Assembly (NCBI GenBank): GCA_965249195.1
Contig: CBDFLM010000015.1
Location: 476,644-540,643 of the forward strand
Length of the DNA: 64,000 nt
From: Longimicrobiales bacterium
Lineage (GTDB): Bacteria > Gemmatimonadota > Gemmatimonadetes > Longimicrobiales > Gaopeijiaceae
Direction: 5' to 3'
Part shown: piece after piece, positions 1 to 64,000 of the stretch
How the letters are laid out: every line of letters begins with the position of its first letter
Numbering within the stretch: the first letter of the stretch is position 1
Made by a program: the position numbers and the translations under genes
The notes under the pieces: model-generated
The model's input: only the letters and a program-made list of their open reading frames with translations
The model's database searches: none
What the model was told of the DNA's origin: nothing

Positions 1-746
1 ACGGATCCGTCCTGCCCCCGGGTTGGCACTGGCTCTACTTCAGACCCGTCGTCGAGCAGCGGCATCTGGGCGGCGACGGACACGAGCGGCTCGGCGACTT
101 CTTGCGCCCCGTGCCCCTTTCTCGCCGCATGTGGGCCGGCGGCAAGCTCTCGCTGCTCGACGAGCTGAGGTTGGGAGACGCCGTCACGCGACGGTCGCGC
201 GTCGAGTCGGCCGTCGAGAAGCAGGGCCGGTCGGGGCGCCTGTTTTTCGTGACTGTCCGCCACGACCTCTCCACCGAGCGGGGTCCGGCGGTGGAGGAGG
301 TGCAGCACCTCGTGTACCGAGGCGGGGTCGTCGCCCGCCGTCCACCGGGGGCTCCGGTGGCGCCGAGCGAATGCGACTGGAGCGAGAGGTTCTCGTTCGA
401 CACGGTCACGCTTTTTCGCTTCTCTGCGCTCACCTTCAACGGTCACCGCATCCACTACGATCACCCGTACGCGGTCGGAGTGGAGGGCTATCCGGAGCTC
501 GTCGTGCACGCCCCGCTCACGGCTCTTCTGCTTCTCGATGCGGCGATGCGTCACGCCGCAGCGCGGGTGCCGACGGGCTACGAGTACCGCGCCACCAGTC
601 CGCTCTTCGCCGGGGAGGAGATCCGCATCGCCGGTAGCGACCCGCGACCGGATGACGGCCCGACGCCGGAGGAGTCCGAGGCGTGGGCCGCGGCTCCCGA
701 CGGAGCCCTCGCCATGCGTACGCGGACGATCTGGAGCGCGCGCTGA
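1..746 (+). CDS. MaoC-like (R)-specific enoyl-CoA hydratase / acyl dehydratase, 5'-partial
   Basis: The frame continues upstream of the first Met at 102, back to the window start (GSVLPPGWHWLYFRPVVEQRHLGGDGHERL...), so the gene runs off the 5' edge. Hot-dog fold signatures RRMWAGG and FNGHRIHYDHPYA...GYPELVVHAPLTALLLLD are present. Confidence 0.6.
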   Translation, partial: GSVLPPGWHWLYFRPVVEQRHLGGDGHERLGDFLRPVPLSRRMWAGGKLSLLDELRLGDAVTRRSRVESAVEKQGRSGRLFFVTVRHDLSTERGPAVEEVQHLVYRGGVVARRPPGAPVAPSECDWSERFSFDTVTLFRFSALTFNGHRIHYDHPYAVGVEGYPELVVHAPLTALLLLDAAMRHAAARVPTGYEYRATSPLFAGEEIRIAGSDPRPDDGPTPEESEAWAAAPDGALAMRTRTIWSAR

Positions 747-889
747 GATCGGCGAGCCTGTCGCGGGCGATGGTCACGGCTCGTTCGCAGCCGGCCGGTG
801 TCGGCGCTGCTGAAGGCGTAGGCGCGATACGCGGACCGGGCCGTCCTCGAAGCGCGGGTCGAGGTCTGGGAAGACCCGGGCGTGGCTCT

Positions 890-1819
890 TCAACGGTGTC
901 GAACTTCGACCGGCTCGCTCAGGCGATGGATCGGGAGCGCACCGTACGGACGCTCCAGGGGCCAATCGCCCGCGGGCAGCGTCTCGTGCCCGCCGAGTAC
1001 CAGTAATCCATCCGGTGCCAGGCGCCGGAGCATCCGCTCGAGAAGCGCGCACTGCAGTGAGACGTCGAAATAGGTGAACACGAGGTTGCGGCACAGAACG
1101 AGATCGAAGAGGCCAGAAGGCATCTCGTGGCTGACGTCCTGTTGGAGGAGCTCGACCCGGTTCCGGAAGGCTGCGCGAAGACACATCGTCTCGTCGGCCA
1201 GATCGAAGGCCTCGGCGACCCACCCATGCGGGAGCGCTCTCAGGGATGCAGGTGGGTAACAGGCGATCCGGCTTCGCTCGAGCATTCCTGGGTCGGCTTC
1301 GGTGGCCACGATCTCGAGCTCGACACCAGGCGGGTGCCGCCTGGCATCCAAGGCCCAGGCTAAGCTCAAGCTATACGGATCCTCTCCGGAGGCGCAGCCG
1401 GCCGACCAAGCGCGGATCACACGACCGCCCCGCTCCTGGACTGCTCGTTCGAGGTTGGGGAGGATTCGAGCGCCAACAGCTTCGAACACCGCCCGGTCGC
1501 GCCAAAAGCGGGAGATGGTGATCCGGCAAAGGCAGTCCAATTCCGCCCACTCATCGAGATGGGTCCCGAGGTAGACGGTGTACTCGCCGAGATCCTGGAG
1601 TCCCAGCCGCCGGAGCCGCCGTGACAGGCGCTTGCGCACCTGGCCGCGTACCCTCCGAAAGCCAGGCCAACGCATTTGCATCTTCGGTAGCGCCCACTGA
1701 AGAAACGCGACGCAATCTGCGTCCCTCAAGAGTCCTCGCACGCCGATGGCACCGCTCTCTCTCGCCTCCACTGAAATGATGAGGGAATCTGGCCTCGGCC
1801 GCGCCAGCTTCGAAATCAC
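890..1819 (-). CDS. cheR: chemotaxis protein methyltransferase CheR (SAM-dependent)
   Basis: 309-aa ORF. CheR N-terminal helical domain plus MTase motif VIRAWSAGCASGEDPYSLSLA (compare IWSAGCSTGEEPYS). Ends DLVLCRNLVFTYFD. No other che genes are adjacent. Confidence 0.8.
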   Translation of the reverse strand: MISKLARPRPDSLIISVEARESGAIGVRGLLRDADCVAFLQWALPKMQMRWPGFRRVRGQVRKRLSRRLRRLGLQDLGEYTVYLGTHLDEWAELDCLCRITISRFWRDRAVFEAVGARILPNLERAVQERGGRVIRAWSAGCASGEDPYSLSLAWALDARRHPPGVELEIVATEADPGMLERSRIACYPPASLRALPHGWVAEAFDLADETMCLRAAFRNRVELLQQDVSHEMPSGLFDLVLCRNLVFTYFDVSLQCALLERMLRRLAPDGLLVLGGHETLPAGDWPLERPYGALPIHRLSEPVEVRHR

Positions 1820-1875
1820 TTCTGAAGCCTTGACCCAGGCTCGCTGAGAGTTGTACTCTAGCCAATGATTAGCAT

Positions 1876-1888
1876 ATCAACTATTGAT
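1876..1888. promoter_or_regulatory. Candidate MarR operator: perfect palindrome ATCAA-CTA-TTGAT in the cheR / marR divergent intergenic region
   Basis: Inverted repeat read directly in the 117-bp AT-richer spacer, 48 bp upstream of the marR start. This is the typical position for MarR autoregulation. Confidence 0.3.
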
Positions 1889-1935
1889 CCGCCTAATGTC
1901 ACGACCGACCCCGCTGCAGAGAGGAAGGGGCGACC

Positions 1936-2397
1936 ATGAAAAGTGTCTTGGCCGGGGGACGGCGCGGGAGCCACATATCTGATGAGCAACGGGCCCTGAT
2001 CGCGGTGTTCTCCGCGGCCGGTCGTATGCGACGCCGAATGGGACTCGTGCTCGAGCAGCACCAGATCAGCGCATCGCAGTACAACGTCCTGAGAATACTG
2101 CGAGGCGCAGGAGGAGTGCTCGCTACCATGACCATTCGCGACCGCATGATGGATCGGGAGCCGTCGATCACTCGGCTCGTGGATCGGCTGAAGGCCAAGG
2201 GGCAGGTGAGGCGAGTGCCCTCGCGGGAGGATCGCCGCCGGGTCGATTGTCACCTGACGTCCGCTGGCCGGAAGCTCCTCGACAGCCTGGACGAGCCGAT
2301 CGACGAGATGGACCGGGAGCTGATGCAGGGACTCACGAAACGCGAGCTCCAGACGGTGGTCGAGCTTCTCGAAAAGGTCGGGAGCCCCGGTGAGTGA
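1936..2397 (+). CDS. MarR family transcriptional regulator
   Basis: 153 aa. Winged-HTH core SQYNVLRILRGAGG...TIRDRMMDREPSITRLVDRLKAKGQVRRVPSREDRRRVDCHLTSAGRKLL. Lies upstream of an MFS efflux gene. Confidence 0.85.
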   Translation: MKSVLAGGRRGSHISDEQRALIAVFSAAGRMRRRMGLVLEQHQISASQYNVLRILRGAGGVLATMTIRDRMMDREPSITRLVDRLKAKGQVRRVPSREDRRRVDCHLTSAGRKLLDSLDEPIDEMDRELMQGLTKRELQTVVELLEKVGSPGE

Positions 2398-2521
2398 AGT
2401 CCGTGGCTTCGTCCCAGGGGGAGATTGGCATTTCTTCGACAGCAAGGCTGATGCGGCTCTTCATGAGTGAGCGGGGGTTCATCGACCACCTGAAGTTCCG
2501 CTTGACGGGCAGTCGATCACG

Positions 2522-4132
2522 GTGAGGTCGGCCCTACCCGAGGGCGACGGTGATGGCGCCGGCGACCGACGGAGCGCGGATGGGGAAGATTTCAGGGATG
2601 GCATAGCTCCGGACGTCTACCGGCAACGTTGGCGGACGCTGGGCGTGCTGAATCTCGCCCTGGTCATCATCGTGATAGCCAATTCCTCGTTGACCATCGC
2701 GCTTCCCACGCTCGTGCGCGCACTCGGTGCAACGGCCGTGGACCTCCAGTGGATCGTCGACGCTTACGCCATCGTCTTCGGCGGACTCCTTCTCACCATG
2801 GGTGCGCTCGGCGACCGTTACGGACGCAAGGGCGCGTTCCAGATGGGCCTCGTCATATTCGGGGCCGCTTCGGCCGCCGCCATCTGGGCGACCTCGGCCG
2901 CGCACCTCGTGGCTGCGCAAGCCGTGATGGGTCTCGGCGCCGCCCTGATCATGCCCGCGACGCTTTCGATCCTCACCACGACGTTTCCCAGGAGAGAAGT
3001 CGGTAAGGCCATGGGGATCTGGGTGGCATTCGTGGGCGTTGGCGGTACCCTGGGTCCGCTGCTCGGTGGCGTGCTGCTGGAGGCCTTCGCATGGCAGGCC
3101 ATTTACGCGATAAATCTTCCAGTCGTGGCCTTGACGTTGGCCGGTGCCGTTGCGTGGGTCCCCGGGAGCCGGGAGTCGAAGCGCCCCCGCCTCGACCCCC
3201 TCGGGACCTTCCTTTCCGTCGTCGCTCTGGCGGCGCTCCTGTTCGGGATCATCGAGGCGCCCGTACGCGGTTGGAGCGACGAGCTCGTAGCCGGATCCCT
3301 CATCGTGGGCGTCGTGGCACTCGTGTCATTCCTGTATTGGGAGAACGCCACGGCCGAACCGCTTCTTCCTCTCGAGTTCTTTCGCGAGCCCGGCTTCACG
3401 ATCGGAACGACCGTGATCGCGATGACCTTCTTCTCGCTCTTCGCGATCTTCTTCATCATGACCCAGTACCTGCAGTTCGTGGCTTCCTACTCACCCCTGC
3501 AGACGGGCCTGATGATGCTCCCGTACTCGGCGGGCATGCTGTTGGGAGCCCCGAACAGCGATCGAATGGCCCGTCGGTTGGGGACCGCGCGCACGGTGGC
3601 AGGCGGCCTTCTGCTGCTGGTGATCTCCCTCGCCAGCTACGGGTCCTTCGACGCCACGACCCCCTTCTGGGCCATCGCGTTCATGTTCTTCGTGGGGGGG
3701 CTGGGGATGGGATTCGCGATGGCGCCGACGACCCATTCCATCATGGATGCGGTACCGGCGTCGAAAGCAGGCGTGGGATCTGCGATGAACGACACGAGCC
3801 GCGAGGTCGGAGGGGCGATCGGCATCGCGGTCCTGGGGAACATCCTCAACCTCGCCTATCGATCCAAGCTCTCCGATCATCTGCAGCGGCAAGGATTCGA
3901 CGGGGCGTCGATGGAGTCCGCGCTCCAGTCCCTGGGTGCGGCCCTCGAGCTGGCCGGGGCAACGCCCGGAGCGGCGGGCACCCAACTGGAGGGAGCGGCC
4001 TTGGACGCCTTCCTGGCCGGTATGGCGTGGGCCTTCGGCTGCGCGGCGGTCCTGGCGTCGGTCGCCGCGGTCCTCGCTCTGACCAGACTGCCCGAGCTGC
4101 ACGACGCGGGGCTGGTCGAGGCGCCGGCCTGA
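2522..4132 (+). CDS. MFS transporter, DHA2 (EmrB/QacA) drug:H+ antiporter family, 14 TMS
   Basis: 536 aa. No in-frame ATG precedes TM1, so a GTG start is likely. MFS motifs GALGDRYGRKG and multiple TM helices. Classic MarR-MFS pair. Confidence 0.85.
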   Translation: MRSALPEGDGDGAGDRRSADGEDFRDGIAPDVYRQRWRTLGVLNLALVIIVIANSSLTIALPTLVRALGATAVDLQWIVDAYAIVFGGLLLTMGALGDRYGRKGAFQMGLVIFGAASAAAIWATSAAHLVAAQAVMGLGAALIMPATLSILTTTFPRREVGKAMGIWVAFVGVGGTLGPLLGGVLLEAFAWQAIYAINLPVVALTLAGAVAWVPGSRESKRPRLDPLGTFLSVVALAALLFGIIEAPVRGWSDELVAGSLIVGVVALVSFLYWENATAEPLLPLEFFREPGFTIGTTVIAMTFFSLFAIFFIMTQYLQFVASYSPLQTGLMMLPYSAGMLLGAPNSDRMARRLGTARTVAGGLLLLVISLASYGSFDATTPFWAIAFMFFVGGLGMGFAMAPTTHSIMDAVPASKAGVGSAMNDTSREVGGAIGIAVLGNILNLAYRSKLSDHLQRQGFDGASMESALQSLGAALELAGATPGAAGTQLEGAALDAFLAGMAWAFGCAAVLASVAAVLALTRLPELHDAGLVEAPA

Positions 4133-4186
4133 CGCGGCCCGGCGGGGTTCGGGCCGTCCGCTCGGCGGTCCGCATCACCGGGTCAC

Positions 4187-5306
4187 TCAGAAGAAGCGCG
4201 CCAGGGAGATCGCGAGCGCGGTGCGCTGCCGCTGCGCCAGAGCCGGCTCCCGGGTCGGATCTCCCGACCATCCGGTGATCGCCGCCTCGACCGAGGTGGC
4301 CGCGCCCACGGTCCAGCCGACCTGGACCGCGTAGCTTCCGATTGCCCGATTCCATGTCGACGAGTAGCTGGGGTCGGAGCCTAAGCTGCTCAGCGACGAG
4401 TTGGCTGCCGACGAGAAGATCGTCCCAGAGGGGAGAGCGGGATTCGTGGTCGACTCCCGACCAACCCTGCTCGACGACGAACGACAGGTACGGCGTGGGG
4501 AACCACTCGCCGCCTACGGTGCCGCGCGCTTCGGTCGTGCCATCCCTCCTTCGCACAGCCCCCTCGGAGTGAAGGACCACGGGCCCGAGGGCCCACTGGA
4601 GCTCGTAGCCCCCTTGCCTGAGCGAGGGCGGGTCGAGAGCGGCCCCGCCGTCGGGGTGAGGGACCGCCCAGAACGACCGGTCGCTTCCGTGCACGTACGT
4701 CAACGCCACGTCCAGCGGACCCAGCACCCGGGACAGGCGCGCGCCCCCACCCGGATGGTCTCCCCAAGACTTGTCGGAGCGGAGTGGCAGGCCTCCCCAG
4801 GTCTCGGTCAGCAGCCCTCCCATATCCGTCGGGCGGGACACCGGGAACGCGACGGTCTCGAGAGAGCCCCACCCGCCGAACAGCGTCAGGCTCACGAGTG
4901 GCTGGCCCAGTCGCCGCCCACGTGCGGCGTCCCAGAAAGTTGCTCTCGGCGTAAGGACGTCGATCGGGCTCCGGAGGGCGGAGAGTCCCCACGGCACGTC
5001 CCCTATGCCGATCCGAAGCTCCGCGGAGCTCCACTGCTCCACGACCGTCACGTCCTCGAGGTTCAAGAGCGAAGCCCCCGCGTCGTCCAGATCCAGCCGG
5101 GCCGACACGGAGACTTGGAGCGACATTCCGAGCACCGACGCTCGGTGTGCCATACGCGCCTGCAGGTAGGGAACCGTCCGCGCTTCGACGCTACCCCCGA
5201 CCCGGACCGCTCCGGCGGCGATCCGGCTCGCCTGACCCTCGACCCCCTCGCAGGCACCGCCCACGACCAGAAAACCGATCGCGAGCCGGAGAAGTCGGGA
5301 GCACAT
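4187..5306 (-). CDS. Putative outer-membrane beta-barrel protein, reading frame disrupted near 4390-4440
   Basis: N-terminal signal peptide MCSRLLRLAIGFLVVGGACEG, then alternating beta-strand-like sequence in the 3846..5306 frame. A different frame carries a canonical OMP C-terminus ...SYAVQVGWTVGAATSVEAAITGWSGDPTREPALAQRQRTALAISLARFF* ending at 4187. The two halves are offset by 1 nt. The tail of the track ORF (3846-4186) overlaps the MFS gene and is junk. Confidence 0.45.
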
Positions 5307-5309
5307 AGA

Positions 5310-6089
5310 TCACCGACCGAGCCGGGCCGGGTCGAAATCACGTGCGGTGAGGCCGACACCCAAACGCAGATCGGTCCATTCCAAGGTGGTGCTTCCTCCG
5401 TCCCTGAGATCGACCATGGTCATCCGCCCCGCGCGCCAGAAGCCGCCGATCTCACGATAGTCCGCGATGTCGAGCGACCTGCGCCTGGCGCCGCCGCCGT
5501 CGAAGTACTCGACCCTGTGCAGCAGGTAGCGCTCCAGGTCGATCCACAGAAGCTGCCTCGGATAGCCGCCCGCTCCGCCCCGGCGGATCCGCTCGACCAG
5601 CACAGCATCGAGACCGGAGACGTCTTCATCCCTGATCCAGCGATACGAGAACCCCTCCATGCTCGGGGGACTCATGTCGTCGAACGTGAAGTGACTTCCC
5701 AGGAAGCTGTCGCTCGCCTGCGAGCCGCTAATCCGTCTCACCCGACGCGCGGTCGGAAGGTAGATCCACTGCGACCGGCTGCCGTCTGCGGCCAGAACGC
5801 TCAGGAACTCCGTCCTGGCGAGATCGGCGGGCCGCTCGAGCACGATCCGGGTCCGGTCCCCGTCCTGGGCCTCGAGGCCGCGCACGCGCATTTTTCGCAA
5901 TCGCTCCCGATCACCGTTCTCGACCCGCATCAGCAAGTCGGCCTCGAAGTCGCCGTATCCACGACTTCGTTGCTCCATCTCACGGACGATCGCATGCCCT
6001 CGCTCCCGGGCATCCTGCGCCGCGGCACCAGGTGCGGCGAGGGCAGCGACGGTCGCAAGCGCCAACAAGCCGGCCACTTTCGCGCTCAT
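5310..6089 (-). CDS. LolA-like outer-membrane lipoprotein-sorting / periplasmic lipid-carrier protein, partner of the MMPL exporter
   Basis: The true start is the internal Met of MSAKVAGLLALATVAALAAPGAAAQ (signal peptide). It overlaps the MMPL stop as ATGA. The MMPL + LolA-like pairing is known from aryl-polyene / flexirubin lipid-export modules. Confidence 0.6.
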   Translation of the reverse strand: MSAKVAGLLALATVAALAAPGAAAQDARERGHAIVREMEQRSRGYGDFEADLLMRVENGDRERLRKMRVRGLEAQDGDRTRIVLERPADLARTEFLSVLAADGSRSQWIYLPTARRVRRISGSQASDSFLGSHFTFDDMSPPSMEGFSYRWIRDEDVSGLDAVLVERIRRGGAGGYPRQLLWIDLERYLLHRVEYFDGGGARRRSLDIADYREIGGFWRAGRMTMVDLRDGGSTTLEWTDLRLGVGLTARDFDPARLGR

Positions 6090-8432
6090 CGAGGACTCCG
6101 CATGAGGAGGGACCGTATGGCGGGCCTTCGAGCGACGGCCCGCAGGAACGCAGGGAATCCGACCAGATCCGCGGCGAGGGCGAGGATGGCGGCGGAGCTG
6201 GTCAGGAGCCCGACCAGGAAGAGGACCTGGAAGCGCGACAACATGAGCACGCTGAAGCCGCACACGACGACCACTGTCACGACAACCAGCGCGGACCCGA
6301 CCTTTCGGAGCGTTTCAGCGAGTACGCGGTCCACTTCGGCAGACGAGCGCACGTTACGCACGAGGGCCCCGAGAAAGTGGATCGTGTCGTCGGCGACGAG
6401 GCCGAACGCGATCGCGAAGACGATCAAAGTGGTCGGCTTGAGATCGAACCCGCCCAAGCGCATGAGCCCGAGCAACATGACGAGCGGAAACAGGTTCGGG
6501 ACGACTGCGACCAGCCCGAGGCGGGCCGAACGGAACATCCACGACATGGCCATCCAGACGAGAACGATCGAGAACGCGACACCGGGCAGGAAGCGCGAGA
6601 CCATCTGGTCCCAGAGCACTTGAGACAGCTTCACTGTCCCGGTCAGCGTGGCGGACCCCCGCGGCGGCGGGAGGGTTGTGAGCTGATCCTCGAGGCCGAG
6701 CAGGAAGGGGGACAACGCGGAGGAGCCCGCGTCCCGCACGAAGAAGACCACCTGGCCGGCCCCCCCCTCACGGAGGTACACGTCCTCCAGAGCGTCGAGC
6801 TCCTGTAGCTCCGAGAGGAAGAGGAGCTCGGCGACCTCCTCCGTGCTGCGAACCGTCGCGGACGTCCGCTCCTCCCCCGACCCGGCAACACCGGCCTCCG
6901 GCACCGACCCGTACGCGGCGCCCAGCTCGTCTACGAACTGGGGCAAACCCACCGAGCCGAGAACGACCGGATCGGCCTCGCCAAATGCCTGGAGCTCCCG
7001 GATCCATCGGAGCATCTCGGCGGAGTGACCGGGACCATCCCCATTCGTCAGGAACACGTTGACCTGAAACACGCCGAATCCGGCATCCTCTATCCAGCGC
7101 AGCTCCTCGAGGATCGGATCCCCGTCCTTGAGGTCGTCGATGAGCAATGCGTGCACACGAAGCCCACCCCCGAGCGCGAGCCCGAGGCCGAGTAGGACGG
7201 CGAATACCCAGTTCGGCCAGCCCGGGTGGATTCTCAGGGTCGCCTCTATCCGGCTCACGACGGAGCGACCGAGTCGCTCGCCCAGCGGCTCGTCGGGACC
7301 GAGATCCGAGGCGAACGAGAGGAGCGCGGGCAACAGGGTCGACGTGACGCCGAAGGCCGCTATCACGGCCAGGCCGGTCACGATCCCGAACTCGTAGACC
7401 AGGGGATTCCGCGTGGCCACCAGCCCCACGAAGCCGAGCGCCGTCGTCAGCGAAGTGAAGAAGCAGGAGCGCGCCAGCGTGGCGAAGGTGGCCACGACGG
7501 CGTCGGGCACCGTACGCCCCCCCCTGCCATCGTTGCCGGGCTCCAATCACGAGGTGCGTCGCGTCGGAAAGGGCCACCACGAGGATGACGATCGGCACCG
7601 CGCTCGTGAGCACGGAAACCGCCCGGCCCACGTAGCCCATGACCCCGAGCGTCAGGAGGATTGCCGGGGCGACGGACGCGAAGCACAGGAGGGCGAGGGA
7701 GAGGCGTTGGAAGTACGCCCAGAGCAGGGAGAGCGAGATGAGGACGCCGAACCCCAACAGCTTCGTCATATCCGCTTCGAGCGCGAGCGGCACCGTCACG
7801 CGTAGGATCGGCAGGCCGTTCAGGATGATCCGGCCCGCTCCCGCGGCTATCTCCTCGATCTCGGCCTGGAGGAAGGCCGTGACCTCCCTGCGCCTTGCGT
7901 CGCTGTCGTCGGCCGGATCCAGATATCCGTGTACGGCGAAGACGGTCAGGTCGTCGTTCCACAGGGTGGCGGCGAAGAGCGGGTGATCCCGACGGGGTTC
8001 GAGCACTTCGTGCAGCCGCGCGTCCGACAGGCCCGTCTCGTCGCGGGGTCGCCGGAGCCGCACCGCCGGCTGACCGTCCTCGAACGTCTCCTCCACGAAT
8101 TCCGTGGATCCGATCCAGCGGACGGATTCCAGCCCGGCCTCGTCGAACGCTCGGGCGAGGCGCTCGAGGGTGCGGTACTCCTGGATACCGAAAGTGCCCG
8201 TGACCTCCAGGAATGCCGACACCTGGAGGTCCTCCTTCGGAAAGTGCCGTTTGAACGCGTCGTACGCCTCCCGATCTCCGCCCTCGAACGCGAAGAATTG
8301 CTGGGCCGAGTAGTCCACGCGGACGTCGCTGGCGCCGACGAGCGCTGCGACGAGCAGCGCCCCGTGGATGACGACCACACTCCCCCGTCGCTGGACCAGG
8401 AGTCGGAAGAACGCCTCGACGCGCGGGTTCAC
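6086..8432 (-). CDS. MMPL / RND-superfamily lipid exporter (HpnN-like), frameshifted at a G8 tract
   Basis: The N-terminal half is real in frame 6768..8432 up to ...ALSDATHLV. The C-terminal half is real in frame 6086..7546 (…TVPDAVVATFATLARSCFFTSLTTALGF…TLLPALL, then a second periplasmic domain plus TM bundle). The frames switch at the homopolymer 7517-7524. Confidence 0.75.
7517..7524. repeat. C8/G8 homopolymer at the MMPL frameshift junction
   Basis: cgtacg-CCCCCCCC-tgcc read directly. It encodes the RGG / QGG junction of the two MMPL frames. Confidence 0.9.
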
Positions 8433-8453
8433 GGTCGCCCCATCAAGGTCGGC

Positions 8454-9827
8454 TCACCCTCCGGCGAGGAACCGGAAGTGGATGGGGAGGACGAGTAAGG
8501 TCGCCGCTGCCGAGCAGGCGGTCTGCAGGCTCATGTTCCAGGGCGGCTCGGCGGGCCAACCAGGCAGTGTGCGAGCAGTCCAGTAGATAGCGGTCGCGGC
8601 GAGCGCGATCGCGGCGGCGGTGGCGACGGACGCCGCCGTCACGCCGCCGCCGAACCACAGGCCGGTGGGAACCACGAGCAGTACCGCCGCGACACCGACG
8701 GCCAAGGTGAAGGGGAGCGAGGTCGGCTCGCGATTGCCCGGCCCGAAAGGCCGAAACTGAGTGAGCGAGACGAGCGACAACTGGCCCGCGATCACGCCGA
8801 TGAAGGGCGCCCGGAACGCCTCGCCCCCGACGAGCCAGTCCGGACCGGCGAGGACACGAGCAGTGACGTCGTGCGTCGCCAGCAGCACGAGCGCGACGAG
8901 GACCGCGTAGATCGTAGCGAGCACCTGATAGTGCGCATCGGGCAGTGGCCCTCGATCTCGTCGGAAGTGTCTCAGGGCCGCGAGCGCGGCCAATGCGATC
9001 GTCGGGGCCACCAGCCAATCGCCACCACCGAACACGTACACGCCGTAGAAGAAGAGCGCCGCGGCCATGACGCCGCTGGTGCGCATGAGCTTGGACCTCA
9101 GGCACAGCAGGCCCAAAAGCAGGATCATCGCCACCAGCGCCGCGAGATGGCCCGCGACGAGGCCCGCCGGCTCCGGGACGAACCGTACGAGCATGTAATA
9201 CGTGGCCAGTGGGACGAGCAGATTGTCGCTACCACGCAGGCTCACTCCCTCGATAAGCGTAACGATCAAGGAGATGTGAATCCCGAGAAGCACACTCGCG
9301 TCGCGGCCGACCTCGGTCATCAGCAGAAGCGGAACGTGCACCACGAGGAACGTGGTCACGAAGAAGGACGCCGAGCCTTCCAGGGACCCACGGTCGCTCT
9401 CGACGGAATACGTGGTGCGGCCGTACGTGGAGCCGAGAAGTGCGGCTGCGGTGTCGGAAACGACGAGCGCCAGCGCCGCCACGAGGTAGAAGACGGGCTG
9501 CTCGTACGCCAGCGTGAAGAGCAGCACCACCGCGAGCGGATAAAACAAACCTCCCTCGGAGCGTCGCGAGATGCTGTGGACGCTCTGGAGCAGACCGAGC
9601 CTGCGCGTACCCCAGATCAGCAGCGCGAAGCAGGAGGCGAGCCATAGCACGGTCCAGCGGCTGGTGAAGATCCATGGGAACGCCAGGACCAGCAGCCCGC
9701 CGACGAAGTGTACGAACTTGCGACTCAGCTCCGGCGGTGGCTTGGCGAACCACCGCCATGCCTCGGCTGCCCCGAAAATAAGGAGGAAGCCCGCGCCGAC
9801 GGCCGCCGCCCGTGGCAGCTCAGCCAT
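8454..9827 (-). CDS. Integral membrane protein: N-terminal CdsA / CTP-transferase-superfamily-like domain (polyprenol / DAG kinase-like) plus about 300-aa multi-TM C-terminal extension
   Basis: Start taken at MAELPRAAAVGAGFLLIFG, an internal Met 8 nt into the upstream BtaA-like gene. N-terminal motif SRKFVHFVGGLLVLAFPW resembles CTP-dependent lipid kinases / cytidylyltransferases. The rest is mostly hydrophobic helices. The family assignment is tentative. Confidence 0.45.
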   Translation of the reverse strand: MAELPRAAAVGAGFLLIFGAAEAWRWFAKPPPELSRKFVHFVGGLLVLAFPWIFTSRWTVLWLASCFALLIWGTRRLGLLQSVHSISRRSEGGLFYPLAVVLLFTLAYEQPVFYLVAALALVVSDTAAALLGSTYGRTTYSVESDRGSLEGSASFFVTTFLVVHVPLLLMTEVGRDASVLLGIHISLIVTLIEGVSLRGSDNLLVPLATYYMLVRFVPEPAGLVAGHLAALVAMILLLGLLCLRSKLMRTSGVMAAALFFYGVYVFGGGDWLVAPTIALAALAALRHFRRDRGPLPDAHYQVLATIYAVLVALVLLATHDVTARVLAGPDWLVGGEAFRAPFIGVIAGQLSLVSLTQFRPFGPGNREPTSLPFTLAVGVAAVLLVVPTGLWFGGGVTAASVATAAAIALAATAIYWTARTLPGWPAEPPWNMSLQTACSAAATLLVLPIHFRFLAGG

Positions 9828-10938
9828 GGCCGAGCACCTCGTCGACGTGAAAGGACTGGTAGAACCACGCCAGGTCGCGCTCGTGGAGCCCGTGAGCGAC
9901 ATCGGAGCGCGGGCGCACGCGACCCGCGAGACCCGGTGGCATCGAGCGCGGCGTGAGCAGATTCCAGTACGCGAGTCGGGCACCCGGCCTGGAACGCTCC
10001 ACAAGCGCACGGTACACGCGCTCGTGCTCCGCCGTACTCATGTACTCGAAGATGTCCGACAGGTTGAATCCGTCGAAGCTCCCCGCCGCCTCCTCGACCG
10101 GGCCCCGGTGTATGCGGAGCCGACCGATCCGCTCTCGCACCAGGGGCCGGAACTCCGGGCGCAGGTACCGAGGCAGTGCCCCCGTCCGGTAGCTGCCGGT
10201 CATGATGCAGGTCAGGTAGGGGTTGGTGTCCGTTGGCAGCTCGATGAGGGCGTGGCGCGTGCGCGCGAGGATCCGACCGGCGACCGGACCGTTGACGTGC
10301 TCGAAGAACGCCGGATCCCTTCCGAGACGACCCATGACGGTCCGACTGAAGAACAACCGGAATAGGAGCCGCCACCTCCAGCTGTCCCAGGAACGACGGT
10401 AGAACGTCTCACGATCATCTCGAGATCGTGGCTGCAGCAGCGCCTCCACCGTTCCCGCCGAGTGGATCAGCGGGAGTACGCGGGCACGAAAGGTCCGGAA
10501 ATAGGCTTCGAACCTCCCCGCGCGTGCTGCACCGGCCTGTACGAGCTCCGGCCGGCCGTCCCAGAAGTCACGGGCGAAGCCCGGCAGGGCCGAACGGAGG
10601 CGCCTGTACGTCGCGACTCGGTCCGTAGAGGGGAACACACCGAGGAAGGGCAGCAGGTCGGCGTCGTCGAGCTCGGTGAACGCCGCAATGCGAATCGCCA
10701 CGCACGCGAGCTGTGCCGGGCTCAAGTCGACGGCGACGACCTCTCGCGGATCGAGGGTCAGAAGAGCCAGCGCGTTGTCTCCCGCCGAGGCGATGCTCAG
10801 GAGCCGGCCGTCCTGCGCGACGGGGGCGAGCGCATCGCACAGGACGTCCGCGTCCTCCCACACGCTGCCGTACCGGATCGCCTCGAAGCTGGCGCGTTGC
10901 TGAATGGGTCGGTCGTCCCGAGCTTCAGCCGCCGTCAT
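9820..10938 (-). CDS. DUF3419 / BtaA-like S-adenosylmethionine:diacylglycerol 3-amino-3-carboxypropyl transferase family protein
   Basis: IRYGSVWEDADVL...LSIASAGDNALALL...REVVAVDLSPAQLACVAIRIA matches the BtaA signature YAQCWEDP...ITSAG.NAL...AVDLNP.Q. Start chosen at MTAAEARDD, preceded by a GGAGG RBS and overlapping the HMGR stop by 14 nt. Upstream Mets at 10977 and 11019 are possible alternatives. Confidence 0.7.
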   Translation of the reverse strand: MTAAEARDDRPIQQRASFEAIRYGSVWEDADVLCDALAPVAQDGRLLSIASAGDNALALLTLDPREVVAVDLSPAQLACVAIRIAAFTELDDADLLPFLGVFPSTDRVATYRRLRSALPGFARDFWDGRPELVQAGAARAGRFEAYFRTFRARVLPLIHSAGTVEALLQPRSRDDRETFYRRSWDSWRWRLLFRLFFSRTVMGRLGRDPAFFEHVNGPVAGRILARTRHALIELPTDTNPYLTCIMTGSYRTGALPRYLRPEFRPLVRERIGRLRIHRGPVEEAAGSFDGFNLSDIFEYMSTAEHERVYRALVERSRPGARLAYWNLLTPRSMPPGLAGRVRPRSDVAHGLHERDLAWFYQSFHVDEVLGHG

Positions 10939-12255
10939 CTCCGCCTCCCCTCTCGGGGGTGATCCTCGCTCCGTCATTGCGAGGGCGACCCAACTGCGCG
11001 TGCGCCTGCGCGAACTCACCTGCGCAGATCGCGGCCGCGATCGAGATCTCTCCCGCGAGAGCCAGCGCTGCGGTGATCTCGGCGAGCTTCGCCGAGCCGC
11101 CGTCTCCGAGGCACCCCAGGATGCGCAGCGACTCGCTTGCGGTGGGAAGGCGCGTCCCGCCGCCGACGCTACCCACGATGAGGTTGGGCAGGGTCACGCA
11201 GCCGTACAGGTCACCGGCCTCGGTGACCTCCATCCGGCTGAGCGCGGTGCTCGCTTCACTGACGCAGGCCACGTCCTGTCCGCAGGCGAGGAAGACTGCG
11301 GTCACGGCGTTCGCAACATGGCCGCTCACACCGATGGACCCGGTCTGCACACCGCCGATCACGCTCATTCGCCAGTACTCGGCGATGCGGTCGGGGGTCG
11401 TTCGGAGGCGGCCCTCGACCAGTGTGCGAGGCAGCAGCACCTCAGCCGTCGCGTGACGGCCGCGGGTATCGAAGAAGCTGAGCGCCGTGCCCTTCTTGTC
11501 CCCCGACATGTTCGACTCGATGACCCAGTAGCGGGGGGTGACCGGCGTGCGCCGCATGACGTCTTCGCACACCGCGGCGGTCGCGAACGTCACCATGTTC
11601 TGGCCCGCGGCGTCGCCCGGATGGAAGTCCAGAATCAGGTAGATGAGGTTCGCCTGGTGCTGGACGCGCATGTTCACGAGCCGACCGTGCCGGGTTCGGC
11701 TCTCGGCGACCTCACGCACTCGATCGAACTCGCCCACGATCCAGGCGGCGAACCGGATCGCTTCGGCCATCGTGTCGAACGCGAAGCCCGGCGCTCTCTG
11801 GACCTGCTCCACCGTCGTCAGGCATGCGGCCCCCCCCCCGCGAGGGTGACGATGCGTGCCCCACGTGAGTAACTCGCGACCAACGCCCCTTCCGACGTGG
11901 CGAGCGGAACGTAGAAGTCTCCGTGGGCGTGCAGGCCGTTCACCCGCAGGGGCCCGACGATCCCGGTCGGGACGCTCGTCATGCCGATGAAGTTCTCGAT
12001 GTTTCCCTCGAGCCCCGCCGCTGTGGGCGGATCGCCCCGGCCACCCAAATGGGGCAGAGGTCCGGCCATCGCCTCGAGGAACCGCAGTCGTTCAGCCGTG
12101 GCCGCCTCGGTGGTGTCTCCGCGTCCGGGGACCGAGGCAGGGATCGGCCGCTCGTCCGCCGGTGTGGGAGCGAGTGTGTCCTGCAGCTTCGCGACGTCGT
12201 TGCCCTTGCTCAGGCGTCGGGCGATCTTGACTGCGCGCTGGTATGGAATGGGCAT
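10925..12255 (-). CDS. Hydroxymethylglutaryl-CoA reductase (NADPH), class I catalytic domain, frameshifted at a G10 tract
   Basis: N-terminal part in frame 11818..12459: start at [15 protein letters not shown], then [21 protein letters not shown]...[28 protein letters not shown]-terminal part in frame 10925..11812: [11 protein letters not shown]...[12 protein letters not shown]...[14 protein letters not shown]. The junction is the homopolymer 11830-11839. Confidence 0.8.
11830..11839. repeat. C10/G10 homopolymer at the HMGR frameshift
   Basis: gcggc-CCCCCCCCCC-gcgag. A run of 11 (or 8) would restore ...[17 protein letters not shown]. Confidence 0.9.
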
Positions 12256-12269
12256 GGGTCGGGGCCGGT

Positions 12270-13553
12270 TCAGGGAATGGGGCTGCGAGAGGGTGTCGCG
12301 ACGGGCCGCAGCCGGAGCGGCATACCGCCTCGGGGTCGTAGGGCGATTCGGGGCTCGAGCGCGGGGCGGAACCCGGGGGCGACCTCGAAACGGACCCGCT
12401 GGCAGAGCGTGGACAGGATCAGCTGCGCTTCGGCGAGGGCGAACGATCCTCCCGGGCACATGCGCTGCCCCGCGCCGAACGGCAGGTACACGCCCCTCGG
12501 CGGGGCGTCCGCGCGGTCGGCAGCGAACCGGGAGGGATCGAACACGTCCGGCTCAGGCCAGTGTCTCGCGTCGCGGTGGAGCAGGAACGGAGACACGGTC
12601 ACGACGGAGCCGGCCGGGACGTCGTAGCTGCCGATGCGATCGGGGCCGGTCGCCCACCGGCTGAACCGCCACACCGCGGGATAGAGCCGGAGCGCCTCCT
12701 TGAACACTTCGGCCGCCGTCGACAACCGAGGGAGGTCGTCGAAGTTCGGAGCGCGGTTGCCGCAGACACGCTCGGCCTCCTCCCGGATGCGATCGTGATG
12801 CTCCGGGTGGAGCGCGAGGAGGTAGAACGTCCACGCCAGTGTGGTCGCGACCGTCTCGTGTCCCGCGACGAACATGGTCATCACTTCGTCGCGGAGATCC
12901 TCGTCGGAAAGCGTCGGGCCGCCGCTTCCGCCGGACCTCGAAGCACGCAACAGAACACTCACGAGGTCGCGCGCGCCGTCCTCGCCCGCCCCCTCGCTCC
13001 GCCGACGGGCGACGACGTCGTAGATCACGTCGTTCAGTACCGTGATGGCGTCGTCGAACCGCTTGCGAGCCGGGGTCGGGAGCGAGGACGCGACGCGCAG
13101 GATCCAACGGAGGCGGTTTCCGCCCGGGAGCAGCTCCAGATACCGGAGCCGTGAAACGGAGAGTCGCTCCACGTGGTCGAAGACGACCTCGGCCGCTCCG
13201 TGGATGTCGCCCTCGCTGAGCTCGAGGTCCGAGCCGAGGACTGTCCGCGTGATGTTGCGGAGCGTGAGCTCGCTCATGCGTTGGTACATGTCCACCGTGC
13301 CGTTCTCGAGCGCGGCTCGAGCTAGCTCCTCGGCCTCGTCGGCCGCGGTCTCGGCCATGACCCGTGCGAACACCGCCAGGCGCTCCTTTCGCAGCACGGG
13401 TTGCACCAGCTTGCGGTGGGTCCGCCAGTGATCCCCCTCGCTCGTCACCAGTCCACGCCCGAGAAATCTCGAGAGCAGCTCGTATCCGGGCCCCTTCGTG
13501 TAGTTCGCCGCGTTCTCGACCAACACGTGCCAGACCGCGTCCGGATCGCTCAC
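12270..13553 (-). CDS. Cytochrome P450
   Basis: 427 aa. Heme-binding loop [20 protein letters not shown] (FxxGxRxCxG), I-helix AGHETVA and the ExxR motif. Confidence 0.85.
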
Positions 13554-13704
13554 CAGGAACTGGCTCAGCCCCCCATCTTCACGTGGACCACGTCCCCATA
13601 CGCATTCTGGAGCCGACGCTGCATGGCCGCCGGGTCCTGGCGCCTGCTCAGCACCGTGCGCACGAAGTCGGCGCCGCGGGGTCCGGGTGCTCGGGAGGAA
13701 CGGG

Positions 13705-14793
13705 TCACGGCGCGACGTCCCGACGCAGGAGCTCGTATCGGCGGACCCAGCGGTCGACCGAGGGCATCCTGTGGGGATCGAGAAGGAAGGCGCTCTTGTT
13801 TCCCACCCGCACGAGTGCCGAGACGAACCTGTGATACCCGTCGCCGATGGCCGCGCGGGCGACCGAGTGCAGCAACGCCGACGACACCCACCTGCCCCGG
13901 GCCGCGGCAGCGACCGCGATCGTCTTGACCACGACCCAACCCCGGTCGGGGAAGGCGAAGACGAAGCCAGTGAGGCGGCCCCGTTCGTCTCTGGCCAAGA
14001 AGGTCAGGTGGCCATCGGCCGCAGCGAGCACTTGGTGGTACAGCCGGTTGAAGAGGTCCTGCGGAAGCGGCTCGAAGAGCGGGTTCTCCCCGAACGCCTC
14101 CATACACATCGGATGGAGCTCCTGCAGCACGCCATCGAAGTCGGAGATGCCCCTGAGCCGCTCGAATCGGAACCCCGAATCCGAAGCGATCTCGAAGCCC
14201 CGACGGGTATGCTCGAAGAAATCTTGGACCGTGTATGCACCGGAACTCGGAAAGTCGAATCCGATCGTCTCGAACGTTTCCGCCGTCTCGAAGCCCAGTC
14301 CACGGAAGCGCTCCGGATACTCTTCCGGCTGGTCCGGCTCCCAGCCGAACGACCGAGGGGCGGAGGACGCGGCGCCGTCCGCGACGACGAAGCGGTAGGT
14401 GAACCAGGTGTTGACGTCGACCGGCGCATACAGCTCTTCCATGCCTTGCTCGGCTGCCCACCCCAGCACGGCTGCCACGATCTCCTCCGTCGCGGCGTCG
14501 CCCAGCGGGCCGCCCTCAGCCTCGTAGAGCCCGAGCATTCCCACGCGCTGGAGCCGCCCACCGCGAAAGGCGGCCGCACGCGCGACGTCGCCGTCCGGTC
14601 CCTCCACGACGAGGAGGAGGGCCGAAGACCGCAGGCCGACGCGGAGAACGGTCGCCAGATACGCGGAGGATTCCCGCCGGTCAGGGGCCCACGCCCGTCG
14701 TAGAGCGGCGCCGGTCCGCTCGAACCGGGCGAGGAAGTCGGTGGGTGGCACGATGCCGGGGGTCGAGGCCCAACGAGCGACGGTGAGGCTCAT
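13705..14793 (-). CDS. Tandem GNAT-fold acyltransferase-like protein (OlsB / MshD-like architecture)
   Basis: 362 aa. Two GNAT-like halves; the C-terminal half has the acyl-CoA motif VAAAARGRWVSSALL. Its start overlaps the upstream PEP-enzyme stop as ATGA. Confidence 0.4.
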   Translation of the reverse strand: MSLTVARWASTPGIVPPTDFLARFERTGAALRRAWAPDRRESSAYLATVLRVGLRSSALLLVVEGPDGDVARAAAFRGGRLQRVGMLGLYEAEGGPLGDAATEEIVAAVLGWAAEQGMEELYAPVDVNTWFTYRFVVADGAASSAPRSFGWEPDQPEEYPERFRGLGFETAETFETIGFDFPSSGAYTVQDFFEHTRRGFEIASDSGFRFERLRGISDFDGVLQELHPMCMEAFGENPLFEPLPQDLFNRLYHQVLAAADGHLTFLARDERGRLTGFVFAFPDRGWVVVKTIAVAAAARGRWVSSALLHSVARAAIGDGYHRFVSALVRVGNKSAFLLDPHRMPSVDRWVRRYELLRRDVAP

Positions 14794-17488
14794 AGGATCC
14801 TCACCTCGCCCTTGCCGGCGTCCATGCGCACACGCTGACCGTTCCGCAGGCGTTCGAGCGGCGAGCCGCCGACCCCGACGATCGTCGGGATACCGAGCTC
14901 CCGAGCGACGACGGCCGAGTGCGAGAGTACGCTGCCCCGCTCGATGATCAGACCGGAGCAGGCCGGGAAGGCGGGGACCCAGCCGGGATCGGTCCGTTCC
15001 GTCACCAGAATCTCACCGTCGAGGCCCTCGGTGTCTTCGAAGCCATGCGCGAGGCGCACCGGACCCTCGATCACGCCAGGGCAGCAGGAGGTGCCTCGCA
15101 GCACGTCGGGGTCCTCGTCGCCGAGTTCGGCCAGGAGGTCGAGGCTCCGCAGCAACGTGGGATGGCGCAGCGTGGCGCCGGCCGCCCCCCGAGTGACGAA
15201 CCGATCCGGAGGGGGGTCCGTGCTCCGGTACTCGTCGAACTCTCGCCGACGCACCTGTGCTAGACCGCCCAGATCGAGGGTGATCGGTCGCCCCTCGACG
15301 AAGGCCAGGATCTCCTCGACCGTCAGGTAGAACACGTCGTGCTCGTCGCTCAGCGCACCGAGCCGCTCCAGGTTTCGACCCACGCCTCGGAAGAGGCGCC
15401 TTACGACGCCAAACGTCCTCGTACGTTCGAATCGCAGCCGCTCCCGATCGCTTACCGCGCGGCGCGCCCAACGCAGGACCGCGAAGTAGATCGGGCGACG
15501 GAGCCCACCCAGGCGGGCACGCACCTGCTCCTCGGCGCCCTCACGAATCGCGGTCTTACGCGCGTTGATCTCCTCCGAAGACGGCACGCCGTTGCGCACG
15601 TACCCCTGCACGCTTGCGACGACCAAGTGCGGTCGATCGTGGAAGTCGAGGGTCTCCAGCTTGAGCTCGTCCACGCAGCGGCAGCCGTACTCCTCGATGT
15701 AGCGCGCCAGATGTGGCCTCAAGTCGGGAGCGAACCCTTCCTGCAGGGCCGCCCACAGGTCCACCGGGTCACCCGTGACGAAGCGCTCGCGAACGGACGG
15801 ATCGCCCTCGACGTGTCGCGCGATCTCGAGCAGAAGACGCATCGGCTCGGTGCTCTTCAGCTCGCCGTGCCCGCAGAGGAGGTCGTTTTGCAGCGACGCC
15901 GCGCCGTCGTCCGGTCCACGTCCCACCCAACTCTCGGTCAGGCTCGCGAGCATCCCGAACGCGATCATGCACCGGGTGTCGTTCACGATCGGAGCGGTCC
16001 AGTGGCGAAGGACCCGGTCCTCCAGGTGGTGGTACAGCGCGACCTGCTCGGTGAGGCTCAGCCTCCCGAGATCCTGCGTCTCGAGGGGACGGCACACGCG
16101 TTCCACCCGCTCCAGGAACCTTTCGTTGGCTCGTACGCCTCCGAACATGCGGGTGCCCAGCCGGAGCAGGAGCGCCATGCGACGCACGGCGCCGTGCCGG
16201 GGCGCCTCGGCGACCACGGAGTCGAAGAGCGGCTGCAGATCGCCCTCCAGCGACTGCTTCACGCCCATCATCGTTTCCATGAACGCGCCGCTCTTGCCGA
16301 CCAGTGGGAACAGCGCCAGCAGGCGATACCAGTTGAGCAGGTTGTAGTACACGCGTCCGCGGACGAGGCCGAGCATGTTGCGGAACATTCACTCGCGCTC
16401 GTGGACGAGGGCGTCGGGGACCCCCATGATCCTGCACGTCTGGAAGTAGACCTCCCGGTACGCCCTGCTCACGTGTGAGAACGTGAGGGGCGTTGTGACG
16501 CCCGCGTAGCTCTCGATGATGTTCGAGTTGTCCCAGATCACCGCGTTCCCGCCGGCGACGCGTTCGTCGAAGAGCGAGTCCGGAGGCAGCGTGGTAATGG
16601 GGCGGGTCTGAAGCGAATAGAGCCGTCCGCCCGAAAAAGCCCACTCGAAGTCCTGGGGCGACCCGAGCTCGCGCTCGAGCCTCAACGACATACGGGCGAC
16701 CTCCCGCACCTGGTCGTTCGTGAGCGAAGGCCGCCTCGAACGGTCGGCTTCGACGGGAACTAGGTGGGTCCCGCCGTTCGGGCCGCGCACGATGGCGCGC
16801 GACTTCTCGGCAATCGTCGTCACGAAATCCAAGGTGGTGCGGTCCACGACGAAGCGGTCGGACTCCAGCTCGCCTCCGACGATGCCTTCGCCCTGGCCCC
16901 ACACGCTTTCCACGACCAGCCCGTCTCGATCGCCCGGGTCGAGCGGGTTCCGCGAGAATGAGACCCCCGCCGAATCCGAATCGACCATACGCTGCACGAT
17001 CACGCCCATACGGGGCACCGTGTCCGCGGCGCCGATCGCGCGACGGTAGGCCACGTTCCGCTCGGAGAAGGCCGACGCCCAGCACCGTCCGATCGCGTCC
17101 AACACCGTGTCCGCGCCCCGCCGGTAGAGGTAGGTCTCGAACTGGCCGGCGAACGAGTGCTCCGTGCCGTCTTCATCCAGACCGCTGGAGCGCACCGCGA
17201 CGTACGCATCGTCGAGCTCGAGCCGGGAGAGCGCGCCACGGACCGCGCTCGCGACCTCCGAAGGCACCCGCAGCGTGAGGGTTCCCGCCGACTGGGCGTC
17301 GGCGGACGAGCCACCCGCGCGACGTACCGCTTCCGCGAGAGAGCGTCGAACGCTTCGACGGCGATGCAGAACCACGGGGGCACGGTGCATCCGATCTTTT
17401 CCAGGGCCGCGAGTCGAGCGGCCTTGCCCCCGGCTCTCACGGATAGGGTGTTGGCAGGCGAGTGCGGGCCGAGGGGCTCGATGCTCAT
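14790..17488 (-). CDS. PEP-utilizing enzyme (PpsA / rifampin-phosphotransferase-like: PPDK_N ATP-grasp plus C-terminal phosphohistidine swivel domain), disrupted by a frameshift near 17333-17344 and an in-frame TGA at 16389-16391
   Basis: True N-terminus MSIEPLGPHSPANTLSVRAGGKAARLAALEKIGCTVPPWFCIAVEAF sits in the 17000..18388 frame. The gene continues in frame 16389..17543 (...AVRSSGLDEDGTEHSFAGQFETY...GVIVQRMVDSDSAGVSFSRNPL...) and ends ...VHERE-TGA-ATG-FRNMLGLVRGRVYYNLLNWYRLL. It then runs to 14790, where the swivel domain GVIEGPVRLAHGFEDTEGLDGEILVTERTDPGWVPAFPACSGLIIERGSVLSHSAVVARELGIPTIVGV is found. The start overlaps the UbiA stop as ATGA. Confidence 0.7.
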
Positions 17489-18381
17489 GCTCCCACCCCC
17501 GTCCACTGCGCCAAGGTCGGAGCGAGGACCTGGGTGAACGCAAAGAGCGCGGCGAGCCCCTCGACCGTCTTGAAGCGCTCGGGGTGCCGCGCGACGTGGA
17601 CGATACCGCAGAGAAGCGCGGCGCCCGCAGGCCACACGAAGACGTGCACGCCGACCTGGAACGCGGAGACGGCAGCTAAAACGACGGCGAGGGTCACCGC
17701 GGTGAACGTCCACCCCGGACCCGACACCGTGAGGTACGTGCCGAGGGCGGGATGAGCGTCCGGGTCGAGCTTGCGGCACAACTCGAGGGCGAAGGCCGCC
17801 CCCAACCCCGTCAAAGCGAACCAGAGGACCGGCGCGGTGAAGGTCGAGGTCGGCACGGCGGCCGCGGTCGCGAACGCGTAGATCGGGACGATGATGACCT
17901 GGTGCGTGACGGCGTACAGGAACGGTCTGCCACCCAGGCAAGTCGGCGCGAAGAACTCGCGGTACATGAGTAGGGCGTAGAGCACGCACAGACCGAAGAG
18001 GGCGCCTGGCAGGACACCGACACCGATCGCGATCGCGGCGGCACCGAGCAGGAGCCCAGTCACGCAGAGCCACAGCCCGGTGCGCGCCCCTCGCTCGCTC
18101 AACAGGCCACGAGGGAGGGGACGCTCGGGGTGGGCTGCGCGATTCTTGTCGAGGTCCTTCAGCTCGTCCATCAGCCGCATCGCCGACAGCAGGCCGGCGA
18201 TCCCGAGGACCGCGATCACGAGGCCCCCCACGTCCAGGCGCGCCCTCACCACGTACTGGGCCGCCGCCTGCGCCGTACCGAACACGAGCAGCGCGGGGAG
18301 CTGGAACCGCTCCCGGACGAAAACGCTCCACGCAGCGAGGAGCGAGCCTGGCGCCCGAGCGGCATGGGACATCTCGCTCAT
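17485..18381 (-). CDS. UbiA-family aromatic / polyprenyl prenyltransferase (integral membrane)
   Basis: 298 aa from MSEMSHAARAPGS. Asp-rich motif LMDELKDLDKNRAAHPERPLPRGLLS (NDxxDxxxD, RPLPSG) plus 8-9 TM helices. The track ORF 17485..19563 upstream of this Met is Arg-rich junk. ATGA overlap with the AMP-ligase stop. Confidence 0.8.
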   Translation of the reverse strand: MSEMSHAARAPGSLLAAWSVFVRERFQLPALLVFGTAQAAAQYVVRARLDVGGLVIAVLGIAGLLSAMRLMDELKDLDKNRAAHPERPLPRGLLSERGARTGLWLCVTGLLLGAAAIAIGVGVLPGALFGLCVLYALLMYREFFAPTCLGGRPFLYAVTHQVIIVPIYAFATAAAVPTSTFTAPVLWFALTGLGAAFALELCRKLDPDAHPALGTYLTVSGPGWTFTAVTLAVVLAAVSAFQVGVHVFVWPAGAALLCGIVHVARHPERFKTVEGLAALFAFTQVLAPTLAQWTGVGA

Positions 18382-19818
18382 CGTCCAATACCTTCCTTGG
18401 ACAGCGTCGCGGAGCGGTCGATCCGGGCGCGGTGCCGCCGATCGCGCACGATCGAGACGTCCACGGCGCCCTCGATCTCCGGAAAGCGGCTCGAGAAGTG
18501 CCAGCCCGCTGCGGCGACGCGGCGCTGGACCGCCTCGCCGTAGAGGATCAGGCGACCGTCCTGACCGCGACGGACGAAGCACGCGCTCGTGCGGAGCTCG
18601 GAATAGAGCCGCTGCTCGAGGTCGAACTCGCCCGCGGCCTGTGACGCCCGACCGGCGTACCACCACCCTTCGTCGTCGGCGATGACACGATCCCCCATGC
18701 TGTGCCAGCGGCGGCCTTCGGTGTCGTAGCGGCTCCCCCCGTTCGCCTGGGCGGATCCTTCGTCCAGTCGGGTGGCGACGTTGTCTCCGCTGACCCAGAG
18801 TCCGTCCGGCTCGGGGCGTGCGGAGATCACGGGGACGGGCACACCGATGAAGAGCGCCTGGAACAGGTTGCGGGCCTGGCTGCGCTCGACGGCTTCGCGG
18901 GCGTCGACCTTCGCGACGGGCTCCGCCTCCGGCCCGCCGTAGACGTGTGTCCACCCGGCGTCTGGCCAGCGCCGGAAGCAGCGCTCGAGGATCCGGCAAT
19001 CGGTCTGTGCTCCTCCTACCACGACCGATCGCAGACCGCTCAGGTGCTCGCGCGTCTGGTCGAACCTCAGCAAACTCAGGAGGAACGCTGGACCCGTGGT
19101 GAGCGTGGCCACCCGGAGCCGCTCCGAGAGGGCCGCGATCCCGCGCAGCTCGGCGCGACCCCAGCGCTTGGGGACGAGCAAAGCGCCTCGGCCCGTGCCG
19201 AGGTGGAGGAGAGCGAGGTTGGGGAAGACGCAGAGGGCGGGCTCGTCGAACCGATCGAGCGGATCGCCAGCGGTGATCGCCTCGTGTAGGCTCCACATGC
19301 ACTTGTGGCTGCGGACGATGCCCTTGGGAGGGCCGGTGGTTCCAGAGGAGAACGTGATGGTGGCCGTGGCATCCGGATCCACCTCTTGGCAATCGAACGT
19401 CCGCGACCCAGCGAAGCGCACGGCGCGGCCGATGTGGATCCATCGCCGAATCCGCCGCGCGGCCGGGACCCGCGCCGCCCAGAGCTGCGCGAGGCGTGAG
19501 CCGATGAAGGCCCTGGGAGCCACCCGGTCGAGCACGTTCTGCACCTCGCGCAGCGGGAGCCACGGCTCCACGAAAACGATGATCACGCCGAGCCCGAGGA
19601 GGGCGAGGATGGTCGCGTAGAGGAGTGGGTCAGGAGGGGACAGCACCAATACCGTGTCGCCCGCCGACAGGCCTTCGCGCTTCGCGAGCGCTTGTGCCCC
19701 CCCCCCCGGCCAATCGGCCGATTTCGCCGAAGGACACCCGGCCGTCCTTGAGCGTCCAAAGCGCCGGGCGGTGCGGTCGTTCCCGCAGGTGCGGCAATAC
19801 CCGGGTCGCGCAGTTCAT
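18378..19818 (-). CDS. AMP-dependent synthetase / ligase (acyl-CoA synthetase / fatty-acyl-AMP ligase family), frameshifted at a G11 tract
   Basis: N-terminus MNCATRVLPHLRERPHRPALWTLKDGRVSFGEIGRLAGGGG in frame 19630..19818. It continues ...AQALAKREGLSAGDTVLVLSPPDPLLYATILALLGLG in frame 18378..19649, with AMP-binding motif TFSSGTTGPPKG. The junction is the homopolymer 19697-19707. Confidence 0.75.
19697..19707. repeat. C11/G11 homopolymer at the AMP-ligase frameshift
   Basis: ttgtg-CCCCCCCCCCC-ggcc read directly. Confidence 0.9.
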
Positions 19819-20396
19819 GGAGCCTCGTTCAGCCGCTTGATGTTGCCGATGTTGCGCCGAAAGATCCGCGCGATCTCGTAGGCAGAGAGGCGCATGAGGA
19901 CTTGGTCGGCCACGCCGGGGTCATCGCGGAAGAAGAGCGTGAAGCTCAGGCGGCAGGCGTCCTCACCCAGGGGTTCGTAGATCTGCTCGGTCACGAGCTC
20001 GCCCCTGGTGGTGGGTGCCCCCTGCACGTTGTAGATGCGGAGTCGACGCCGGAGCGGTCCCACGAGCTCGAAGTACTCGTCCCAGGTCATCCCACTTTCG
20101 TCCGCGTTCTTGAATGACCGTCGAATCGACCCCCGTGCGCCGTCCTTGGCCTCGTGCGGGTTCAAGGGGGTGATGTGATCGACGAAGACGGACCAGGCGC
20201 TCGCGTTCCTCGAGTCGGCGAGGTACGCGAACACGCTCCCGCAGGCGTCTGCGATGTCGACGCCTTCCTTGACGAGCCGGTGGGCGTATCCCGCGTGGTG
20301 CCGGTAGGGACTCCAAAGAAGCACGGCAGCGAACGCGGATAGCGGAAGCACGAGCACCACATACCTGATCTGCGGGCGTCTCACGATCGTCTTCAT
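19815..20396 (-). CDS. SRPBCC (START / Bet v1-like, polyketide-cyclase-type) lipid-binding domain protein with N-terminal membrane anchor; first gene of the operon
   Basis: 193 aa. N-terminal TM YVVLVLPLSAFAAVLLW, then about 150 aa with an alpha/beta pattern typical of Polyketide_cyc2 / SRPBCC. ATGA overlap with the next gene. About 1 kb of lower-GC non-coding DNA lies upstream. Confidence 0.5.
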   Translation of the reverse strand: MKTIVRRPQIRYVVLVLPLSAFAAVLLWSPYRHHAGYAHRLVKEGVDIADACGSVFAYLADSRNASAWSVFVDHITPLNPHEAKDGARGSIRRSFKNADESGMTWDEYFELVGPLRRRLRIYNVQGAPTTRGELVTEQIYEPLGEDACRLSFTLFFRDDPGVADQVLMRLSAYEIARIFRRNIGNIKRLNEAP

Positions 20397-20600
20397 CGCT
20401 GACCGATGGCGCGGGGGATAGGGTTAGGCTGTCACTCCTGGAACCTTCAACGCCACGCGCCGTCAACCCATACGCACAGATACGTAGCCCGTCTTGGGAG
20501 ACTACTTAGGACGTCTCGCCAGTAGCTGCGCTCACTTTCGTAAAACTCGTTGTATTACATGGACTTAGTCGAAACAGCGTGGATTGGGTCAGGAGAGTAA
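20397..20600 (-). promoter_or_regulatory. Putative promoter / leader region of the 13-gene operon
   Basis: Non-coding, lower GC. TTGACG / TTGAAG-like hexamers sit 60-120 nt upstream of the first ATG. No confident -10 element, so this is a region-level call only. Confidence 0.25.
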
Positions 20601-21099
20601 GGGTCGATGGACCCGGCTGGGGAGCTCCCCGCTACTCGCTAGCTCCGGCCACTCCCGGTCCGCCGGCCCGGGAGCGGCTCCTGCGGCCTCGTAGACAAGG
20701 CCACACCGCGAGGTCCGGGGGCCGACGTCGTCGAGTCGGTGATCGAGTGCCGCCTCATCCTTCCGGGCATGCCTTACGGACCCAGGTGCGCTTTCCGCGC
20801 GGCCTCGCTCCTAGGATGTCGGTCCAGTCACAGACCCATCGGGCGATGGTGTCGTTCCTGATTGACATCTTGGGTGGAGCTTGAGGAGCCCCGAGGCTCA
20901 GAGCCGGGCTTCCGGCGACCTCTCCTCATCGTCCAGGCGGACGCATTCAATCGGAGTAGACTGCGGACCGTGATGTTCCTCGTCGGGCTGGACATCGTCG
21001 GTGACAAGCTGATCTGACTCTTCGGACCTCGAGGCTGGGAGCCGCTGTGCTATCGGGGTTACCAACCAGGTGTGCACGTTCTCTGTGCACGAAATGCAG

Positions 21100-21394
21100 C
21101 TAACATCATCTTCAGCCTCCCACCCGCTCCTTCAGCTCCTCGAAGAAGTTCTCGACCACGATGACCTCGGCCTCGGGACCGGCGGCCTCGGCATTTACCC
21201 TCGTAGGGGCGGACTGTCAGGAATCGCTGGTCGTCCGGCGCGATGGGATAGAAGTTGTCGGCCGCCCCAACGAAGTATTTCTCCCTCAATACCTCTTCCC
21301 GGTGTAGGCATCAACGATTGCGTAGAGAGGCGTGTTGGGATCGGCGCCGTAGTGGAAGTAAATGATATTCGTGTGCAGATCGAGCTGGATGCAT
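21100..21394 (-). pseudogene. Remnant of the C-terminus of a TolB-like / PD40 beta-propeller protein gene, truncated by the IS insertion
   Basis: Minus-strand fragments ...IIYFHYGADPNTPLYAIVDAYTGKRY*, ...KYFVGAADNFYPIAPDDQRFLTV... and the hallmark C-terminal ...VIVVENFFEELKERVGG* lie in different frames. The upstream part of the gene is missing beyond the IS. Confidence 0.4.
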
Positions 21395-21452
21395 TGAAGT
21401 GACCCCCGGAACCTGATCCAGTTATTGTGGGACTCCTTGAGCAGGAGGAGTC

Positions 21453-21719
21453 ATGCAAAAGAGGCGGTTTCGGGAAGAGCAAATCATCGGGATTCTGCAA
21501 GAAGTGGAAGCTGGAGCGACGATCCGTGAGATGTGTCGCAGGCACGGGATCGCGGAGACGACGTACTATCGGTGGCGCACGAAGTACGGTGGTATGGACG
21601 TGAACGAGGCGCGACGCCTCAAGCAGGTCGAGGAGGAGAACCGACGGCTGAAGCGGATCGTGGCCGACCAGGCCTTGAATCTTCAGATCCTGAAGGACTT
21701 GTTGGGAAACGGATCGTGA
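21453..21719 (+). CDS. IS3-family transposase OrfA (HTH)
   Basis: MQKRRFREEQIIGILQEVEAGATIREMCRRHGIAETTYYRWRTKYGGMDVNEARRLKQVEEENRRLKRIVADQALNLQILKDLL. Shows the IS3 / IS911 OrfA HTH plus leucine zipper. Confidence 0.85.
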   Translation: MQKRRFREEQIIGILQEVEAGATIREMCRRHGIAETTYYRWRTKYGGMDVNEARRLKQVEEENRRLKRIVADQALNLQILKDLLGNGS

Positions 21720-22579
21720 CGGCCCGGGAACGGCGCCAGGTCGTCGAGCAGGTGCAAGCCGTGCGAGAGGTTTCAGAACGCAGAGCGATCCGGTACACGG
21801 GTTTTCCACGCTCTACGATGCGATATCGCAGCACTCGCGATCCCCAGGAGCTTCTACGAGCTCGCATCGTAGAGTTGGCGCAGGAGCGGCCACGCTGGGG
21901 CTACCGGATGATCCACGTGATGCTTCGACGAGAAGGCCGGCTGGTGAACAGGAAACGAGTTCAACGACTCTACAGGGAGGAAGGGCTCGCGGTGCGTTCG
22001 AAGGGAAGGAAACGTAGGAGCCAGGCCCCTCGACCGATCCGAGAGGCGTTGAGCGGCCCGAACGAGCGGTGGAGCATGGACTTCGTCTCTGGCACGCTGA
22101 GCAACGGCCGCCAATTTCGGTGCCTGACGATCATGGACGAATTCAGTCGCGAGTGCCTGGCGATTCACATCGCGCATTCGATTCCGGCCGCCGGGGTCAT
22201 CGAGGTGATGGAGTGCCTCAAAGAGTCCAGAGGGTTGCCCGAAGTGATCATCACGGACAACGGCTCCGAGTTCCGCAGCCGTGCGTTCGATTCATGGGCC
22301 TACGCTCGAGGCGTGAAGCTCGATTTTATTCAACCGGGCAAGCCCGTCCAGAACGGCTTCATCGAGAGCTTCAACGGAACACTCCGGGGCGAGTGCTTGA
22401 ACCTGCACTGGTTCCTCTCGATCCACGACGCGAAACGTTCGATCGAGCAATGGAGAGCTGACTACAACGAAGTTCGTCCCCATAGCTCCTTGGGCTTTCT
22501 GACTCCCGAGGAGTTTATGGATATTCATTCACCGAGCGAAGAGAACCTCGCTCCCAAAAATATCTCGGAAGTCCCATGA
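21704..22579 (+). CDS. IS3-family transposase OrfB (DDE integrase core), expressed as an OrfAB fusion by -1 frameshift near TTGGGAAAC
   Basis: The -1 frame from about 21704 reads GKRIVTARERRQ...GYRMIHVMLRREG...WSMDFVS...ITDNGSEFRS...NGFIESFNGTLRGE...YNEVRPHSSLGFLTPEEF (rve domain). The track ORF start at 21533 is out-of-frame junk that overlaps orfA. Confidence 0.8.
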   Translation, partial: GKRIVTARERRQVVEQVQAVREVSERRAIRYTGFPRSTMRYRSTRDPQELLRARIVELAQERPRWGYRMIHVMLRREGRLVNRKRVQRLYREEGLAVRSKGRKRRSQAPRPIREALSGPNERWSMDFVSGTLSNGRQFRCLTIMDEFSRECLAIHIAHSIPAAGVIEVMECLKESRGLPEVIITDNGSEFRSRAFDSWAYARGVKLDFIQPGKPVQNGFIESFNGTLRGECLNLHWFLSIHDAKRSIEQWRADYNEVRPHSSLGFLTPEEFMDIHSPSEENLAPKNISEVP

Positions 22580-22608
22580 TTTTTGGATCAACTTCGGGGG
22601 TCACTTCA

Positions 22609-23178
22609 GCCGAGCTACCGGATTACCTGCACGGCCCGACGTTGTTCGCTTGGCTGACGGGCTGGAGGCGTGGCGAAGTGTTCGGTCTCACGTGGGCTCA
22701 AGTTGATTTCGACGCAGGCATCGTTCGCCTCGAACCCGGTACAACCAAGAACCTTCAGGGTCGCGAGTTCCCGTTCTGGGGTCTTCCCGAACTAGCTGCC
22801 TTGCTGGAAGCCCAGCGTGATCGGGCTAGGGAACTAGGCCGGAGGCGTGGCGAGTTCGTGACCCTTGTCTTCCATCGTGATGGAAAGCCCCTGGGCGACC
22901 ACCGCAAGGCTTGGGCACAAGCGTGCGAACGCGCCGGTCTGGCGGGGCTGCTATTCCACGACTCGCGACGCTCAGCCGTTCGCAATCTGGAGAGGGCAGG
23001 GGTGCCACGCTCGACCGCGATGCGCCTGACCGGCCACAAGACGGAAGCGGTCTACAGGCGCTACGCAATCGTGGATTCCGTGATGATCGAGGAGGGCGTC
23101 CAGAAGCTCGCGCGGCTGGTGGCGAACGGCGGCAAGGCTCGCACGGTATTACCCATGACGGTCGCGGCGCAGGGGTGA
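22609..23178 (+). pseudogene. Tyrosine recombinase / phage-integrase C-terminal catalytic-domain fragment; the N-terminal about 200 aa are missing at the IS boundary
   Basis: LTGWRRGEVFGLTWAQVDFDAGIVRLEPGTTKNLQGREFP...FHDSRRSAVRNLERAGVPRSTAMRLTGHKTEAVYRRYAIVD carries the R...HxxR...Y motifs. Homology starts immediately after IRR. The track ORF start at 22576 lies inside the IS. Confidence 0.7.
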
Positions 23179-23323
23179 CGACGGCTTCTCTTTTCGATCG
23201 CGGCGTGGCACAATCCTGGCACAATCACGGCCTGGCCAGGGTCTTGATCGCGTTTTGCGTACACGCCCGTAATCCCGTAAGTCGTTGTGTAGCAATGAAA
23301 CACAGAGTAGAGTTTCATGTTGA

Positions 23324-23394
23324 TGCCCCCTGGTGTAAGGGCAGCACAAGGGTCTTTGGAACCCTTGGTCCAGGTTCGAATCCTGGGGGGGCAA
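23324..23394 (+). tRNA. tRNA-Gln (anticodon TTG)
   Basis: Hand-folded cloverleaf. Acceptor stem TGCCCCC / GGGGGCA (U1:A72). D-stem GTGT / GCAC with loop AAGGGCA. Anticodon stem AGGGT / ACCCT with loop CTTTGGA. T-arm CCAGG-TTCGAAT-CCTGG. No encoded CCA. It lies 146 bp downstream of the integrase fragment. Confidence 0.6.
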
Positions 23395-23416
23395 TGGACG
23401 ACGTGGCCCGGACTGC

Positions 23417-25255
23417 ATGGTGATGTCGAAAGCTCCAGGACGGTTGTTCTCGAAGATGATCCCGGCAATCCTGACGTTGCTCGCTGGCGTCGCGGTCCCG
23501 GCGTTGCTCCCGGCTGCGCTGTGGGGTCAGGTCACACCTTCCTCTTCGCCACAGGTGACCATCTCCGCCGAGGAAGCGGTAGATGCCGCGCGAAACCAGC
23601 AACGCGCCTTCGAGCGCGACCGACGACGGTGGTCTCCCGTTTCGCGCCACTACAGCGGGTCCAGATGCGACGAGCGCATCGGTCGCCTCTGTCTGCGCTA
23701 TGACGAGGGGGGTGATTGGTGGCCGGCCGAGGACGGCCCTCGCTTGGCGGTCGCCCGAGACGGGCTGTTGGATTCGCTGGCCGTTGCGACGCGGCGTGCC
23801 CCGAAAAGCGCCTGGGTGCTCGGTCAGCTGGTGGCGTATCTCGGGGAGGCCGGCCGCTGGACTGAAGCAGAGGAGTTCGCGCGTGCGTGCTCGGTGGTTG
23901 AGAGCTGGTGGTGCGCCGGCCTTCTCGGCTTCGTGCTCCACGCCAAGGGGCGATACACCGAGGCGGAGAAGGCCTTTCGGCGCGCCCTGGACACCACGGA
24001 GTCTGCCGAGAGGGAGCGCTGGTTGGATCCGGAAGTGCTGCTGGACGCCGCCGGCCGCGACGTACTCGACGATACCCGGGACCTGGGACACGCGAGCGAG
24101 AAACGGTTGCTCGCTCTCCTGTGGAGTTTCGCGGACCCCCTCTACCTCGTGGAGGGCAACGACCGCCTGACCGAGCATTGGGCGCGATGGATGCTGGCGA
24201 GGGTCCGCGAGGACGCTCGCAACCCGTACGCCATGTCCTGGGGGCGTGATCTCGAGGAGCTTCTCGTCCGCTATGGTCCCGAGGCCGGATGGGAGCGCTC
24301 GGGCGAGAGGCCCGGGGTGCTCGAGGTGAATGAGAGCATGGTCGGCCACCCCCACCCCGAGAGCCGTGTCTATCTGCCCCCGGGAGAGGTCCTCCGCACC
24401 CCTGCTGCGGTCGAATCAGGGCAGTGGCGATCGCGGGTGCGTCGCCCGCGCAGTGGGTACGCTCCGCCCTACGCTCCCGTGATCATACCGGCCCGAGGCG
24501 AGGTGCTCGCGTTTCCGGCGGGTGACAGCGTGAGCCTGATCGGGATCTATGGGCTTCCCGAAGACACGACCCACCACTCGTCACACGAGCACCCCCCCTT
24601 TGAGCCCCCTGAGCTCTGGCGCGACACGCCTTTCGAGGCGGGACTCTTCCTCGTCCCGCTATCGGGGGCGCCAATCTCCGAGGCTCGGACCATCGGGAAG
24701 GCCCAGGGTTCGGTATTGCTCAGTGTCGCCGCTGGCGAGTACGTGGCCAGTCTGGAGGTTTGGGATCCTTCGGGTGGCCTGGCGGGACGTCTCCGGCAGT
24801 CGTTCGTGTTGGCTCCGTCTCCTCCCGACGTGCCGAGGCTATCCGACCTTCTCCTGCTAGATCGGCTGCTACCGGATTCGCCGACCGTGCAGGACGCCGC
24901 ATCCCATGCGAGGCTGGCGGACGCCCTCGCGCCCGGAGAAGCCGTGATCGTCGGCTGGCAGGTATACGGGCTCGGCTGGCGGCCCCAAGAGGTCCTGTCG
25001 TATCGCTTGACCCTCGTTGCGTCGGGCAGCGGATTCTTTGGAAAGGTCGGACGCTGGCTAGGCCTGGGCGCCGACGACGAGCCCCGGCACTTGTCGTGGG
25101 AAGAACCGGGACCGGGCTCTCCGGGCGCGGTGTGGCGGAGCGCGGTCCTCGAGCTCCCCGAGCTTGAGAGCGGCGATTACACGCTCCGGTTGGAGTTGGC
25201 AAGCCTGGGACGAGGCACCCTCGTGCGCGAGCGCGCTGTGTCGATTCGTGACTGA
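23417..25255 (+). CDS. Secreted hypothetical protein (signal peptide; possible GWxTD-like domain)
   Basis: 612 aa. N-terminal MVMSKAPGRLFSKMIPAILTLLAGVAVPALLPAALWGQ. No confident family assignment. Confidence 0.5.
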   Translation: MVMSKAPGRLFSKMIPAILTLLAGVAVPALLPAALWGQVTPSSSPQVTISAEEAVDAARNQQRAFERDRRRWSPVSRHYSGSRCDERIGRLCLRYDEGGDWWPAEDGPRLAVARDGLLDSLAVATRRAPKSAWVLGQLVAYLGEAGRWTEAEEFARACSVVESWWCAGLLGFVLHAKGRYTEAEKAFRRALDTTESAERERWLDPEVLLDAAGRDVLDDTRDLGHASEKRLLALLWSFADPLYLVEGNDRLTEHWARWMLARVREDARNPYAMSWGRDLEELLVRYGPEAGWERSGERPGVLEVNESMVGHPHPESRVYLPPGEVLRTPAAVESGQWRSRVRRPRSGYAPPYAPVIIPARGEVLAFPAGDSVSLIGIYGLPEDTTHHSSHEHPPFEPPELWRDTPFEAGLFLVPLSGAPISEARTIGKAQGSVLLSVAAGEYVASLEVWDPSGGLAGRLRQSFVLAPSPPDVPRLSDLLLLDRLLPDSPTVQDAASHARLADALAPGEAVIVGWQVYGLGWRPQEVLSYRLTLVASGSGFFGKVGRWLGLGADDEPRHLSWEEPGPGSPGAVWRSAVLELPELESGDYTLRLELASLGRGTLVRERAVSIRD

Positions 25256-25351
25256 TCGCCCCATGCCTCTCAGGCGTTCGTCGATCGGCACCGAATGACC
25301 TCGAGAGCCTCCGGTAGGGGGGGAAGACCCACAACCGTTCCTCGACGCGCG

Positions 25352-25380
25352 TTGACTCCATACCCCGGCGTTTCTAGCTT
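25352..25380 (+). promoter_or_regulatory. Candidate sigma70-type promoter upstream of prs (TTGACT-17nt-TAGCTT)
   Basis: Hexamers read directly at 25352-25357 and 25375-25380, about 80-100 nt upstream of the prs start. Confidence 0.3.
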
Positions 25381-25457
25381 CCCCGGCTATCGGATTTTCT
25401 GTGACAGGGGAGCGTCGGTGGCGGCGACTCCTGCAACGGCCCCCGGAGCCCGGACGC

Positions 25458-26423
25458 ATGGACGACACGTATCGACGCGGACCGATGCTCTTGCTGGCGG
25501 GCCGGTCGAACCGCCCACTGGCAGGTGAGATCGGTAGCATTCTCGACTTCCCGGCGGACGGTGTGACGATCCGGGATTTCGCTGACGGCGAGATTTTCGT
25601 CCGCATCGATCGCAACGCTCGAGGTCGCGACGTGTTCATCGTCCAGTCCACTGCCGCTCCCGCCGAGAACGTGGTCGAGCTACTGTTGCTCCTGGACGCG
25701 GCGAAGCGCGCATCCGCTGCCAGGGTGACGGCGGTCGTGCCGTACTTCGGCTACGGGCGCCAGGACCGTAAGGATCAGCCCCGTGTGGCGATTGGGGCGA
25801 AGCTCATGGCTAACTTGATCGTCGCCGCCGGCGCGGATCGCGTCGTGTCCATCGATTTTCACCAACATCAGATCCAGGGATTCTTCGACATTCCGGTCGA
25901 TCACCTGTACGCGGCACCGGTCATCACCCGGTACTTTCGCGAGAAGAAGCTCGAGGACCTCGTGGTCGTTGCGCCCGACGTCGGCTCGGCTAAGATGGCG
26001 CGTGGCTTTTCGAAGCGGCTGGGCGCAACGTTCGCGATCATCGACAAGCGGCGTACGGGACCGAACCGCTCGGTCGTGCAGACCGTTGTGGGCGACGTAG
26101 ACGGCAAGAACTGCATCTTGACCGACGACATGGTGGATACCGGGGGGACCCTCTCCAACGCGGTGCGTGCGCTGAAGGATCGGGGTGCGGTCACGATCTT
26201 CGCGACGGCTACCCACCCCCTGCTCTCAGGACAGGCATCGGAGTGGCTGGCCGAGTCGCCCCTAGACGAGATGGTCGTGACCAATACCGTTCCCGTGCGA
26301 GAAGAGCGATGCTTCGACCAGCTCACGGTACTCTCGGTGGCTCCGCTTCTCGCCAACGCCATCGAGTTCATCCATTCGAACGAGTCGGTGAGCCAGTTGT
26401 TCGAGATCCGCGAAGACGACTGA
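25458..26423 (+). CDS. prs: Ribose-phosphate pyrophosphokinase (PRPP synthetase)
   Basis: Motifs VPYFGYGRQDRK and DLVVVAPDVGSAKMARGFSKRLG...IIDKRR...ILTDDMVDTGGT. Start Met is ambiguous: 25458 (MDDTYRR) or 25485 (MLLLAGRS). Confidence 0.85.
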   Translation: MDDTYRRGPMLLLAGRSNRPLAGEIGSILDFPADGVTIRDFADGEIFVRIDRNARGRDVFIVQSTAAPAENVVELLLLLDAAKRASAARVTAVVPYFGYGRQDRKDQPRVAIGAKLMANLIVAAGADRVVSIDFHQHQIQGFFDIPVDHLYAAPVITRYFREKKLEDLVVVAPDVGSAKMARGFSKRLGATFAIIDKRRTGPNRSVVQTVVGDVDGKNCILTDDMVDTGGTLSNAVRALKDRGAVTIFATATHPLLSGQASEWLAESPLDEMVVTNTVPVREERCFDQLTVLSVAPLLANAIEFIHSNESVSQLFEIREDD

Positions 26424-26577
26424 CCACGACCACGACGGGCGATTTGCAACCATGGGCTGCGTCGCGCGCGCGAGTTCAACGACAGAAGGCATCACGACAC
26501 AGCCACCGCCGCCGTGGGCGCGGGAGTCCCGGTAATCGAGATCGGAGTCGAACGGCGGCGTAGACAAGAGAGAGAAT

Positions 26578-27255
26578 ATGAGCCAGGAAGCCAAGCTGAG
26601 CGCCGAGCCGCGCGCCAAGTATGGAAAGGGGGCAGCTCGCAAGCTCAGAGCCCGCGGGAAGGTTCCTGCCATCCTGTACGGTCGCGACGTCGAGTCGATG
26701 CCGCTCTCCGTCGAGGCCCAAGAGGCGGAGCGTCTCTTCCAAAACATCACCGTGGAAAACACCATTGTCGGGCTGGATATCGCCGGCGAGAGCGAACCCG
26801 TGCAGACGCTCGTTCGTGAGATCCAGGTTCATCCCTTCCGACCAACCTTGCTGCACATCGACTTCTACCGCGTCCAGGCCGGGGTCATGTTGGAGGTCGC
26901 GATTCCGGTGCACCTGAACGGCGTGCCGGACGGCGTCAGACAGCACGGGGGGGTCCTGCAGCAGGTCGTCCATGAGGTCCCGGTGAGGTGCCTGCCGTCG
27001 CGCATACCCGTTTCGCTCGAAATCGACGTGCGCGGCCTCGACCTCGGCGACTCCATTCTCGCCGCCGACCTGAATCTCGACGAAGACATCGAGCTGCTCG
27101 TCGAGCTGGACCAAACCGTGTGCCAGGTCGTAGTGCCGCGTCTCGTGCTCGAGGAGGAAGAGCCAGAAGAGGAAGGGGAGCTCGAGGAAGGCCTGGAAGG
27201 GGACGAAGCCGCCGAGGAAGGGGACGACTCAGGCCAGGAAGGGGACCGCGAATAA
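26578..27255 (+). CDS. rplY: 50S ribosomal protein L25 / general stress protein Ctc (long form with acidic tail)
   Basis: AKYGKGAARKLRARGKVPAILYG...LHIDFYRV plus a C-terminal E/D-rich extension. Sits in the conserved prs-rplY-pth cluster. Confidence 0.85.
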   Translation: MSQEAKLSAEPRAKYGKGAARKLRARGKVPAILYGRDVESMPLSVEAQEAERLFQNITVENTIVGLDIAGESEPVQTLVREIQVHPFRPTLLHIDFYRVQAGVMLEVAIPVHLNGVPDGVRQHGGVLQQVVHEVPVRCLPSRIPVSLEIDVRGLDLGDSILAADLNLDEDIELLVELDQTVCQVVVPRLVLEEEEPEEEGELEEGLEGDEAAEEGDDSGQEGDRE

Positions 27256-27279
27256 ACGCTGGTCAGCCCCCATGGGACG

Positions 27280-27843
27280 GTGAAGGTTGTCGCGGGGCTC
27301 GGGAACCCCGGATCCCAATACGACGATACGCGTCACAACGTCGGTTGGTGGGCAGTCGACCGGCTCGCGTTCGATTGGCGCTTCGGGCCTTTTCGCCGCG
27401 ACGGGACCGCCTTGACCTCCGGCGGTCGCGTCGGATCGCATTCCTTTCTTCTCGTGAAGCCCCTCACCTTCGTCAATCGAAGCGGCAGCGTCGTCGCCAG
27501 CCTGAGTCACGACCATCAGCTGGACGTCGGCCGCGACCTCCTCGTGGTAGTCGATGACGTGGCTCTCGAGGTCGGCCACCTGAGAATGCGCGCGTCGGGA
27601 GGGGCGGGCGGCCACAACGGCTTGAAATCCGTGGAGGCCGCCCTGGGTACACAGGACTATGCCAGGCTGCGGATCGGCGTCGGTCCGCCACCCGTTGGGC
27701 TCGACCTGACGGAATGGGTGCTGTCTCCGATGCCCCCCGAAGACGAGGACGTGGTGGTGGAGCTGCTTCCGTTGCTGGCGTCGGGCGTGGAAGCATGGTC
27801 GGACGAGGGAGTGGAGGCTGCCATGCGCCGCCTCAACAGGTAG
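27280..27843 (+). CDS. pth: Peptidyl-tRNA hydrolase
   Basis: MKVVAGLGNPGSQYDDTRHNVGW...GHNGLKS. Conserved position after rplY. Confidence 0.9.
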   Translation: MKVVAGLGNPGSQYDDTRHNVGWWAVDRLAFDWRFGPFRRDGTALTSGGRVGSHSFLLVKPLTFVNRSGSVVASLSHDHQLDVGRDLLVVVDDVALEVGHLRMRASGGAGGHNGLKSVEAALGTQDYARLRIGVGPPPVGLDLTEWVLSPMPPEDEDVVVELLPLLASGVEAWSDEGVEAAMRRLNR

Positions 27844-27900
27844 GGCCGGCGCGAGCGCCGCAGGGAACGACCCGAGCTAACGAGAGGAAGCCGAGGGCTG

Positions 27901-30027
27901 ATGACCGATTTGGTGGTGCTTACCGACTGGGTGTGGTTGCTGGGGCTGGGCGGCCTTGGGATCGCGGCCGGAATCTACGGATACGTGAAGAGACAGCCGT
28001 CGGGGTCGGAGACCATGGCGGATCTGTCGGAGCAGATCCACGACGGGGCCATGGCCTTCCTGAGACGCGAGTACACCACGCTCGCAGTCTTCGTTGTCGT
28101 GGTCGCGGCGCTCCTGTTCTTGGCCGTGGGCACCACCGTGGCCATCGCGTACGTGGGCGGGGCCCTCAGCTCGGTGTTTGCGGGGTTCTTCGGAATGAAG
28201 GCCGCAACGCGGGCCAACGTCCGCACGGCGGCGGCCGCCAACGACGTGGGGCAAGGCAAGGCGCTCCGCGTTGCCTTTTTCGGGGCCTCCGTGATGGGGC
28301 TCTCCGTCGCCGCGCTCGGTCTGATCGGCCTTGGTCTGCTCTTCTTGATCTACGCCTCTGCTGCGATTCCGGGGACCGACGACCTGCCGGTTTTCGCGGA
28401 GATCGTCTCGGGCTTCGCGATGGGGGCGAGCTCGATCGCGCTCTTCGCGCGCGTCGGCGGCGGGATCTACACAAAGGCCGCGGACATAGGCGCCGACCTC
28501 GTGGGGAAGGTCGAGGCTGGCATTCCGGAGGACGACCCCCGCAACCCCGCGACCATCGCCGACAACGTGGGTGACAACGTGGGCGACGTCGCGGGAATGG
28601 GCGCCGACATCTTCGAGTCCTATGTCGGCTCGGTCGTGGCTACGATTGCGATTGGCGCCACGGCTCAGGGCCTCGCAGGCGTCAGGATGGAGGCGGTGGT
28701 TCTCCCCATTCTGGCCATAGCCGTCGGTCTATTGGCTTCCCTCGTCGGTATCATGGCCATGAAGGTGCTGGAACGGAGCGACGCGGCGCACGCCCTTCAT
28801 TTCACGACCTTCATCGCGGCCGGGATCTTCCTCGTTACCATGTTCTTCGTCGTGGACAATCTGGGGATGGTGATGGTCGACGGTGCGACCGGGCGGCCTT
28901 ACCCGACCATCGGGCCATGGGTGGCGATGATGGCTGGTACGCTCGTCGGAATCGCCATCGGACTCGTGACACAATACTACACGGCCGCTGGGCCAGTCCG
29001 TAGGATCGCCGACGCCAGCCAGACGGGCTCGGCCACGAATATCATCGCGGGTCTCGCCGTGGGCTTGGAGTCGACGGCCATTCCGGTTCTACTCATCTGC
29101 GCCTCGATATGGACGTCGCACCATTTCGCAGGCCTGTACGGAATCGGCATCGCTGCCGTGGGCATGCTGGCTACGGTGGGCGTGACCATGTCCGTCGATG
29201 CCTACGGCCCGGTGGCGGACAACGCGGGTGGGATCAGCGAGATGAGCGGTCTCGGACCAGAGACCCGTCGGATCACCGACTCCTTGGACGCCATCGGCAA
29301 TACGACTGCCGCGATCGGAAAAGGGTTTGCGATCGGCTCGGCGGCCCTCACCGCGTTGGCTCTGTTCTCAGCCTACGCCACCAAGGTCGGTCTCGCCCAG
29401 ACCGGCATAGACATCGTGAACCCGGACGTGGTGATCGGGATGCTGATCGGTGGCATGCTGCCGTTCTTCGTCAGTGCGCTCACGATGACTGCGGTCGGAA
29501 GGGCGGCTCAGGGCATGGTCGACGAGGTTCGCCGGCAGTTCCGCGAGATCCCGGGAATCATGGATGGAACGGGCAAGCCCGACTCGGCGAGATGTGTGGA
29601 CATCTCAACCCGTGCGGCCTTGCGCGAAATGATCCTCCCCGGCCTCACTGCTATCATCTCGCCCGTGCTGGTGGGGGCCGTTCTGGGGACGGAGGCGCTC
29701 GGCGGCCTGTTGGCTGGGGCGACCGTCACGGGTGTGCTCATGGCGCTCTTCATGGCCAACGCAGGCGGTGCCTGGGACAACGCGAAGAAGTACATCGAGG
29801 CCGGAGCATACGGAGGCAAGGGCTCCGACCCGCACAAGGCCGCGGTAGTTGGGGATACCGTCGGAGATCCTTTCAAAGACACGTCCGGACCGTCCCTCAA
29901 CATCTTGATCAAGCTCATGAGCGTGGTCTCGCTCGTACTCGCGCCCTGGTTCGTACGCGTCCAGGGCCTCCCGGGGGAGGGCGCCACCTCATGGCTGGTC
30001 GAAGTCACGAAGGCCCTCTTCGGCTGA
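27901..30027 (+). CDS. hppA: Membrane-bound H+ / Na+-translocating pyrophosphatase (V-PPase)
   Basis: 708 aa with about 16 TM helices. Motifs [24 protein letters not shown] and [23 protein letters not shown]. Confidence 0.9.
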
Positions 30028-30061
30028 TCCGAGCCCTACGACCCGCTGCGAGGAACTGCCG

Positions 30062-31276
30062 TTGCCGAAGGCCCCCACGTTCGAGAACGCGCTGTCGTTC
30101 GCTCAGGACCTGATTCGCATCCCCTCTCCTCCCGGAGGCGAGGCCGAAGTCGCTGAGCGCGTGCGCCGCGAGATGGAGGAGCTGGGTCTCGACGACGTGC
30201 GCATCGACAGCGCCGGAAACGTTGTGGGGGTTGTAGCGGGGATTGCCGCCGGCCCGACCGTGATGCTGTCCTCCCACCTCGACGTCGTCGCCGAGGGGGA
30301 CCCGGAGGAGTGGGAGCATCCGCCGTTCTCCGGAGCGGTGGACCGCGGTTTCCTGCATGGTCGTGGCGCGATGGACATCAAGGGGCCCCTAGCCATCCAG
30401 ACCTACGGAGCGGCAGCGGTCCGTGGCCGCTCGCCTGGGGACGTGGTCGTCGCCCACACCGTCTTCGAGGAGCGCGGCGGACTCGGCATGAAGCTGCTGT
30501 TGGAATCCGGCGAGGTCGTGCCGCAGGCAGTGGTCATCGGCGAGGCGACACACGGCGACATTTGCACAGGCCACCGGGGAAGAGGGGAAGTCGAGATCAG
30601 GATACGAGGGGTAGCCGGGCACGCCAGCGCGCCGGAGAGGGCTCACAACGCCTTAGACCTCGTGCCCGCCGTGTTGTCGGCTGTGCGAGACCTCGCGTCC
30701 CGCCAGCCCTCGGACCCCACGCTAGGCCCGGCCACCGTCGTCGCTACGAGCGTCGACGTCGCGCCCGTCTCCCGCAACGTGATCCCCGACCGGGCCACGG
30801 TCGCGGTCGACTGGCGGCTACTCCCTGGTCAAGTCGCCGAGGCGCTCTTGTCGGATGTGCGCCAGGCCATCGATGCGAGGGTCGGCGATCCACCCGAAGG
30901 ACTTTCGTTCACGGTCGGGCTCGCGGAGGAGGAGCAGGCCACGTTCACGGGGCGCGTGCAGACGCAAGCACTCTTCACGCCGGGGTTCCTCATGGATGCC
31001 GAGGACTCGATCGTCCGCGCCGCAGCCGGCGCCGTCGGGCGCCGAGGCGGCGCTGGCCACGCCATGATCCGGCCCTGGACCTTCGCGACCGACGGGGGCT
31101 GGACGTCGGGCGTCTTCGGAATCCCGACCCTGGGGTTCGCGCCTGGAGAGGAGCGCTTCGCGCACACGAACCGCGAACGGCTCGACTTGGACGAAGCCCG
31201 CTGGGCCTTGGGCCGGCATCCCTCCCTCATTCTGGCGATTCAAAAAGCCCTGGCAGCCACATTTCTGCGCGACTGA
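30062..31276 (+). CDS. M20-family metallopeptidase (ArgE / DapE / acetylornithine deacetylase-like)
   Basis: LIRIPSPPGGE...SHLDVV...HGRGAMDIKG motifs. Probable TTG start. Confidence 0.75.
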   Translation: MPKAPTFENALSFAQDLIRIPSPPGGEAEVAERVRREMEELGLDDVRIDSAGNVVGVVAGIAAGPTVMLSSHLDVVAEGDPEEWEHPPFSGAVDRGFLHGRGAMDIKGPLAIQTYGAAAVRGRSPGDVVVAHTVFEERGGLGMKLLLESGEVVPQAVVIGEATHGDICTGHRGRGEVEIRIRGVAGHASAPERAHNALDLVPAVLSAVRDLASRQPSDPTLGPATVVATSVDVAPVSRNVIPDRATVAVDWRLLPGQVAEALLSDVRQAIDARVGDPPEGLSFTVGLAEEEQATFTGRVQTQALFTPGFLMDAEDSIVRAAAGAVGRRGGAGHAMIRPWTFATDGGWTSGVFGIPTLGFAPGEERFAHTNRERLDLDEARWALGRHPSLILAIQKALAATFLRD

Positions 31277-31313
31277 CACCGGAGTAGACGCTGAGCTGGC
31301 CGGATGGGGTCGC

Positions 31314-32687
31314 TCAGGCTTCTCCCACCAGGCTCTGCACTGTCTCGGGCCCGGCCGGAGAGGCGTCCATCGGGTGTGTGCCGGCGGTCGCTCCCAGACG
31401 TGGCGGCGAGGTCCCCATCGCCGTCCGGTTCACGGCTCTCAAGACCTCCTCGATATCGAGACCGAGGCTCGCCGCCAGCGTTTCCACGGTGCCCAACGCC
31501 GCCTTCACCCGCTGGTTCACGGCGCCCGCGACGCCGCTCCCGGTGGGGCCGTCCATGACGACTACCCGGTCGATGTCCACGCCCCGCACGGCGTCGACGC
31601 TGATCTCGAGGAGCGAGGGAAGCTTCTCGGCCAGGAACACCGCAAAGGCTTGATCGCCGCCTTCCTGTACCTCGGCATATAGTCGTCGTAGTACCTCGAC
31701 GTGTGCCTTCCCTCGCTCGAGGATCGGCGCGGCCTCTGCCTCGGCGCGTGCTTTCGCCGCTTCGCGCTCGGCGTTGGCGGGCTCGATGACGTCGGCCCTG
31801 AGCCGTTCTTGCTCCCGTTCCACCCTTCGCTGCTCGAGGAGGCGCTGGGCCTCCACCTCCGCCTGCTCGGCCCGCACTTCGGCGGTGCGCTCGGCGATCT
31901 GACCCTCCTGATCGAGCTGCGCCTGCCTCACGCGAAGCTTGTTCTGGGCCTCGGCGATATCGATGTTGGCCTGCGCCTCCAACACCTCGGCACGCTTCCG
32001 CGCTTCCGCCTGGCGCTCGCGGGTGTCGGCGTCGGCGTCCGCTTCGGCGATTTCCGCATCGCGGACCGCTTCGGCGGCCTTCTTGCGACCGATCGCCTCC
32101 AAGTAACCTCGCTCGTCCGAGACGTTCTGGATTTTGAGGACGTCGAGGTGGAACCCGAGGGACGCGAGATCTTCTCCCGCGTCTTCGGCCAGCGCCTTCG
32201 CGAAGCCCAAACGGTCCTCGTTCACTTCCTCGGGAGTCAGGGTGGCCAGGACGCCGCGCAGGTTACCCATCAGGGTGTCTTTGGCCAGGCCCTGGATCTC
32301 CATCTCGGTCTTTCCGAGGAGCCTCTCGACTGCGTTGTTGAAGACAGCGGCGGGAGAGGACGCGATCTTGACGTTGGCGATGGCCTCGACGTTCAGGGGG
32401 ATGTTCCCTTTGGAGAACGCGTTTTGTACGGTGATCTCGATCGGGAAGGTTTCGAGGTTGACGTGCTGCACCGACTCGATGATCGGGATTCTGATGGTGC
32501 GCCCCCCCGTGACGGACCTGTAACCCACATGTGTTCCGTCCGAGAGGAGTCGGTTTCTCCCCGTGATGACCGCCGCACGGTTGGGCGGAACGATGACGAT
32601 CAAGGCGCGCACGGTGGCGACCGCGACCATCGCCACCACGAGGACGACGAAGGCGAGGGTCGCGGGACCCAGAATGAAATCTGGCAT
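31314..32687 (-). CDS. Flotillin-like SPFH / band-7 protein (YqiK / FloA family)
   Basis: N-terminal TM, SPFH domain, then a long Ala / Glu / Arg-rich coiled coil (AEADADADTRERQAEARKRAEVLEAQ...). Confidence 0.8.
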   Translation of the reverse strand: MPDFILGPATLAFVVLVVAMVAVATVRALIVIVPPNRAAVITGRNRLLSDGTHVGYRSVTGGRTIRIPIIESVQHVNLETFPIEITVQNAFSKGNIPLNVEAIANVKIASSPAAVFNNAVERLLGKTEMEIQGLAKDTLMGNLRGVLATLTPEEVNEDRLGFAKALAEDAGEDLASLGFHLDVLKIQNVSDERGYLEAIGRKKAAEAVRDAEIAEADADADTRERQAEARKRAEVLEAQANIDIAEAQNKLRVRQAQLDQEGQIAERTAEVRAEQAEVEAQRLLEQRRVEREQERLRADVIEPANAEREAAKARAEAEAAPILERGKAHVEVLRRLYAEVQEGGDQAFAVFLAEKLPSLLEISVDAVRGVDIDRVVVMDGPTGSGVAGAVNQRVKAALGTVETLAASLGLDIEEVLRAVNRTAMGTSPPRLGATAGTHPMDASPAGPETVQSLVGEA

Positions 32688-32751
32688 TGTCGTAACTCCG
32701 TTTTTCAGGACGTCCTGGCGAGGACGTCTCTTGGCTTCTCATGGCGATCCC

Positions 32752-33387
32752 TCAACCTTCGTCCTCTCCCGGGGAGGCCGTTAGCTCTCCGGCGATCGGT
32801 GCGACCCGGGCGATGCCCTCGTTCATCTCCACGACGACCACCGATCGCCAATCCCCGGCGTCCCCCTCGGTCGAGCCATGCGGAAGGGCTCTCAGCGAGA
32901 CCCGCCGACCTCCGCGCTCTACCGCGACCGTGCCCGGCGCGCGCGTCGAGATCGGCAGCGTGACCACCCCGGGGAGGCCGACGAAGCCGTCATCCTCTTG
33001 TTGGGCGCCGCTCTCGGTAGCGTACAGCCAGTTGAAGAGCGTGGTGACGAGCCCACCCGACAGCACTCCGCCCGCGGTAGCGAATCCGGCTGTCACGAGC
33101 AGCCCCCCGCTCCCGAGAAGGGAGAGGGTGGTGCCTACAGCTCCGAAGCCGAATAGCCCGTAGACGAGGGTCCGAATGGAGAAGATCTTGGCGGCGTGAC
33201 TCGCGTAGCCCTCGACGTGCGCATCCACGTCGCTGCCCACGTCCCCAACGGCGTCTCCACCGAAGTCGCCCCCGATGTGGCCACCATCGAAATCGACATC
33301 TGCGTGGCCTCCGAAGACGTCGCCCAAGAGAGAGACCGCGAGGAAGCCTCCCCCCGCCACCAGGCTGAAGATGTACACGGCCAGCAT
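32752..33387 (-). CDS. NfeD / YqiJ-like membrane protein, flotillin partner
   Basis: Start at MLAVYIFSLVAGGGFLAVSLLGDVFGG. Gly-rich TM segments plus a C-terminal OB-like soluble part. Lies immediately upstream of the flotillin gene. Confidence 0.6.
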   Translation of the reverse strand: MLAVYIFSLVAGGGFLAVSLLGDVFGGHADVDFDGGHIGGDFGGDAVGDVGSDVDAHVEGYASHAAKIFSIRTLVYGLFGFGAVGTTLSLLGSGGLLVTAGFATAGGVLSGGLVTTLFNWLYATESGAQQEDDGFVGLPGVVTLPISTRAPGTVAVERGGRRVSLRALPHGSTEGDAGDWRSVVVVEMNEGIARVAPIAGELTASPGEDEG

Positions 33388-33772
33388 CGAGATCTCCTTC
33401 GACCGGATAGACCCTCGACCGCCACGGTCCGCTCTACGTGGCCCGGCTGCAAGATAGGGCCCCATCGATGCGACAGCGATCCTGGTCCACCGCCACGGTC
33501 CGCTTCCTTGAGGTGTACGGATCCCACGCCCGATTGCTTCGAGCTCCCCTTGGTCCGTCCTCGTGATATGCTTCCACGAGCCTCGAGTGTCGGTTTCGGC
33601 CTACGGTGGACACCGATCCACGCATGTAGGGTGGGCATCGTCCAGTACCGGTGCGGGCCAGCTCGTGGTATACTGGGAGCCGCGAAAGCGACCCCGCTCC
33701 GCCCCCGGACGCAGACCGCCGGAGTCCGCGAGAGGCCGAGCCCGTGCTTACACTACGGACCGAGGGAGCCCC

Positions 33773-34417
33773 ATGCGGCTATACGAGATCGTCTTCATCT
33801 TCGAGGCGTCCGTGACCGAGGACGCCGTTTCGCAGCGCTTAGAGAAATATCTCGAGCTCGCTGTGGGCACCGGTGGCGAAGTCCATGCCGTCGATCATTG
33901 GGGAATGCGACAAATGGCGTACCCCATCGCACGACACAAGTCCGGTTATTACGTCGTGGCGCAGTTCAGCACCGATCCGCAGAACCTTCCCGAGCTCGAG
34001 CGGCTACTCAAGCTCGACAACGACCTTCTGCGCTACCTCATCGTTCTCAGCCAGGGCGAGCCGACGTCCGGGATGTCCGTCGTGACGCAGCGGACGGGTT
34101 CGGGGGAGGCTTCCGTCGAGGAAGACGAGGACGACGATGAAGACGAGGACGACGATGAAGACGAGGATGACGACGATGACAGTCCGCCGGAGTTTTCCGG
34201 GGGTCGAGGCCGGCGCAGGCGCCACGAAGGCCCACCGATCGAGCTCCTCAACTACAAGGACGTCTCGACCATAGCGCGTTTCCTGACCGAGCAGGGAAAG
34301 ATCTTGCCGAAGCGGACGACCAAGGTGACGGCGCGTTTTCAGCGCCAGTTGGGGACGGCGGTCAAGCGAGCACGCTACCTGGCGCTGATACCCTACGTAC
34401 GGGAACACGCCGGTTGA
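33773..34417 (+). CDS. rpsF-rpsR: In-frame fusion of ribosomal protein S6 (rpsF) and ribosomal protein S18 (rpsR) through a poly-acidic linker
   Basis: S6 part: MRLYEIVFIFEASVTEDAVSQRLEKYLELAVGTGGEVHAVDHWGMRQMAYPI...YYVVAQF. Linker: EEDEDDDEDEDDDEDEDDDDD. S18 part: GRGRRRRHEGPPIELLNYKDVSTIARFLTEQGKILPKRTTKVTARFQRQLGTAVKRARYLALIPYV. There is no stop codon and no in-frame ATG / GTG / TTG between the two parts. Confidence 0.7.
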   Translation: MRLYEIVFIFEASVTEDAVSQRLEKYLELAVGTGGEVHAVDHWGMRQMAYPIARHKSGYYVVAQFSTDPQNLPELERLLKLDNDLLRYLIVLSQGEPTSGMSVVTQRTGSGEASVEEDEDDDEDEDDDEDEDDDDDSPPEFSGGRGRRRRHEGPPIELLNYKDVSTIARFLTEQGKILPKRTTKVTARFQRQLGTAVKRARYLALIPYVREHAG

Positions 34418-35463
34418 GCGACGACTCCCGGAGCAGCGGAGCGAAGCTCCCCGCTCGGGCCCCTCCCCAGGGAGGCGAGCCCGTCGACTCCGAGAGCGCA
34501 CCCCAGTCCCTCGACTCGCTGGTGTCGCCGGACGCGCCCGCTCGGTCGCTGGATCGGGATTGGATCAGGCCGCTCGCCCTGTTCGCCGTAGTGTTGGGGC
34601 TCTCCGTCGCACGACCGGGGGCGGTCATCGCCCTGCCTCTGGTCGCGCTCGTCGCATTCCTTCCAACGGGGAATCCGGCGGGTGTTCTCGTCGGCGCGGC
34701 CGCCGCGATTCTCGTGTTCACTGGTTGGGGGGGAGAGGGACTATGGTTCGCCGAAAGGGGTTGGGCGATCGTCCTAAGCGGCTGGTTCCTGACACTTACG
34801 CTGAAATGGCCCGGGACAGGCTTCTTCACCCGCGCAATCGGTTCGGTTCTCGGTGCCATCGCTGTCGTTTCCGCAGGCTTTCTCGCAGATCCCGGCGCTT
34901 GGATCATCCTAGATTGGATGGTGGGGGATCGTATGCTCGCCGGAGTCGAGATGGGTCTCCAGATCATGAGCCGCTTTGGAGGCGAGGGTGGCGGGATCTC
35001 ACCGACTCTGGTTACGACCGTGTACCAGACCGCCGAGCTGCAAGCGCTTGTCTTCCCGGCTCTTCTCTGCCTGGAGTCGATCGCGGCCTTGGGCGTCGCG
35101 TGGTGGATCTACGTGCGACTCGCGCACGGAGCGAGCGGCAGCCTCTCGCCTCTTCGAGAGTTCCGTTTCAACGACCAGTTGATCTGGCTCTTGATCGGTG
35201 GGCTCGTGCTGGTCGTCCTGGACCCTGGTACCCATTGGAGCCGGGCGGGCTCGAACGCGCTGGTGTTCATGTGCGCGCTCTACGCGGTCCGTGGTGCCGG
35301 AGTGGTCGCCTTCATGAGCGGCGGCCTGTCCTTGTTCGGCGGTGCCCTTCTGTTGTTTGGTCTCGTTTTCGTCGCGCCGGTCATCTTCGCAGGGGCGCTG
35401 GTCATCGGGGTTGGCGACACCTGGTTGGACGTCCGGGAACGAGTGCGGCGGCTGACCGCCTGA
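34414..35463 (+). CDS. DUF2232 / YybS-like polytopic membrane protein in the rpsR-rplI interval
   Basis: 349 aa with about 8 TM helices. Its position between rpsR and rplI matches Firmicutes yybS. Confidence 0.5.
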   Translation: MSDDSRSSGAKLPARAPPQGGEPVDSESAPQSLDSLVSPDAPARSLDRDWIRPLALFAVVLGLSVARPGAVIALPLVALVAFLPTGNPAGVLVGAAAAILVFTGWGGEGLWFAERGWAIVLSGWFLTLTLKWPGTGFFTRAIGSVLGAIAVVSAGFLADPGAWIILDWMVGDRMLAGVEMGLQIMSRFGGEGGGISPTLVTTVYQTAELQALVFPALLCLESIAALGVAWWIYVRLAHGASGSLSPLREFRFNDQLIWLLIGGLVLVVLDPGTHWSRAGSNALVFMCALYAVRGAGVVAFMSGGLSLFGGALLLFGLVFVAPVIFAGALVIGVGDTWLDVRERVRRLTA

Positions 35464-35506
35464 GCAGCGAACCGTTATCGCCCGGCTGTGAAAGGAAGTT
35501 TTATCG

Positions 35507-35962
35507 ATGATGAAATTGATCTTGAAGCGCGAGGTAGAGAACCTGGGTGATGCGGGTGACGTCGTCGACGTGAAGCCCGGATACGCGCGTAACTACCTCA
35601 TCCCGCATGGTTTCGCCTACGAGGCGAGCCCTGCGAACGTGCGTCGTCTCGAAGAAGAGCGACAGAGGTCCGAGACCCGTGGCAAGAAGGGCTATCTCGA
35701 AGCGCGCCGGCGCGCGTCACAGCTCGAAGGACTCAGCTTGACGTTCCACGCCCTGGCTGGGGTGGAAGGAAAGCTCTTCGGCTCCGTGACGAGTGCCGAC
35801 GTCTCCGACAGAGCCAACGAATCTGGACTCGACTTCGAGCTCGACCGACGTCAGATCGTGCTGACCGAGCCCCTGAAACAGCTCGGCGTGTTCAGCGTCC
35901 CCGTCCGCCTTCACGCCGACGTGGAGGTCGAGATCGAGGTCCAGATCGAGCGAGGGGAATAG
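35507..35962 (+). CDS. rplI: 50S ribosomal protein L9
   Basis: MMKLILKREVENLGDAGDVVDVKPGYARNYLIPHGFA. Confidence 0.9.
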   Translation: MMKLILKREVENLGDAGDVVDVKPGYARNYLIPHGFAYEASPANVRRLEEERQRSETRGKKGYLEARRRASQLEGLSLTFHALAGVEGKLFGSVTSADVSDRANESGLDFELDRRQIVLTEPLKQLGVFSVPVRLHADVEVEIEVQIERGE

Positions 35963-36016
35963 GCTACGGCCGGCCTCATGCCAGGCCAATTAGATCCAGG
36001 CGACGGGCCACCTACG

Positions 36017-36346
36017 ATGGTTCGGCGCGCTGCGGAGCTGGCACTCGAGCGCAAGGCGACGGACGTTCTCGCTCTGGATCTCAGGGGACTGTCCACCGCG
36101 ACCGATTTCTTCCTCATCGCGAGCGGATCGTCCGACATCCAGATCCGGGCGATCGTGGACCACGTCATGGACGAGCTGAAGAAGGAGGATGTCCGGCCGG
36201 GTCACGTCGAGGGGAAGATCGGCGGAAGGTGGGCGCTCGTCGACTACATCGACTTCGTCGTGCACGTTTTCCATCCCGCGGCCCGGGAGTTTTACAAGCT
36301 CGAGACGCTCTGGGGGGATGCGCCTGGCTTCGATCTATCGCCGTGA
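36017..36346 (+). CDS. rsfS: Ribosomal silencing factor RsfS (Iojap)
   Basis: From MVRRAAELALERKATDVLALDLRGLSTATDFFLIASGSSDIQIRAIVDHV...WALVDYIDFVVHVF. Confidence 0.8.
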   Translation: MVRRAAELALERKATDVLALDLRGLSTATDFFLIASGSSDIQIRAIVDHVMDELKKEDVRPGHVEGKIGGRWALVDYIDFVVHVFHPAAREFYKLETLWGDAPGFDLSP

Positions 36347-36540
36347 CGACCGGCGATCCGACGGCTGGAGCTTTCGGCAAGGAGATCTGCCAGCTTCCGG
36401 GCGCTCGATACCCGGCCAGGCGTTTGCTCCCCCCGTCGCAGGCGCGTTAACTTCCGCCCGCCCCGCGTTCTCGCTCTGCGGGGCGTCGTGAGGGCTTATA
36501 CCCTTCCTGTCCGGAAGCGCGAGAGCGCAGGGGAGCGCGC

Positions 36541-37494
36541 ATGACATCCGAACTCCCGGACTGGCAGCCCTACGACCCGAGCGCTCCCGCGGGGATCGCG
36601 CCCTTCGACGATGATTCCCACATGGTCGTATTGCTCGCGACGCCGGCGGCGGAGTCCGGTGGTTGGGCTCACCGGGTGGCGGTCTCGCTGGCACGCCAGT
36701 GGGCCGGAACGGGAGAGCGCGTGTTCTTGGCCGATCTCGGCTTGATGCGTCCCCGCCTGCACCTGGAGCTCGGGCTCCCCAACGAAGAAGGCATGAGCGA
36801 CGCGTTCCTCTACGGCGCCTCGCTCCCGCGCGTTGCCAAGTCGGCGAATGGCGGCTTCTTCTTCGCCTCAGCCGGCACACCCGTGGTCGATGGTCGCCGA
36901 GTGCTGGAAAGTCCGCGCTGGGACCTTTTCGTCCATGGCTTCACGCGAGCCGGGGCGCGCCTGTTGGTCTACATTCCCACCGACGCAGATGGTCGGGATG
37001 TGCCGCTCGGCCGTGCCGACCAAGTCATCCTGCTCGCGACGGAGGCCGAGCGCGCGGACGTCATTGCCGGGGGTGCTGAAGGGGCCGTGGTCGGGCTCTT
37101 CCCCGCTGCGGCGAGTGAGCCTTTGGCGCCGGCGCCGAAGGAAGCCGCCGCCTCCCCGGTGTCCCCGGTGCCGGGTCTCCCCACGACGCCCTTTCCTGCC
37201 CGCCTTCCCGGGCGGGCCTCACCGGGAGCCGGTCGGATCGTGCTCGCGCTCGCGATCGTCGCCGCCGTGGTCTTGGCTCTGCTGAGCGTGTTGGGCCTCA
37301 TCGAGGTGCCGGGCCTCTCCGGGGCTCCCACGCCCCCCACCGTGACAGACGTGGCGGTAGCTTCGTCGATCCCCGTGCCTTGGTCGTCGACCCGTGCGAT
37401 CGGAGCTGATATGGTCGGGTCAGGGTCGTTCACAGATGACGTCGCAGCCTCGTGGCGTACCGAGTCGCCATCCGAGTACGCGCCACCCGAATGA
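36541..37494 (+). CDS. Hypothetical protein with a degenerate ParA / MinD-like P-loop domain (Walker A replaced by SGGWAHRV), a Pro-rich linker and a C-terminal TM
   Basis: VVLLATPAAESGGWAHRVAVSLARQWAGTGERVFLADLGL resembles a deviant Walker-A ATPase but lacks the GKT Lys / Thr. Confidence 0.4.
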   Translation: MTSELPDWQPYDPSAPAGIAPFDDDSHMVVLLATPAAESGGWAHRVAVSLARQWAGTGERVFLADLGLMRPRLHLELGLPNEEGMSDAFLYGASLPRVAKSANGGFFFASAGTPVVDGRRVLESPRWDLFVHGFTRAGARLLVYIPTDADGRDVPLGRADQVILLATEAERADVIAGGAEGAVVGLFPAAASEPLAPAPKEAAASPVSPVPGLPTTPFPARLPGRASPGAGRIVLALAIVAAVVLALLSVLGLIEVPGLSGAPTPPTVTDVAVASSIPVPWSSTRAIGADMVGSGSFTDDVAASWRTESPSEYAPPE

Positions 37495-40400
37495 AGCTCA
37501 GATCACTGCGCGTCCACGGCTTCAAATCCTTCGCTGACCCCACCGAAATCCAGTTCCATCACGGTATCACCACGATCGTCGGTCCCAACGGGTGCGGGAA
37601 GTCGAACATCAGCGATGCGATCCGCTGGGTCCTGGGCGAGCAGCGTCCAACGGCTATCCGGGGTGCGCGGATGGAGGAGGCCATCTTCCAGGGGAGCGTG
37701 AATCGCCGTCCCGTAGGTCGTGGGTCCGTCACGATGGTCGTGAGCAACGAGGACGGATCATTGCCGGTGCCGTTCGAGGAAGTCGAAATCGGTCGACGGG
37801 TCTTCCGCGACGGCGGGAGTGACTATTCGATCAATCGAGCGGTGGTCCGTCTCCGCGACGTCCTCGACCTCGTTCGAGACACTGGACTCGGGGCCAACGC
37901 ATACAACGTTCTCGAGAACCGGATGATCGAAGCGATCCTGTCCGATCGCGCTGAGGAGCGACGAGCGCTCTTCGAGGAGGCCGCGGGAATCGGCAAATAC
38001 AAGGATCGGCGTCGGTCCGCGTCGCGACGTTTAGAGCGAGCGGAGACCGACCTGCAGCGGCTCGAGGACCTGATCGCGGAGGTGGGGTCGAAGGTCCGCT
38101 CATTGGCCCGACAGAAGGGCAAGGCCGAGCGGTTCGCGAGCCTTCGATCTCGCCGCCTGTCGCTCGAGATCGCTGTGGTAGGGCATCAGCTCGAAGCGCT
38201 CGGTGACCGAGTGGCGGGCCTGGAAAAGGAGCTCCAGGGCGGAAGAGTGACGGGCGAAGGCATGATCGCCGAGGCCCGCACAGCGGAGGCCCGCCACGAG
38301 GCGTTGCGCTTGGAACAGGTGGAGCTAGAGAAATCCCGCGCCCGGGTGGCACTTGAGCTCGACACCGTGCGAGGTCAGCTCACTCGATGGGAGAAGGACC
38401 TTGCGGTCGCAGCCGAGCGGGCGGCACACGCGGTGCGCCGCCTGGGCCAAATCGAAGGCGAGAGAGAGGAAGCGAGCGCTAAATCTGAGGCTTTCACCAC
38501 GCAGGCCGAGGACCTGGACGAAGACATGCGGGTGCGGCTCGCCGAGCTCGCTGAGGCCGGACTGCAGCTCGAGGCGAAGCGCGCCCGCTCCGAAGAGCTG
38601 CGAGCTCTGGCTTCCACCGCTCGACGCGCTCTCGACTCGGTCGACGAGCGGGAGCGCGAGATCGCGCGGCGGGCCGCGCAGCTGGAGGGAGACGCCGAGG
38701 CAGCCCGGTCCCAGGCAGCCGAGCTGGGGCGCCGACAGGGGCTCTTGTCCGGAGAGTTGGAGTCGGCTTCGGAAGCGCTCACCGACCTAGAGACGCAGGG
38801 AGACCTGTTCACGGGCCGAATGCAGACGCTGGACGGGTCGGTGTCCACGGCGCGCGAGACCCTCGCGAGAGCCGAGAAGGAGCTGCTTCGCCTGAGGTCC
38901 GAGCTGGATGCAGCGAGAATGGCTGAGATTGACTCGCACGACGTCGCATCGTCCCTCGGAGCCCGCATCACCGCACTCGAGGGGATGGCTCGCGACTCGG
39001 AAGGCATGGAGCCGGCAGTCAGGGCGGCGTCGAGCCTCGGCGACGTCGGAGTTCTGGGCATTCTCTCACAGTTCATCGAGGCTCCGGCGGATCTCTCGCG
39101 GGCCGTGCAGAGCTTCCTCGGCCCGCTCGGGCTGGCTCTCGTCGTGCGCGACAGCGAGACGGCAGATCGGGTCCGCCGCTGGTTCCATGGGCACTGGGAA
39201 GGAGGCGGTGGGCTCATTGTGCTGCCCCTCGACCGGGTTCCGCAGGAAGACCAGAGCGGTCCCCTCCTAGGCGCGGTATCGGCTCTTGGCGACGGAGCGC
39301 CTTGGGTACGGGCGCTATTGAGTGGGGCGGAGCTCGTCGAGGAGGATGAGCTTCTGCTCGGCGACGGACGTGCCACGGTCCGGGTCACGCCCAGTGGGTC
39401 GTGGACGGACGCACGGGGCATCGTGAGGATGGGAACGCCGACCGGCTCCTCGGGCATGCTCGAGCGCGAGGCACGCCTCCAGTCGCTCCGTGCCGACGCG
39501 AAAGCCGCTGAATCCCGAGCTGCACAGGCCCGAAGTGAGCGCGAGCGCCTCCGTGAACGGGTTGATGAAGCTGCGATCTCCGTGGAGAAGGCGAGGGCCG
39601 CGTACCACGACGCGGACGAGACGCACCGCGCCGTGCGCGCGGACCTCGTGGAGCAGGTCGACAGAGCTGCCCGCATGGGTCGTCATCGGGAAGACGTGGC
39701 ACGTCAGATCGAGGGAACCAAGGCGGCCCGCTCGCGGGCTGATGCCCGCGCAAGAACGGCTCTAAAGGAGCGTGCGTCCCTCCAGAAGGAGGAAGCGGTC
39801 CTGGGCGAGGAGCTACGGACGGCGAGGGGAGCGCTCGATGGCGCCGAACAGAACTGGGAAGTCGCTCGCGCGGAAGAATCCGCCCTCGCGGTGCGTGTAG
39901 CCCGGCTGGAAGGAGAAGCTGAGAGACTGGGCGAGCGGCTGGAATCGGTTCGCGAGCAGGCCGCGGCAGCGCGCGGCAGGTTGCAGGTGCTCGACAATGA
40001 GGAGGACGAGCTGCGTACCGACCTTCGCGACGCGCGTGCCCTCGAAGCGGAAGGATCCGAGGCGCTGGAGTCGCTCTTCGCGCGCCGGGACGTGGCCGAG
40101 CAGGCGGTACGGGAGCGCCAAGAGGCGGTCGATCGCGTCGCCGATGCCCTTCGCGCTGCGGAATCGAGCCTGAGATCCGCTCGGCACGCGGAACGTGAGG
40201 CGACCGATGCGCGCCATCGGCTCGAGCTCGAGCTCCAAGAGACCCGGGGTCGCATCGATCGAATTCGTGAACGCCTCGAGGGCGAGTGGGGGCGGCCGTT
40301 GGAGGACCTGCTCGACCACTCCGAGCCATTCGAGGAGGAGATGACCCGAGAAGAGATGCGCGAGGAACTGGAGGAGATCGTGCGCAAGCTCGAGCGAATC

Positions 40401-41024
40401 GGCCCCGTGAACATGCTCGCCGTTGAGGAGCACGAGGAGGAGAGCCGACGCCTGACGTTTCTGCGTGACCAGCTCGGCGACCTCGTCGAGGCACGTAGCG
40501 ACCTCCGTGCCGCCATCCGGCGCATCGACCAGACCGCGACCGAGCTGTTCATGGAGACCTTCGAGAGAATCCGTGAGAATTTCCGCTCGATCCACCGTCG
40601 CCTTTTCGAGGGCGGCGAGGCCGACATCTGGCTCGGGGAGGAAGGCGACCCCTTGGAGTCACCTATCGAGATTCATGCTTCGCCGAGAGGAAAAAAGACT
40701 CAGCGAATTCATCTTCTTTCGGGGGGTGAACGGGCGCTGACTGCGCTCTCGCTTCTGTTCGCGATCTATCTGGTCAAGCCTAGCCCGTTCTGTGTGCTGG
40801 ACGAAGTCGACGCTCCCCTCGACGAGAACAACATCGGCCGCTTCATCAGGCTGCTCGACGAGTTCAAGGAGCAAACGCAGTTCATCCTAATCACGCACAA
40901 CCCTCGCACGATCGAAGCTGCCGACTGGATCTACGGTGTGACGATGGAAGAGCCGGGCGTGAGCAGTGTCGTGGGTGTTCAGCTCGAGGATGCGCTCGAA
41001 CGGGCGCGCGGCTCAGCTGCTTGA
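37491..41024 (+). CDS. smc: Chromosome segregation protein SMC
   Basis: Start [39 protein letters not shown] (Walker A). Long coiled coils, a hinge, and C-terminal [17 protein letters not shown]...[10 protein letters not shown]. Confidence 0.9.
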   Translation: [1177 protein letters not shown]

Positions 41025-41109
41025 GGCGGCCGTACGGCCAGCGTCGACATTTGGCGGCGCGCCGCAGTGAGGTGATGAGCTCGTCAGCGAGGAGCTCTCG
41101 TCGCGGGCG

Positions 41110-41926
41110 ATGCCAAAGAGTTTTCAAGGGACGATGAGACTGACCGTCCTTGGATCGGGGACGCTCGTTCCTGACGACGACCGGCGTTGCGCGTCCCACC
41201 TCGTGGAACTCGACGGCGCCCTCCTGCTTTTGGATTGTGGCCCAGGCATTTTGCACGGATCATCACGATATAATGTTCCATGGCAAAGATTTACACATAT
41301 CTTCCTAACCCATTTTCATACCGACCACGTCGGTGATCTTCCGCACCTATCTGTTCGCGTCCGCGTACGGAATCGACCCCCCCCCCAGGGAGCCACTCAC
41401 GATCCTCGGTCCTCACGGCCTCAGCGCGTTTCTCGAGGCACTCGGCGAGGCCCACGGGACGTTCATCGGGGACCCGGGGTTCCCGCTCGAGGTCGTCGAG
41501 CTTGGAGGCCGCGACGAATGGCATGACATGGATGCTTCCTTCACGCTGCGCACGCAGGAGTCGAGGCATACGGAGGTCTCGCTTGCGGCCCGCGTGGAGT
41601 GCGATGGCGTGGCTCTCGCTTACACCGGGGACACTGGGCCGAGCGCCTCGCTGGGGGCGTTCCTGGCTGGAGCGCAGGTGCTGCTGGCCGAGTGCAGCTT
41701 GCCCGATCCCCCGCCCGTAGATCGCCACTTGAGCCCACGCGGGGTGGCCGACCTGGCTCGCACAGTCGCCCCCGAGCTACTCGTGCTGACACACGTCTAT
41801 CCGCTTCTGGCGCTCGACGATCTGCCGGGACTCGTGCGCGACGCGGGCTGGCCGGGCCCCACCGTCGTGGCCCATGACGGGCTATCTGTCGAGATGGGAA
41901 GGGACGCAGTCGTGGTGACGCGCTGA
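41110..41926 (+). CDS. MBL-fold metallo-hydrolase (RNase Z / ElaC-like), frameshifted near 41340-41352
   Basis: Frame 1: MRLTVLGSGT...HIFLTHFHTDHVGDLPHL. It continues in frame 2 (41333..41926): LFASAYGIDPPPREPLTILGPHGL...AYTGDTGP...VLTHVYP. A one-nt offset sits in ccgcacctatctgttc, upstream of a C10 run that encodes PPP. Confidence 0.65.
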
Positions 41927-42101
41927 CCGGACTCGACGAGTAGCTCGGCGCTGAGCGAGCCGCGATAGGCCGTGGACGGCCGCCAGCCCGCGTTCTAGAC
42001 TTGAAAGGTGGGTCGGAGCGGGTCGACGTCCGTTGCCGCGGGCGCCCCGACCGGCCCAAGCTCCGGAAGGGATTTCTACTTCTGTCGCAGAAGGGAACGC
42101 G

Positions 42102-43152
42102 ATGTTGGTCGTGATGCGGCATAACGCCACGCAGGCGGAGATAGCGAACGTCGTCGAGGTGATCGAGGTGATGGGGTACCAGGGCCGGCCCATTCCAGGA
42201 AAGCAGCGCACCGCTGTGGGCCTCATCGGCAACGATGGTGGCGTTGATTCTGCACGGCTCCAGGTCCAGCCCGGCGTTCTCGAAGTGATTGCGGTCACCC
42301 AACCCTATAAGCAGGTCTCACGTGAGTGGCGGGAAGAAGACACCGTCATCACGCTCGACAACGGGACCATCGTGGGCGGCAGCGACATCGTAGTGATGGC
42401 CGGGCCGTGCGCGGTCGAAGGTGAACGAGAGATCATCGACATCGCCTTCGTGAGCTGGGAGCGTCCGTGCTGCGGGGGGGGGGGGGGGCGCATTCAAGCC
42501 GAGGACATCACCGTACTCCTTCCAAGGCCTGGGCCAGCAGGGACTCGAGCACTTGGCGAAGGCGCGCGCGGAGACCGGCTTGGCCATCGTGACCGAGGCC
42601 CTTGATCCAGAGGGTGCCGAGCTCGTTGCGGCCTACGCCGACATCGTGCAGATCGGGGCCCGCAACATGCAGAACTACCCTCTGCTGAGAAGGGTGGGAC
42701 GACTCGGTCGGCCCGTCCTGCCCAAGAGAGGAATGAGCGCCACGATCGACGAGCTGCTGCTAGCGGCCGAATACGTCCTCGCCGAAGGAAACGAGCACGT
42801 CATTCTGTGCGAGCGTGGCGTGCGTAGCTTCGATACGCATACGCGCAACCTTCTCGATCTCACGGCTGTTCCGGTCGTTCAGGCGCTGTCCCACTTGCCC
42901 ATCATCGCTGATCCGAGTCATGGCACCGGCCTGCGCTCCAAGGTGATTCCGATGGCCAGGGCCGCAGTGGCCGCAGGCGCTGATGGCTTGATCGTCGAGG
43001 TGCACGCGGACCCTCCGCGGGCCCTCTCGGACGGTGCTCAGTCGCTCTACCCGGAGCAGTTCAGGGACCTCATGGCCCAGATCAGCGTCATCGCGCGGGC
43101 TATTGGACGACGCCTCGCCGCCCCGCTTCCCGAGGTGGCACGAGCCACCTGA
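42102..43152 (+). CDS. 3-deoxy-7-phosphoheptulonate (DAHP) synthase, type I-beta with N-terminal ferredoxin-like regulatory domain (aroF / Thermotoga type), frameshifted at a G15 tract
   Basis: N-terminal [27 protein letters not shown]... then catalytic ...[20 protein letters not shown]. After the G-run the true frame reads [41 protein letters not shown]...IGARNMQN...ADPSHGTG. The track splits it into 42033..42605 and 42553..43152. Confidence 0.8.
42474..42488. repeat. G15 homopolymer inside the DAHP synthase gene (encodes a poly-Gly junction)
   Basis: tgc-GGGGGGGGGGGGGGG-cgcattcaag read directly. A run of 14 (or 11) would give ...[15 protein letters not shown] in frame. Confidence 0.9.
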
Positions 43153-43209
43153 GAGCGGACGGAAGTCCGAGCCGTGCATGTCCTCGCTCGTTCCTGTTCG
43201 CCACCCTAG

Positions 43210-43596
43210 GTGGTGGACGGCCAGCGAAGCACTCCGAGCACGCACGAGCTGGGACAGCGCTTCGAGCAGATCGTTGCGCTCAAGCTACGCGAGCAGGGCT
43301 GGGAGCTCCTGGACCGCAACGTGCGATTCCGCAGGAAGGAGATCGACATCGTCGCGCGTCGCGGGCGGCTCGTGGCTTTCGTGGAAGTGAAGGGAAGGCG
43401 CACTGCCCGTTTCGGTGATCCCCTCGAGGCGGTCACGCGCCGCAAGCGGCGAGAGATCACCGTTGTGGCCCGATGGTGGGTTTCGCGCTTCGGCCGCCCC
43501 GGGTGGGTCTATCGCTTCGATGCCGCCGCTGTAGAGCCCACCAGCGACGGCGCCTTCGACGTGCGTATCGTCGAGGATGCGTGGCGTATCGAATAG
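43210..43596 (+). CDS. yraN: YraN-family (UPF0102) endonuclease-like protein
   Basis: GEQIVALKLREQGWELLDRNVRFRRKEIDIVARRGRLVAFVEVKGR. Confidence 0.75.
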   Translation: MVDGQRSTPSTHELGQRFEQIVALKLREQGWELLDRNVRFRRKEIDIVARRGRLVAFVEVKGRRTARFGDPLEAVTRRKRREITVVARWWVSRFGRPGWVYRFDAAAVEPTSDGAFDVRIVEDAWRIE

Positions 43597-43851
43597 TCTT
43601 GGCGGATACCCGCGGCGGGGCGTCGATCGGTTGACCCTGGTAAGTTCCACGCGTAGCTTCGGAGCGTGCCCCAGGTCCGCAGAGCGAGAGCCCACGAATC
43701 CCGTCAGGACCCCGCAGGTAGCAGCGGTAAGTGCGGTGATCGTAGCTGCGGGTTGCCTGGGGCATTCTTCTTGCTGGTCGGCGTGAAGCTCCGTCATCGG
43801 GCACTCCGCACGCGCACGGCCCCGACCTCCTGACCGCTGCCGCCCGAGCTC

Positions 43852-45522
43852 ATGGCACATCAAGCGCTGGCGCGGAAGTATCGACCTCGCCGTTTCGCGG
43901 AAGTCGCGACTCAAGAACACGTCTCCGAAACGTTGAGGCGCGCTGTCGGTAGCGGCCGCGCCGCGCACGCCTACCTGTTCTGCGGCCCCCGGGGAGTCGG
44001 CAAGACCACCGTCGCCCGCGTCCTCGCCATGGCCCTGAACTGTCCGTCGCGAGATCAGGAAGGTGAACCGTGTGGCTCGTGTGAGAGCTGCGAGCGCATC
44101 TGGAGTGGCCAGACAGCCCTGGACGTCGTGGAGATCGACGCCGCTTCCAATCGCGGAGTGGACGATGCGAGGGCTCTCAGGGAACGGGCCATGTACGCAC
44201 CGTCGGAGGATGGTCGGTTCAAGATCTACATCGTCGACGAGGCCCACATGCTCACGAGGGAGGCGTGGAACGCCCTTCTCAAGATTCTGGAAGAGCCCCC
44301 GCCCAGGGTCACCTTCGTCTTCGCGACGACGGAGCCTCAAAAGATCCAGCAGTTTGCTTCGCCGATCCTGTCGCGCTGTCAGCGCTTCGATTTTCGGCGC
44401 ATCGGTGTCTCCGACATCGTGCGCCGCATGCGAGAAGTGCTCGAAAACGAAGGATACGAGGCACCGGACGAGGCGCTTCGTCTCATTGCGCGTAGGGCCG
44501 ACGGGGGAATGCGCGATGGACTCTCTCTTCTCGATCAGGTACTGGCCCTGACCGGTGGTTCGATCAATGCGGACGCCGTACGCAGAGTCCTCGGGCTGGT
44601 CGAGGACGAGCGTTACCTGGAGCTCCTCGAGATTCTACGCGAAGGACGTCACGGAGACGTGTTCGGGTTCGTGGACCACCTGCTCGACGAAGGATACGAC
44701 TTGGCGGAGTTCTACCACGGTTGGGTGGACGCGCTAAGAACGCTGCTTCGCATGCGGCTCGGCGGTGATCCACCTCCGGAGCTCGCGACGGATCTGGCGG
44801 AGCGATACGCGGGGAGCGCGGCCAGGTTCGCGGATGGCGACCTCGTCCGCATGCTTTCATTGAGCTCCGAGCTGGAGAGCACGGGAAGTCTGCGCCGCAG
44901 CCCGCACCCGCGCTTGCTGGTCGAGATGCTTTTGCTTCGTCTCTCCTATTTGGACCGGACCGTCGAGCTCGAGGAGCTCTTGCAGGGGCTTGGGGAGCGT
45001 GGTCGCGGGGAAGGAGCAAGCCCGGTCGGGGCAGGCGGATCGTCGCCCGCCGGCCAAGCCGAGGTTGCACCGGTCGAAGAGGTGGCCGCGCCTCCCTCGC
45101 TCGCGGGCGGGACTCTGGAGAGATCGGGCTCCCACGATGGGGACGGGGCAGTGAGCTCTGGGGTGGATCTGGTCGATGCGTGGGCGCAGGTGCTGGCGAG
45201 CGGCATCGGCGTCCCGGCCGGTACCAGGGCGTTCCTCGTCGGCGCTACGGTCTCCGAAGCCACCCCCGGGAAGGTGCGGCTCTCGGTGCCAGAGGGTATC
45301 GCGCATGAGCGTCTGGGAACCGCCTCGGTGCGAAATGCCCTCGCCGGATCGCTTTCGGAGACCTTGGGGAGGAAGGTCACAGTGATCCTCGCCCCCCCTC
45401 AGGAGGGTCCTCGGCGAACCACCCGGGAGGAGGCCCGCGAGAGACGTCTCGAACAGCTGATCGAGCGGGAACCCCTCTTGGCACGGGCGGTAGAAGAACT
45501 CGATCTCGAACTGCTCGATTGA
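43852..45522 (+). CDS. dnaX: DNA polymerase III subunit gamma / tau
   Basis: MAHQALARKYRPRRFAEVATQEHV...AYLFCGPRGVGKTTVARVLAMALNC...CGSCESC...IYIVDEAHML. Confidence 0.9.
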   Translation: MAHQALARKYRPRRFAEVATQEHVSETLRRAVGSGRAAHAYLFCGPRGVGKTTVARVLAMALNCPSRDQEGEPCGSCESCERIWSGQTALDVVEIDAASNRGVDDARALRERAMYAPSEDGRFKIYIVDEAHMLTREAWNALLKILEEPPPRVTFVFATTEPQKIQQFASPILSRCQRFDFRRIGVSDIVRRMREVLENEGYEAPDEALRLIARRADGGMRDGLSLLDQVLALTGGSINADAVRRVLGLVEDERYLELLEILREGRHGDVFGFVDHLLDEGYDLAEFYHGWVDALRTLLRMRLGGDPPPELATDLAERYAGSAARFADGDLVRMLSLSSELESTGSLRRSPHPRLLVEMLLLRLSYLDRTVELEELLQGLGERGRGEGASPVGAGGSSPAGQAEVAPVEEVAAPPSLAGGTLERSGSHDGDGAVSSGVDLVDAWAQVLASGIGVPAGTRAFLVGATVSEATPGKVRLSVPEGIAHERLGTASVRNALAGSLSETLGRKVTVILAPPQEGPRRTTREEARERRLEQLIEREPLLARAVEELDLELLD

Positions 45523-45582
45523 AATCGGGGTCGGCCCGCCTCCTTCGTCACGCATCTCCTTCTCCTCCTTCGGCAGGTACCG

Positions 45583-45900
45583 ATGAACAACCTGCAGCAG
45601 CTCATGCAGATGGGGCAGCAGCTCCAGGCTCGCATCAACAAGATCCAGGAGGGTCTCGAAGAGCAGAAGATCGAGGCCTCTTCGGGCGGTGGGATGGTTA
45701 CGGCAACCGTGGACGGGAAGGGCATCCTGAGGGGGCTGACAATCGACCCGACTTGTGTGGACGCCCGGGACGTGGAGATGCTCGAAGACCTCGTCATCGC
45801 GGCGATCTCGCAGGCCCAGACCAAGGCACGCGCGGTGTACGAGGAGGAGATGCGCAAGGCTGCCGGTGGCTTGCCGATGCAACTCCCCGGCTTGTTCTGA
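45583..45900 (+). CDS. ybaB: YbaB / EbfC nucleoid-associated protein
   Basis: MNNLQQLMQMGQQLQARINKIQEGLEEQKIEASSGGGMVTATVDGKG. Confidence 0.85.
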   Translation: MNNLQQLMQMGQQLQARINKIQEGLEEQKIEASSGGGMVTATVDGKGILRGLTIDPTCVDARDVEMLEDLVIAAISQAQTKARAVYEEEMRKAAGGLPMQLPGLF

Positions 45901-45916
45901 GCCTGATTGGGCGCTC

Positions 45917-46510
45917 ATGTCGGTGATCGACCGCCTCAGCGGCGAGCTGACCCGGCTGCCAGGGATCGGGCCGAAAACCGCCCTTAGACTCGTTTATCAT
46001 CTCATGAAGCGGCCGGCGGACGAAACGCGCCGCCTCGGCTCCGCCGTCTCGGAGCTGGCCGATCGCATTCGGCCCTGCGACCGGTGCGGCAACTTCAGCG
46101 AGAACCAGCTCTGCGGCGTTTGCTCAGACCCACGCCGAAATGCTGCGACGATCTGCGTCGTCGAGGAGGCGTACGAGGTAGGCGCCATCGAGCGAACCGG
46201 CAGCTTCCGAGGTCTATACCACGTCTTGGGAGGGCGGTTGTCGCCACTGGATGGCATCGGGCCGGACGAGTTGCGCGTCGCCGCGCTGCTGGATCGGCTC
46301 GCGGAGGCAGCGGGTGCGGTCGAAGAGGTGATCCTCGCTACGAACGCGAGCGTCGAAGGTGAAGCGACGGCGGTCTACCTGGAATCGTTGATTCGGACGT
46401 TCGGGGCCCGGGTGACGCGCCCCGCGCGCGGCATCCCCATGGGAAGCGATCTCGAGTACGTGGATGGCACGACGCTCGCGGAGGCACTCAGCGGCCGTCG
46501 CGACATGTGA
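45917..46510 (+). CDS. recR: Recombination protein RecR
   Basis: MSVIDRLSGELTRLPGIGPKTALRLVYHLM, Zn finger CDRCGNFSENQLCGVC, and a Toprim domain. Part of the dnaX-ybaB-recR triad. Confidence 0.9.
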   Translation: MSVIDRLSGELTRLPGIGPKTALRLVYHLMKRPADETRRLGSAVSELADRIRPCDRCGNFSENQLCGVCSDPRRNAATICVVEEAYEVGAIERTGSFRGLYHVLGGRLSPLDGIGPDELRVAALLDRLAEAAGAVEEVILATNASVEGEATAVYLESLIRTFGARVTRPARGIPMGSDLEYVDGTTLAEALSGRRDM

Positions 46511-46872
46511 GGCGGAAGGCGATAGGGGGACGGACGTTGGCCGAACGCAAACGAAGTGAGACTGCCAGACGGTTCCGCATCGTTGGATTGACGGTCTTGG
46601 TGGCGGCCGCCGCGGGTGCGGTCGTTGCTTGGATAATCCGAGATCAGCTCGCCCGCCATCGTCGCGACCTGTTCAGCCCGAACTCGTTCGAGCGTCTCGC
46701 CGCGTTGACGTCGATCGCGCGCGCTCCCGCGACCGTGGACAACATCACCCTCCTGAAAGATTTCATCGTCTGGGAACCGCGTCGTCTCATCCGGCGCCGG
46801 GCCGAGGCCGTCTTACGTCACATGGAGCAGGAGGCGCGCGTTCGCGAGAGTCTCTCGGTCCAGCGAGGTTGA
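46507..46872 (+). CDS. Hypothetical membrane-anchored protein
   Basis: 121 aa. Single TM IVGLTVLVAAAAGAVVAWII. 4-nt overlap with the recR stop. Confidence 0.4.
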   Translation: MRRKAIGGRTLAERKRSETARRFRIVGLTVLVAAAAGAVVAWIIRDQLARHRRDLFSPNSFERLAALTSIARAPATVDNITLLKDFIVWEPRRLIRRRAEAVLRHMEQEARVRESLSVQRG

Positions 46873-47111
46873 GCGGCGGGTTGCCTCCAGCCATTCCGCT
46901 GCCGACCTTCCGGGCTCGATTCGAACCGAGCGACGAGGGTGTGCTGGCTCCTCTACCCGTGGGCGGATATGTTTGCGCGCCCCGCTACCAGCGGGTCACC
47001 TCGACAGCCTGTCCCGACCTCGGAGGTTTGAGCGCAGTGTCGATCGCAGACCGACGTCTGCCCCGCGACGGGGCAGGGCTCGAACATCCCCCGGCGTAGG
47101 AGCATCCGACG

Positions 47112-47690
47112 ATGTCGATGATCAACTACGCCAGCCGCGAGATCAATTGCAAGGTTGTCTATTATGGCACGGGTCTCGGGGGGAAGACGACCAACCTCGA
47201 GTACATCTATTCCCGGGTGAATCCTGACACCAAGGGGAAGATGATCTCCCTCGCGACGGAAACGGAACGCACGCTGTTCTTCGACTTCCTCCCGATCGAC
47301 CTGGGCGAGATCCGAGGCTTCAAGACCCGCTTCCACCTCTATACCGTCCCGGGTCAGGTGTATTACAACGCCAGCCGGAAGCTGATCTTGAAGGGCGTGG
47401 ACGGGATCATCTTCGTCGCCGACTCACAGCGTGAGAGGGCCGAGGCCAACATCGAGGCCATGCATAACCTTTACGAGAACCTCGAGTCCTACGGGTACGA
47501 CCTCGAAACGATTCCTTTCGCGCTCCAGTACAACAAGCGCGACTTGGCCAACGCCATGGCGGTGGAAGAGATACGTGCCCAGATCAATCCAAGGGGCGTA
47601 CCCGACTTCGAAGCTGTGGCGCTCGAAGGAAAGGGTGTCTTCGAAACGCTCAAGCGTGTAAGCAAGCTGGTCGTCAAGGCGCTCAGCTGA
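47112..47690 (+). CDS. mglA: Ras-like small GTPase MglA (mutual gliding-motility protein A)
   Basis: Near-identical in motif order to Myxococcus MglA: [33 protein letters not shown]...[62 protein letters not shown]...QYNKRDL. Confidence 0.85.
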
Positions 47691-47707
47691 CGCCGGGGGC
47701 CGGTCGC

Positions 47708-48352
47708 GTGCCCCTCAGAACACGCTGGACCCTGCCCAATCTCCTAACCGTGGGGCGCATCGCAGTCTGTCCGGTGATCTTCGTCTTGGCACTCGCGACC
47801 TCGGTCCAAGCCCTCTTCGCTGCGTTCGCACTCTTCGTGGCGGCGGCCCTGACCGACGTCTGGGACGGCTATCTCGCCCGTAAGCACGGTTGGGTCACGG
47901 ACATGGGGAAGCTCCTGGACCCGATCGCCGACAAGCTGCTGCTCCTTGCGACGTTCATTCCGTTCTATCTCGCCTCACACCGGCAAGCGGACCAGTGGCA
48001 GATCCCGTGGTGGGGTCAGCTTCCCCTTTGGGTGATGATCGTCATTTTCGGGCGTGAGCTAGCGGTGACTCTGCTCCGCAGCTGGGCGTCGCGACGGGGC
48101 ACCGTCATAGCGGCCGGTCGTTCAGGGAAGTACAAGGCCCTCTTTCAAGTGCTCTTCGCCGGGGGTCTTCTGCTCTGGTACGCGCTCCTTGGTGCCGCGC
48201 AGGCGGGTGGTTGGGATACGGGACCTGCGTGGCAGGGCTGGGCGGCTTTTCACCGAGCCTGGGTGGGGCTCACGCTGTGGATCGCCCTTCTCCTTACGAC
48301 CTATTCCATGATCGACTACTTCTATACCCACCGAGCCCTTCTGCGGGGGTAG
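47708..48352 (+). CDS. pgsA: CDP-diacylglycerol--glycerol-3-phosphate 3-phosphatidyltransferase
   Basis: CDP-alcohol phosphatidyltransferase motif DVWDGYLARKHGWVTDMGKLLDPIADKLL. GTG start. Confidence 0.85.
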   Translation: MPLRTRWTLPNLLTVGRIAVCPVIFVLALATSVQALFAAFALFVAAALTDVWDGYLARKHGWVTDMGKLLDPIADKLLLLATFIPFYLASHRQADQWQIPWWGQLPLWVMIVIFGRELAVTLLRSWASRRGTVIAAGRSGKYKALFQVLFAGGLLLWYALLGAAQAGGWDTGPAWQGWAAFHRAWVGLTLWIALLLTTYSMIDYFYTHRALLRG

Positions 48353-48377
48353 AGAGGGCGCATCGTGGAGGCTGGTC

Positions 48378-49655
48378 GTGACTGAATCGAGCGACTCTCC
48401 TCGAGCGGCTCTGGTGAGCGTGGGCGACGAGCTGTTGCTGGGCCGGACGGTGGACACCAACTCGGCTTGGCTCGCGGCCGAGCTCGCAACGATGGGCTTG
48501 CCGGTGATCGCGGGTCATGTGGTGGGCGATGTCGAGGCCGATATCCGGCGGGTGGTGCGAGAGGCGCTGAGCCGCGCCGAGGTCACGATCGTAACCGGTG
48601 GCTTGGGTCCAACTCCGGACGATCGGACCCGGAGCGCGGTGGCCGCTCTGCTGGATCGTGCGCTCGACCTCGACCCGGACCTCTTGGAGGGATTGGAGCG
48701 AAGATTCGCCGAACGCGGTTTCGGTCACTTGCCCCAAAGCAACATCGACCAGGCGCTCGTGCCTGTGGGCGCCCTTGTCCTGCCCAACGAGCGAGGAACG
48801 GCTCCCGGTCTCGCCATGGAAGAGGGCCGCCGGCTGGTGATTCTGCTCCCCGGCGTCCCCCTAGAGATGAAGGGCATCTTCGACGATCACGTACGGGGAT
48901 TGCTCCAGGATCGGTGGCGCGGGCGGCTGACGCCGGTGCTGCACCGGACCATTCACACAACTGGGATTGCCGAGTCGGAGCTCGCGGACCGGACGGTGGA
49001 GGTGCTTTCCGGCGATCTCGGTCCCGTGAGTGTGGCGTTCCTCCCCGACGTCACCGGCGTCGATTTAAGGCTGACCGCTCGAGGAATCGCCTCCGGATCG
49101 GAGGCTCGCATACACCTCGACCGAGTCGAAGCGATGCTGGCGCCCGTTGTCTCTCGTTACCGATTCGAGTCAGAGAGCGGAGACGTGGTGGAAGCTCTCG
49201 CCAACGCTCTCGCAGTGAGCGGGCGGCGCCTAGCTGTCGCTGAGAGCTGCACGGGTGGACTCATCGCGAAGCGTCTCACGGACCGTCCAGGTGCGTCGGA
49301 GTTCTTCATCGGGGCAATCGTGGCGTATTCCGACGCCGTCAAGGTGGAGGCGCTTGGCGTCGACCCGGGGGCCCTCGCCCGTGCTGGAGCGGTCTCCCGG
49401 GAGGTCGTAGTTCAGATGGCTCGGGGCGTGTGCGCCAGGATGGGCGCTCAAGCGTCGGTGGCGATCACCGGAATCGCCGGGCCCGGCGGAGGCTCCGACG
49501 ACAAGCCGGCCGGCACCGTCTGGCACGCGGCGTGCGTTGACGACGACGTCGAAGCACGCCTTGAGCGTTTCATGGGGGGACGCGACGCCGTGCGGGGTCG
49601 CTCGGCCCAGGCCGCCCTCGCGCTGCTCTTACGCTCGCTGGAGCGGTCGGTGTGA
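48378..49655 (+). CDS. cinA: CinA-family protein (MoeA-like N-domain plus C-terminal PncC nicotinamide-nucleotide amidohydrolase domain)
   Basis: ALVSVGDELLLGRTVDTNSAWLA...IVTGGLGPTPDDRT... and C-terminal ...AVAESCTGGLIAKRLTDRPGASEFF. Confidence 0.85.
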   Translation: MTESSDSPRAALVSVGDELLLGRTVDTNSAWLAAELATMGLPVIAGHVVGDVEADIRRVVREALSRAEVTIVTGGLGPTPDDRTRSAVAALLDRALDLDPDLLEGLERRFAERGFGHLPQSNIDQALVPVGALVLPNERGTAPGLAMEEGRRLVILLPGVPLEMKGIFDDHVRGLLQDRWRGRLTPVLHRTIHTTGIAESELADRTVEVLSGDLGPVSVAFLPDVTGVDLRLTARGIASGSEARIHLDRVEAMLAPVVSRYRFESESGDVVEALANALAVSGRRLAVAESCTGGLIAKRLTDRPGASEFFIGAIVAYSDAVKVEALGVDPGALARAGAVSREVVVQMARGVCARMGAQASVAITGIAGPGGGSDDKPAGTVWHAACVDDDVEARLERFMGGRDAVRGRSAQAALALLLRSLERSV

Positions 49656-50533
49656 GCAAAGCACGGCCTTCGTCGGGCGGTTCCCCCACAGTCGGCGAGA
49701 TCGGCGGATTGGGGGGTGCTCGCCTCCGGACGTTGACGTGGACGTCGGTCTCGCCCGTCGGTAGCGTTCTCCTCGTGCACGGCCTCGGCGATCACGCGGG
49801 TCGCTACTTAGAGTTGGCCGAGGCGATGACGCGCGCCGGGTTCGCGGTGATCGCGTACGACCAGCGCGGGCACGGCGGTTCGACAGGGAAGCGAGGTCAC
49901 GCCGCTTCGTTCAGCGTCTTCCTGGACGACCTCGAGGCTGTTCTGACGTGGGCTCGTGAGGTCGAGGGCGTCGTACACCCGCCGTTTCTGTACGGGCACT
50001 CCATGGGCGGGCTCGTTCTCTTGAGATATTTGCAGACGCGCCAGACGGCAGTTCCGGGGATCATCCTTTCCGCTCCGTGGCTCGGTCTCCCGTACACATT
50101 GCCGCGTTGGCAGGAACTCTTCGCAATGCTTTTGAGGCGTGTCGCCCCGTCCCTGCCCGTTCCCTCGGGCTTGGGATCGCACCAGCTCACACGAGATCCC
50201 GAACGCCAGAGGGCGCACGCCGCCGACCCTATGGTGGTGAGGCGACTCTCGGTTGGGCTCTTCGACTCGATCAGAGCGGCGCAGAGCGTCGTGCTCGCCG
50301 ACTCCGGGCCGCTGGGCATGCCGGCGCTGGTACTGGTCCCCGGGGCGGATGACGTCGTCGACGGGGCCGCGACGATTCGTTGGGCGCAGAGTGCGGGCGA
50401 GCGGGTTGAGGTGAGTGAACTCCCGGACTTCCGGCACGAGCCGCATCAGGAGGTCGGCCGCGAACGTGTCTTCGGTCTGGTCGTGAACTGGTTGGGTACA
50501 AGAAGCAGTGCGGACCACGCCTCCGAGGTCTGA
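49652..50533 (+). CDS. Alpha/beta hydrolase (lysophospholipase / monoacylglycerol lipase-like)
   Basis: LLVHGLGDHAGRYLELAEAMTRAGFAVIAYDQRGHGGS...LYGHSMGGLV (GxSxG). Confidence 0.75.
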   Translation: MSKARPSSGGSPTVGEIGGLGGARLRTLTWTSVSPVGSVLLVHGLGDHAGRYLELAEAMTRAGFAVIAYDQRGHGGSTGKRGHAASFSVFLDDLEAVLTWAREVEGVVHPPFLYGHSMGGLVLLRYLQTRQTAVPGIILSAPWLGLPYTLPRWQELFAMLLRRVAPSLPVPSGLGSHQLTRDPERQRAHAADPMVVRRLSVGLFDSIRAAQSVVLADSGPLGMPALVLVPGADDVVDGAATIRWAQSAGERVEVSELPDFRHEPHQEVGRERVFGLVVNWLGTRSSADHASEV

Positions 50534-50705
50534 GTCACACCGAACCGCGTCGGTGGCGGGTGGGTATTCCCTCTGGGCGACCCGCCTGCCGGCTGCAGCG
50601 AAGCTGGGCAGGCGAGAGTATCGGAGTGTCGCGCCGCCAGCTTTGGACGGCCGGGGCGGGCGCGCCATATTGGGCCCGCCGCAGCTACCCGATCATGGAA
50701 GGACG

Positions 50706-51401
50706 ATGAGCAAGAAGACGACCGGAGAGTTCCAGGACGCAGCCGGCGGAACGGCCGACGGTTCGCAGGAGCGTTCACCGCCAGCCCAGGAAGGGCTCGC
50801 CGCACCCGACGACGTCGCCGCCAGCACGTTCTCGGACACTCAGGACCCGGGAACCGACGCCGTGGAGAAATCGGACTTGGACCCGGCCGAGTCGGCTGCG
50901 ACATCGCCCGGCGACGAAGGGGAGACGACCGAGTCCCCCCACAACGCCGGAGATCTCCAGCAGGAGCTCGACTCAGTCAACGAGCGGCTCCTTCGTTTGG
51001 CAGCGGAGTTCCAAAACTTCCGACGTCGGGCCGAATCGGAACGCACCCGGATCTGGGGCAGAGCCCAGGCCGACCTGGTGTTCGTCCTCATCGAGGTGCT
51101 GGACGATCTGCAGCGTGTCAGCGGGCTCGATCCTGCGGACGAGGCGGTGAGCGTGGAGTCCATCGTCGAGGGCGTGGATCTGGTCGAGCGCAAGTTCCTC
51201 CGTGCGCTGCAGGAGGCCGGCGTCGAGGCTGTTGATCCGCGCGGAGAGCGCTTCGATCCACAGACCATGGAAGCCGTCATGCGCGTGCCCGCCGAAGCCG
51301 AAGAGGACGACGAGCTCGTGGGAGAGGTCTTTCAGAAGGGTTATGTACTTGGGGGCAACCTGATCCGTCCGGCGCGCGTGAGCGTCAAGAAGCACGGCTG
51401 A
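50706..51401 (+). CDS. grpE: Nucleotide exchange factor GrpE
   Basis: Start taken at [63 protein letters not shown]. Confidence 0.8.
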
Positions 51402-51403
51402 CC

Positions 51404-52534
51404 ATGCCGGCCACTAAGAAGGACTTCTACGAGGTCCTCGGAGTGGACGAAAAGGCCCCCCAGAAGGAGCTCAAGAAAGCCTACCGCCAGCTCGCCAAGC
51501 GCTACCATCCGGATGCCAATCCCGACGATCTAGGAGCGGCTGAGCGCTTCAAGGAGATTGGCGAAGCATATTCGGTGCTCTCCGACGCGGAGAGAAGGAA
51601 GCAGTACGATCAGATGCGTCGCCTGGGTGCGTTCGGGTTCGGGCGAGGAGTCGGACCGCGACCTGGGGGCTCCGGCGGCGCCCGTCCACCTCCTTCCGGG
51701 GGTGGGTTCTCGTTCGAGGATCTCCGTGATATCGGAGGGCTCGGGGACCTGTTCAGCTCGATCTTCGATCGACGGAAGGACGAGCCCACGAGGGGGAGGC
51801 GTTCTGGCCCCCAGAAGGGAGAGAACGTCGAGTACGTCGTTGACATCCCCTTCCTCACCGCTGCTCGGGGGGGAAAGGTGTCGATCAGCGTACCCATCAC
51901 GGAGGAGTGTGCGACGTGCGCAGGGAGCGGCGGTGCCCCGGGAACGTCGATGCGACCGTGCCAGGAGTGCGGCGGGTCGGGCAGCATCTCGTTCGGGCAA
52001 GGCGGGTTCGCTGTGAACCGTCCATGTCCGGCGTGCTTCGGTCGCGGCGAGATCCCCGAATCACCCTGTGGCTCGTGCGGCGGCAGCGGCGCTGTGCGGC
52101 AGGATCGGAAGATCCAGGTATCTGTACAAGCGGGCGTGGAGAACGGGTCCAAGGTCCGCCTCACGGGCCAGGGCGAACGGGGCAAGGAAGGGGGGAGCCC
52201 CGGTGATCTAGTGATCACGTTCCGAGTCAAGCCACACAGCTTCTTCCGGCGGGACGGACTCGACCTCCACGTCGAGGTGCCCATCAACATCATCCAGGCC
52301 ACGCTGGGATCGAAGATTCGGGTGCGTACCATCGGCGGTAAGCGCGTGGTGTTGAAGATCCCTCCCGGAACGCAGTCCGGGACCCGATTTCGCATACGTG
52401 GTCAAGGGATCGAGAAGGGCGATCGCGTCGGCAACCAGTACGTCGAGGTGAAGATCGAGGTGCCCGAAACACTGAGTCCGGAGCAGCAGCGCTTGATGCA
52501 GGAGTTCGCCAGCTCCACCGGGCTGAAGCATTGA
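51404..52534 (+). CDS. dnaJ: Molecular chaperone DnaJ
   Basis: J-domain KDFYEVLGV...[13 protein letters not shown], a G/F region, and four CxxCxGxG zinc repeats. Confidence 0.9.
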
Positions 52535-52546
52535 GGCGGTCGGCCG

Positions 52547-53677
52547 CTAGTGACCTGCCGGCACCGCCATGGTGTGTCTGACACGCCCGCCGCCCAGGAC
52601 GCGCTCTCCGCGGAAGATCACCGCAGACTGTCCCGGCGCCACCGCCCCCTGTGGATGCTCGAACCGCAACGTCAGTCGTGGCGTGGACCCGGTCGCATCC
52701 GCTTCGTCCTCCCCCCGGATCACCCTCGCGGGCACGGCCGGAGACCGATGACGCATCTGGACGTTGACCTGAGAGCCCACCGAAGGTGGGGGGGCGATCC
52801 AGTTGAGGTCGCCGACCTCGACGCCTTCACGGGACAGCTCTTCCCGTGGTCCGACGACGACCTCGCGGGCCTCCGGTCTGATCTCGATTACGTATGTCGG
52901 CTCGGGAAACCCACCTCCCAAGCCGCGCCGCTGACCGATGGTGAAGCCGGCGTATCCGTCGTGACGGCCGACGACGGCACCGTCCGTCCTCACGATGTCA
53001 CCTGGCTCGAGAGCGGGATGGCCTCGGGCGAGGCGACGCCGGAGTAGGTCCCGGTAGTCGCCTGTGGGCACGAAGCAGATCTCTTGCGACTCCGGCTTGT
53101 CGGCCGTGCCAAGGCCCCGGAGGCGAGCCTGCTGTCGCACCTCGCCCTTCGTCATCGCGCCCAGGGGTAGGCACAGCCGTGGGATGAGCTCGCGCGGGAG
53201 GCCCCAAAGGAAGTACGCCTGGTCCTTTTGCGTGTCGACGCCGCGCAGGATGGACGCTTCACCATCGATGATTGCCGTCCGCGCGTAGTGCCCGGATGCG
53301 ATTCGCTCGCATCCCAGCGCCCGCCCCCGACGCAGAAGCTCGGCGAACTTCGTGTCGGAGTTGCACCGAACGCAGGGGTTGGGTGTGCGACCCTGCGCGT
53401 ACTCCGTCACGAAGTCATCGATGACCGCCCGCGTGAAGTCCTCCTCGACGTCGAACACGTAATGCGGGATGCCCAGGCGGTCGGCGACGCGACGCGCGTC
53501 GGTGATGCCGTCCAACCCGCAGCAGCTTCGGGTGTGCTGCGGTGTTCCCGAGTAGCAGAAGGTCTTCATCGTGGCACCCACGACGTCCCATCCCTCCTCC
53601 ACCAGCCGTGCCGCTGCGACCGACGAGTCGACACCCCCGGACATGGCGGCGAGGATGCGACCGTGCCCAGGGCTCAC
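52547..53677 (-). CDS. mnmA: tRNA-specific 2-thiouridylase MnmA
   Basis: PP-loop RILAAMSGGVDSSVAAARLVEEGWDVVGATMK. Start inferred at a GTG (VSPGHGRILAAMSGG), overlapping the upstream cysteine-desulfurase stop by 4 nt. The track ORF N-terminal 44 aa are Arg-rich junk. Confidence 0.8.
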   Translation of the reverse strand: MSPGHGRILAAMSGGVDSSVAAARLVEEGWDVVGATMKTFCYSGTPQHTRSCCGLDGITDARRVADRLGIPHYVFDVEEDFTRAVIDDFVTEYAQGRTPNPCVRCNSDTKFAELLRRGRALGCERIASGHYARTAIIDGEASILRGVDTQKDQAYFLWGLPRELIPRLCLPLGAMTKGEVRQQARLRGLGTADKPESQEICFVPTGDYRDLLRRRLARGHPALEPGDIVRTDGAVVGRHDGYAGFTIGQRRGLGGGFPEPTYVIEIRPEAREVVVGPREELSREGVEVGDLNWIAPPPSVGSQVNVQMRHRSPAVPARVIRGEDEADATGSTPRLTLRFEHPQGAVAPGQSAVIFRGERVLGGGRVRHTMAVPAGH

Positions 53678-54855
53678 GAGCTGGTCCCCACCTCGAGCGC
53701 GCCCTCCAGATCTCGGAGGTGCCCGACGACATCGGCGGTGACGCGCGCGGCCTGTAACAGGTCTTGCGACCGTGTGCTCAGGCCCAGGCTGAAGCGTACG
53801 CTCGCCCACGCGGGGGTTTCGTCGCCGTACAGAGCCTTTAGTACATGGCTCCGGTTTGGCGTGCCACTGTCGCAGGCAGACCCTCCCGATACGGCGATGC
53901 CTTCTAGGTCGAGGGCAGCCAAGAGCCCCTCCTGGCTGGCCCCGCGGATACCGACGTTGAGGACGTGCGGGGCACGGGGACCTTCACGCCCGTGGATGCG
54001 GAGATCATCGATGCTCTCCTCCAGCTCGGTCTCGAGTGTGGTACGAAGCCCATTGAGGCGCTCGCCTTCCGAGGCCTGCTCGGTAACGGCGAGCTGGAGG
54101 GCAGTGGCGACTCCGACGGCTCCGGCGACGTCCTGGGTGCCTGGTCTGAGCCCTCGTTCCTGCCCTCCGCCATGAACCATCGGCGCCAGCGCGACACCGG
54201 TCCGGACGAAGAGGATCCCGGTCCCTTTGGGCCCGTAGATCTTGTGCCCCGTCATCGTGAGGAGGTCGGGTGCCTCTTCGCCGCTCACGCTGACCGGGAT
54301 CTTGCCCACGGCCTGCACCGCGTCGGAGTGGACGGCCACGGCACGTGCACGACAGCGGTGCACGACCTCCCCCATGGGCAAGATCGAGCCGACCTCGTTG
54401 TTCACCCACATGACCGAGACCACCGACGGTTCATCTGCGATCAGATCGTCGAGGGCGCTCAGGTCGAGTCCCCCATCGGCATCGACGCGGACCTCGCGCA
54501 CCTCGCCGCCCGACGCTCCCACAGCGCTCGCAGCTTCGAGAACCGCCTTGTGCTCGATGGCCGAATGGACGACGACGGCCTGGCGGCCCGCTTCGCGGTC
54601 CGCAACTGCCCGTCCCAAGACCGCCAAGTTGTCGGACTCCGTGCCACCTCGAACGAAAAAGATCTCCGGCGGACGTGCACCGAGCGCATGGGCGACCCTT
54701 TCCCTGGCGTCTTCGAGTGCAGCAGCAGCCCGCCGCCCCCAGCGGTGCGTACTCGATGGGTTCCCGAAGATGTCGTCGAGGTAGGGCGCCATCGCCTCCC
54801 GTACCTCGGGCCGCACGGGCGTTGTCGCGGCGTGGTCGAGGTAGATGCTGCGCAC
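53674..54855 (-). CDS. Cysteine desulfurase (IscS / NifS family, PLP-dependent)
   Basis: MRSIYLDHAATTPVRPEV...GGTESDNLAVLG...MTGHKIYGPKGTGILFVR. Confidence 0.85.
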   Translation of the reverse strand: MRSIYLDHAATTPVRPEVREAMAPYLDDIFGNPSSTHRWGRRAAAALEDARERVAHALGARPPEIFFVRGGTESDNLAVLGRAVADREAGRQAVVVHSAIEHKAVLEAASAVGASGGEVREVRVDADGGLDLSALDDLIADEPSVVSVMWVNNEVGSILPMGEVVHRCRARAVAVHSDAVQAVGKIPVSVSGEEAPDLLTMTGHKIYGPKGTGILFVRTGVALAPMVHGGGQERGLRPGTQDVAGAVGVATALQLAVTEQASEGERLNGLRTTLETELEESIDDLRIHGREGPRAPHVLNVGIRGASQEGLLAALDLEGIAVSGGSACDSGTPNRSHVLKALYGDETPAWASVRFSLGLSTRSQDLLQAARVTADVVGHLRDLEGALEVGTSS

Positions 54856-54983
54856 GGTCGACTCCGGTGACAGTAGCGAGCAGGGTTCGGCATGGACCCT
54901 TACCGTTTCCCGCTGTGATTGACGAGAATAAGTTACCGCTCCTCTTCGCTTGCCTGAACCTCAACGTCCCCAAGTGATACGCG

Positions 54984-55319
54984 ATGCGTTACCGACGCCC
55001 ACCGTTCCCGCGTGGCCGGCCGAAGGACTTCCGCTCGACCGTCCACGGCACCGTATTCGCTGGTCGGGACCGGCACCTCGAAGGCATGATGGCCGGTGAC
55101 CGGGTCGTTCTCATCTCGGATCCTCCCGGCCAACCGCAGCCCGAGGTGTGGGTGCATCTCGAGTCCGGCGATCCCCTCGGGCATCTTCCCCCGGAGATCT
55201 CGTCGTGGCTCGGACCCTGGCTGAGAAGGGGGGGGAAGGCCGAAGCGAAAGCGGTGAAGGTCCACGGATCCGAGGTTCCCAGCTGGCGCCGACTGCTTCT
55301 CGAGGTCTCCTGCGGGTAG
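54984..55319 (+). CDS. HIRAN-domain protein (stand-alone)
   Basis: ...VHGTVFAGRDRHLEGMMAGDRVVLISDPPGQPQPEVWVHLESGDPLGHLPPEISSWLGPWL fits the HIRAN pattern. The G8 run at 55228-55235 is read through in frame. Confidence 0.55.
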   Translation: MRYRRPPFPRGRPKDFRSTVHGTVFAGRDRHLEGMMAGDRVVLISDPPGQPQPEVWVHLESGDPLGHLPPEISSWLGPWLRRGGKAEAKAVKVHGSEVPSWRRLLLEVSCG

Positions 55320-55575
55320 TGTGGTGGTGCGGAAGTCGTGGGGCTTTGGGCGCGGCTGTATTCACCCCACGGGCGTTGCTCTTCCTCGGACCAACACTTG
55401 TGGCGGAGTTGCGCCCCAAGCTACGACTCGTCGTCCCTTGTACCGGGCGCCGCTTTCGGATGCAAGCGGTCCGACGCTTCGACGGTCTCGATGCTGGACA
55501 GGACTCCTGCACCTCCACCTGGATGAGGGTGGGTCGCGACCCTACGACGCTTCCGCAGGACTTGGCAGGGCCCGA

Positions 55576-56301
55576 TCAAAAGGTCCCAACGTTCAGGGAG
55601 CCCAGGGTTTCGGCCCTCGCTGTTTCCCGCGTCCGGAACGGCTCTCCGAAGGGGACTCGAACGAGCGCACCGTAGTGCGCCATCTCAGCGCGGATCTGAT
55701 CGAAGAGAGGTCGATCGCCCCCCGGGAAGACCTCACCCGCCTGGGTCGCGCTCGCGAATTGAGACTCGTACGCGGCTAGTGCCTCGAGCTTGCGCTGTAG
55801 CTGATCTGAGACGTCCACGACGAACGACGGGCGCGGCGCGTCCTGTCTGAACCCTGTCGCGTGTATGAGCTTGACCGGGCGAAACGGCCCTCCTCGCGCG
55901 TCGTATCGGACCAGGCCCGAGAGGAAGCAGGCGTCGTACACCAGTTCAGCTGCCCTGCGGTGATCTGGGTGGCGACCGCTCGTCCAGTGCGTTACGACGA
56001 CGCGAGGCCTGAGCTCGCGGATGGCATCGATGACGATCTTCCGGGACCGCGGGTCGTTCTCGATCCCCGCATCGGGCAACCCCGCGCATCTGCGGACGAC
56101 CAATCCCATGATTTCGGCCGCTCCGTCCGCCTCCCGCTTGCGTAGCTCTGCGGAGCCGCGGCTGCCCTTTTCGCCGGCGCTCAGATCAAGCACGCCTATG
56201 CGCTCGCCGGCGTCGGCACTCCTAATGAGGGCGCCGCCGCACAGGAGTTCGGCATCGTCGGGGTGCGCCATGATCGCGAGGACGTCGAGCGGTTCGCTCA
56301 T
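55576..56301 (-). CDS. PIG-L / LmbE-family N-acetylglucosaminyl deacetylase (BshB1-like)
   Basis: VLAIMAHPDDAELLCGGAL...VVTHWTSGRHPDHRRAAELV. Confidence 0.75.
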   Translation of the reverse strand: MSEPLDVLAIMAHPDDAELLCGGALIRSADAGERIGVLDLSAGEKGSRGSAELRKREADGAAEIMGLVVRRCAGLPDAGIENDPRSRKIVIDAIRELRPRVVVTHWTSGRHPDHRRAAELVYDACFLSGLVRYDARGGPFRPVKLIHATGFRQDAPRPSFVVDVSDQLQRKLEALAAYESQFASATQAGEVFPGGDRPLFDQIRAEMAHYGALVRVPFGEPFRTRETARAETLGSLNVGTF

Positions 56302-56332
56302 GTCGTCAGGGAAAATGTGAGGAGCAGGCTGT

Positions 56333-57619
56333 TCATTCGGCTCTCAGTGCGGTCACCGGCTCGAGACGGGACGCGCGGTGGGCGGGAATCAGGCCAAACA
56401 ACATGCCGGTCAGGGCGGCCATGGCCAGAGCGACGATGACGGACCAGAGAGGAATGCGGGCGGGGATCGGCGTGAAGTGTGCGACGCCGAACGCCGTGCC
56501 GCTCCCGAGGATCATACCCACAGCTGCCCCGAGTACGGTCAGGAAAGAGGCCTCCACCAGGAACTGCCAGAGAATCTCTCGCTGCGTTGCCCCCAGTGCC
56601 CTGCGCACGCCGATCTCGCGGGTCCGCTCCGTAACCGAGATCAGCATGATTCCGATGACTCCGACGCCGCCTACCATCAAGGCTGCGGACGAGAGGGCCA
56701 GCATGACCAGGAAGAAGACGCCGGTGAGCCGGTTGAAGAGGTCGATGATCTGGGCGGAAGCCAAGAGCGCAAAGCCGTTCTCTTGTCGAGGCCGAAGTCC
56801 TCGCATTGCGCGCATCAAGCCGATTACCTGGTCTTGAGCTTGCTGTTGCGTGACCGAGTCGTGGGGCACCACCAGGATCTGCGCCTGCTCATCGGAGACC
56901 TTGAGGCGCTTCAGGGCCGTGGTGTATGGGAACACGACCCAGTGCCTGACGACGGCCGAGAAGACGTTGTCCTCGGGCTCAAACACACCGATGACCGTGA
57001 AGTCTTCCTGCACGTTTCGTCGCCCGGCCCCGATCCTGACACGCCTCCCGATGGGGTCTCGCTGGCCGAACATCTCCTCCGCCAGCGCAGCGGAGATCAC
57101 CATGACCCCGCGCGCGTTGGCTACCTCGAGGTCGGTGAAGTCGCGACCAGCCAGGAACCGACCGGGGGAGTACCTTTGCCATCCGGCCGAGTAGCCCTGA
57201 GACTGGACGTTGGTCACGCTCCGGCCTTCGAACGTGGCGCGGACGCTGAAGCTGAAGTTGTAAAGCGCCTCTGCGACCGCCGGTAGGGCCGCGATGCGTG
57301 TCGCCTCGCGGGCCGTGAGGTCGGGCTTGTCCCACCAGGGCGGGCGGTTACCCTCCGCCAGTCGTACGGCGGTGAAGTCGAACCGGGTGACCACGAAGTT
57401 GTCGGGTCCCGCGCTTTCGAAGGCGCTCATGACCGACGAGCTAATTCCGGTGATGAGAGCCGCCATGGTCACTACGACCGAAACGCCAACCGCGACGCCC
57501 AAAATCGTCAGGCTCGAGCGTAGCCAATTGATACGCAGTGAGTCCACAGCGATGAGAGTCCCTTCCCGAAGCGTCCGCAGGGGTTGGAGCGAGAACCGCG
57601 GCCCGTGCGGGTCATTCAT
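56333..57619 (-). CDS. ABC transporter permease, MacB / FtsX family (periplasmic MacB-PCD plus FtsX TM domain)
   Basis: 428 aa. N-terminal TM, large periplasmic domain, and a C-terminal 3-TM FtsX bundle. No fused ATPase. Confidence 0.8.
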   Translation of the reverse strand: MNDPHGPRFSLQPLRTLREGTLIAVDSLRINWLRSSLTILGVAVGVSVVVTMAALITGISSSVMSAFESAGPDNFVVTRFDFTAVRLAEGNRPPWWDKPDLTAREATRIAALPAVAEALYNFSFSVRATFEGRSVTNVQSQGYSAGWQRYSPGRFLAGRDFTDLEVANARGVMVISAALAEEMFGQRDPIGRRVRIGAGRRNVQEDFTVIGVFEPEDNVFSAVVRHWVVFPYTTALKRLKVSDEQAQILVVPHDSVTQQQAQDQVIGLMRAMRGLRPRQENGFALLASAQIIDLFNRLTGVFFLVMLALSSAALMVGGVGVIGIMLISVTERTREIGVRRALGATQREILWQFLVEASFLTVLGAAVGMILGSGTAFGVAHFTPIPARIPLWSVIVALAMAALTGMLFGLIPAHRASRLEPVTALRAE

Positions 57620-58853
57620 GGCGAAGAGCGTCGACCGGGTTCATCCTGGATGCGCGCGAAGCGGGGTACACTCCGGCGGCGACGCCGACGGTCACGCCGA
57701 GCGCGACGCCCGCACTGACCCACTTCGTATCGACCGCTGCCGGCAGCGGCGAATAGGCCGCGACAACGCCCGCCAACGCGAGGCCCAACGCGATCCCGAT
57801 TGTCGCTCCGGCGGTCGAAAGCGTAGCCGACTCGATCACCACCTGCGTCATGATGTCCCACCGACGGGCACCGATCGCTTTACGAACGCCTATCTCTCGC
57901 GTCCGCTCCATCACGGAGACGAGCATGATGTTCATGATGACGATGCCCCCCACGACCAGTGAGATCGCGACCAGACCCGGGAGCGCCAAGAACAGGATCC
58001 GGGAGACCCGATCCCAGAACGCGAGGGTCTCCTCGACGGTCTCGATGGCGAACGTGCTGGCTTCGGAAGGACGGAGGCGCCTGCGGACACGCATCGCCCC
58101 CTCTACGTCGTCGCGCGCCTGGGAGAGATTGGCCGGGTCGAGCGTCTGGATGATGATGTGGTCGACGACGCCGTGCGGATTCGTGATCGCCTGAATGCGG
58201 GACCGCGCCGGTGCGATGGCCATGTTGTCCAGAGACTGTCCGAACAAGGAGCCACGCTCCTCGAGAATACCGATGACGCGGTAGGGGAATCCCTCGACGC
58301 GGACGGATCGACCGATCGGATCGAGAGCCTCGAAGATGATGTCCGCGGTATGAAACCCGAGGACCATGACCGGCGTGCCGTACTCCGCTTCCTGGGCCGT
58401 GAAGGGCCTTCCACGTTCGACGACGTAGTCGCGAACCTCGAAGACCTCCACGGACGCCCCGTTGATGCGCGTTCCGGTGACGCGGCGTCCGTTGTCACCG
58501 GTCACTTCGCGTCCTGTCCGGCTCTCGACGAGGACCAGCCCCGGGACAGAGAGCTCACTGCGAATGGCGTCCGCGTCCTCGTACCGGAGCCGAGGGCGTC
58601 GGACCCAGCTTCGCCATACTTCCTCGCTGGCGTTGACCTCCGCCTCCGGCCACCGCCTCACGGTCAGGGTGTTGACGCCGAAAATCTCGTTCGCGACATC
58701 GTCGCGAATGTAGCGGTCCATCCCCTCCACGACGCTTACGACCACGATTAGGAACATCACGCCGATCATCACGCCAAGGACGGCGAAGAAGCTCTTCAAC
58801 TTCTCCGTTCGGAGCTGCACCATTGCGAGCCGCATACCTTCCCACACCAGCAT
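57612..58853 (-). CDS. ABC transporter permease, MacB / FtsX family (second copy)
   Basis: 413 aa with the same architecture. 8-nt overlap with the downstream permease gene. Confidence 0.8.
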   Translation of the reverse strand: MLVWEGMRLAMVQLRTEKLKSFFAVLGVMIGVMFLIVVVSVVEGMDRYIRDDVANEIFGVNTLTVRRWPEAEVNASEEVWRSWVRRPRLRYEDADAIRSELSVPGLVLVESRTGREVTGDNGRRVTGTRINGASVEVFEVRDYVVERGRPFTAQEAEYGTPVMVLGFHTADIIFEALDPIGRSVRVEGFPYRVIGILEERGSLFGQSLDNMAIAPARSRIQAITNPHGVVDHIIIQTLDPANLSQARDDVEGAMRVRRRLRPSEASTFAIETVEETLAFWDRVSRILFLALPGLVAISLVVGGIVIMNIMLVSVMERTREIGVRKAIGARRWDIMTQVVIESATLSTAGATIGIALGLALAGVVAAYSPLPAAVDTKWVSAGVALGVTVGVAAGVYPASRASRMNPVDALRHE

Positions 58854-58867
58854 TCGTCCACCCTGGC

Positions 58868-60250
58868 TCAGGGCGCTGGCCCGGAGGGGCTCTCGATCGA
58901 TTCGGCCCTCACACCATCGCCGCTCCTCAGGTTCCTGATGATCTGATAGGGACCCGCGACCACCGTGTCGCCGACCTCGAGTCCGGAAAGGACCTCGAAA
59001 TGCTCCTGTCCGGCGATCCCCAACATCGCCGGCTTGAACGTCGCCCGGCCGTCACGGACGAGAAAGACTCCCTCGACCTCTTCCGACCTCTCCTCTCCCC
59101 CCAACTGGTCGTGCTCCCCCTGAGGCGCGTCGTGGGTCTCGTCGTCTTCGACAGCGGACGCGTCGCGCACAGTCAGGGCGATGATCGGGACCGCAACGGC
59201 CTTCTTCCGCTCGGCAGTTATGATCTCTGCGGTCGCCGAGAGGTCGGGCCGGAGCGGGGCGTCTGGCTCGTCTAGTGTGATGACGACTTCGAAGTCGATG
59301 GCTGCCTGCTGCCCGGATGCCGTCGACGACGCGGGTGGTCGGATGGCACTGTTTCCGATCTCCGTGATTCGGCCCGTGAACTCCTGGTTCGGAAAGGCGT
59401 CGATCTGCACGCTTGCGCTGTCACCCAATGCGAGCTGCGGGACGTCGGTCTCGTCTACCTGGACGACGACCTCCACGACCGAGAGGTCCGAGATCGTCAG
59501 AAGCAGCGAGCCCGGGTTGTTCATCGTACCGATGACGACGGTCTCGCCCTCCTCGATGTTCAGGCGGGTTATTTTCCCGCTGATGGGCGCCCGGATCACG
59601 GTCTTGGAGAGCCTGTCCGTCACCTCGTCCAGATCGGCCTGCGCCTGAAGTACGCCGAACTGCGCGGACTCGACGTTCGCTTTCGCGACCGCCAGGGCGG
59701 TCTCTGCGTCTTCGATCTCCTGCCGGCTCACAACGGGAGGGCTTCGGGCGCCCAGGGCTGTGACCCGGTCGAACTCGCGCTGAGCTCGGAGCAGGGTGGC
59801 CTGCTGATTGATGGCCCCGGCCTTGGCCTGGCTGAGGGTCGCCTCAGCGCGGGCTACGGCCGCTTCGGACTGCGCCGGGTCGAGGCGCAAGAGCACGTGA
59901 TCCAACTGCACGTCCTCGCCTTCGTCGACCTCGAGGGCCGCCACGCGGGCCGCAATATCGGAGCTGATGTCGACGGTGCGACGGGCGCGGATGTTCCCGC
60001 TTGCTGTGACGGTGGACACCAGATCATGGCGACCCACGACCTCCACTCGAACCGATAATCCTCGATCACGAGCATTGATCACGATGAGGGCACCCACGAT
60101 GACGACGAGCACGGCAACCGCCACGCCAACAACGGCTTTCCTCTTTGCTGTCATGGGCGCTTCCGCGTTTCGATCGTGGCGCACCTCTTCCGCCGCGGTG
60201 CCGCAGGGGGCCGCGGTGAGGGCGGGACGGAGATGGGCGTCCGTGGCCAC
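58868..60250 (-). CDS. Efflux periplasmic adaptor (membrane fusion protein, HlyD / MacA family)
   Basis: N-terminal TM, coiled-coil hairpin, lipoyl / beta-barrel domains. Lies upstream of the two FtsX permeases. Confidence 0.8.
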   Translation of the reverse strand: MATDAHLRPALTAAPCGTAAEEVRHDRNAEAPMTAKRKAVVGVAVAVLVVIVGALIVINARDRGLSVRVEVVGRHDLVSTVTASGNIRARRTVDISSDIAARVAALEVDEGEDVQLDHVLLRLDPAQSEAAVARAEATLSQAKAGAINQQATLLRAQREFDRVTALGARSPPVVSRQEIEDAETALAVAKANVESAQFGVLQAQADLDEVTDRLSKTVIRAPISGKITRLNIEEGETVVIGTMNNPGSLLLTISDLSVVEVVVQVDETDVPQLALGDSASVQIDAFPNQEFTGRITEIGNSAIRPPASSTASGQQAAIDFEVVITLDEPDAPLRPDLSATAEIITAERKKAVAVPIIALTVRDASAVEDDETHDAPQGEHDQLGGEERSEEVEGVFLVRDGRATFKPAMLGIAGQEHFEVLSGLEVGDTVVAGPYQIIRNLRSGDGVRAESIESPSGPAP

Positions 60251-60443
60251 CAGTGGGGAAGTCTCGATCCACTACGCGAGCGCACGGGCGTGGGTTCGCC
60301 TCTCACCTTCTCGGGTCTACCCCCTTCCGGTGCGTGCACGGACAGGCACCGAGAAGTGAAGCTAACCTCGGGGGGGCTCGCGATCGAAGGCCGAGCTAGG
60401 GTGGTGATGCAGAAGTCCTGTTTGGGCCAGCCGAAGACGCAGT

Positions 60444-61133
60444 TCAGGCAGGAGCTGTCTGGCGTTCGGCACGGTAAGCCCTTGAGGGGACCTCGACCCT
60501 CAGGACGCGGCCCTGGAAGTCGATCCAGACGTGGTGTTCGACCTCGTCCAGGAAGAGAGCTACCCGGCGGGCGGCGATCTCCTCTCCTGCGATGGTCATG
60601 GAAACATCGTCGACCTCACTCACTGCCAGGCGACCCTCGCTGCTCGCTCTCGGGCGGACCACGGGGACGACGGCAGCCGAGCCCATCAGCGGTACTACGA
60701 AGTGGAAGTGGTGTGCGATGCCCTCCTCCACGATCACCGAACCGTCTCTCGCGCTCAGCTCACGCTCCCGCTCGCCCTCAAGCGAGATGACCCGAACGAG
60801 GAAGCGGCGGCCGCTACGCTGCAGGAAGATCTCGGTCGATCCGTCCCCCGAAACCTCCAATTGATACTTGCTCAGGCTCAGGTCGGGCGCGGCTTCGAGA
60901 ATCGAGATCATCTTGCGGGCGCCGAGGTCGACGTCAGCGTTGGCAATGATGCGAGAGTCCGCTCCACTTCCCAGCCTGCGGATGTGGAAGGTCTCCTGGC
61001 CCACGACTCGATCGCCGACGAAGATCGTGAACGTGCCTTCATCGATCGTCACCGTCTGGCCGTGAACCGGCGCAGCGAGGACCGCGCCCACGAGCATCGC
61101 CGCCCACCCAGCCTGTAGAGAAGCTTCACTCAT
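60444..61133 (-). CDS. Secreted hypothetical protein
   Basis: Start at MSEASLQAGWAAMLVGAVLAAPVHGQ (signal peptide). The track ORF's upstream 99 aa are Arg / Pro-rich junk. Confidence 0.45.
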   Translation of the reverse strand: MSEASLQAGWAAMLVGAVLAAPVHGQTVTIDEGTFTIFVGDRVVGQETFHIRRLGSGADSRIIANADVDLGARKMISILEAAPDLSLSKYQLEVSGDGSTEIFLQRSGRRFLVRVISLEGERERELSARDGSVIVEEGIAHHFHFVVPLMGSAAVVPVVRPRASSEGRLAVSEVDDVSMTIAGEEIAARRVALFLDEVEHHVWIDFQGRVLRVEVPSRAYRAERQTAPA

Positions 61134-61429
61134 CACGGATCCCCCCCCGGCGGGGCGTCGACCGGCATCGCCGTGACGGACGTCACGAACGAACCGCTTA
61201 GTGATACACGACGCGAGCACCCGCGGTCCTGCTCCCGGCAGGGGACTCGTTTGCACGTTTCCAAGGCCACTGGTCCACGGAGGCAGTCGCCGAGCGGCCG
61301 ATCGAGGCGGAACGACGCGGCGTCGCCGCAGCGGGCACCGCGGCCAGAGGCCTTGGCCCAAGGGGTTCTGACCACGAGTCGCAAGATGCGGGCGCGGCCG
61401 GATGGCCCGGGGACTTCGGTGCCGGCACA

Positions 61430-61861
61430 CTAGGATAACGCCTCGGCTACGGTACCGACGTAGCGCTCGAAGACTCGCCGTCCTTTCTCGGCGCTGGCCA
61501 GGGACGCTGTGCGCACCATGGCCTCGGCGAGGGCCGGGGGTGTGGGTGCTCTTCCACGCATGTATGTTCGGGACGCAGCCTCGACGTCCGGAGAGGAGAG
61601 AGCTTCCATCCGCACGGTCTCGGGGGCCAAGAAGAGCATCAAGGACGTTTCCAACTCTCCCGAGCTCTCGTCCGTCGGGTCCTCAAGGATATCACTCACA
61701 TCGATGGTGTAGAGATCGATGACGATCGGGAGAAAGATCGCTGTGAGGGCCATCAAGAGTGCGTCCACATGGGGCTCGTGGCCGTAGGCCGTCACGATGA
61801 TGATCTCTCCACGATCCTCCCAGGTCGGGCCACGAGAGCTCTTCCAGCGAATATGAGCCAA
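61430..61861 (-). CDS. Short creatininase-family-like protein (degenerate / truncated)
   Basis: N-terminal PTWEDRGEIIIVTAYGHEPHV (compare ...vAIlPvGstEQHGPHLP) and GELETSLMLFLAPETVRMEAL (compare HAGExETSLML), but only 143 aa where 240-260 aa is usual. Confidence 0.35.
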   Translation of the reverse strand: MAHIRWKSSRGPTWEDRGEIIIVTAYGHEPHVDALLMALTAIFLPIVIDLYTIDVSDILEDPTDESSGELETSLMLFLAPETVRMEALSSPDVEAASRTYMRGRAPTPPALAEAMVRTASLASAEKGRRVFERYVGTVAEALS

Positions 61862-61906
61862 GATTCATCACTGACCCCGCACGCGGAGGTGACCGCAGCA
61901 GCCGCG

Positions 61907-64000
61907 ATGAATGTTCGTCGCTTTCGCTGGATCGGGCTATGGTCGACCCTGGTCGCGCTCGCCCTATGGGCCCGGGAGCCCGCCGTGTGGTGGCTCACCC
62001 TGGCCGGTCTCACGCTCGTAGTGGCCGCTGGTCGTAAAGAGACTCGTGCCGGCCTCAGCGGCATCGCCACTGCCGTGGGCGTCGCGGCCGCGCTCGCGGC
62101 GGCCGGCGCCCACGTTCAGTTGGCGCGAATCTCGGAAGACTGGGACCGCTACCTCAAGGTCAGGGAGATCGAGGTAGTCGATGAGTTCGAGAAGCGCTTC
62201 AGCGAGCTACAGGCGAGGGGCGATTCCGCCGTGGACGAGCTGGCACGGGTCGTCGGTCGGGCCGGGGTCACCGTGGATCCACAGGTCGTCTCCCGTCTGC
62301 GCCGCCGGACCGGATTTCCCGCCGTCGCCGTGTACGGCCCCGACGGTGAGGCTGTCGTGTGGGACGGGATTCACCGCGGCCGCGTCCCCGTCGACGTCCG
62401 ATTAGGCGTCGCCGGGCGCTATGCCTACCAGGAGCTTCCCCTCTTCAGCCACCTGTATGTTACCGCTCCCGTCCCATCCATCGAGGGCACTGCGGTAGTC
62501 GCCGAGCTCATGCGCTCCGAGCTTCCGGCCGGTTTGCGCGCGCCACCCGTTGACTTCGAGTCGCGCTTTGCGCGGGACACGGGAGCTGAGATCCACTTGT
62601 CGAGGCCGCAAGGCGCCCTGGGCGATTCATGGTACGACCTCGTGTGGGGCGAAGCGATCCTGCTCAGCATGTCCGTAGCTACGCCGGCGGAGTCTGAGCT
62701 GCGGTCGTCCGTGGGGGCTTTTTGGGTACGGGTAGTGGTCGCGCTCATCGGGCTCGCGTGGCTCATCCTGGCGCTCGCCGGTTCAGGGGAACGATACAGC
62801 GTCGTGGCTTCAGTCGCTTCTCTGGGCGTTCTGATGGTTGTGCTACCATGGGACGCGCTCCTTGCCGTCCCCGAGATCTTCGACGTGGCTCGGTTTCTTC
62901 TCCCCGGTGCCGGCGCCCTCACGATGGGCCGGGTCCTGTCGATTGCGGTCGCGCTGACCTTCGCACTGGCCCTCCTCTCGCCCGATAGGCGTCGGGTAAT
63001 TCCGTGGCCCCTAGTCGCCGGTTTGCTCCTGATGGGCCTCCTCTCCGTTCTGGCCGTGATCTCTTCGGGCGCGTCGATGGCACTCCTGGCCGGGGACGAG
63101 ACGGGCTGGGTCGCGTACCAGGCGACCCTGGCACTGCCCGCGGCGCTCGTAGTGTTGGGAGCGTTCGGCGTGGTCCGTCCACCCCCCGTGGCGCGGCGTC
63201 CAGTCTTGTTGTTGCTCGGCGCGCTCGTCACGACCGTCCTCGCGGCCGCAGTCGCCACGGAGTGGGTTCGGTACCAAGGCGGACTGCCGTTGATCGCTGC
63301 CACGGCCTGGATCGTTCCCACCGCGCTCGCTCACCGCGCCTTGCCGGCATGGTCGGGCTGGAGGAGGGGGGGGCTCACCTGGGTCGTGGCAGCCTGTATC
63401 GGCGGGACGCTCGCGCTCCCCTTCGCGTGGGCCCAACGCACGAAGGCCCGCGTGTCCCTGGCGGAGGTCGAGCTGGAACGGTTGGGCAATCAGGTGGATC
63501 CCTACCTCCCGTTCCTCCTGGACAGGCTCGCCAGGACCGCCGAAGAGGTGCAGCCAAGAGCCTCGAGTTCGGTCGACCTTCTCTACGAGTCGTGGATCGA
63601 GAGCGACTTCGCCGACGCGGGATACCAGATCTGGCTCTCGCACTGGTCTTCGGGCAACCTCCTGCTCGGTGAGTTCCGTGTCGGTGTCGGAAACGACCCG
63701 CGTCCGTCCGTGGTCGCCGACGGTCTTGCAGCTGGACGCGACTCGGTCAGCGTCTATCGCCCCGATCAGCCGTTTGCGCACTACCTCATGTATGCGCCAC
63801 TGTCGGACGGATCGGTGGTCAGCGCCGTCGTACCACCCCGAAAGTCCGTCACCACCGACTCCAGGTTGGGGCCCCTCTTCGCGAGGCTCGCCGGCGTTGC
63901 GGTCTCGCCGCTCACGTTGATACCGCTGACTGAGCTCGGCGGGGATCAGGCGGATACCGAGACGCGCTGGCAGCGTGTCACCCGGGGATGGCTGGCTGAA
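61907..64000 (+). CDS. Large polytopic membrane protein (at least 12 TM helices plus soluble C-terminal region), 3'-partial and absent from the ORF track
   Basis: No stop from the in-frame TGA at 61853 to the window end. ATG at 61907 (alternative GTG at 61889). Translation MNVRRFRWIGLWSTLVALALWAREPAVWWLTLAGLTLVVAAG... followed by many hydrophobic helices. Confidence 0.5.
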   Translation, partial: MNVRRFRWIGLWSTLVALALWAREPAVWWLTLAGLTLVVAAGRKETRAGLSGIATAVGVAAALAAAGAHVQLARISEDWDRYLKVREIEVVDEFEKRFSELQARGDSAVDELARVVGRAGVTVDPQVVSRLRRRTGFPAVAVYGPDGEAVVWDGIHRGRVPVDVRLGVAGRYAYQELPLFSHLYVTAPVPSIEGTAVVAELMRSELPAGLRAPPVDFESRFARDTGAEIHLSRPQGALGDSWYDLVWGEAILLSMSVATPAESELRSSVGAFWVRVVVALIGLAWLILALAGSGERYSVVASVASLGVLMVVLPWDALLAVPEIFDVARFLLPGAGALTMGRVLSIAVALTFALALLSPDRRRVIPWPLVAGLLLMGLLSVLAVISSGASMALLAGDETGWVAYQATLALPAALVVLGAFGVVRPPPVARRPVLLLLGALVTTVLAAAVATEWVRYQGGLPLIAATAWIVPTALAHRALPAWSGWRRGGLTWVVAACIGGTLALPFAWAQRTKARVSLAEVELERLGNQVDPYLPFLLDRLARTAEEVQPRASSSVDLLYESWIESDFADAGYQIWLSHWSSGNLLLGEFRVGVGNDPRPSVVADGLAAGRDSVSVYRPDQPFAHYLMYAPLSDGSVVSAVVPPRKSVTTDSRLGPLFARLAGVAVSPLTLIPLTELGGDQADTETRWQRVTRGWLAE

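Follow-up and report, generated by a model that had tools for sequence, protein, structure and literature searches.

What does a cell make from a locus in which ribosomal proteins S6 and S18 share one open reading frame: a single protein that stands in for both, or two proteins reached by some other route? S6 and S18 are a well-studied pair of ribosomal proteins whose binding to rRNA requires that they first join each other, and neighbouring genes encoding the partners of an obligate heterodimer are classic candidates for fusion, which makes a fusion of the two notable rather than startling. The answer that we consider likely is that the gene, rpsF::rpsR, is functional and gives rise to one chain of ~24 kDa (bS6-tether-bS18) that would serve as both the S6 and the S18 of the cell. 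In what follows, the window is the whole stretch of DNA that was analysed, 64 kb in length, which comes from an uncultured bacterium of the Gemmatimonadota.

A single reading frame for S6 and S18

The initial annotation described S6 and S18 as being encoded in one ORF and joined by a 21-residue Asp/Glu linker, and this description holds. The ORF opens with the ATG at 33773, closes with the TGA at 34415-34417, and encodes a product of 214 residues with a calculated mass of 24.3 kDa. Its parts are as follows.

33773..34417, + strand: fused rpsF::rpsR coding sequence, 214 codons plus TGA, a single ORF
33773..34048, + strand: S6 module, residues 1-92 (Pfam and TIGR matches, AF2, Foldseek)
34049..34078, + strand: motif closing S6, SQGEPTSGMS (consensus NEGEPTSGxS), residues 93-102, clade-specific (alignment A3)
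34079..34180, + strand: disordered tether, residues 103-136 (predicted from AF2 disorder and the composition of relatives)
34181..34234, + strand: junction motif SPPEFSGGRGRRRRHEGP, residues 137-154, which replaces the basic N-terminal arm of S18 and is without an initiator Met
34235..34414, + strand: S18 core, residues 155-214, including K198-R199-A200-R201 (Pfam, TIGR, alignment and PDB matches)

Both domains score above the cut-offs of the models that recognise them. The S6 module is matched by Pfam Ribosomal_S6 (PF01250; residues 4-91, E=1.7e-25, 89.5 bits against a cut-off of 27) and by the NCBIfam equivalog TIGR00166 (residues 1-91, 86.6 bits against a cut-off of 42.9). The S18 module is complete, spanning residues ~137-214, and is matched by Pfam Ribosomal_S18 (PF01084; residues 159-206, E=6.4e-19, 68.2 bits against a cut-off of 21) and by the NCBIfam equivalog TIGR00165 (residues 155-210, 75.8 bits against a cut-off of 38.75). 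The D/E run that lies between the two modules, EEDEDDDEDEDDDEDEDDDDD, is exactly 21 residues long (residues 116-136, nt 34118-34180). When the protein was modelled with AF2 from a 62-sequence alignment, the S6 module (residues 1-90) was returned with pLDDT values of 77-93, and Foldseek matched S6 chains in the PDB (E=2.4e-11, target TM-score 0.88, rmsd 1.2 Å). Residues 95-162 have pLDDT values below 50, the S18 module reaches just 52-60, and the arrangement of the S6 and S18 domains relative to each other is not confident. PDB S18 chains align with query residues 143-212, and each of the 60 PDB matches listed (of 127) is to an S6 or an S18 chain on its own, none of the 60 spanning both modules. 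On these domain and structure matches, the predicted protein is a complete S6, acidic tail included, that is fused head-to-tail with a complete S18; the latter keeps a basic N-terminal arm and loses only the initiator Met.

The residues that S18 uses to contact rRNA appear in their expected place. K198, R199, A200 and R201 are equivalent to K60, R61, A62 and R63 of E. coli S18, which contact the CC of 16S rRNA according to two earlier studies (PMC4647458, PMC3854524), and in 62 fused sequences K198, A200 and R201 are invariant and R199 is at least 90% conserved. The locus thus keeps the K-R-A-R element that reads the CC of 16S rRNA in the bS6 and bS18 heterodimer of E. coli and T. thermophilus (PDB 1G1X, 7K00); it also shares both domains with the heterodimer at the sequence level, and S6 at the fold level as well, and has rpsF first in the operon with rplI nearby. 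The heterodimer is made of two chains, whereas here there is one polypeptide, with no ssb or priB between the modules. A further difference lies in the N-terminal arm of S18, which is the clade-specific SPPEFSGGRGRRRR and is without Met and Cys. S18 of S. aureus and B. subtilis joins the alignment in this region, where chain residues 6-8 align with query residues 142-145.

The resemblance of the linker to the acidic tail of E. coli S6, to which the initial annotation had drawn attention, is borne out by the alignment: the 135-residue E. coli S6 ('fully modified isoform') matches the query over residues 1-131, its acidic tail lying over the linker. The acidic C-terminal tail of E. coli S6 is extended by glutamates that are added by RimK. 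The E. coli tail is a free end that is lengthened after translation, whereas the acidic stretch described here is genome-encoded, anchored at both ends and expandable to 169 residues. The same acidic stretch is found in a more distant Myxococcales S6 (L044), where it is located internally.

Might S18 also be translated separately from this locus? It had been claimed that S18 is not readable in other frames, and tblastn of the 64-kb window indeed returned a single S18 match, in the same frame as S6; the same search found no second S6 and no ssb in the window. The related claim that S18 has no start of its own stood only in part. S6 has no stop codon of its own, and therefore any ribosome making S6 continues into S18, but an in-frame ATG (codon 101, nt 34073) and an in-frame GTG (codon 104, nt 34082) do exist between the S6 fold and the acidic run, although they are not conserved. 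Among codons 105-177 there is no in-frame ATG, GTG or TTG.

Downstream of the fused gene the operon context is canonical, with rplI and rsfS following rpsF::rpsR. A possible TTG start of the intervening membrane-protein gene overlaps the rpsF::rpsR stop codon.

34414..35463, + strand: membrane protein with a weak DUF2232 match (PF09991, E=2.1e-5, below the gathering score)
35507..35962, + strand: rplI, ribosomal protein L9 (Pfam L9_N and L9_C)
35978..36346, + strand: rsfS, ribosomal silencing factor (Pfam RsfS, E=3.9e-30)

Distribution and origin of the fusion

A homologue search of 5.8 billion proteins returned 1686 relatives, and both Pfam domains are present in all 120 of those listed, which are 206-221 residues in length and 62-75% identical to the query. 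The few relatives that carry names are called '30S ribosomal protein S6' and are assigned to Gemmatimonadota, Gemmatimonadales or Longimicrobiales. Related genomes, which the initial annotation had singled out as the place to look for the same fusion, were scanned with one genome per species. The scan yielded 44 loci, of which ~40 carry the fused ORF, including chromosome-level MAGs and records titled complete chromosomes (among them OZ242973.1, OZ250165.1 and OY730414.1). The genuine covalent fusion that had been proposed is supported accordingly: the fused ORF recurs in the 120 listed relatives and in ~40 independent assemblies. Its description as unusual has to be narrowed: the fusion is unusual across bacteria, but the sequences compared indicate that it is the rule within a large clade of Gemmatimonadota, yet not phylum-wide.

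Conservation extends beyond the two domains. The 62-sequence alignment contains 61 invariant columns, which fall in the S6 fold, the S18 core and the two motifs that flank the tether. In the motif that closes S6, residues G95, E96, P97, G100 and S102 are invariant (A3, 62 sequences). The motif that opens S18 has the consensus SPPEFSGGRGRRRRxEGP, and here P138, P139, R145, G146, R147-R149, G153 and P154 are invariant in the 62-sequence alignment.

The tether between these motifs is highly variable. In 155 fused relatives it ranges from 27 to 169 residues (median 31); D+E make up 59% of it and its net charge is -16, both as medians, and S18 is in frame in all of them. The fusion at L038 has a tether of 169 residues that is rich in Ala, Gly and Asp, and the tether of the L004 fusion is non-acidic. 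The changes in tether length are many, independent and all multiples of three, which is a signature of selection for a continuous reading frame. In the window the DNA that encodes the D/E run is an 18-nt tandem repeat present in 3.2 copies (34117-34173). Programmed frameshifting in the GAT-GAA repeat was considered and rejected, since the out-of-frame TGA codons are a trivial result of Asp and Glu codons and frameshifting would offer no route to an S18 start.

An unfused arrangement is found in L043, a locus labelled Gemmatimonadaceae. Here rpsF and rpsR are separate genes that overlap by ATGA: the last residues of S6, ...EEDEDDDE, are followed by TGA, with which the ATG start codon of rpsR shares bases, and the gene order is rpsF, rpsR, a DUF2232-like membrane gene and rplI. 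L043 has in common with the fused locus its phylum, its gene order, the acidic tail of S6 and an S18 core that is 63% identical; it differs in having two genes, an S6 module that is only ~39% identical and an S18 that begins MKMMRRPTKTCPFC and has Cys. When L043 S6 was used as a query, 920 relatives were found at E<=1e-10, and the 120 of them that were listed are mostly ~121 residues long, have the S6 domain only and, where named, belong to Gemmatimonadaceae.

How might the fusion have arisen? In a rough NJ tree of the S6 module, calculated without bootstrap, all Gemmatimonadota fusions form one clade that is sister to the unfused group, and this tree, together with the common junction motifs, points to one fusion event. 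It is plausible, from the gene arrangement of L043, that rpsF and rpsR overlapping by ATGA represent the precursor state. Most likely, adjacent and translationally coupled rpsF and rpsR genes would have lost their stop/start junction, after which the acidic C-terminal tail of S6 would have become a tether to the basic N-terminal arm of S18. The history may have been less direct. In the same rough tree the unfused clade also takes in one distant fused protein, P0129, and it is therefore possible that fusion was followed by later fission, which may be read as an alternative history. Low-identity S6-S18 fusions occur sporadically in other lineages. At least one of them, P0170, is genuine: its gene lies on a contig of 2.9 Mb, where the genes run pth, rpsF::rpsR, rplI, dnaB, and a homologue search with the protein returned one fused relative only, 47% identical. 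The fusion event thus took place more than once.

The 5' leader of rpsF::rpsR

The region upstream of the fused gene contains a conserved leader, which was defined de novo from an alignment of upstream regions of the fused clade, together with a promoter-like element.

33669..33674, + strand: -10-like hexamer TATACT, preceded by TGG (extended -10 type), predicted from the alignment
33690..33772, + strand: conserved 5' leader, 83 nt ending at the ATG (alignment A2)
33692-33695 with 33764-33767, + strand: predicted leader helix H1, CCCC/GGGA, which includes the Shine-Dalgarno sequence; across the fused clade its 5' strand is (U)CCC
33696-33703 with 33734-33741, + strand: leader helix H2, a hairpin of variable length, GCUCCRCC...GGYGGRGC, with covariation
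33742-33745 with 33755-33758, + strand: leader helix H3, a short hairpin, CCGU...ACGG, invariant
33759-33763, + strand: unpaired ACCGA with invariant CC, 2-3 nt before the Shine-Dalgarno sequence
33762-33768, + strand: Shine-Dalgarno sequence GAGGGAG, in the 3' part of the leader

About 16 nt separate the hexamer from the conserved leader that follows it. In A1, an alignment of 34 upstream regions, the consensus is GCTATATT, in which T and the final T are invariant and A is conserved in at least 90%; a strict sigma-70 promoter scan found no site. For the leader, 95.1% of cells in alignment A2 pair in the proposed structure, against at most 51% when the partners are slid. Covariation comes from H2, in which 95.9% of cells are paired and changes on both sides occur at three pairs, one of which is GC in 23 sequences, AU in 9, UA in 3 and GU in 2. 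H1 and H3 are invariant, and are therefore neither supported nor refuted by covariation. Single-sequence MFE folds of most loci contain the three-helix junction, and in most loci they also predict the CCC/GGG pairing that would sequester the Shine-Dalgarno sequence, the columns of which never vary and so show no covariation. The two C residues of the unpaired segment (C71 and C72 of A2) are invariant and are followed by a base that is mostly G or A, then 1-2 nt, and then an invariant GGG.

A covariance model built for the leader (R1) gave one match per locus, always abutting the start codon, and the next best match in 527 kb scored 17.3 bits. R1 also matches L038, a locus outside the training alignment, at 40.6 bits. 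The model found no match in the unfused L043, in the distant L044 and L045, or in L018, which is a fused locus without the leader motif. L043 has a simpler upstream element, CCCGCUCC...GGGAGG. Rfam contained no ribosomal leader that matched, either over the whole window at the gathering score or over 33300-33850 at E<=10, and the sole Rfam 15 match in 33300-33850 is a chance one (E=0.52).

A leader in this position recalls the rpsF_leader, or S6S18CBM, by which S6 and S18 act on their own mRNA. As set out in three papers (Matelska 2013, PMC3854524; Fu 2014, PMC3895269; Babina 2015, PMC4647458), that motif consists of a hairpin and a bulge in which a conserved CC(R) precedes the Shine-Dalgarno sequence by 2-3 nt. 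The Shine-Dalgarno sequence is placed in the closing stem, and the motif mimics C719/C720 of 16S rRNA, which are contacted by K60 and R63 of S18. Like S6S18CBM, the leader described here lies directly upstream of rpsF and has a covarying hairpin of variable length, an unpaired conserved CC and a Shine-Dalgarno sequence that is predicted to form the 3' side of a closing stem. It differs in having the additional short hairpin CCGU...ACGG, which creates the three-helix junction, and in having no Rfam match. These features fit a leader that works like the S6:S18 autoregulatory motif, with predicted binding and repression. Matelska 2013 reported that the presence of rpsR directly after rpsF correlates with absence of the motif (PMC3854524). 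The fused clade is a counter-example to that correlation, since rpsF and rpsR are fused and the motif is present.

One chain or two, and what the fusion may mean

It is possible that the ORF is fused and yet two proteins result, through either a post-translational cut at the acidic tether or an internal S18 start, although we regard both routes together as improbable. The motifs NEGEPTSGxS and SPPEFSGGRGRRRRxEGP are conserved beyond the need of a passive tether and could in principle be processing sites, but their conservation is equally explained if they form contact surfaces for rRNA or protein. A precedent for cleavage is provided by the eukaryotic fusions Ub-eS31 and Ub-eL40, which resemble rpsF::rpsR in that a ribosomal protein is naturally translated as part of a fusion. 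These ubiquitin fusions are cleaved and the partner is not ribosomal, whereas rpsF::rpsR unites two ribosomal proteins that are neighbours, and it is not known to be cleaved; nor do we know of a protease or processing signal for S6 or S18. An internal start could be sought at codon 101 or codon 104, or in those relatives that read RRRR-M-EGP at the junction. Residue 101, however, is Met in only 100 of 155 fused relatives, while 30 of them have one of A, Q, H, E, D, R and S there. The position after RRRR is Met in 37 of 160 relatives; the other 123 have H, V, I, A or F, and the present protein has His. Given this variation, neither position is a conserved start. Codon 101 is not preceded by a Shine-Dalgarno-like sequence, and S6 would stay attached to S18 despite internal initiation because no stop ends it.

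A second possibility, which we consider very unlikely, is that rpsF::rpsR is a redundant or degenerating copy and that the working S6 and S18 are encoded separately elsewhere. rpsR is among the duplicated r-protein genes and S18 paralogues are known in some bacteria (PMC2837039), and the searches covered 64 kb of the organism's own genome and ~12 kb around the related loci. Within that scope no separate rpsR, which would have undercut the initial annotation, came to light, and no second S6 or S18 is present in the window or in the 44 loci searched with their ~12-kb flanks (L001-L044). A copy in decay is also at odds with the strong purifying selection on both modules, as seen in the invariant columns and the intact RNA-contact residues, and with the canonical position of the gene between a conserved leader and rplI. 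The 'S18-only' database entries nearest to the S18 module seem to be pieces of the fused gene or calls of it in a shifted frame; one begins MTMTMMTT, a sequence that resembles the acidic repeat read in the wrong frame. The third possibility, that a frameshift or a collapsed GAC/GAG-rich repeat merged two genes during sequencing or assembly, might be entertained from the error-prone tandem repeat of the tether, the frame errors in some database entries and the non-acidic tether of L004, but it has next to no likelihood and is effectively refuted by the comparative data, in which over 150 sequences, assembled independently by many projects and including complete-chromosome records, have the fusion, with tethers that vary in length and sequence and are always in frame. 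The ORF itself has no vestigial stop/start in codons 105-177, and the S18 arm has a clade-specific sequence that is free of Met.

We therefore return to the reading that we favour, in which rpsF::rpsR is a working gene for one chain. We infer from the compared sequences that this chain is uncleaved and is the sole S6 and S18 of the cell. The S6 and S18 modules would dock on each other within the one chain, and the docked modules would bind the junction of h22/h23a/h23b of 16S rRNA after S15, as the heterodimer does, leaving the disordered acidic loop to project from the 30S platform. Fusion would fix the stoichiometry at 1:1 and remove the bimolecular dimerisation step. Surplus protein would probably bind the 5' leader, in which the unpaired CC may mimic the rRNA site and the Shine-Dalgarno sequence is predicted to lie in the closing stem, and so repress its own translation.

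A literature search in full text, limited in scope, and the rpsF-leader papers yielded no description of a natural S6-S18 fusion, and in those papers 'fusion' refers to lacZ reporters only. The components are ordinary; what is new is that they are covalently linked, that this arrangement is fixed across a large clade, that the tether is extremely plastic and that the leader has been kept. A bolder proposal, which we think has some chance but is unlikely, is that the fusion does more than set the stoichiometry: the acidic loop, anchored at both ends and flanked by strictly conserved motifs, would have a function of its own on the 30S platform, and the protein would be the first natural one-protein repressor of the rpsF leader. 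If that is the case, the loop might, for instance, influence how readily the anti-Shine-Dalgarno region or the mRNA exit site is reached, or how bS1 or bS21 binds, and lineage-specific growth of the loop into a surface 'brush' of 169 Ala/Gly/Asp-rich residues would tune that function.

The fusion also bears on how these genomes are classified and annotated. It is a clade marker that divides two large groups of Gemmatimonadota. The sequences are publicly available, but pipelines annotate the listed fused proteins only as 'S6', and S18 may therefore seem absent in analyses of marker genes or genome completeness.

For the biology of the ribosome, the fusion indicates that the C-terminus of S6 and the N-terminus of S18 can be tethered without harm to the ribosome, and the protein may serve as a single-chain reagent for work on assembly and on leader binding. 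To our knowledge, the role of the acidic tail of S6 is still unclear. A lineage that has welded S6 to S18 through this very tail is a natural experiment, and it offers a natural handle on that unexplained tail as well as on S6:S18 assembly.

Conserved leader and chromosomal surroundings of the fused gene

The fused gene rpsF::rpsR (33773-34417, plus strand) encodes a 214-aa protein in which the S6 and S18 modules are joined by an acidic tether, and it is flanked on each side by a feature of its own:

33690-33772, upstream of the fused gene: clade-conserved 5' leader, in the equivalent position in the related loci L001-L041
34414-35463, downstream of the fused gene and ahead of rplI: multi-pass membrane protein whose match to DUF2232 falls below threshold

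The leader contains a covarying hairpin and an invariant unpaired CC ahead of the Shine-Dalgarno sequence, which is predicted to be sequestered by a stem. The published S6:S18 autoregulatory motif is similar but has one hairpin fewer, and no Rfam family matched the leader. At one related locus, L018 (5800-6642), the fused gene is present and the conserved leader is absent, as neither the CCCGC motif nor a match to model R1, the covariance model built from the leaders of the fused clade, was found; the fused protein at this locus begins with MTAYEIV. The membrane gene may start at a TTG that shares bases with the TGA stop codon of the fused gene.

Apart from the following two matches, the Rfam search of the window returned nothing:

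23324-23394: tRNA (60.3 bits)
43669-43765: bacterial small SRP RNA, barely reaching the gathering score (40.1 versus 40)

The surroundings of the fused gene (27901-33465 and 37452-41024) are ordinary chromosome. Genes within these regions include those for an H+-pyrophosphatase and an M20 peptidase, a gene for an SMC protein downstream of rsfS, and a minus-strand gene for an SPFH/Band-7 protein, which adjoins an ORF for a Gly-rich membrane protein that has no Pfam match.

Tether variants and stand-alone S18 entries

Some genomes labelled Longimicrobiales (L038, 5275-6312; L037, L039 and L040) encode tethers of 94-169 residues that are not purely Asp/Glu but have a high content of Ala, Gly, Asp and Glu, giving fused proteins of 270-345 aa in total. 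Another fused relative (L004, 221-862) has a basic, non-acidic tether (ILGERRHRTPRAHDGPGGHHRRHGEDE...), which could be the product of a local double frameshift in that assembly; alternatively, the rule of acidic tethers may have a true exception here.

The public 'S18-only' entries closest to the S18 module include P0133, P0154 and P0145. The starts of these entries vary, being of the MTMTMMTT type (an out-of-frame acidic repeat), unrelated leader residues, or the Met of RRRRMEGP within the junction motif that opens the S18 module. These three proteins and similar ones look like fragments or frame-shifted calls of fused genes and not genuine separate S18 proteins.

Fusions beyond the main clade and an unfused sister lineage

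A fused S6-S18 protein (205 aa, 34% identical) is also encoded in an unrelated bacterium (L045, 3001-3618; 2.9 Mb contig, ENA ERZ21831104), where the gene order is pth, rpsF::rpsR, rplI, dnaB. One fused relative of this protein was found, 47% identical to it. The representative search returned many further low-identity fused S6-S18 proteins, by eye proteobacteria-like and Bacteroidota-like, some of which may be gene-calling artefacts. P0129, a fused S6-S18 protein of 199 aa that lacks the SPPEF junction motif, clusters in a rough neighbor-joining tree with the S6 clade of unfused Gemmatimonadaceae.

In an unfused lineage labelled Gemmatimonadaceae (L043, 5998-6587), rpsF and rpsR are separate genes with a stop/start overlap (ATGA), and the equivalent of the membrane gene sits at the same position. 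Cys residues (TCPFC) occur at the N-terminus of the L043 S18 but nowhere in the fused S18 module, and this contrast may represent a difference between zinc-type and zinc-free S18.

Follow-up and report, generated by a model that had tools for sequence, protein, structure and literature searches.

Poly-G and poly-C tracts that change length by slipped-strand mispairing constitute the contingency loci of Campylobacter, Neisseria and Haemophilus, and a 7C tract is found in glpK of M. tuberculosis. The locus described here resembles these systems in carrying a coding-region poly-G tract with frame-toggling length differences between very close strains. However, the gene encodes a core shikimate enzyme, its 'ON' lengths lack a catalytic-site Arg, and nothing points to adaptive switching. 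A second likeness is with recent pseudogenes that bear compensated frameshifts, in which an opposite-phase indel pair keeps the ORF open and scrambles 12-14 residues. Such pairs are present here as a 7-nt deletion combined with G8 (assemblies L001 and L002) and as an extra T combined with C9 in a neighbouring MBL-fold gene (L002), the remainder of the sequence being undecayed. Unlike in those pseudogenes, the compensating site is hypervariable and the open state is unstable across strains. The closest technical parallel is the IDEEL-type problem of homopolymer errors in long-read (ONT/HiFi) MAGs, which is alike in its breaks at G/C runs, in a discordance that rises with run length and in low coverage (PMC9262707, PMC13087279), as well as in the different set of broken genes in each assembly. 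As for the protein, the AroF of Thermotoga maritima (PDB 1rzm), with its N-terminal FXD/ACT-like regulatory domain, shares the same architecture and the downstream barrel motifs, whereas no allele found here keeps VLRGG in frame with the rest of its motif.

The window, that is, the whole 64-kb stretch of DNA that was analysed, has a GC content of 66.2%, and the host of the gene is an uncultured, Longimicrobiales-like member of the Gemmatimonadota. The DAHP synthase (DAHPS) gene begins at an ATG and ends at a stop codon (Table 1), the listed start at 42033 being no more than the TTG that comes first in that open frame. No uninterrupted ORF of about 340-350 codons covers it: the window ORFs 42033-42605 and 42553-43152 differ in frame, and a 347-aa DAHPS ORF is called in L002 only. 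When its three frames are joined, the reconstructed protein aligns end to end with the T. maritima structures 1rzm and 4grs, and also with 1vr6 (E~1e-99), and Pfam assigns to it an FXD domain (PF18152, 1-67, E=2e-15) and DAHP_synth_1 (PF00793, 2-263, E=3e-71). These matches bear out the identity proposed by an earlier sequence-only reading, an aroF-type enzyme; the architecture is type I-beta, with an N-terminal ferredoxin-like domain preceding the TIM barrel. Its closest species-level relatives come from Gemmatimonadota/Longimicrobiales MAGs (79-81% identity), and no second DAHPS is found elsewhere within the 64-kb window.

Table 1. Features of the window, with positions counted from its first letter.
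Feature	Position	Strand	Remarks
Disrupted type I-beta (aroF/FXD-type) DAHP synthase gene, three reading frames	42102..43152	+	PDB and Pfam matches
N-terminal part, frame 0	42102..42446	+	FXD domain, barrel start, metal-ligand Cys in AGPC; ends ...EREIIDIA
7-nt deletion junction	42446..42447	+	Two codons and one base lost (relatives have, e.g., cAC CAG C); common to five assemblies
Native 12-residue relic segment, third frame	42446..42481	+	Helix alpha1 end, strand beta2, PEP-binding Arg; frame starting 42422
G15 homopolymer	42474..42488	+	Probably from Arg-Gly-Gly codons CGG GGG GGC, native G7
C-terminal part, frame 1, ~220 codons up to stop	42490..43152	+	No internal stops; barrel motifs all retained
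MMPL/RND-type transporter	6086..8432	-	Frameshifted at C8 7517-7524; sisters C7, intact 780 aa
HMG-CoA reductase (HMGR)	10925..12255	-	Frameshifted at C10 11830-11839, needs 8 or 11; Pfam
PPDK_N-domain gene	16389..17488	-	Broken by missing A at 17341 (GA-repeat context)
AMP-dependent ligase	18378..19820	-	Frameshifted at C11 19697-19707 (C10 in frame); 5' end approximate
MBL-fold hydrolase	41110..41926	+	Broken by extra T at 41350; neighbour of DAHPS

The reading frame of the DAHPS gene changes twice: frame 0 gives way to frame 2 at 42446/7, and the G tract shifts this to frame 1. The first of these lesions, overlooked in the sequence-only reading, is a 7-nt deletion located 28 nt upstream of the tract. 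Its junction, GCCTTCGTGAG, which joins GACATCGCC to TTCGTGAG, is the same in the window and in L001-L004, five assemblies from at least four samples. At this site all 80 of the 80 relatives compared possess two additional residues, and the alignment with the PDB structures shows a 2-residue gap in the reconstruction after DIA. Because of the deletion, a conserved segment that fits the family consensus L[RK]xxGAxxLRGG now lies in the third frame. The Arg of this segment binds PEP (PMC6362186) and is invariant in the relatives (80/80). The PEP-binding Arg and Lys do not share a reading frame: frame 2 encodes the Arg segment, frame 1 AFKPRT. From the metal-ligand Cys of GPC to the Lys of KPR, the spacing is 27 residues in 80/80 relatives and 25 in the allele that combines the deletion with G8; in the window, where the frame shifts between the two residues, it is undefined.

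The location of the G15 tract in the catalytic core, as the sequence-only reading had it, is borne out, since the tract falls in the E4P-binding motif and leaves the downstream ~220 codons out of frame. It was also held that the tract breaks the gene, which does not stand: the deletion, present in all five assemblies, had damaged the gene beforehand, and the G tract is therefore not what breaks DAHPS. The related proposal that 14 G would restore the frame is right as arithmetic, as the ORF reopens, but the native protein stays lost and its invariant PEP-binding Arg stays missing. We rejected G14 as a restored gene on this ground, 14 native residues being replaced by 14 others. Likewise, reads with 14 G would not, as had been suggested, make the case a pure assembly error, given that the sister assemblies carry G8 or G9 and that an in-frame tract is still non-native. 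In the in-frame G8 allele, 12 different residues occupy the place of the native motif stretch, and the ON alleles lack both the invariant Arg and 12-14 native residues. At no tract length is the native active site, with its PEP-binding Arg, recovered. When the in-frame allele of L002 was searched against the database, no match exceeded ~81% identity and none had FVSWERPCC; the allele is private to this population.

The G15 itself is present in the window sequence, as the sequence-only reading had reported, and its length is confirmed to be far above chance expectation. Under a first-order Markov model of the window, nine G/C runs of at least 8 nt are seen against 4.4 expected, four of at least 10 nt against 0.36, and one of at least 15 nt against 0.0007; the sequence-only reading, which used base composition alone, had arrived at the right order with roughly 0.01. 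The three other runs listed previously, at 11830, 19697 and 7517 (10, 11 and 8 nt), are all found in place; they read as C on the plus strand and as G on the coding, minus strand. A fourth run of 10, which had not been listed, is the C10 at 41377-41386 in the MBL-fold gene. Two of the runs in these 64 kb exceed 10 nt; among complete bacterial genomes, only ~1% surpass a density of one such run per 100 kb (PMC9262707).

Comparison with four sisters of ~99.8% identity shows G8, G8, G9 and G9 at 42474, G15 being found in the window alone, where it represents one consensus from one assembly of that strain. The tract thus toggles the frame among close strains, with an open ORF at G8 and G14 and a closed one at G9 and G15. 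The G9 carriers are the clade of L003 and L004, which is defined by 12 SNPs, and the extra T of the MBL-fold gene divides the strains in the same way as 5 SNPs do. As G9 and the extra T track these SNP groupings, some indels at least are inherited. The G8 versus G9 difference could still be noise in such low-coverage sisters. Among the disabling lesions, the 7-nt deletion (5/5 assemblies) and the -1 phase of HMGR (4/4) are common by descent, and the T at 41350 is distributed in line with the SNP phylogeny. Within the 1-kb DAHPS gene, L001 (at 42879) and L003 (at 43096) have private 1-nt indels, for which read noise is possible. SNPs among strains amount to four non-synonymous and two synonymous ones in DAHPS, N being similar to S in all genes at such divergence, and the N-terminal changes include 42177 Y>H and 42435 I>F. 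The downstream 220 codons show no visible decay, and therefore any inactivation must be very recent. The upstream and downstream flanks of the tract gave 0 matches in two JGI metagenome scans, and the species is therefore absent from that material.

Taking these observations together, the reading that we prefer, with a slightly better than even chance of being right, is a recently dead or crippled DAHPS copy in which the 7-nt deletion came first, the tract then slipped unconstrained, and ±1 long-read noise lies on top. The founding lesion would be the deletion, which would have thrown the PEP-binding Arg segment out of frame. The tract would have grown from the CGG GGG GGC codons (native G7) of the substrate-binding motif; the longest run of the relatives at this site is indeed G7. 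After the deletion, tract length would govern only the reading of the downstream ~220 codons, and slipped-strand mispairing without constraint would have produced 8-9 G in the sister strains and ~15 in the window strain. More generally, Gly is often encoded by GGG and Pro by CCC here, and Gly-Gly and Pro-Pro-Pro stretches would make up native runs of 7-10 nt, which may be at once the most slippage-prone in vivo and the least reproducibly sized in assemblies. In this best reading the G15 exists in the organism as an exceptionally long poly-G of unstable length, although its exact count is uncertain and may be off by ±1 or more in a long-read assembly of this kind. From its lesions, the DAHPS copy was most likely inactivated recently, or is at best crippled, and we infer that the gene is non-functional. 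What is seen is homopolymer slippage plus long-read length noise, of a known kind and with no new mechanism, and more than one cause lies behind the association between runs and frameshifts. Biological slippage and sequencing chemistry, the two options offered by the sequence-only reading, were the right pair, as both contribute.

How much of this is technical can be gauged from run lengths across assemblies. The sisters are low-coverage long-read assemblies (contig names tagged 1x-5x, from which names alone the sequencing platform was deduced) with many private indels in good genes. For runs of up to 7 nt, window and sisters give the same length in 1141 of 1145 cases compared, but from 8 nt upwards in only 2 of 19, so that reproducibility falls off steeply as runs get longer. 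Pairs of assemblies of the same strain differ too, always by ±1 and increasingly with run length (0/1538 at 3-mers, up to 1/2 at 9-mers and 1/1 at 10-mers). This collapse in concordance, and the same-strain differences at 9- and 10-mers, favour a possible though doubtful alternative, pure sequencing and assembly artefact. All strains would then carry the deletion with G8 (or another single length), the over-long window tracts (C8 vs C5, C10 vs C7, C11 vs C10, C10 vs C9, C8 vs C7) would be consensus errors, and the HMGR, AMP-ligase, MMPL and DAHPS breaks would be absent from the organism. The sister contigs at 1x-5x provide precedents, in that private indels shatter good genes in L090 (+1 at three runs, histidine kinase broken), L092 (at 1x) and L087 (five breaks within 21 kb). 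Published warnings agree with this explanation: consensus homopolymers of at least 10 nt are still problematic and low-coverage bins require polishing (PMC9262707), and the truncated proteins found in MAGs from long reads are described as 'in general errors' (PMC13087279). The density of runs above 10 nt, atypical of real genomes (PMC9262707), and the one-directional bias of the window, whose discordant tracts are longer with one exception, point the same way; the excess could be an insertion bias of one assembly.

Against the artefact, the noise amounts to ±1 only, whereas a platform-typical error (±1, rarely 2) falls short of the window differences at 6760 (+3), 11830 (+3) and 42474 (+6/7); an addition of 7 to G8, or of 3 to C5 or C7, lies far outside it. 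The same assembly sizes 206/206 5-mers and 14/15 7-mers like the sisters, as well as three 8-mers (55228, 61141 and 63366), and 30 kb of housekeeping sequence contain no other private indel; across 9 kb, the window and L091 differ by 0 indels. An artefact further leaves unexplained the 7-nt deletion, located outside homopolymers in five assemblies, the T at 41350 and the HMGR phase in four assemblies. The +3 and +6/7 differences, we infer, are biological. The idea that the sisters merely compress long runs was discarded, the differences being non-monotonic (8 vs 5 once, 8 vs 8 at three sites, 15 vs 8-9). Exact-protein look-ups for 14790-16388, 13705-14793, 19815-20396, P0025 and 57612-58853 gave no matches, that for YbaB gave no further contigs, and a literature search on the ENA/Logan accessions found no paper.

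An improbable alternative is that the tract dynamics are functional, as heritable frame-restoring or phase-variable switches, the window being really G14 and the protein made and used. An upstream lesion (the deletion in DAHPS, the extra T in the MBL-fold gene) would be offset by slippage in a tract 27-28 nt downstream. Consistent with this, both genes of L002 are open only through their compensating pairs, the spacing of 27 conserved in the relatives is reproduced by G14 alone, one base off G15, window and sisters differ by an exact multiple of three at 6760 and at 11830, and nothing is damaged in the 220 codons downstream. However, the invariant PEP-binding Arg is encoded by no allele, and several strains are uncompensated, namely L001 and L003 in the MBL-fold gene (no T, C9) and L003 and L004 in DAHPS (G9). 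A core biosynthetic enzyme also belongs to an unlikely gene class for a contingency tract, and the consensus would have to contain an error of one base, no more and no less, on the side that suits the hypothesis. The stronger version, in which G/C tracts are real frame-restoring buffers and the window G14 with a poly-Gly linker rebuilds the 27-residue spacing into a working or regulated enzyme without the canonical Arg, seems quite unlikely. Recoding, whereby RNA polymerase slippage or ribosomal frameshifting on long G/C runs would express the genes much as frameshifted genes are rescued at poly-A tracts in insect endosymbionts, is exceedingly improbable: the breaks do fall exactly at long homopolymers with open and conserved downstream frames, its sole support, but slippage at the tract is unable to reverse the upstream deletion, tract lengths vary between strains where a programmed site would need conservation, and the MMPL and AMP-ligase tracts are in frame in sister strains.

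The preferred reading, a recently dead or crippled copy overlaid with length noise, has two kinds of consequence. As a caution, G/C runs of about 9 nt and above are unreliable in length both in the window MAG and in the sister assemblies, and, unless reads back them, the frameshifts called at these runs in HMGR, the AMP-ligase, MMPL and DAHPS offer no basis for scoring phase variation, auxotrophy or the loss of a gene. The biological content is that the aroF-type DAHPS of this population has a genuine 7-nt deletion that puts the invariant substrate-binding Arg out of frame. If there is no second DAHP synthase, this predicts aromatic amino-acid auxotrophy or an alternative pathway entry in the lineage.

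The coincidence of long G/C runs with frame breaks, also pointed out in the sequence-only reading, is upheld by repaired translations at the C10 of HMGR, the C11 of the AMP-ligase and the C8 of MMPL. Here Pfam continuity and sister gene calls were used, as the gain in ORF length after ±1/2 run edits was too noisy at 66% GC and Viterbi frame segmentation alone was inadequate, leaving gene boundaries and frameshifts inseparable. The HMGR gene after addition of 1 nt matches PF00368 over 3-368 of 368 (E=4e-102). Its relatives read LAGGAACL, which requires G8; L087, L088 and L089 have C7, in the same -1 phase as the window C10, and the gene is split in every one. All four assemblies have HMGR in one and the same wrong phase (C7, C7, C7, C10); the gene looks genuinely frameshifted across strains, which suggests that an accessory lipid/isoprenoid cluster is decaying. 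The long-run breaks are located in HMGR, AMP-ligase and MMPL, all of one accessory cluster, and in DAHPS. Removal of 1 nt brings the AMP-ligase into match with PF00501 from profile position 6, the sisters having C10 (L087) and C9 (L088), and gives MMPL a 788-codon open frame that fits the intact sister gene. MMPL also contains an in-frame +3 at 6760-6767 (C8 vs C5), which adds one Gly. The C10 at 41377 was considered as the frameshift of the MBL-fold gene and dismissed: the native reading requires C10, which lies in the native frame (10 in the window vs 9, 9, 9 and 8 in the other assemblies), and the lesion is the extra T, 27 nt upstream. The housekeeping genes tested between 34.4 and 54.9 kb (SMC, DnaX, RecR, GrpE, DnaJ and MnmA) have intact ORFs in the window, and the missing A of the PPDK_N-domain gene is the sole window-private frameshift away from long runs.

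The aroF-type DAHP synthase gene (DAHPS) that carries the long poly-G tract matches the T. maritima enzyme over its full length (1rzm/4grs/1vr6, E~1e-99), and its nearest species-level relatives lie in Gemmatimonadota/Longimicrobiales MAGs (79-81% identity). Three-frame translation places the N-terminal segment in frame 0, the canonical Arg-bearing motif in frame 2 (42446-42481) and the downstream part in frame 1, the two frame changes lying about 28 nt apart. All 80 fetched relatives have two more residues after the Ala, and the lineage has therefore lost 7 nt (two codons and one base) at 42446/7. The same 80 relatives show a spacing of exactly 27 between the metal-ligand Cys and the Lys of KPR, and an invariant Arg in [LFY]R[GA]GA. 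The motif around this Arg is the PEP/E4P-binding one in type I-beta enzymes; structures from Tm, Pfu, Ap and Mt show the Arg bound to PEP (PMC6362186). Reconstructed from its three frames, the protein would be expected to work like a T. maritima-type enzyme, whereas the gene as encoded fails three defining features, namely a single continuous ORF, an in-frame motif and 27 residues between Cys and Lys.

The native tract is G7 (cgG GGG GGc). A sequence-only reading had proposed that fourteen G would restore the frame; G14 does reopen the ORF but yields an altered peptide, and no tract length returns the PEP-binding Arg to frame. Neither G14 nor a stable G15 would carry the meaning proposed there (assembly error and pseudogene, respectively). 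To that reading the present analysis adds the 7-nt deletion, the tract lengths across assemblies, a measured noise level and this warning on G14 and stable G15.

Exact-protein look-ups turned up sister contigs in further ENA metagenome assemblies and a single Logan run; they share 99.4-99.9% identity with the window and span 33.85-55.5 kb (L001-L004), 0.9-21.8 kb (L087-L089) and 46-64 kb (L090-L092). The deletion sits outside any homopolymer and is common to the window and L001-L004, with an identical junction (GCCTTCGTGAG) in all five. Among the sister assemblies an intact DAHPS ORF (347 aa) is called in L002 only, and two more private 1-nt indels lie inside the 1-kb gene, in L001 and L003.

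Probably, though with considerable room for doubt, this DAHPS copy is crippled or disabled by the deletion, its tract then slipping freely under an overlay of technical noise. The deletion would have struck the population's aroF-type DAHPS in a recent common ancestor, leaving the Arg-Gly-Gly codons to turn into an unconstrained mononucleotide repeat. Slipped-strand mispairing would have changed its length to 8-9 G in sister strains and about 15 in the window, before the remaining ORF had time to decay; HMG-CoA reductase (HMGR) and its accessory cluster would behave likewise, with ±1 technical noise overlying the biological change. Two familiar phenomena cover the case, slippage at homopolymers within relaxed or pseudogenised genes and noisy homopolymer lengths in long-read MAGs, and no new mechanism is called for.

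Homopolymer runs of at least 8 nt and other features of the window, with run lengths in sister assemblies
Feature	Position	Strand	Window	Sister assemblies	Remarks
Accessory biosynthetic cluster	~6086-20396	-			members named in the text
Run in MMPL	6760		C8	5, 5	in frame in both
Run in MMPL	7517		C8	7, 7	sisters intact, 780 aa
Run in HMGR	11830		C10	7, 7, 7	no assembly in frame
PPDK_N gene	16389-17488				
Run in AMP-ligase	19697		C11	10, 9	C10 in frame
Candidate IS3-family element	21441-22579	+			by reading of translations
orfA	21441-21719	+			HTH
orfB frame	21530-22579	+			DDE-type motif (DNGSEF)
Truncated tyrosine-recombinase C-terminus	22576-23178	+			by translation; after IS element; no Pfam match
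MBL-fold hydrolase gene (MBL)	41110-41926				
MBL allele: T at 41350, tract 41377-41386			+T, C10	L001, L003: no T, C9; L002: +T, C9; L004: no T, C8	L002 open, 9 residues scrambled; L004 stop
Run in MBL	41377		C10	9, 9, 9, 8	C10 is native frame
DAHPS gene	42102 (ATG)-43152 (stop)				type I-beta, N-terminal ferredoxin-like domain; PF18152, PF00793
Run in DAHPS	42474		G15	L001, L002 G8; L003, L004 G9	
Runs of 8 nt	55228, 61141, 63366		8	8	concordant, except L090 (+1 at every covered run of at least 7)

The G15 tract noted in the sequence-only reading is real and non-random. It occupies 42474-42488 of a 64-kb window with 66.2% GC, where a first-order Markov model predicts 4.4 runs of at least 8 nt, 0.36 of at least 10 and 0.0007 of at least 15, against 9, 4 and 1 observed; every run of at least 8 nt is G or C. 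That reading's list of runs included G15 and overlooked C10 at 41377, and its interpretation is partly supported, the deletion having gone unnoticed. Because GGG and CCC are frequent (25% of Gly and 38% of Pro codons), stretches of Gly-Gly and Pro-Pro-Pro give rise to native 7-10 nt runs (DAHPS RGG, HMGR AGGA, ligase AGGGA, MMPL QGGR, MBL DPPPR). The C8 run at 61141-61148 (G8 on the coding strand) lies directly 5' of the start codon of a minus-strand ORF ending at 60444 (GGGSV|MSEASLQ), in the ribosome-binding region and outside coding sequence; its length is the same in three of four assemblies.

That the lengths and breaks are purely artefactual is possible but rather unlikely. Noise in the sister assemblies is plain: over 21 kb L087 is privately broken five times at places where the window is whole, and insertions cluster in L092 (1x) and at the end of L004. 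In a clear case of homopolymer bias specific to one assembly, L090 (ERZ28763718) is one base longer at each of the three runs of at least 7 nt in its stretch (window 60370, 61141, 63366); this splits a 1365-aa HAMP/HisKA histidine kinase that L091 keeps whole and that reads open in the window. Several sister contigs carry 1x-5x coverage tags in their names, in a style that we take to be long-read metagenome assembler output. Such low coverage would suit an artefact, as would the bias in one direction, the unusually dense long runs and a threshold in window-sister agreement with run length (861/864 for 4-mers, 206/206 for 5, 60/60 for 6, 14/15 for 7, 2/6 for 8 and 0/13 for at least 10). Consensus homopolymers of at least 10 nt are still problematic, bins below 40x need polishing, and only ~1% of complete genomes exceed one run above 10 nt per 100 kb (PMC9262707); protein truncations in assemblies of this type are 'in general errors', some being pseudogenes (PMC13087279). 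Same-strain assembly pairs (0-4 SNPs apart), from which technical noise was measured, disagree at 0/1538 3-mers, then at 3/378, 2/79, 1/25 and 1/9, and at 0/3 8-mers, 1/2 9-mers and 1/1 10-mers, always by exactly ±1. Given this noise and the published benchmarks, ±1 uncertainty is assumed for every tract of at least 9 nt; the frame state of AMP-ligase (C11) and MMPL (C8) and the exact G15 count cannot be trusted.

Against a pure artefact stand the size of the length differences, the clean window consensus and the shared lesions. At three tracts the window departs from its sisters by +3, +3 and +6/7, well above the measured ±1, but it shows no indels against L091 over 9 kb and equals its sisters at all 5-mers and 6-mers, all 7-mers but one and three of five 8-mers. 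Housekeeping genes tested between 34.4 and 54.9 kb (SMC, DnaX, RecR, GrpE, DnaJ, MnmA) are intact ORFs in the window. Besides the deletion, the extra T in MBL divides the window and L002 from L001, L003 and L004 exactly as five SNPs do, G9 is common to the L003 and L004 clade, itself defined by 12 SNPs, and all four assemblies have HMGR shifted out of frame in an identical phase (C7 in three, C10 in one), 7-mers being reproducible otherwise. Breaks at long runs affect HMGR, AMP-ligase and MMPL, in one accessory cluster, and DAHPS; those of MBL and PPDK_N sit away from long runs.

Functional compensation or phase variation is improbable. In L002, DAHPS (deletion with G8) and MBL (+T with C9) are open through compensating pairs only, each 27-28 nt apart, and G14, one base off the call, alone restores the 27 spacing; however, the Arg is in frame in no allele, compensation is lacking in other strains, and this is the wrong class of gene. 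Recoding through slippage at the tract is most improbable, since it cannot undo the upstream deletion. MBL, which adjoins DAHPS, is broken in every assembly, each differently, and its native reading (no T with C10) occurs in none of the window and L001-L004. In both genes the upstream lesion lies 27-28 nt 5' of the tract.

The accessory cluster comprises the MMPL transporter, DUF3419, HMGR, cytochrome P450, an Acetyltransf_6-type acetyltransferase, a PEP-utilizer (Rph_4th domain), the PPDK_N protein, a UbiA prenyltransferase and the AMP-ligase. It may be decaying, since frameshifts affect four of its genes in the window, and HMGR in all four assemblies. At 17341 the window is one A short relative to L087 and L088 (GAGAGAAGC -> GAGAGAGC), which breaks PPDK_N and is the sole window-private frameshift away from a long homopolymer. 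Inside MMPL, C8 at 6760-6767 against C5 in both sisters is an exact in-frame +3 (REGGAGQ versus REGAGQ); this step exceeds the ±1 noise measured and has the look of a genuine gain of a Gly codon by the window strain.

Elsewhere, (CT)4 at 1755-1756 against (CT)3 in L087 is a slippage-type difference of one unit, and 18 nt at 34121-34138 (GAAGACGAGGACGACGAT, an acidic E/D repeat) form an in-frame tandem duplication private to the window, all four sister assemblies lacking it. The candidate IS3-family element gave no Pfam match; its orfA/orfB overlap is the usual programmed -1 frameshift layout and no lesion, and the L087 locus has the same HTH_Tnp_1 gene as the window. Synteny with sample ERZ28763718 breaks at a Transposase_mut IS element (window ~54975-55500, L001 21238-21671, L090 11388-12269): regions contiguous in the window lie on three contigs of more than 1 Mb (ctg124771, ctg124598, ctg124574), which points to IS-mediated rearrangement or assembly breaks between strains.
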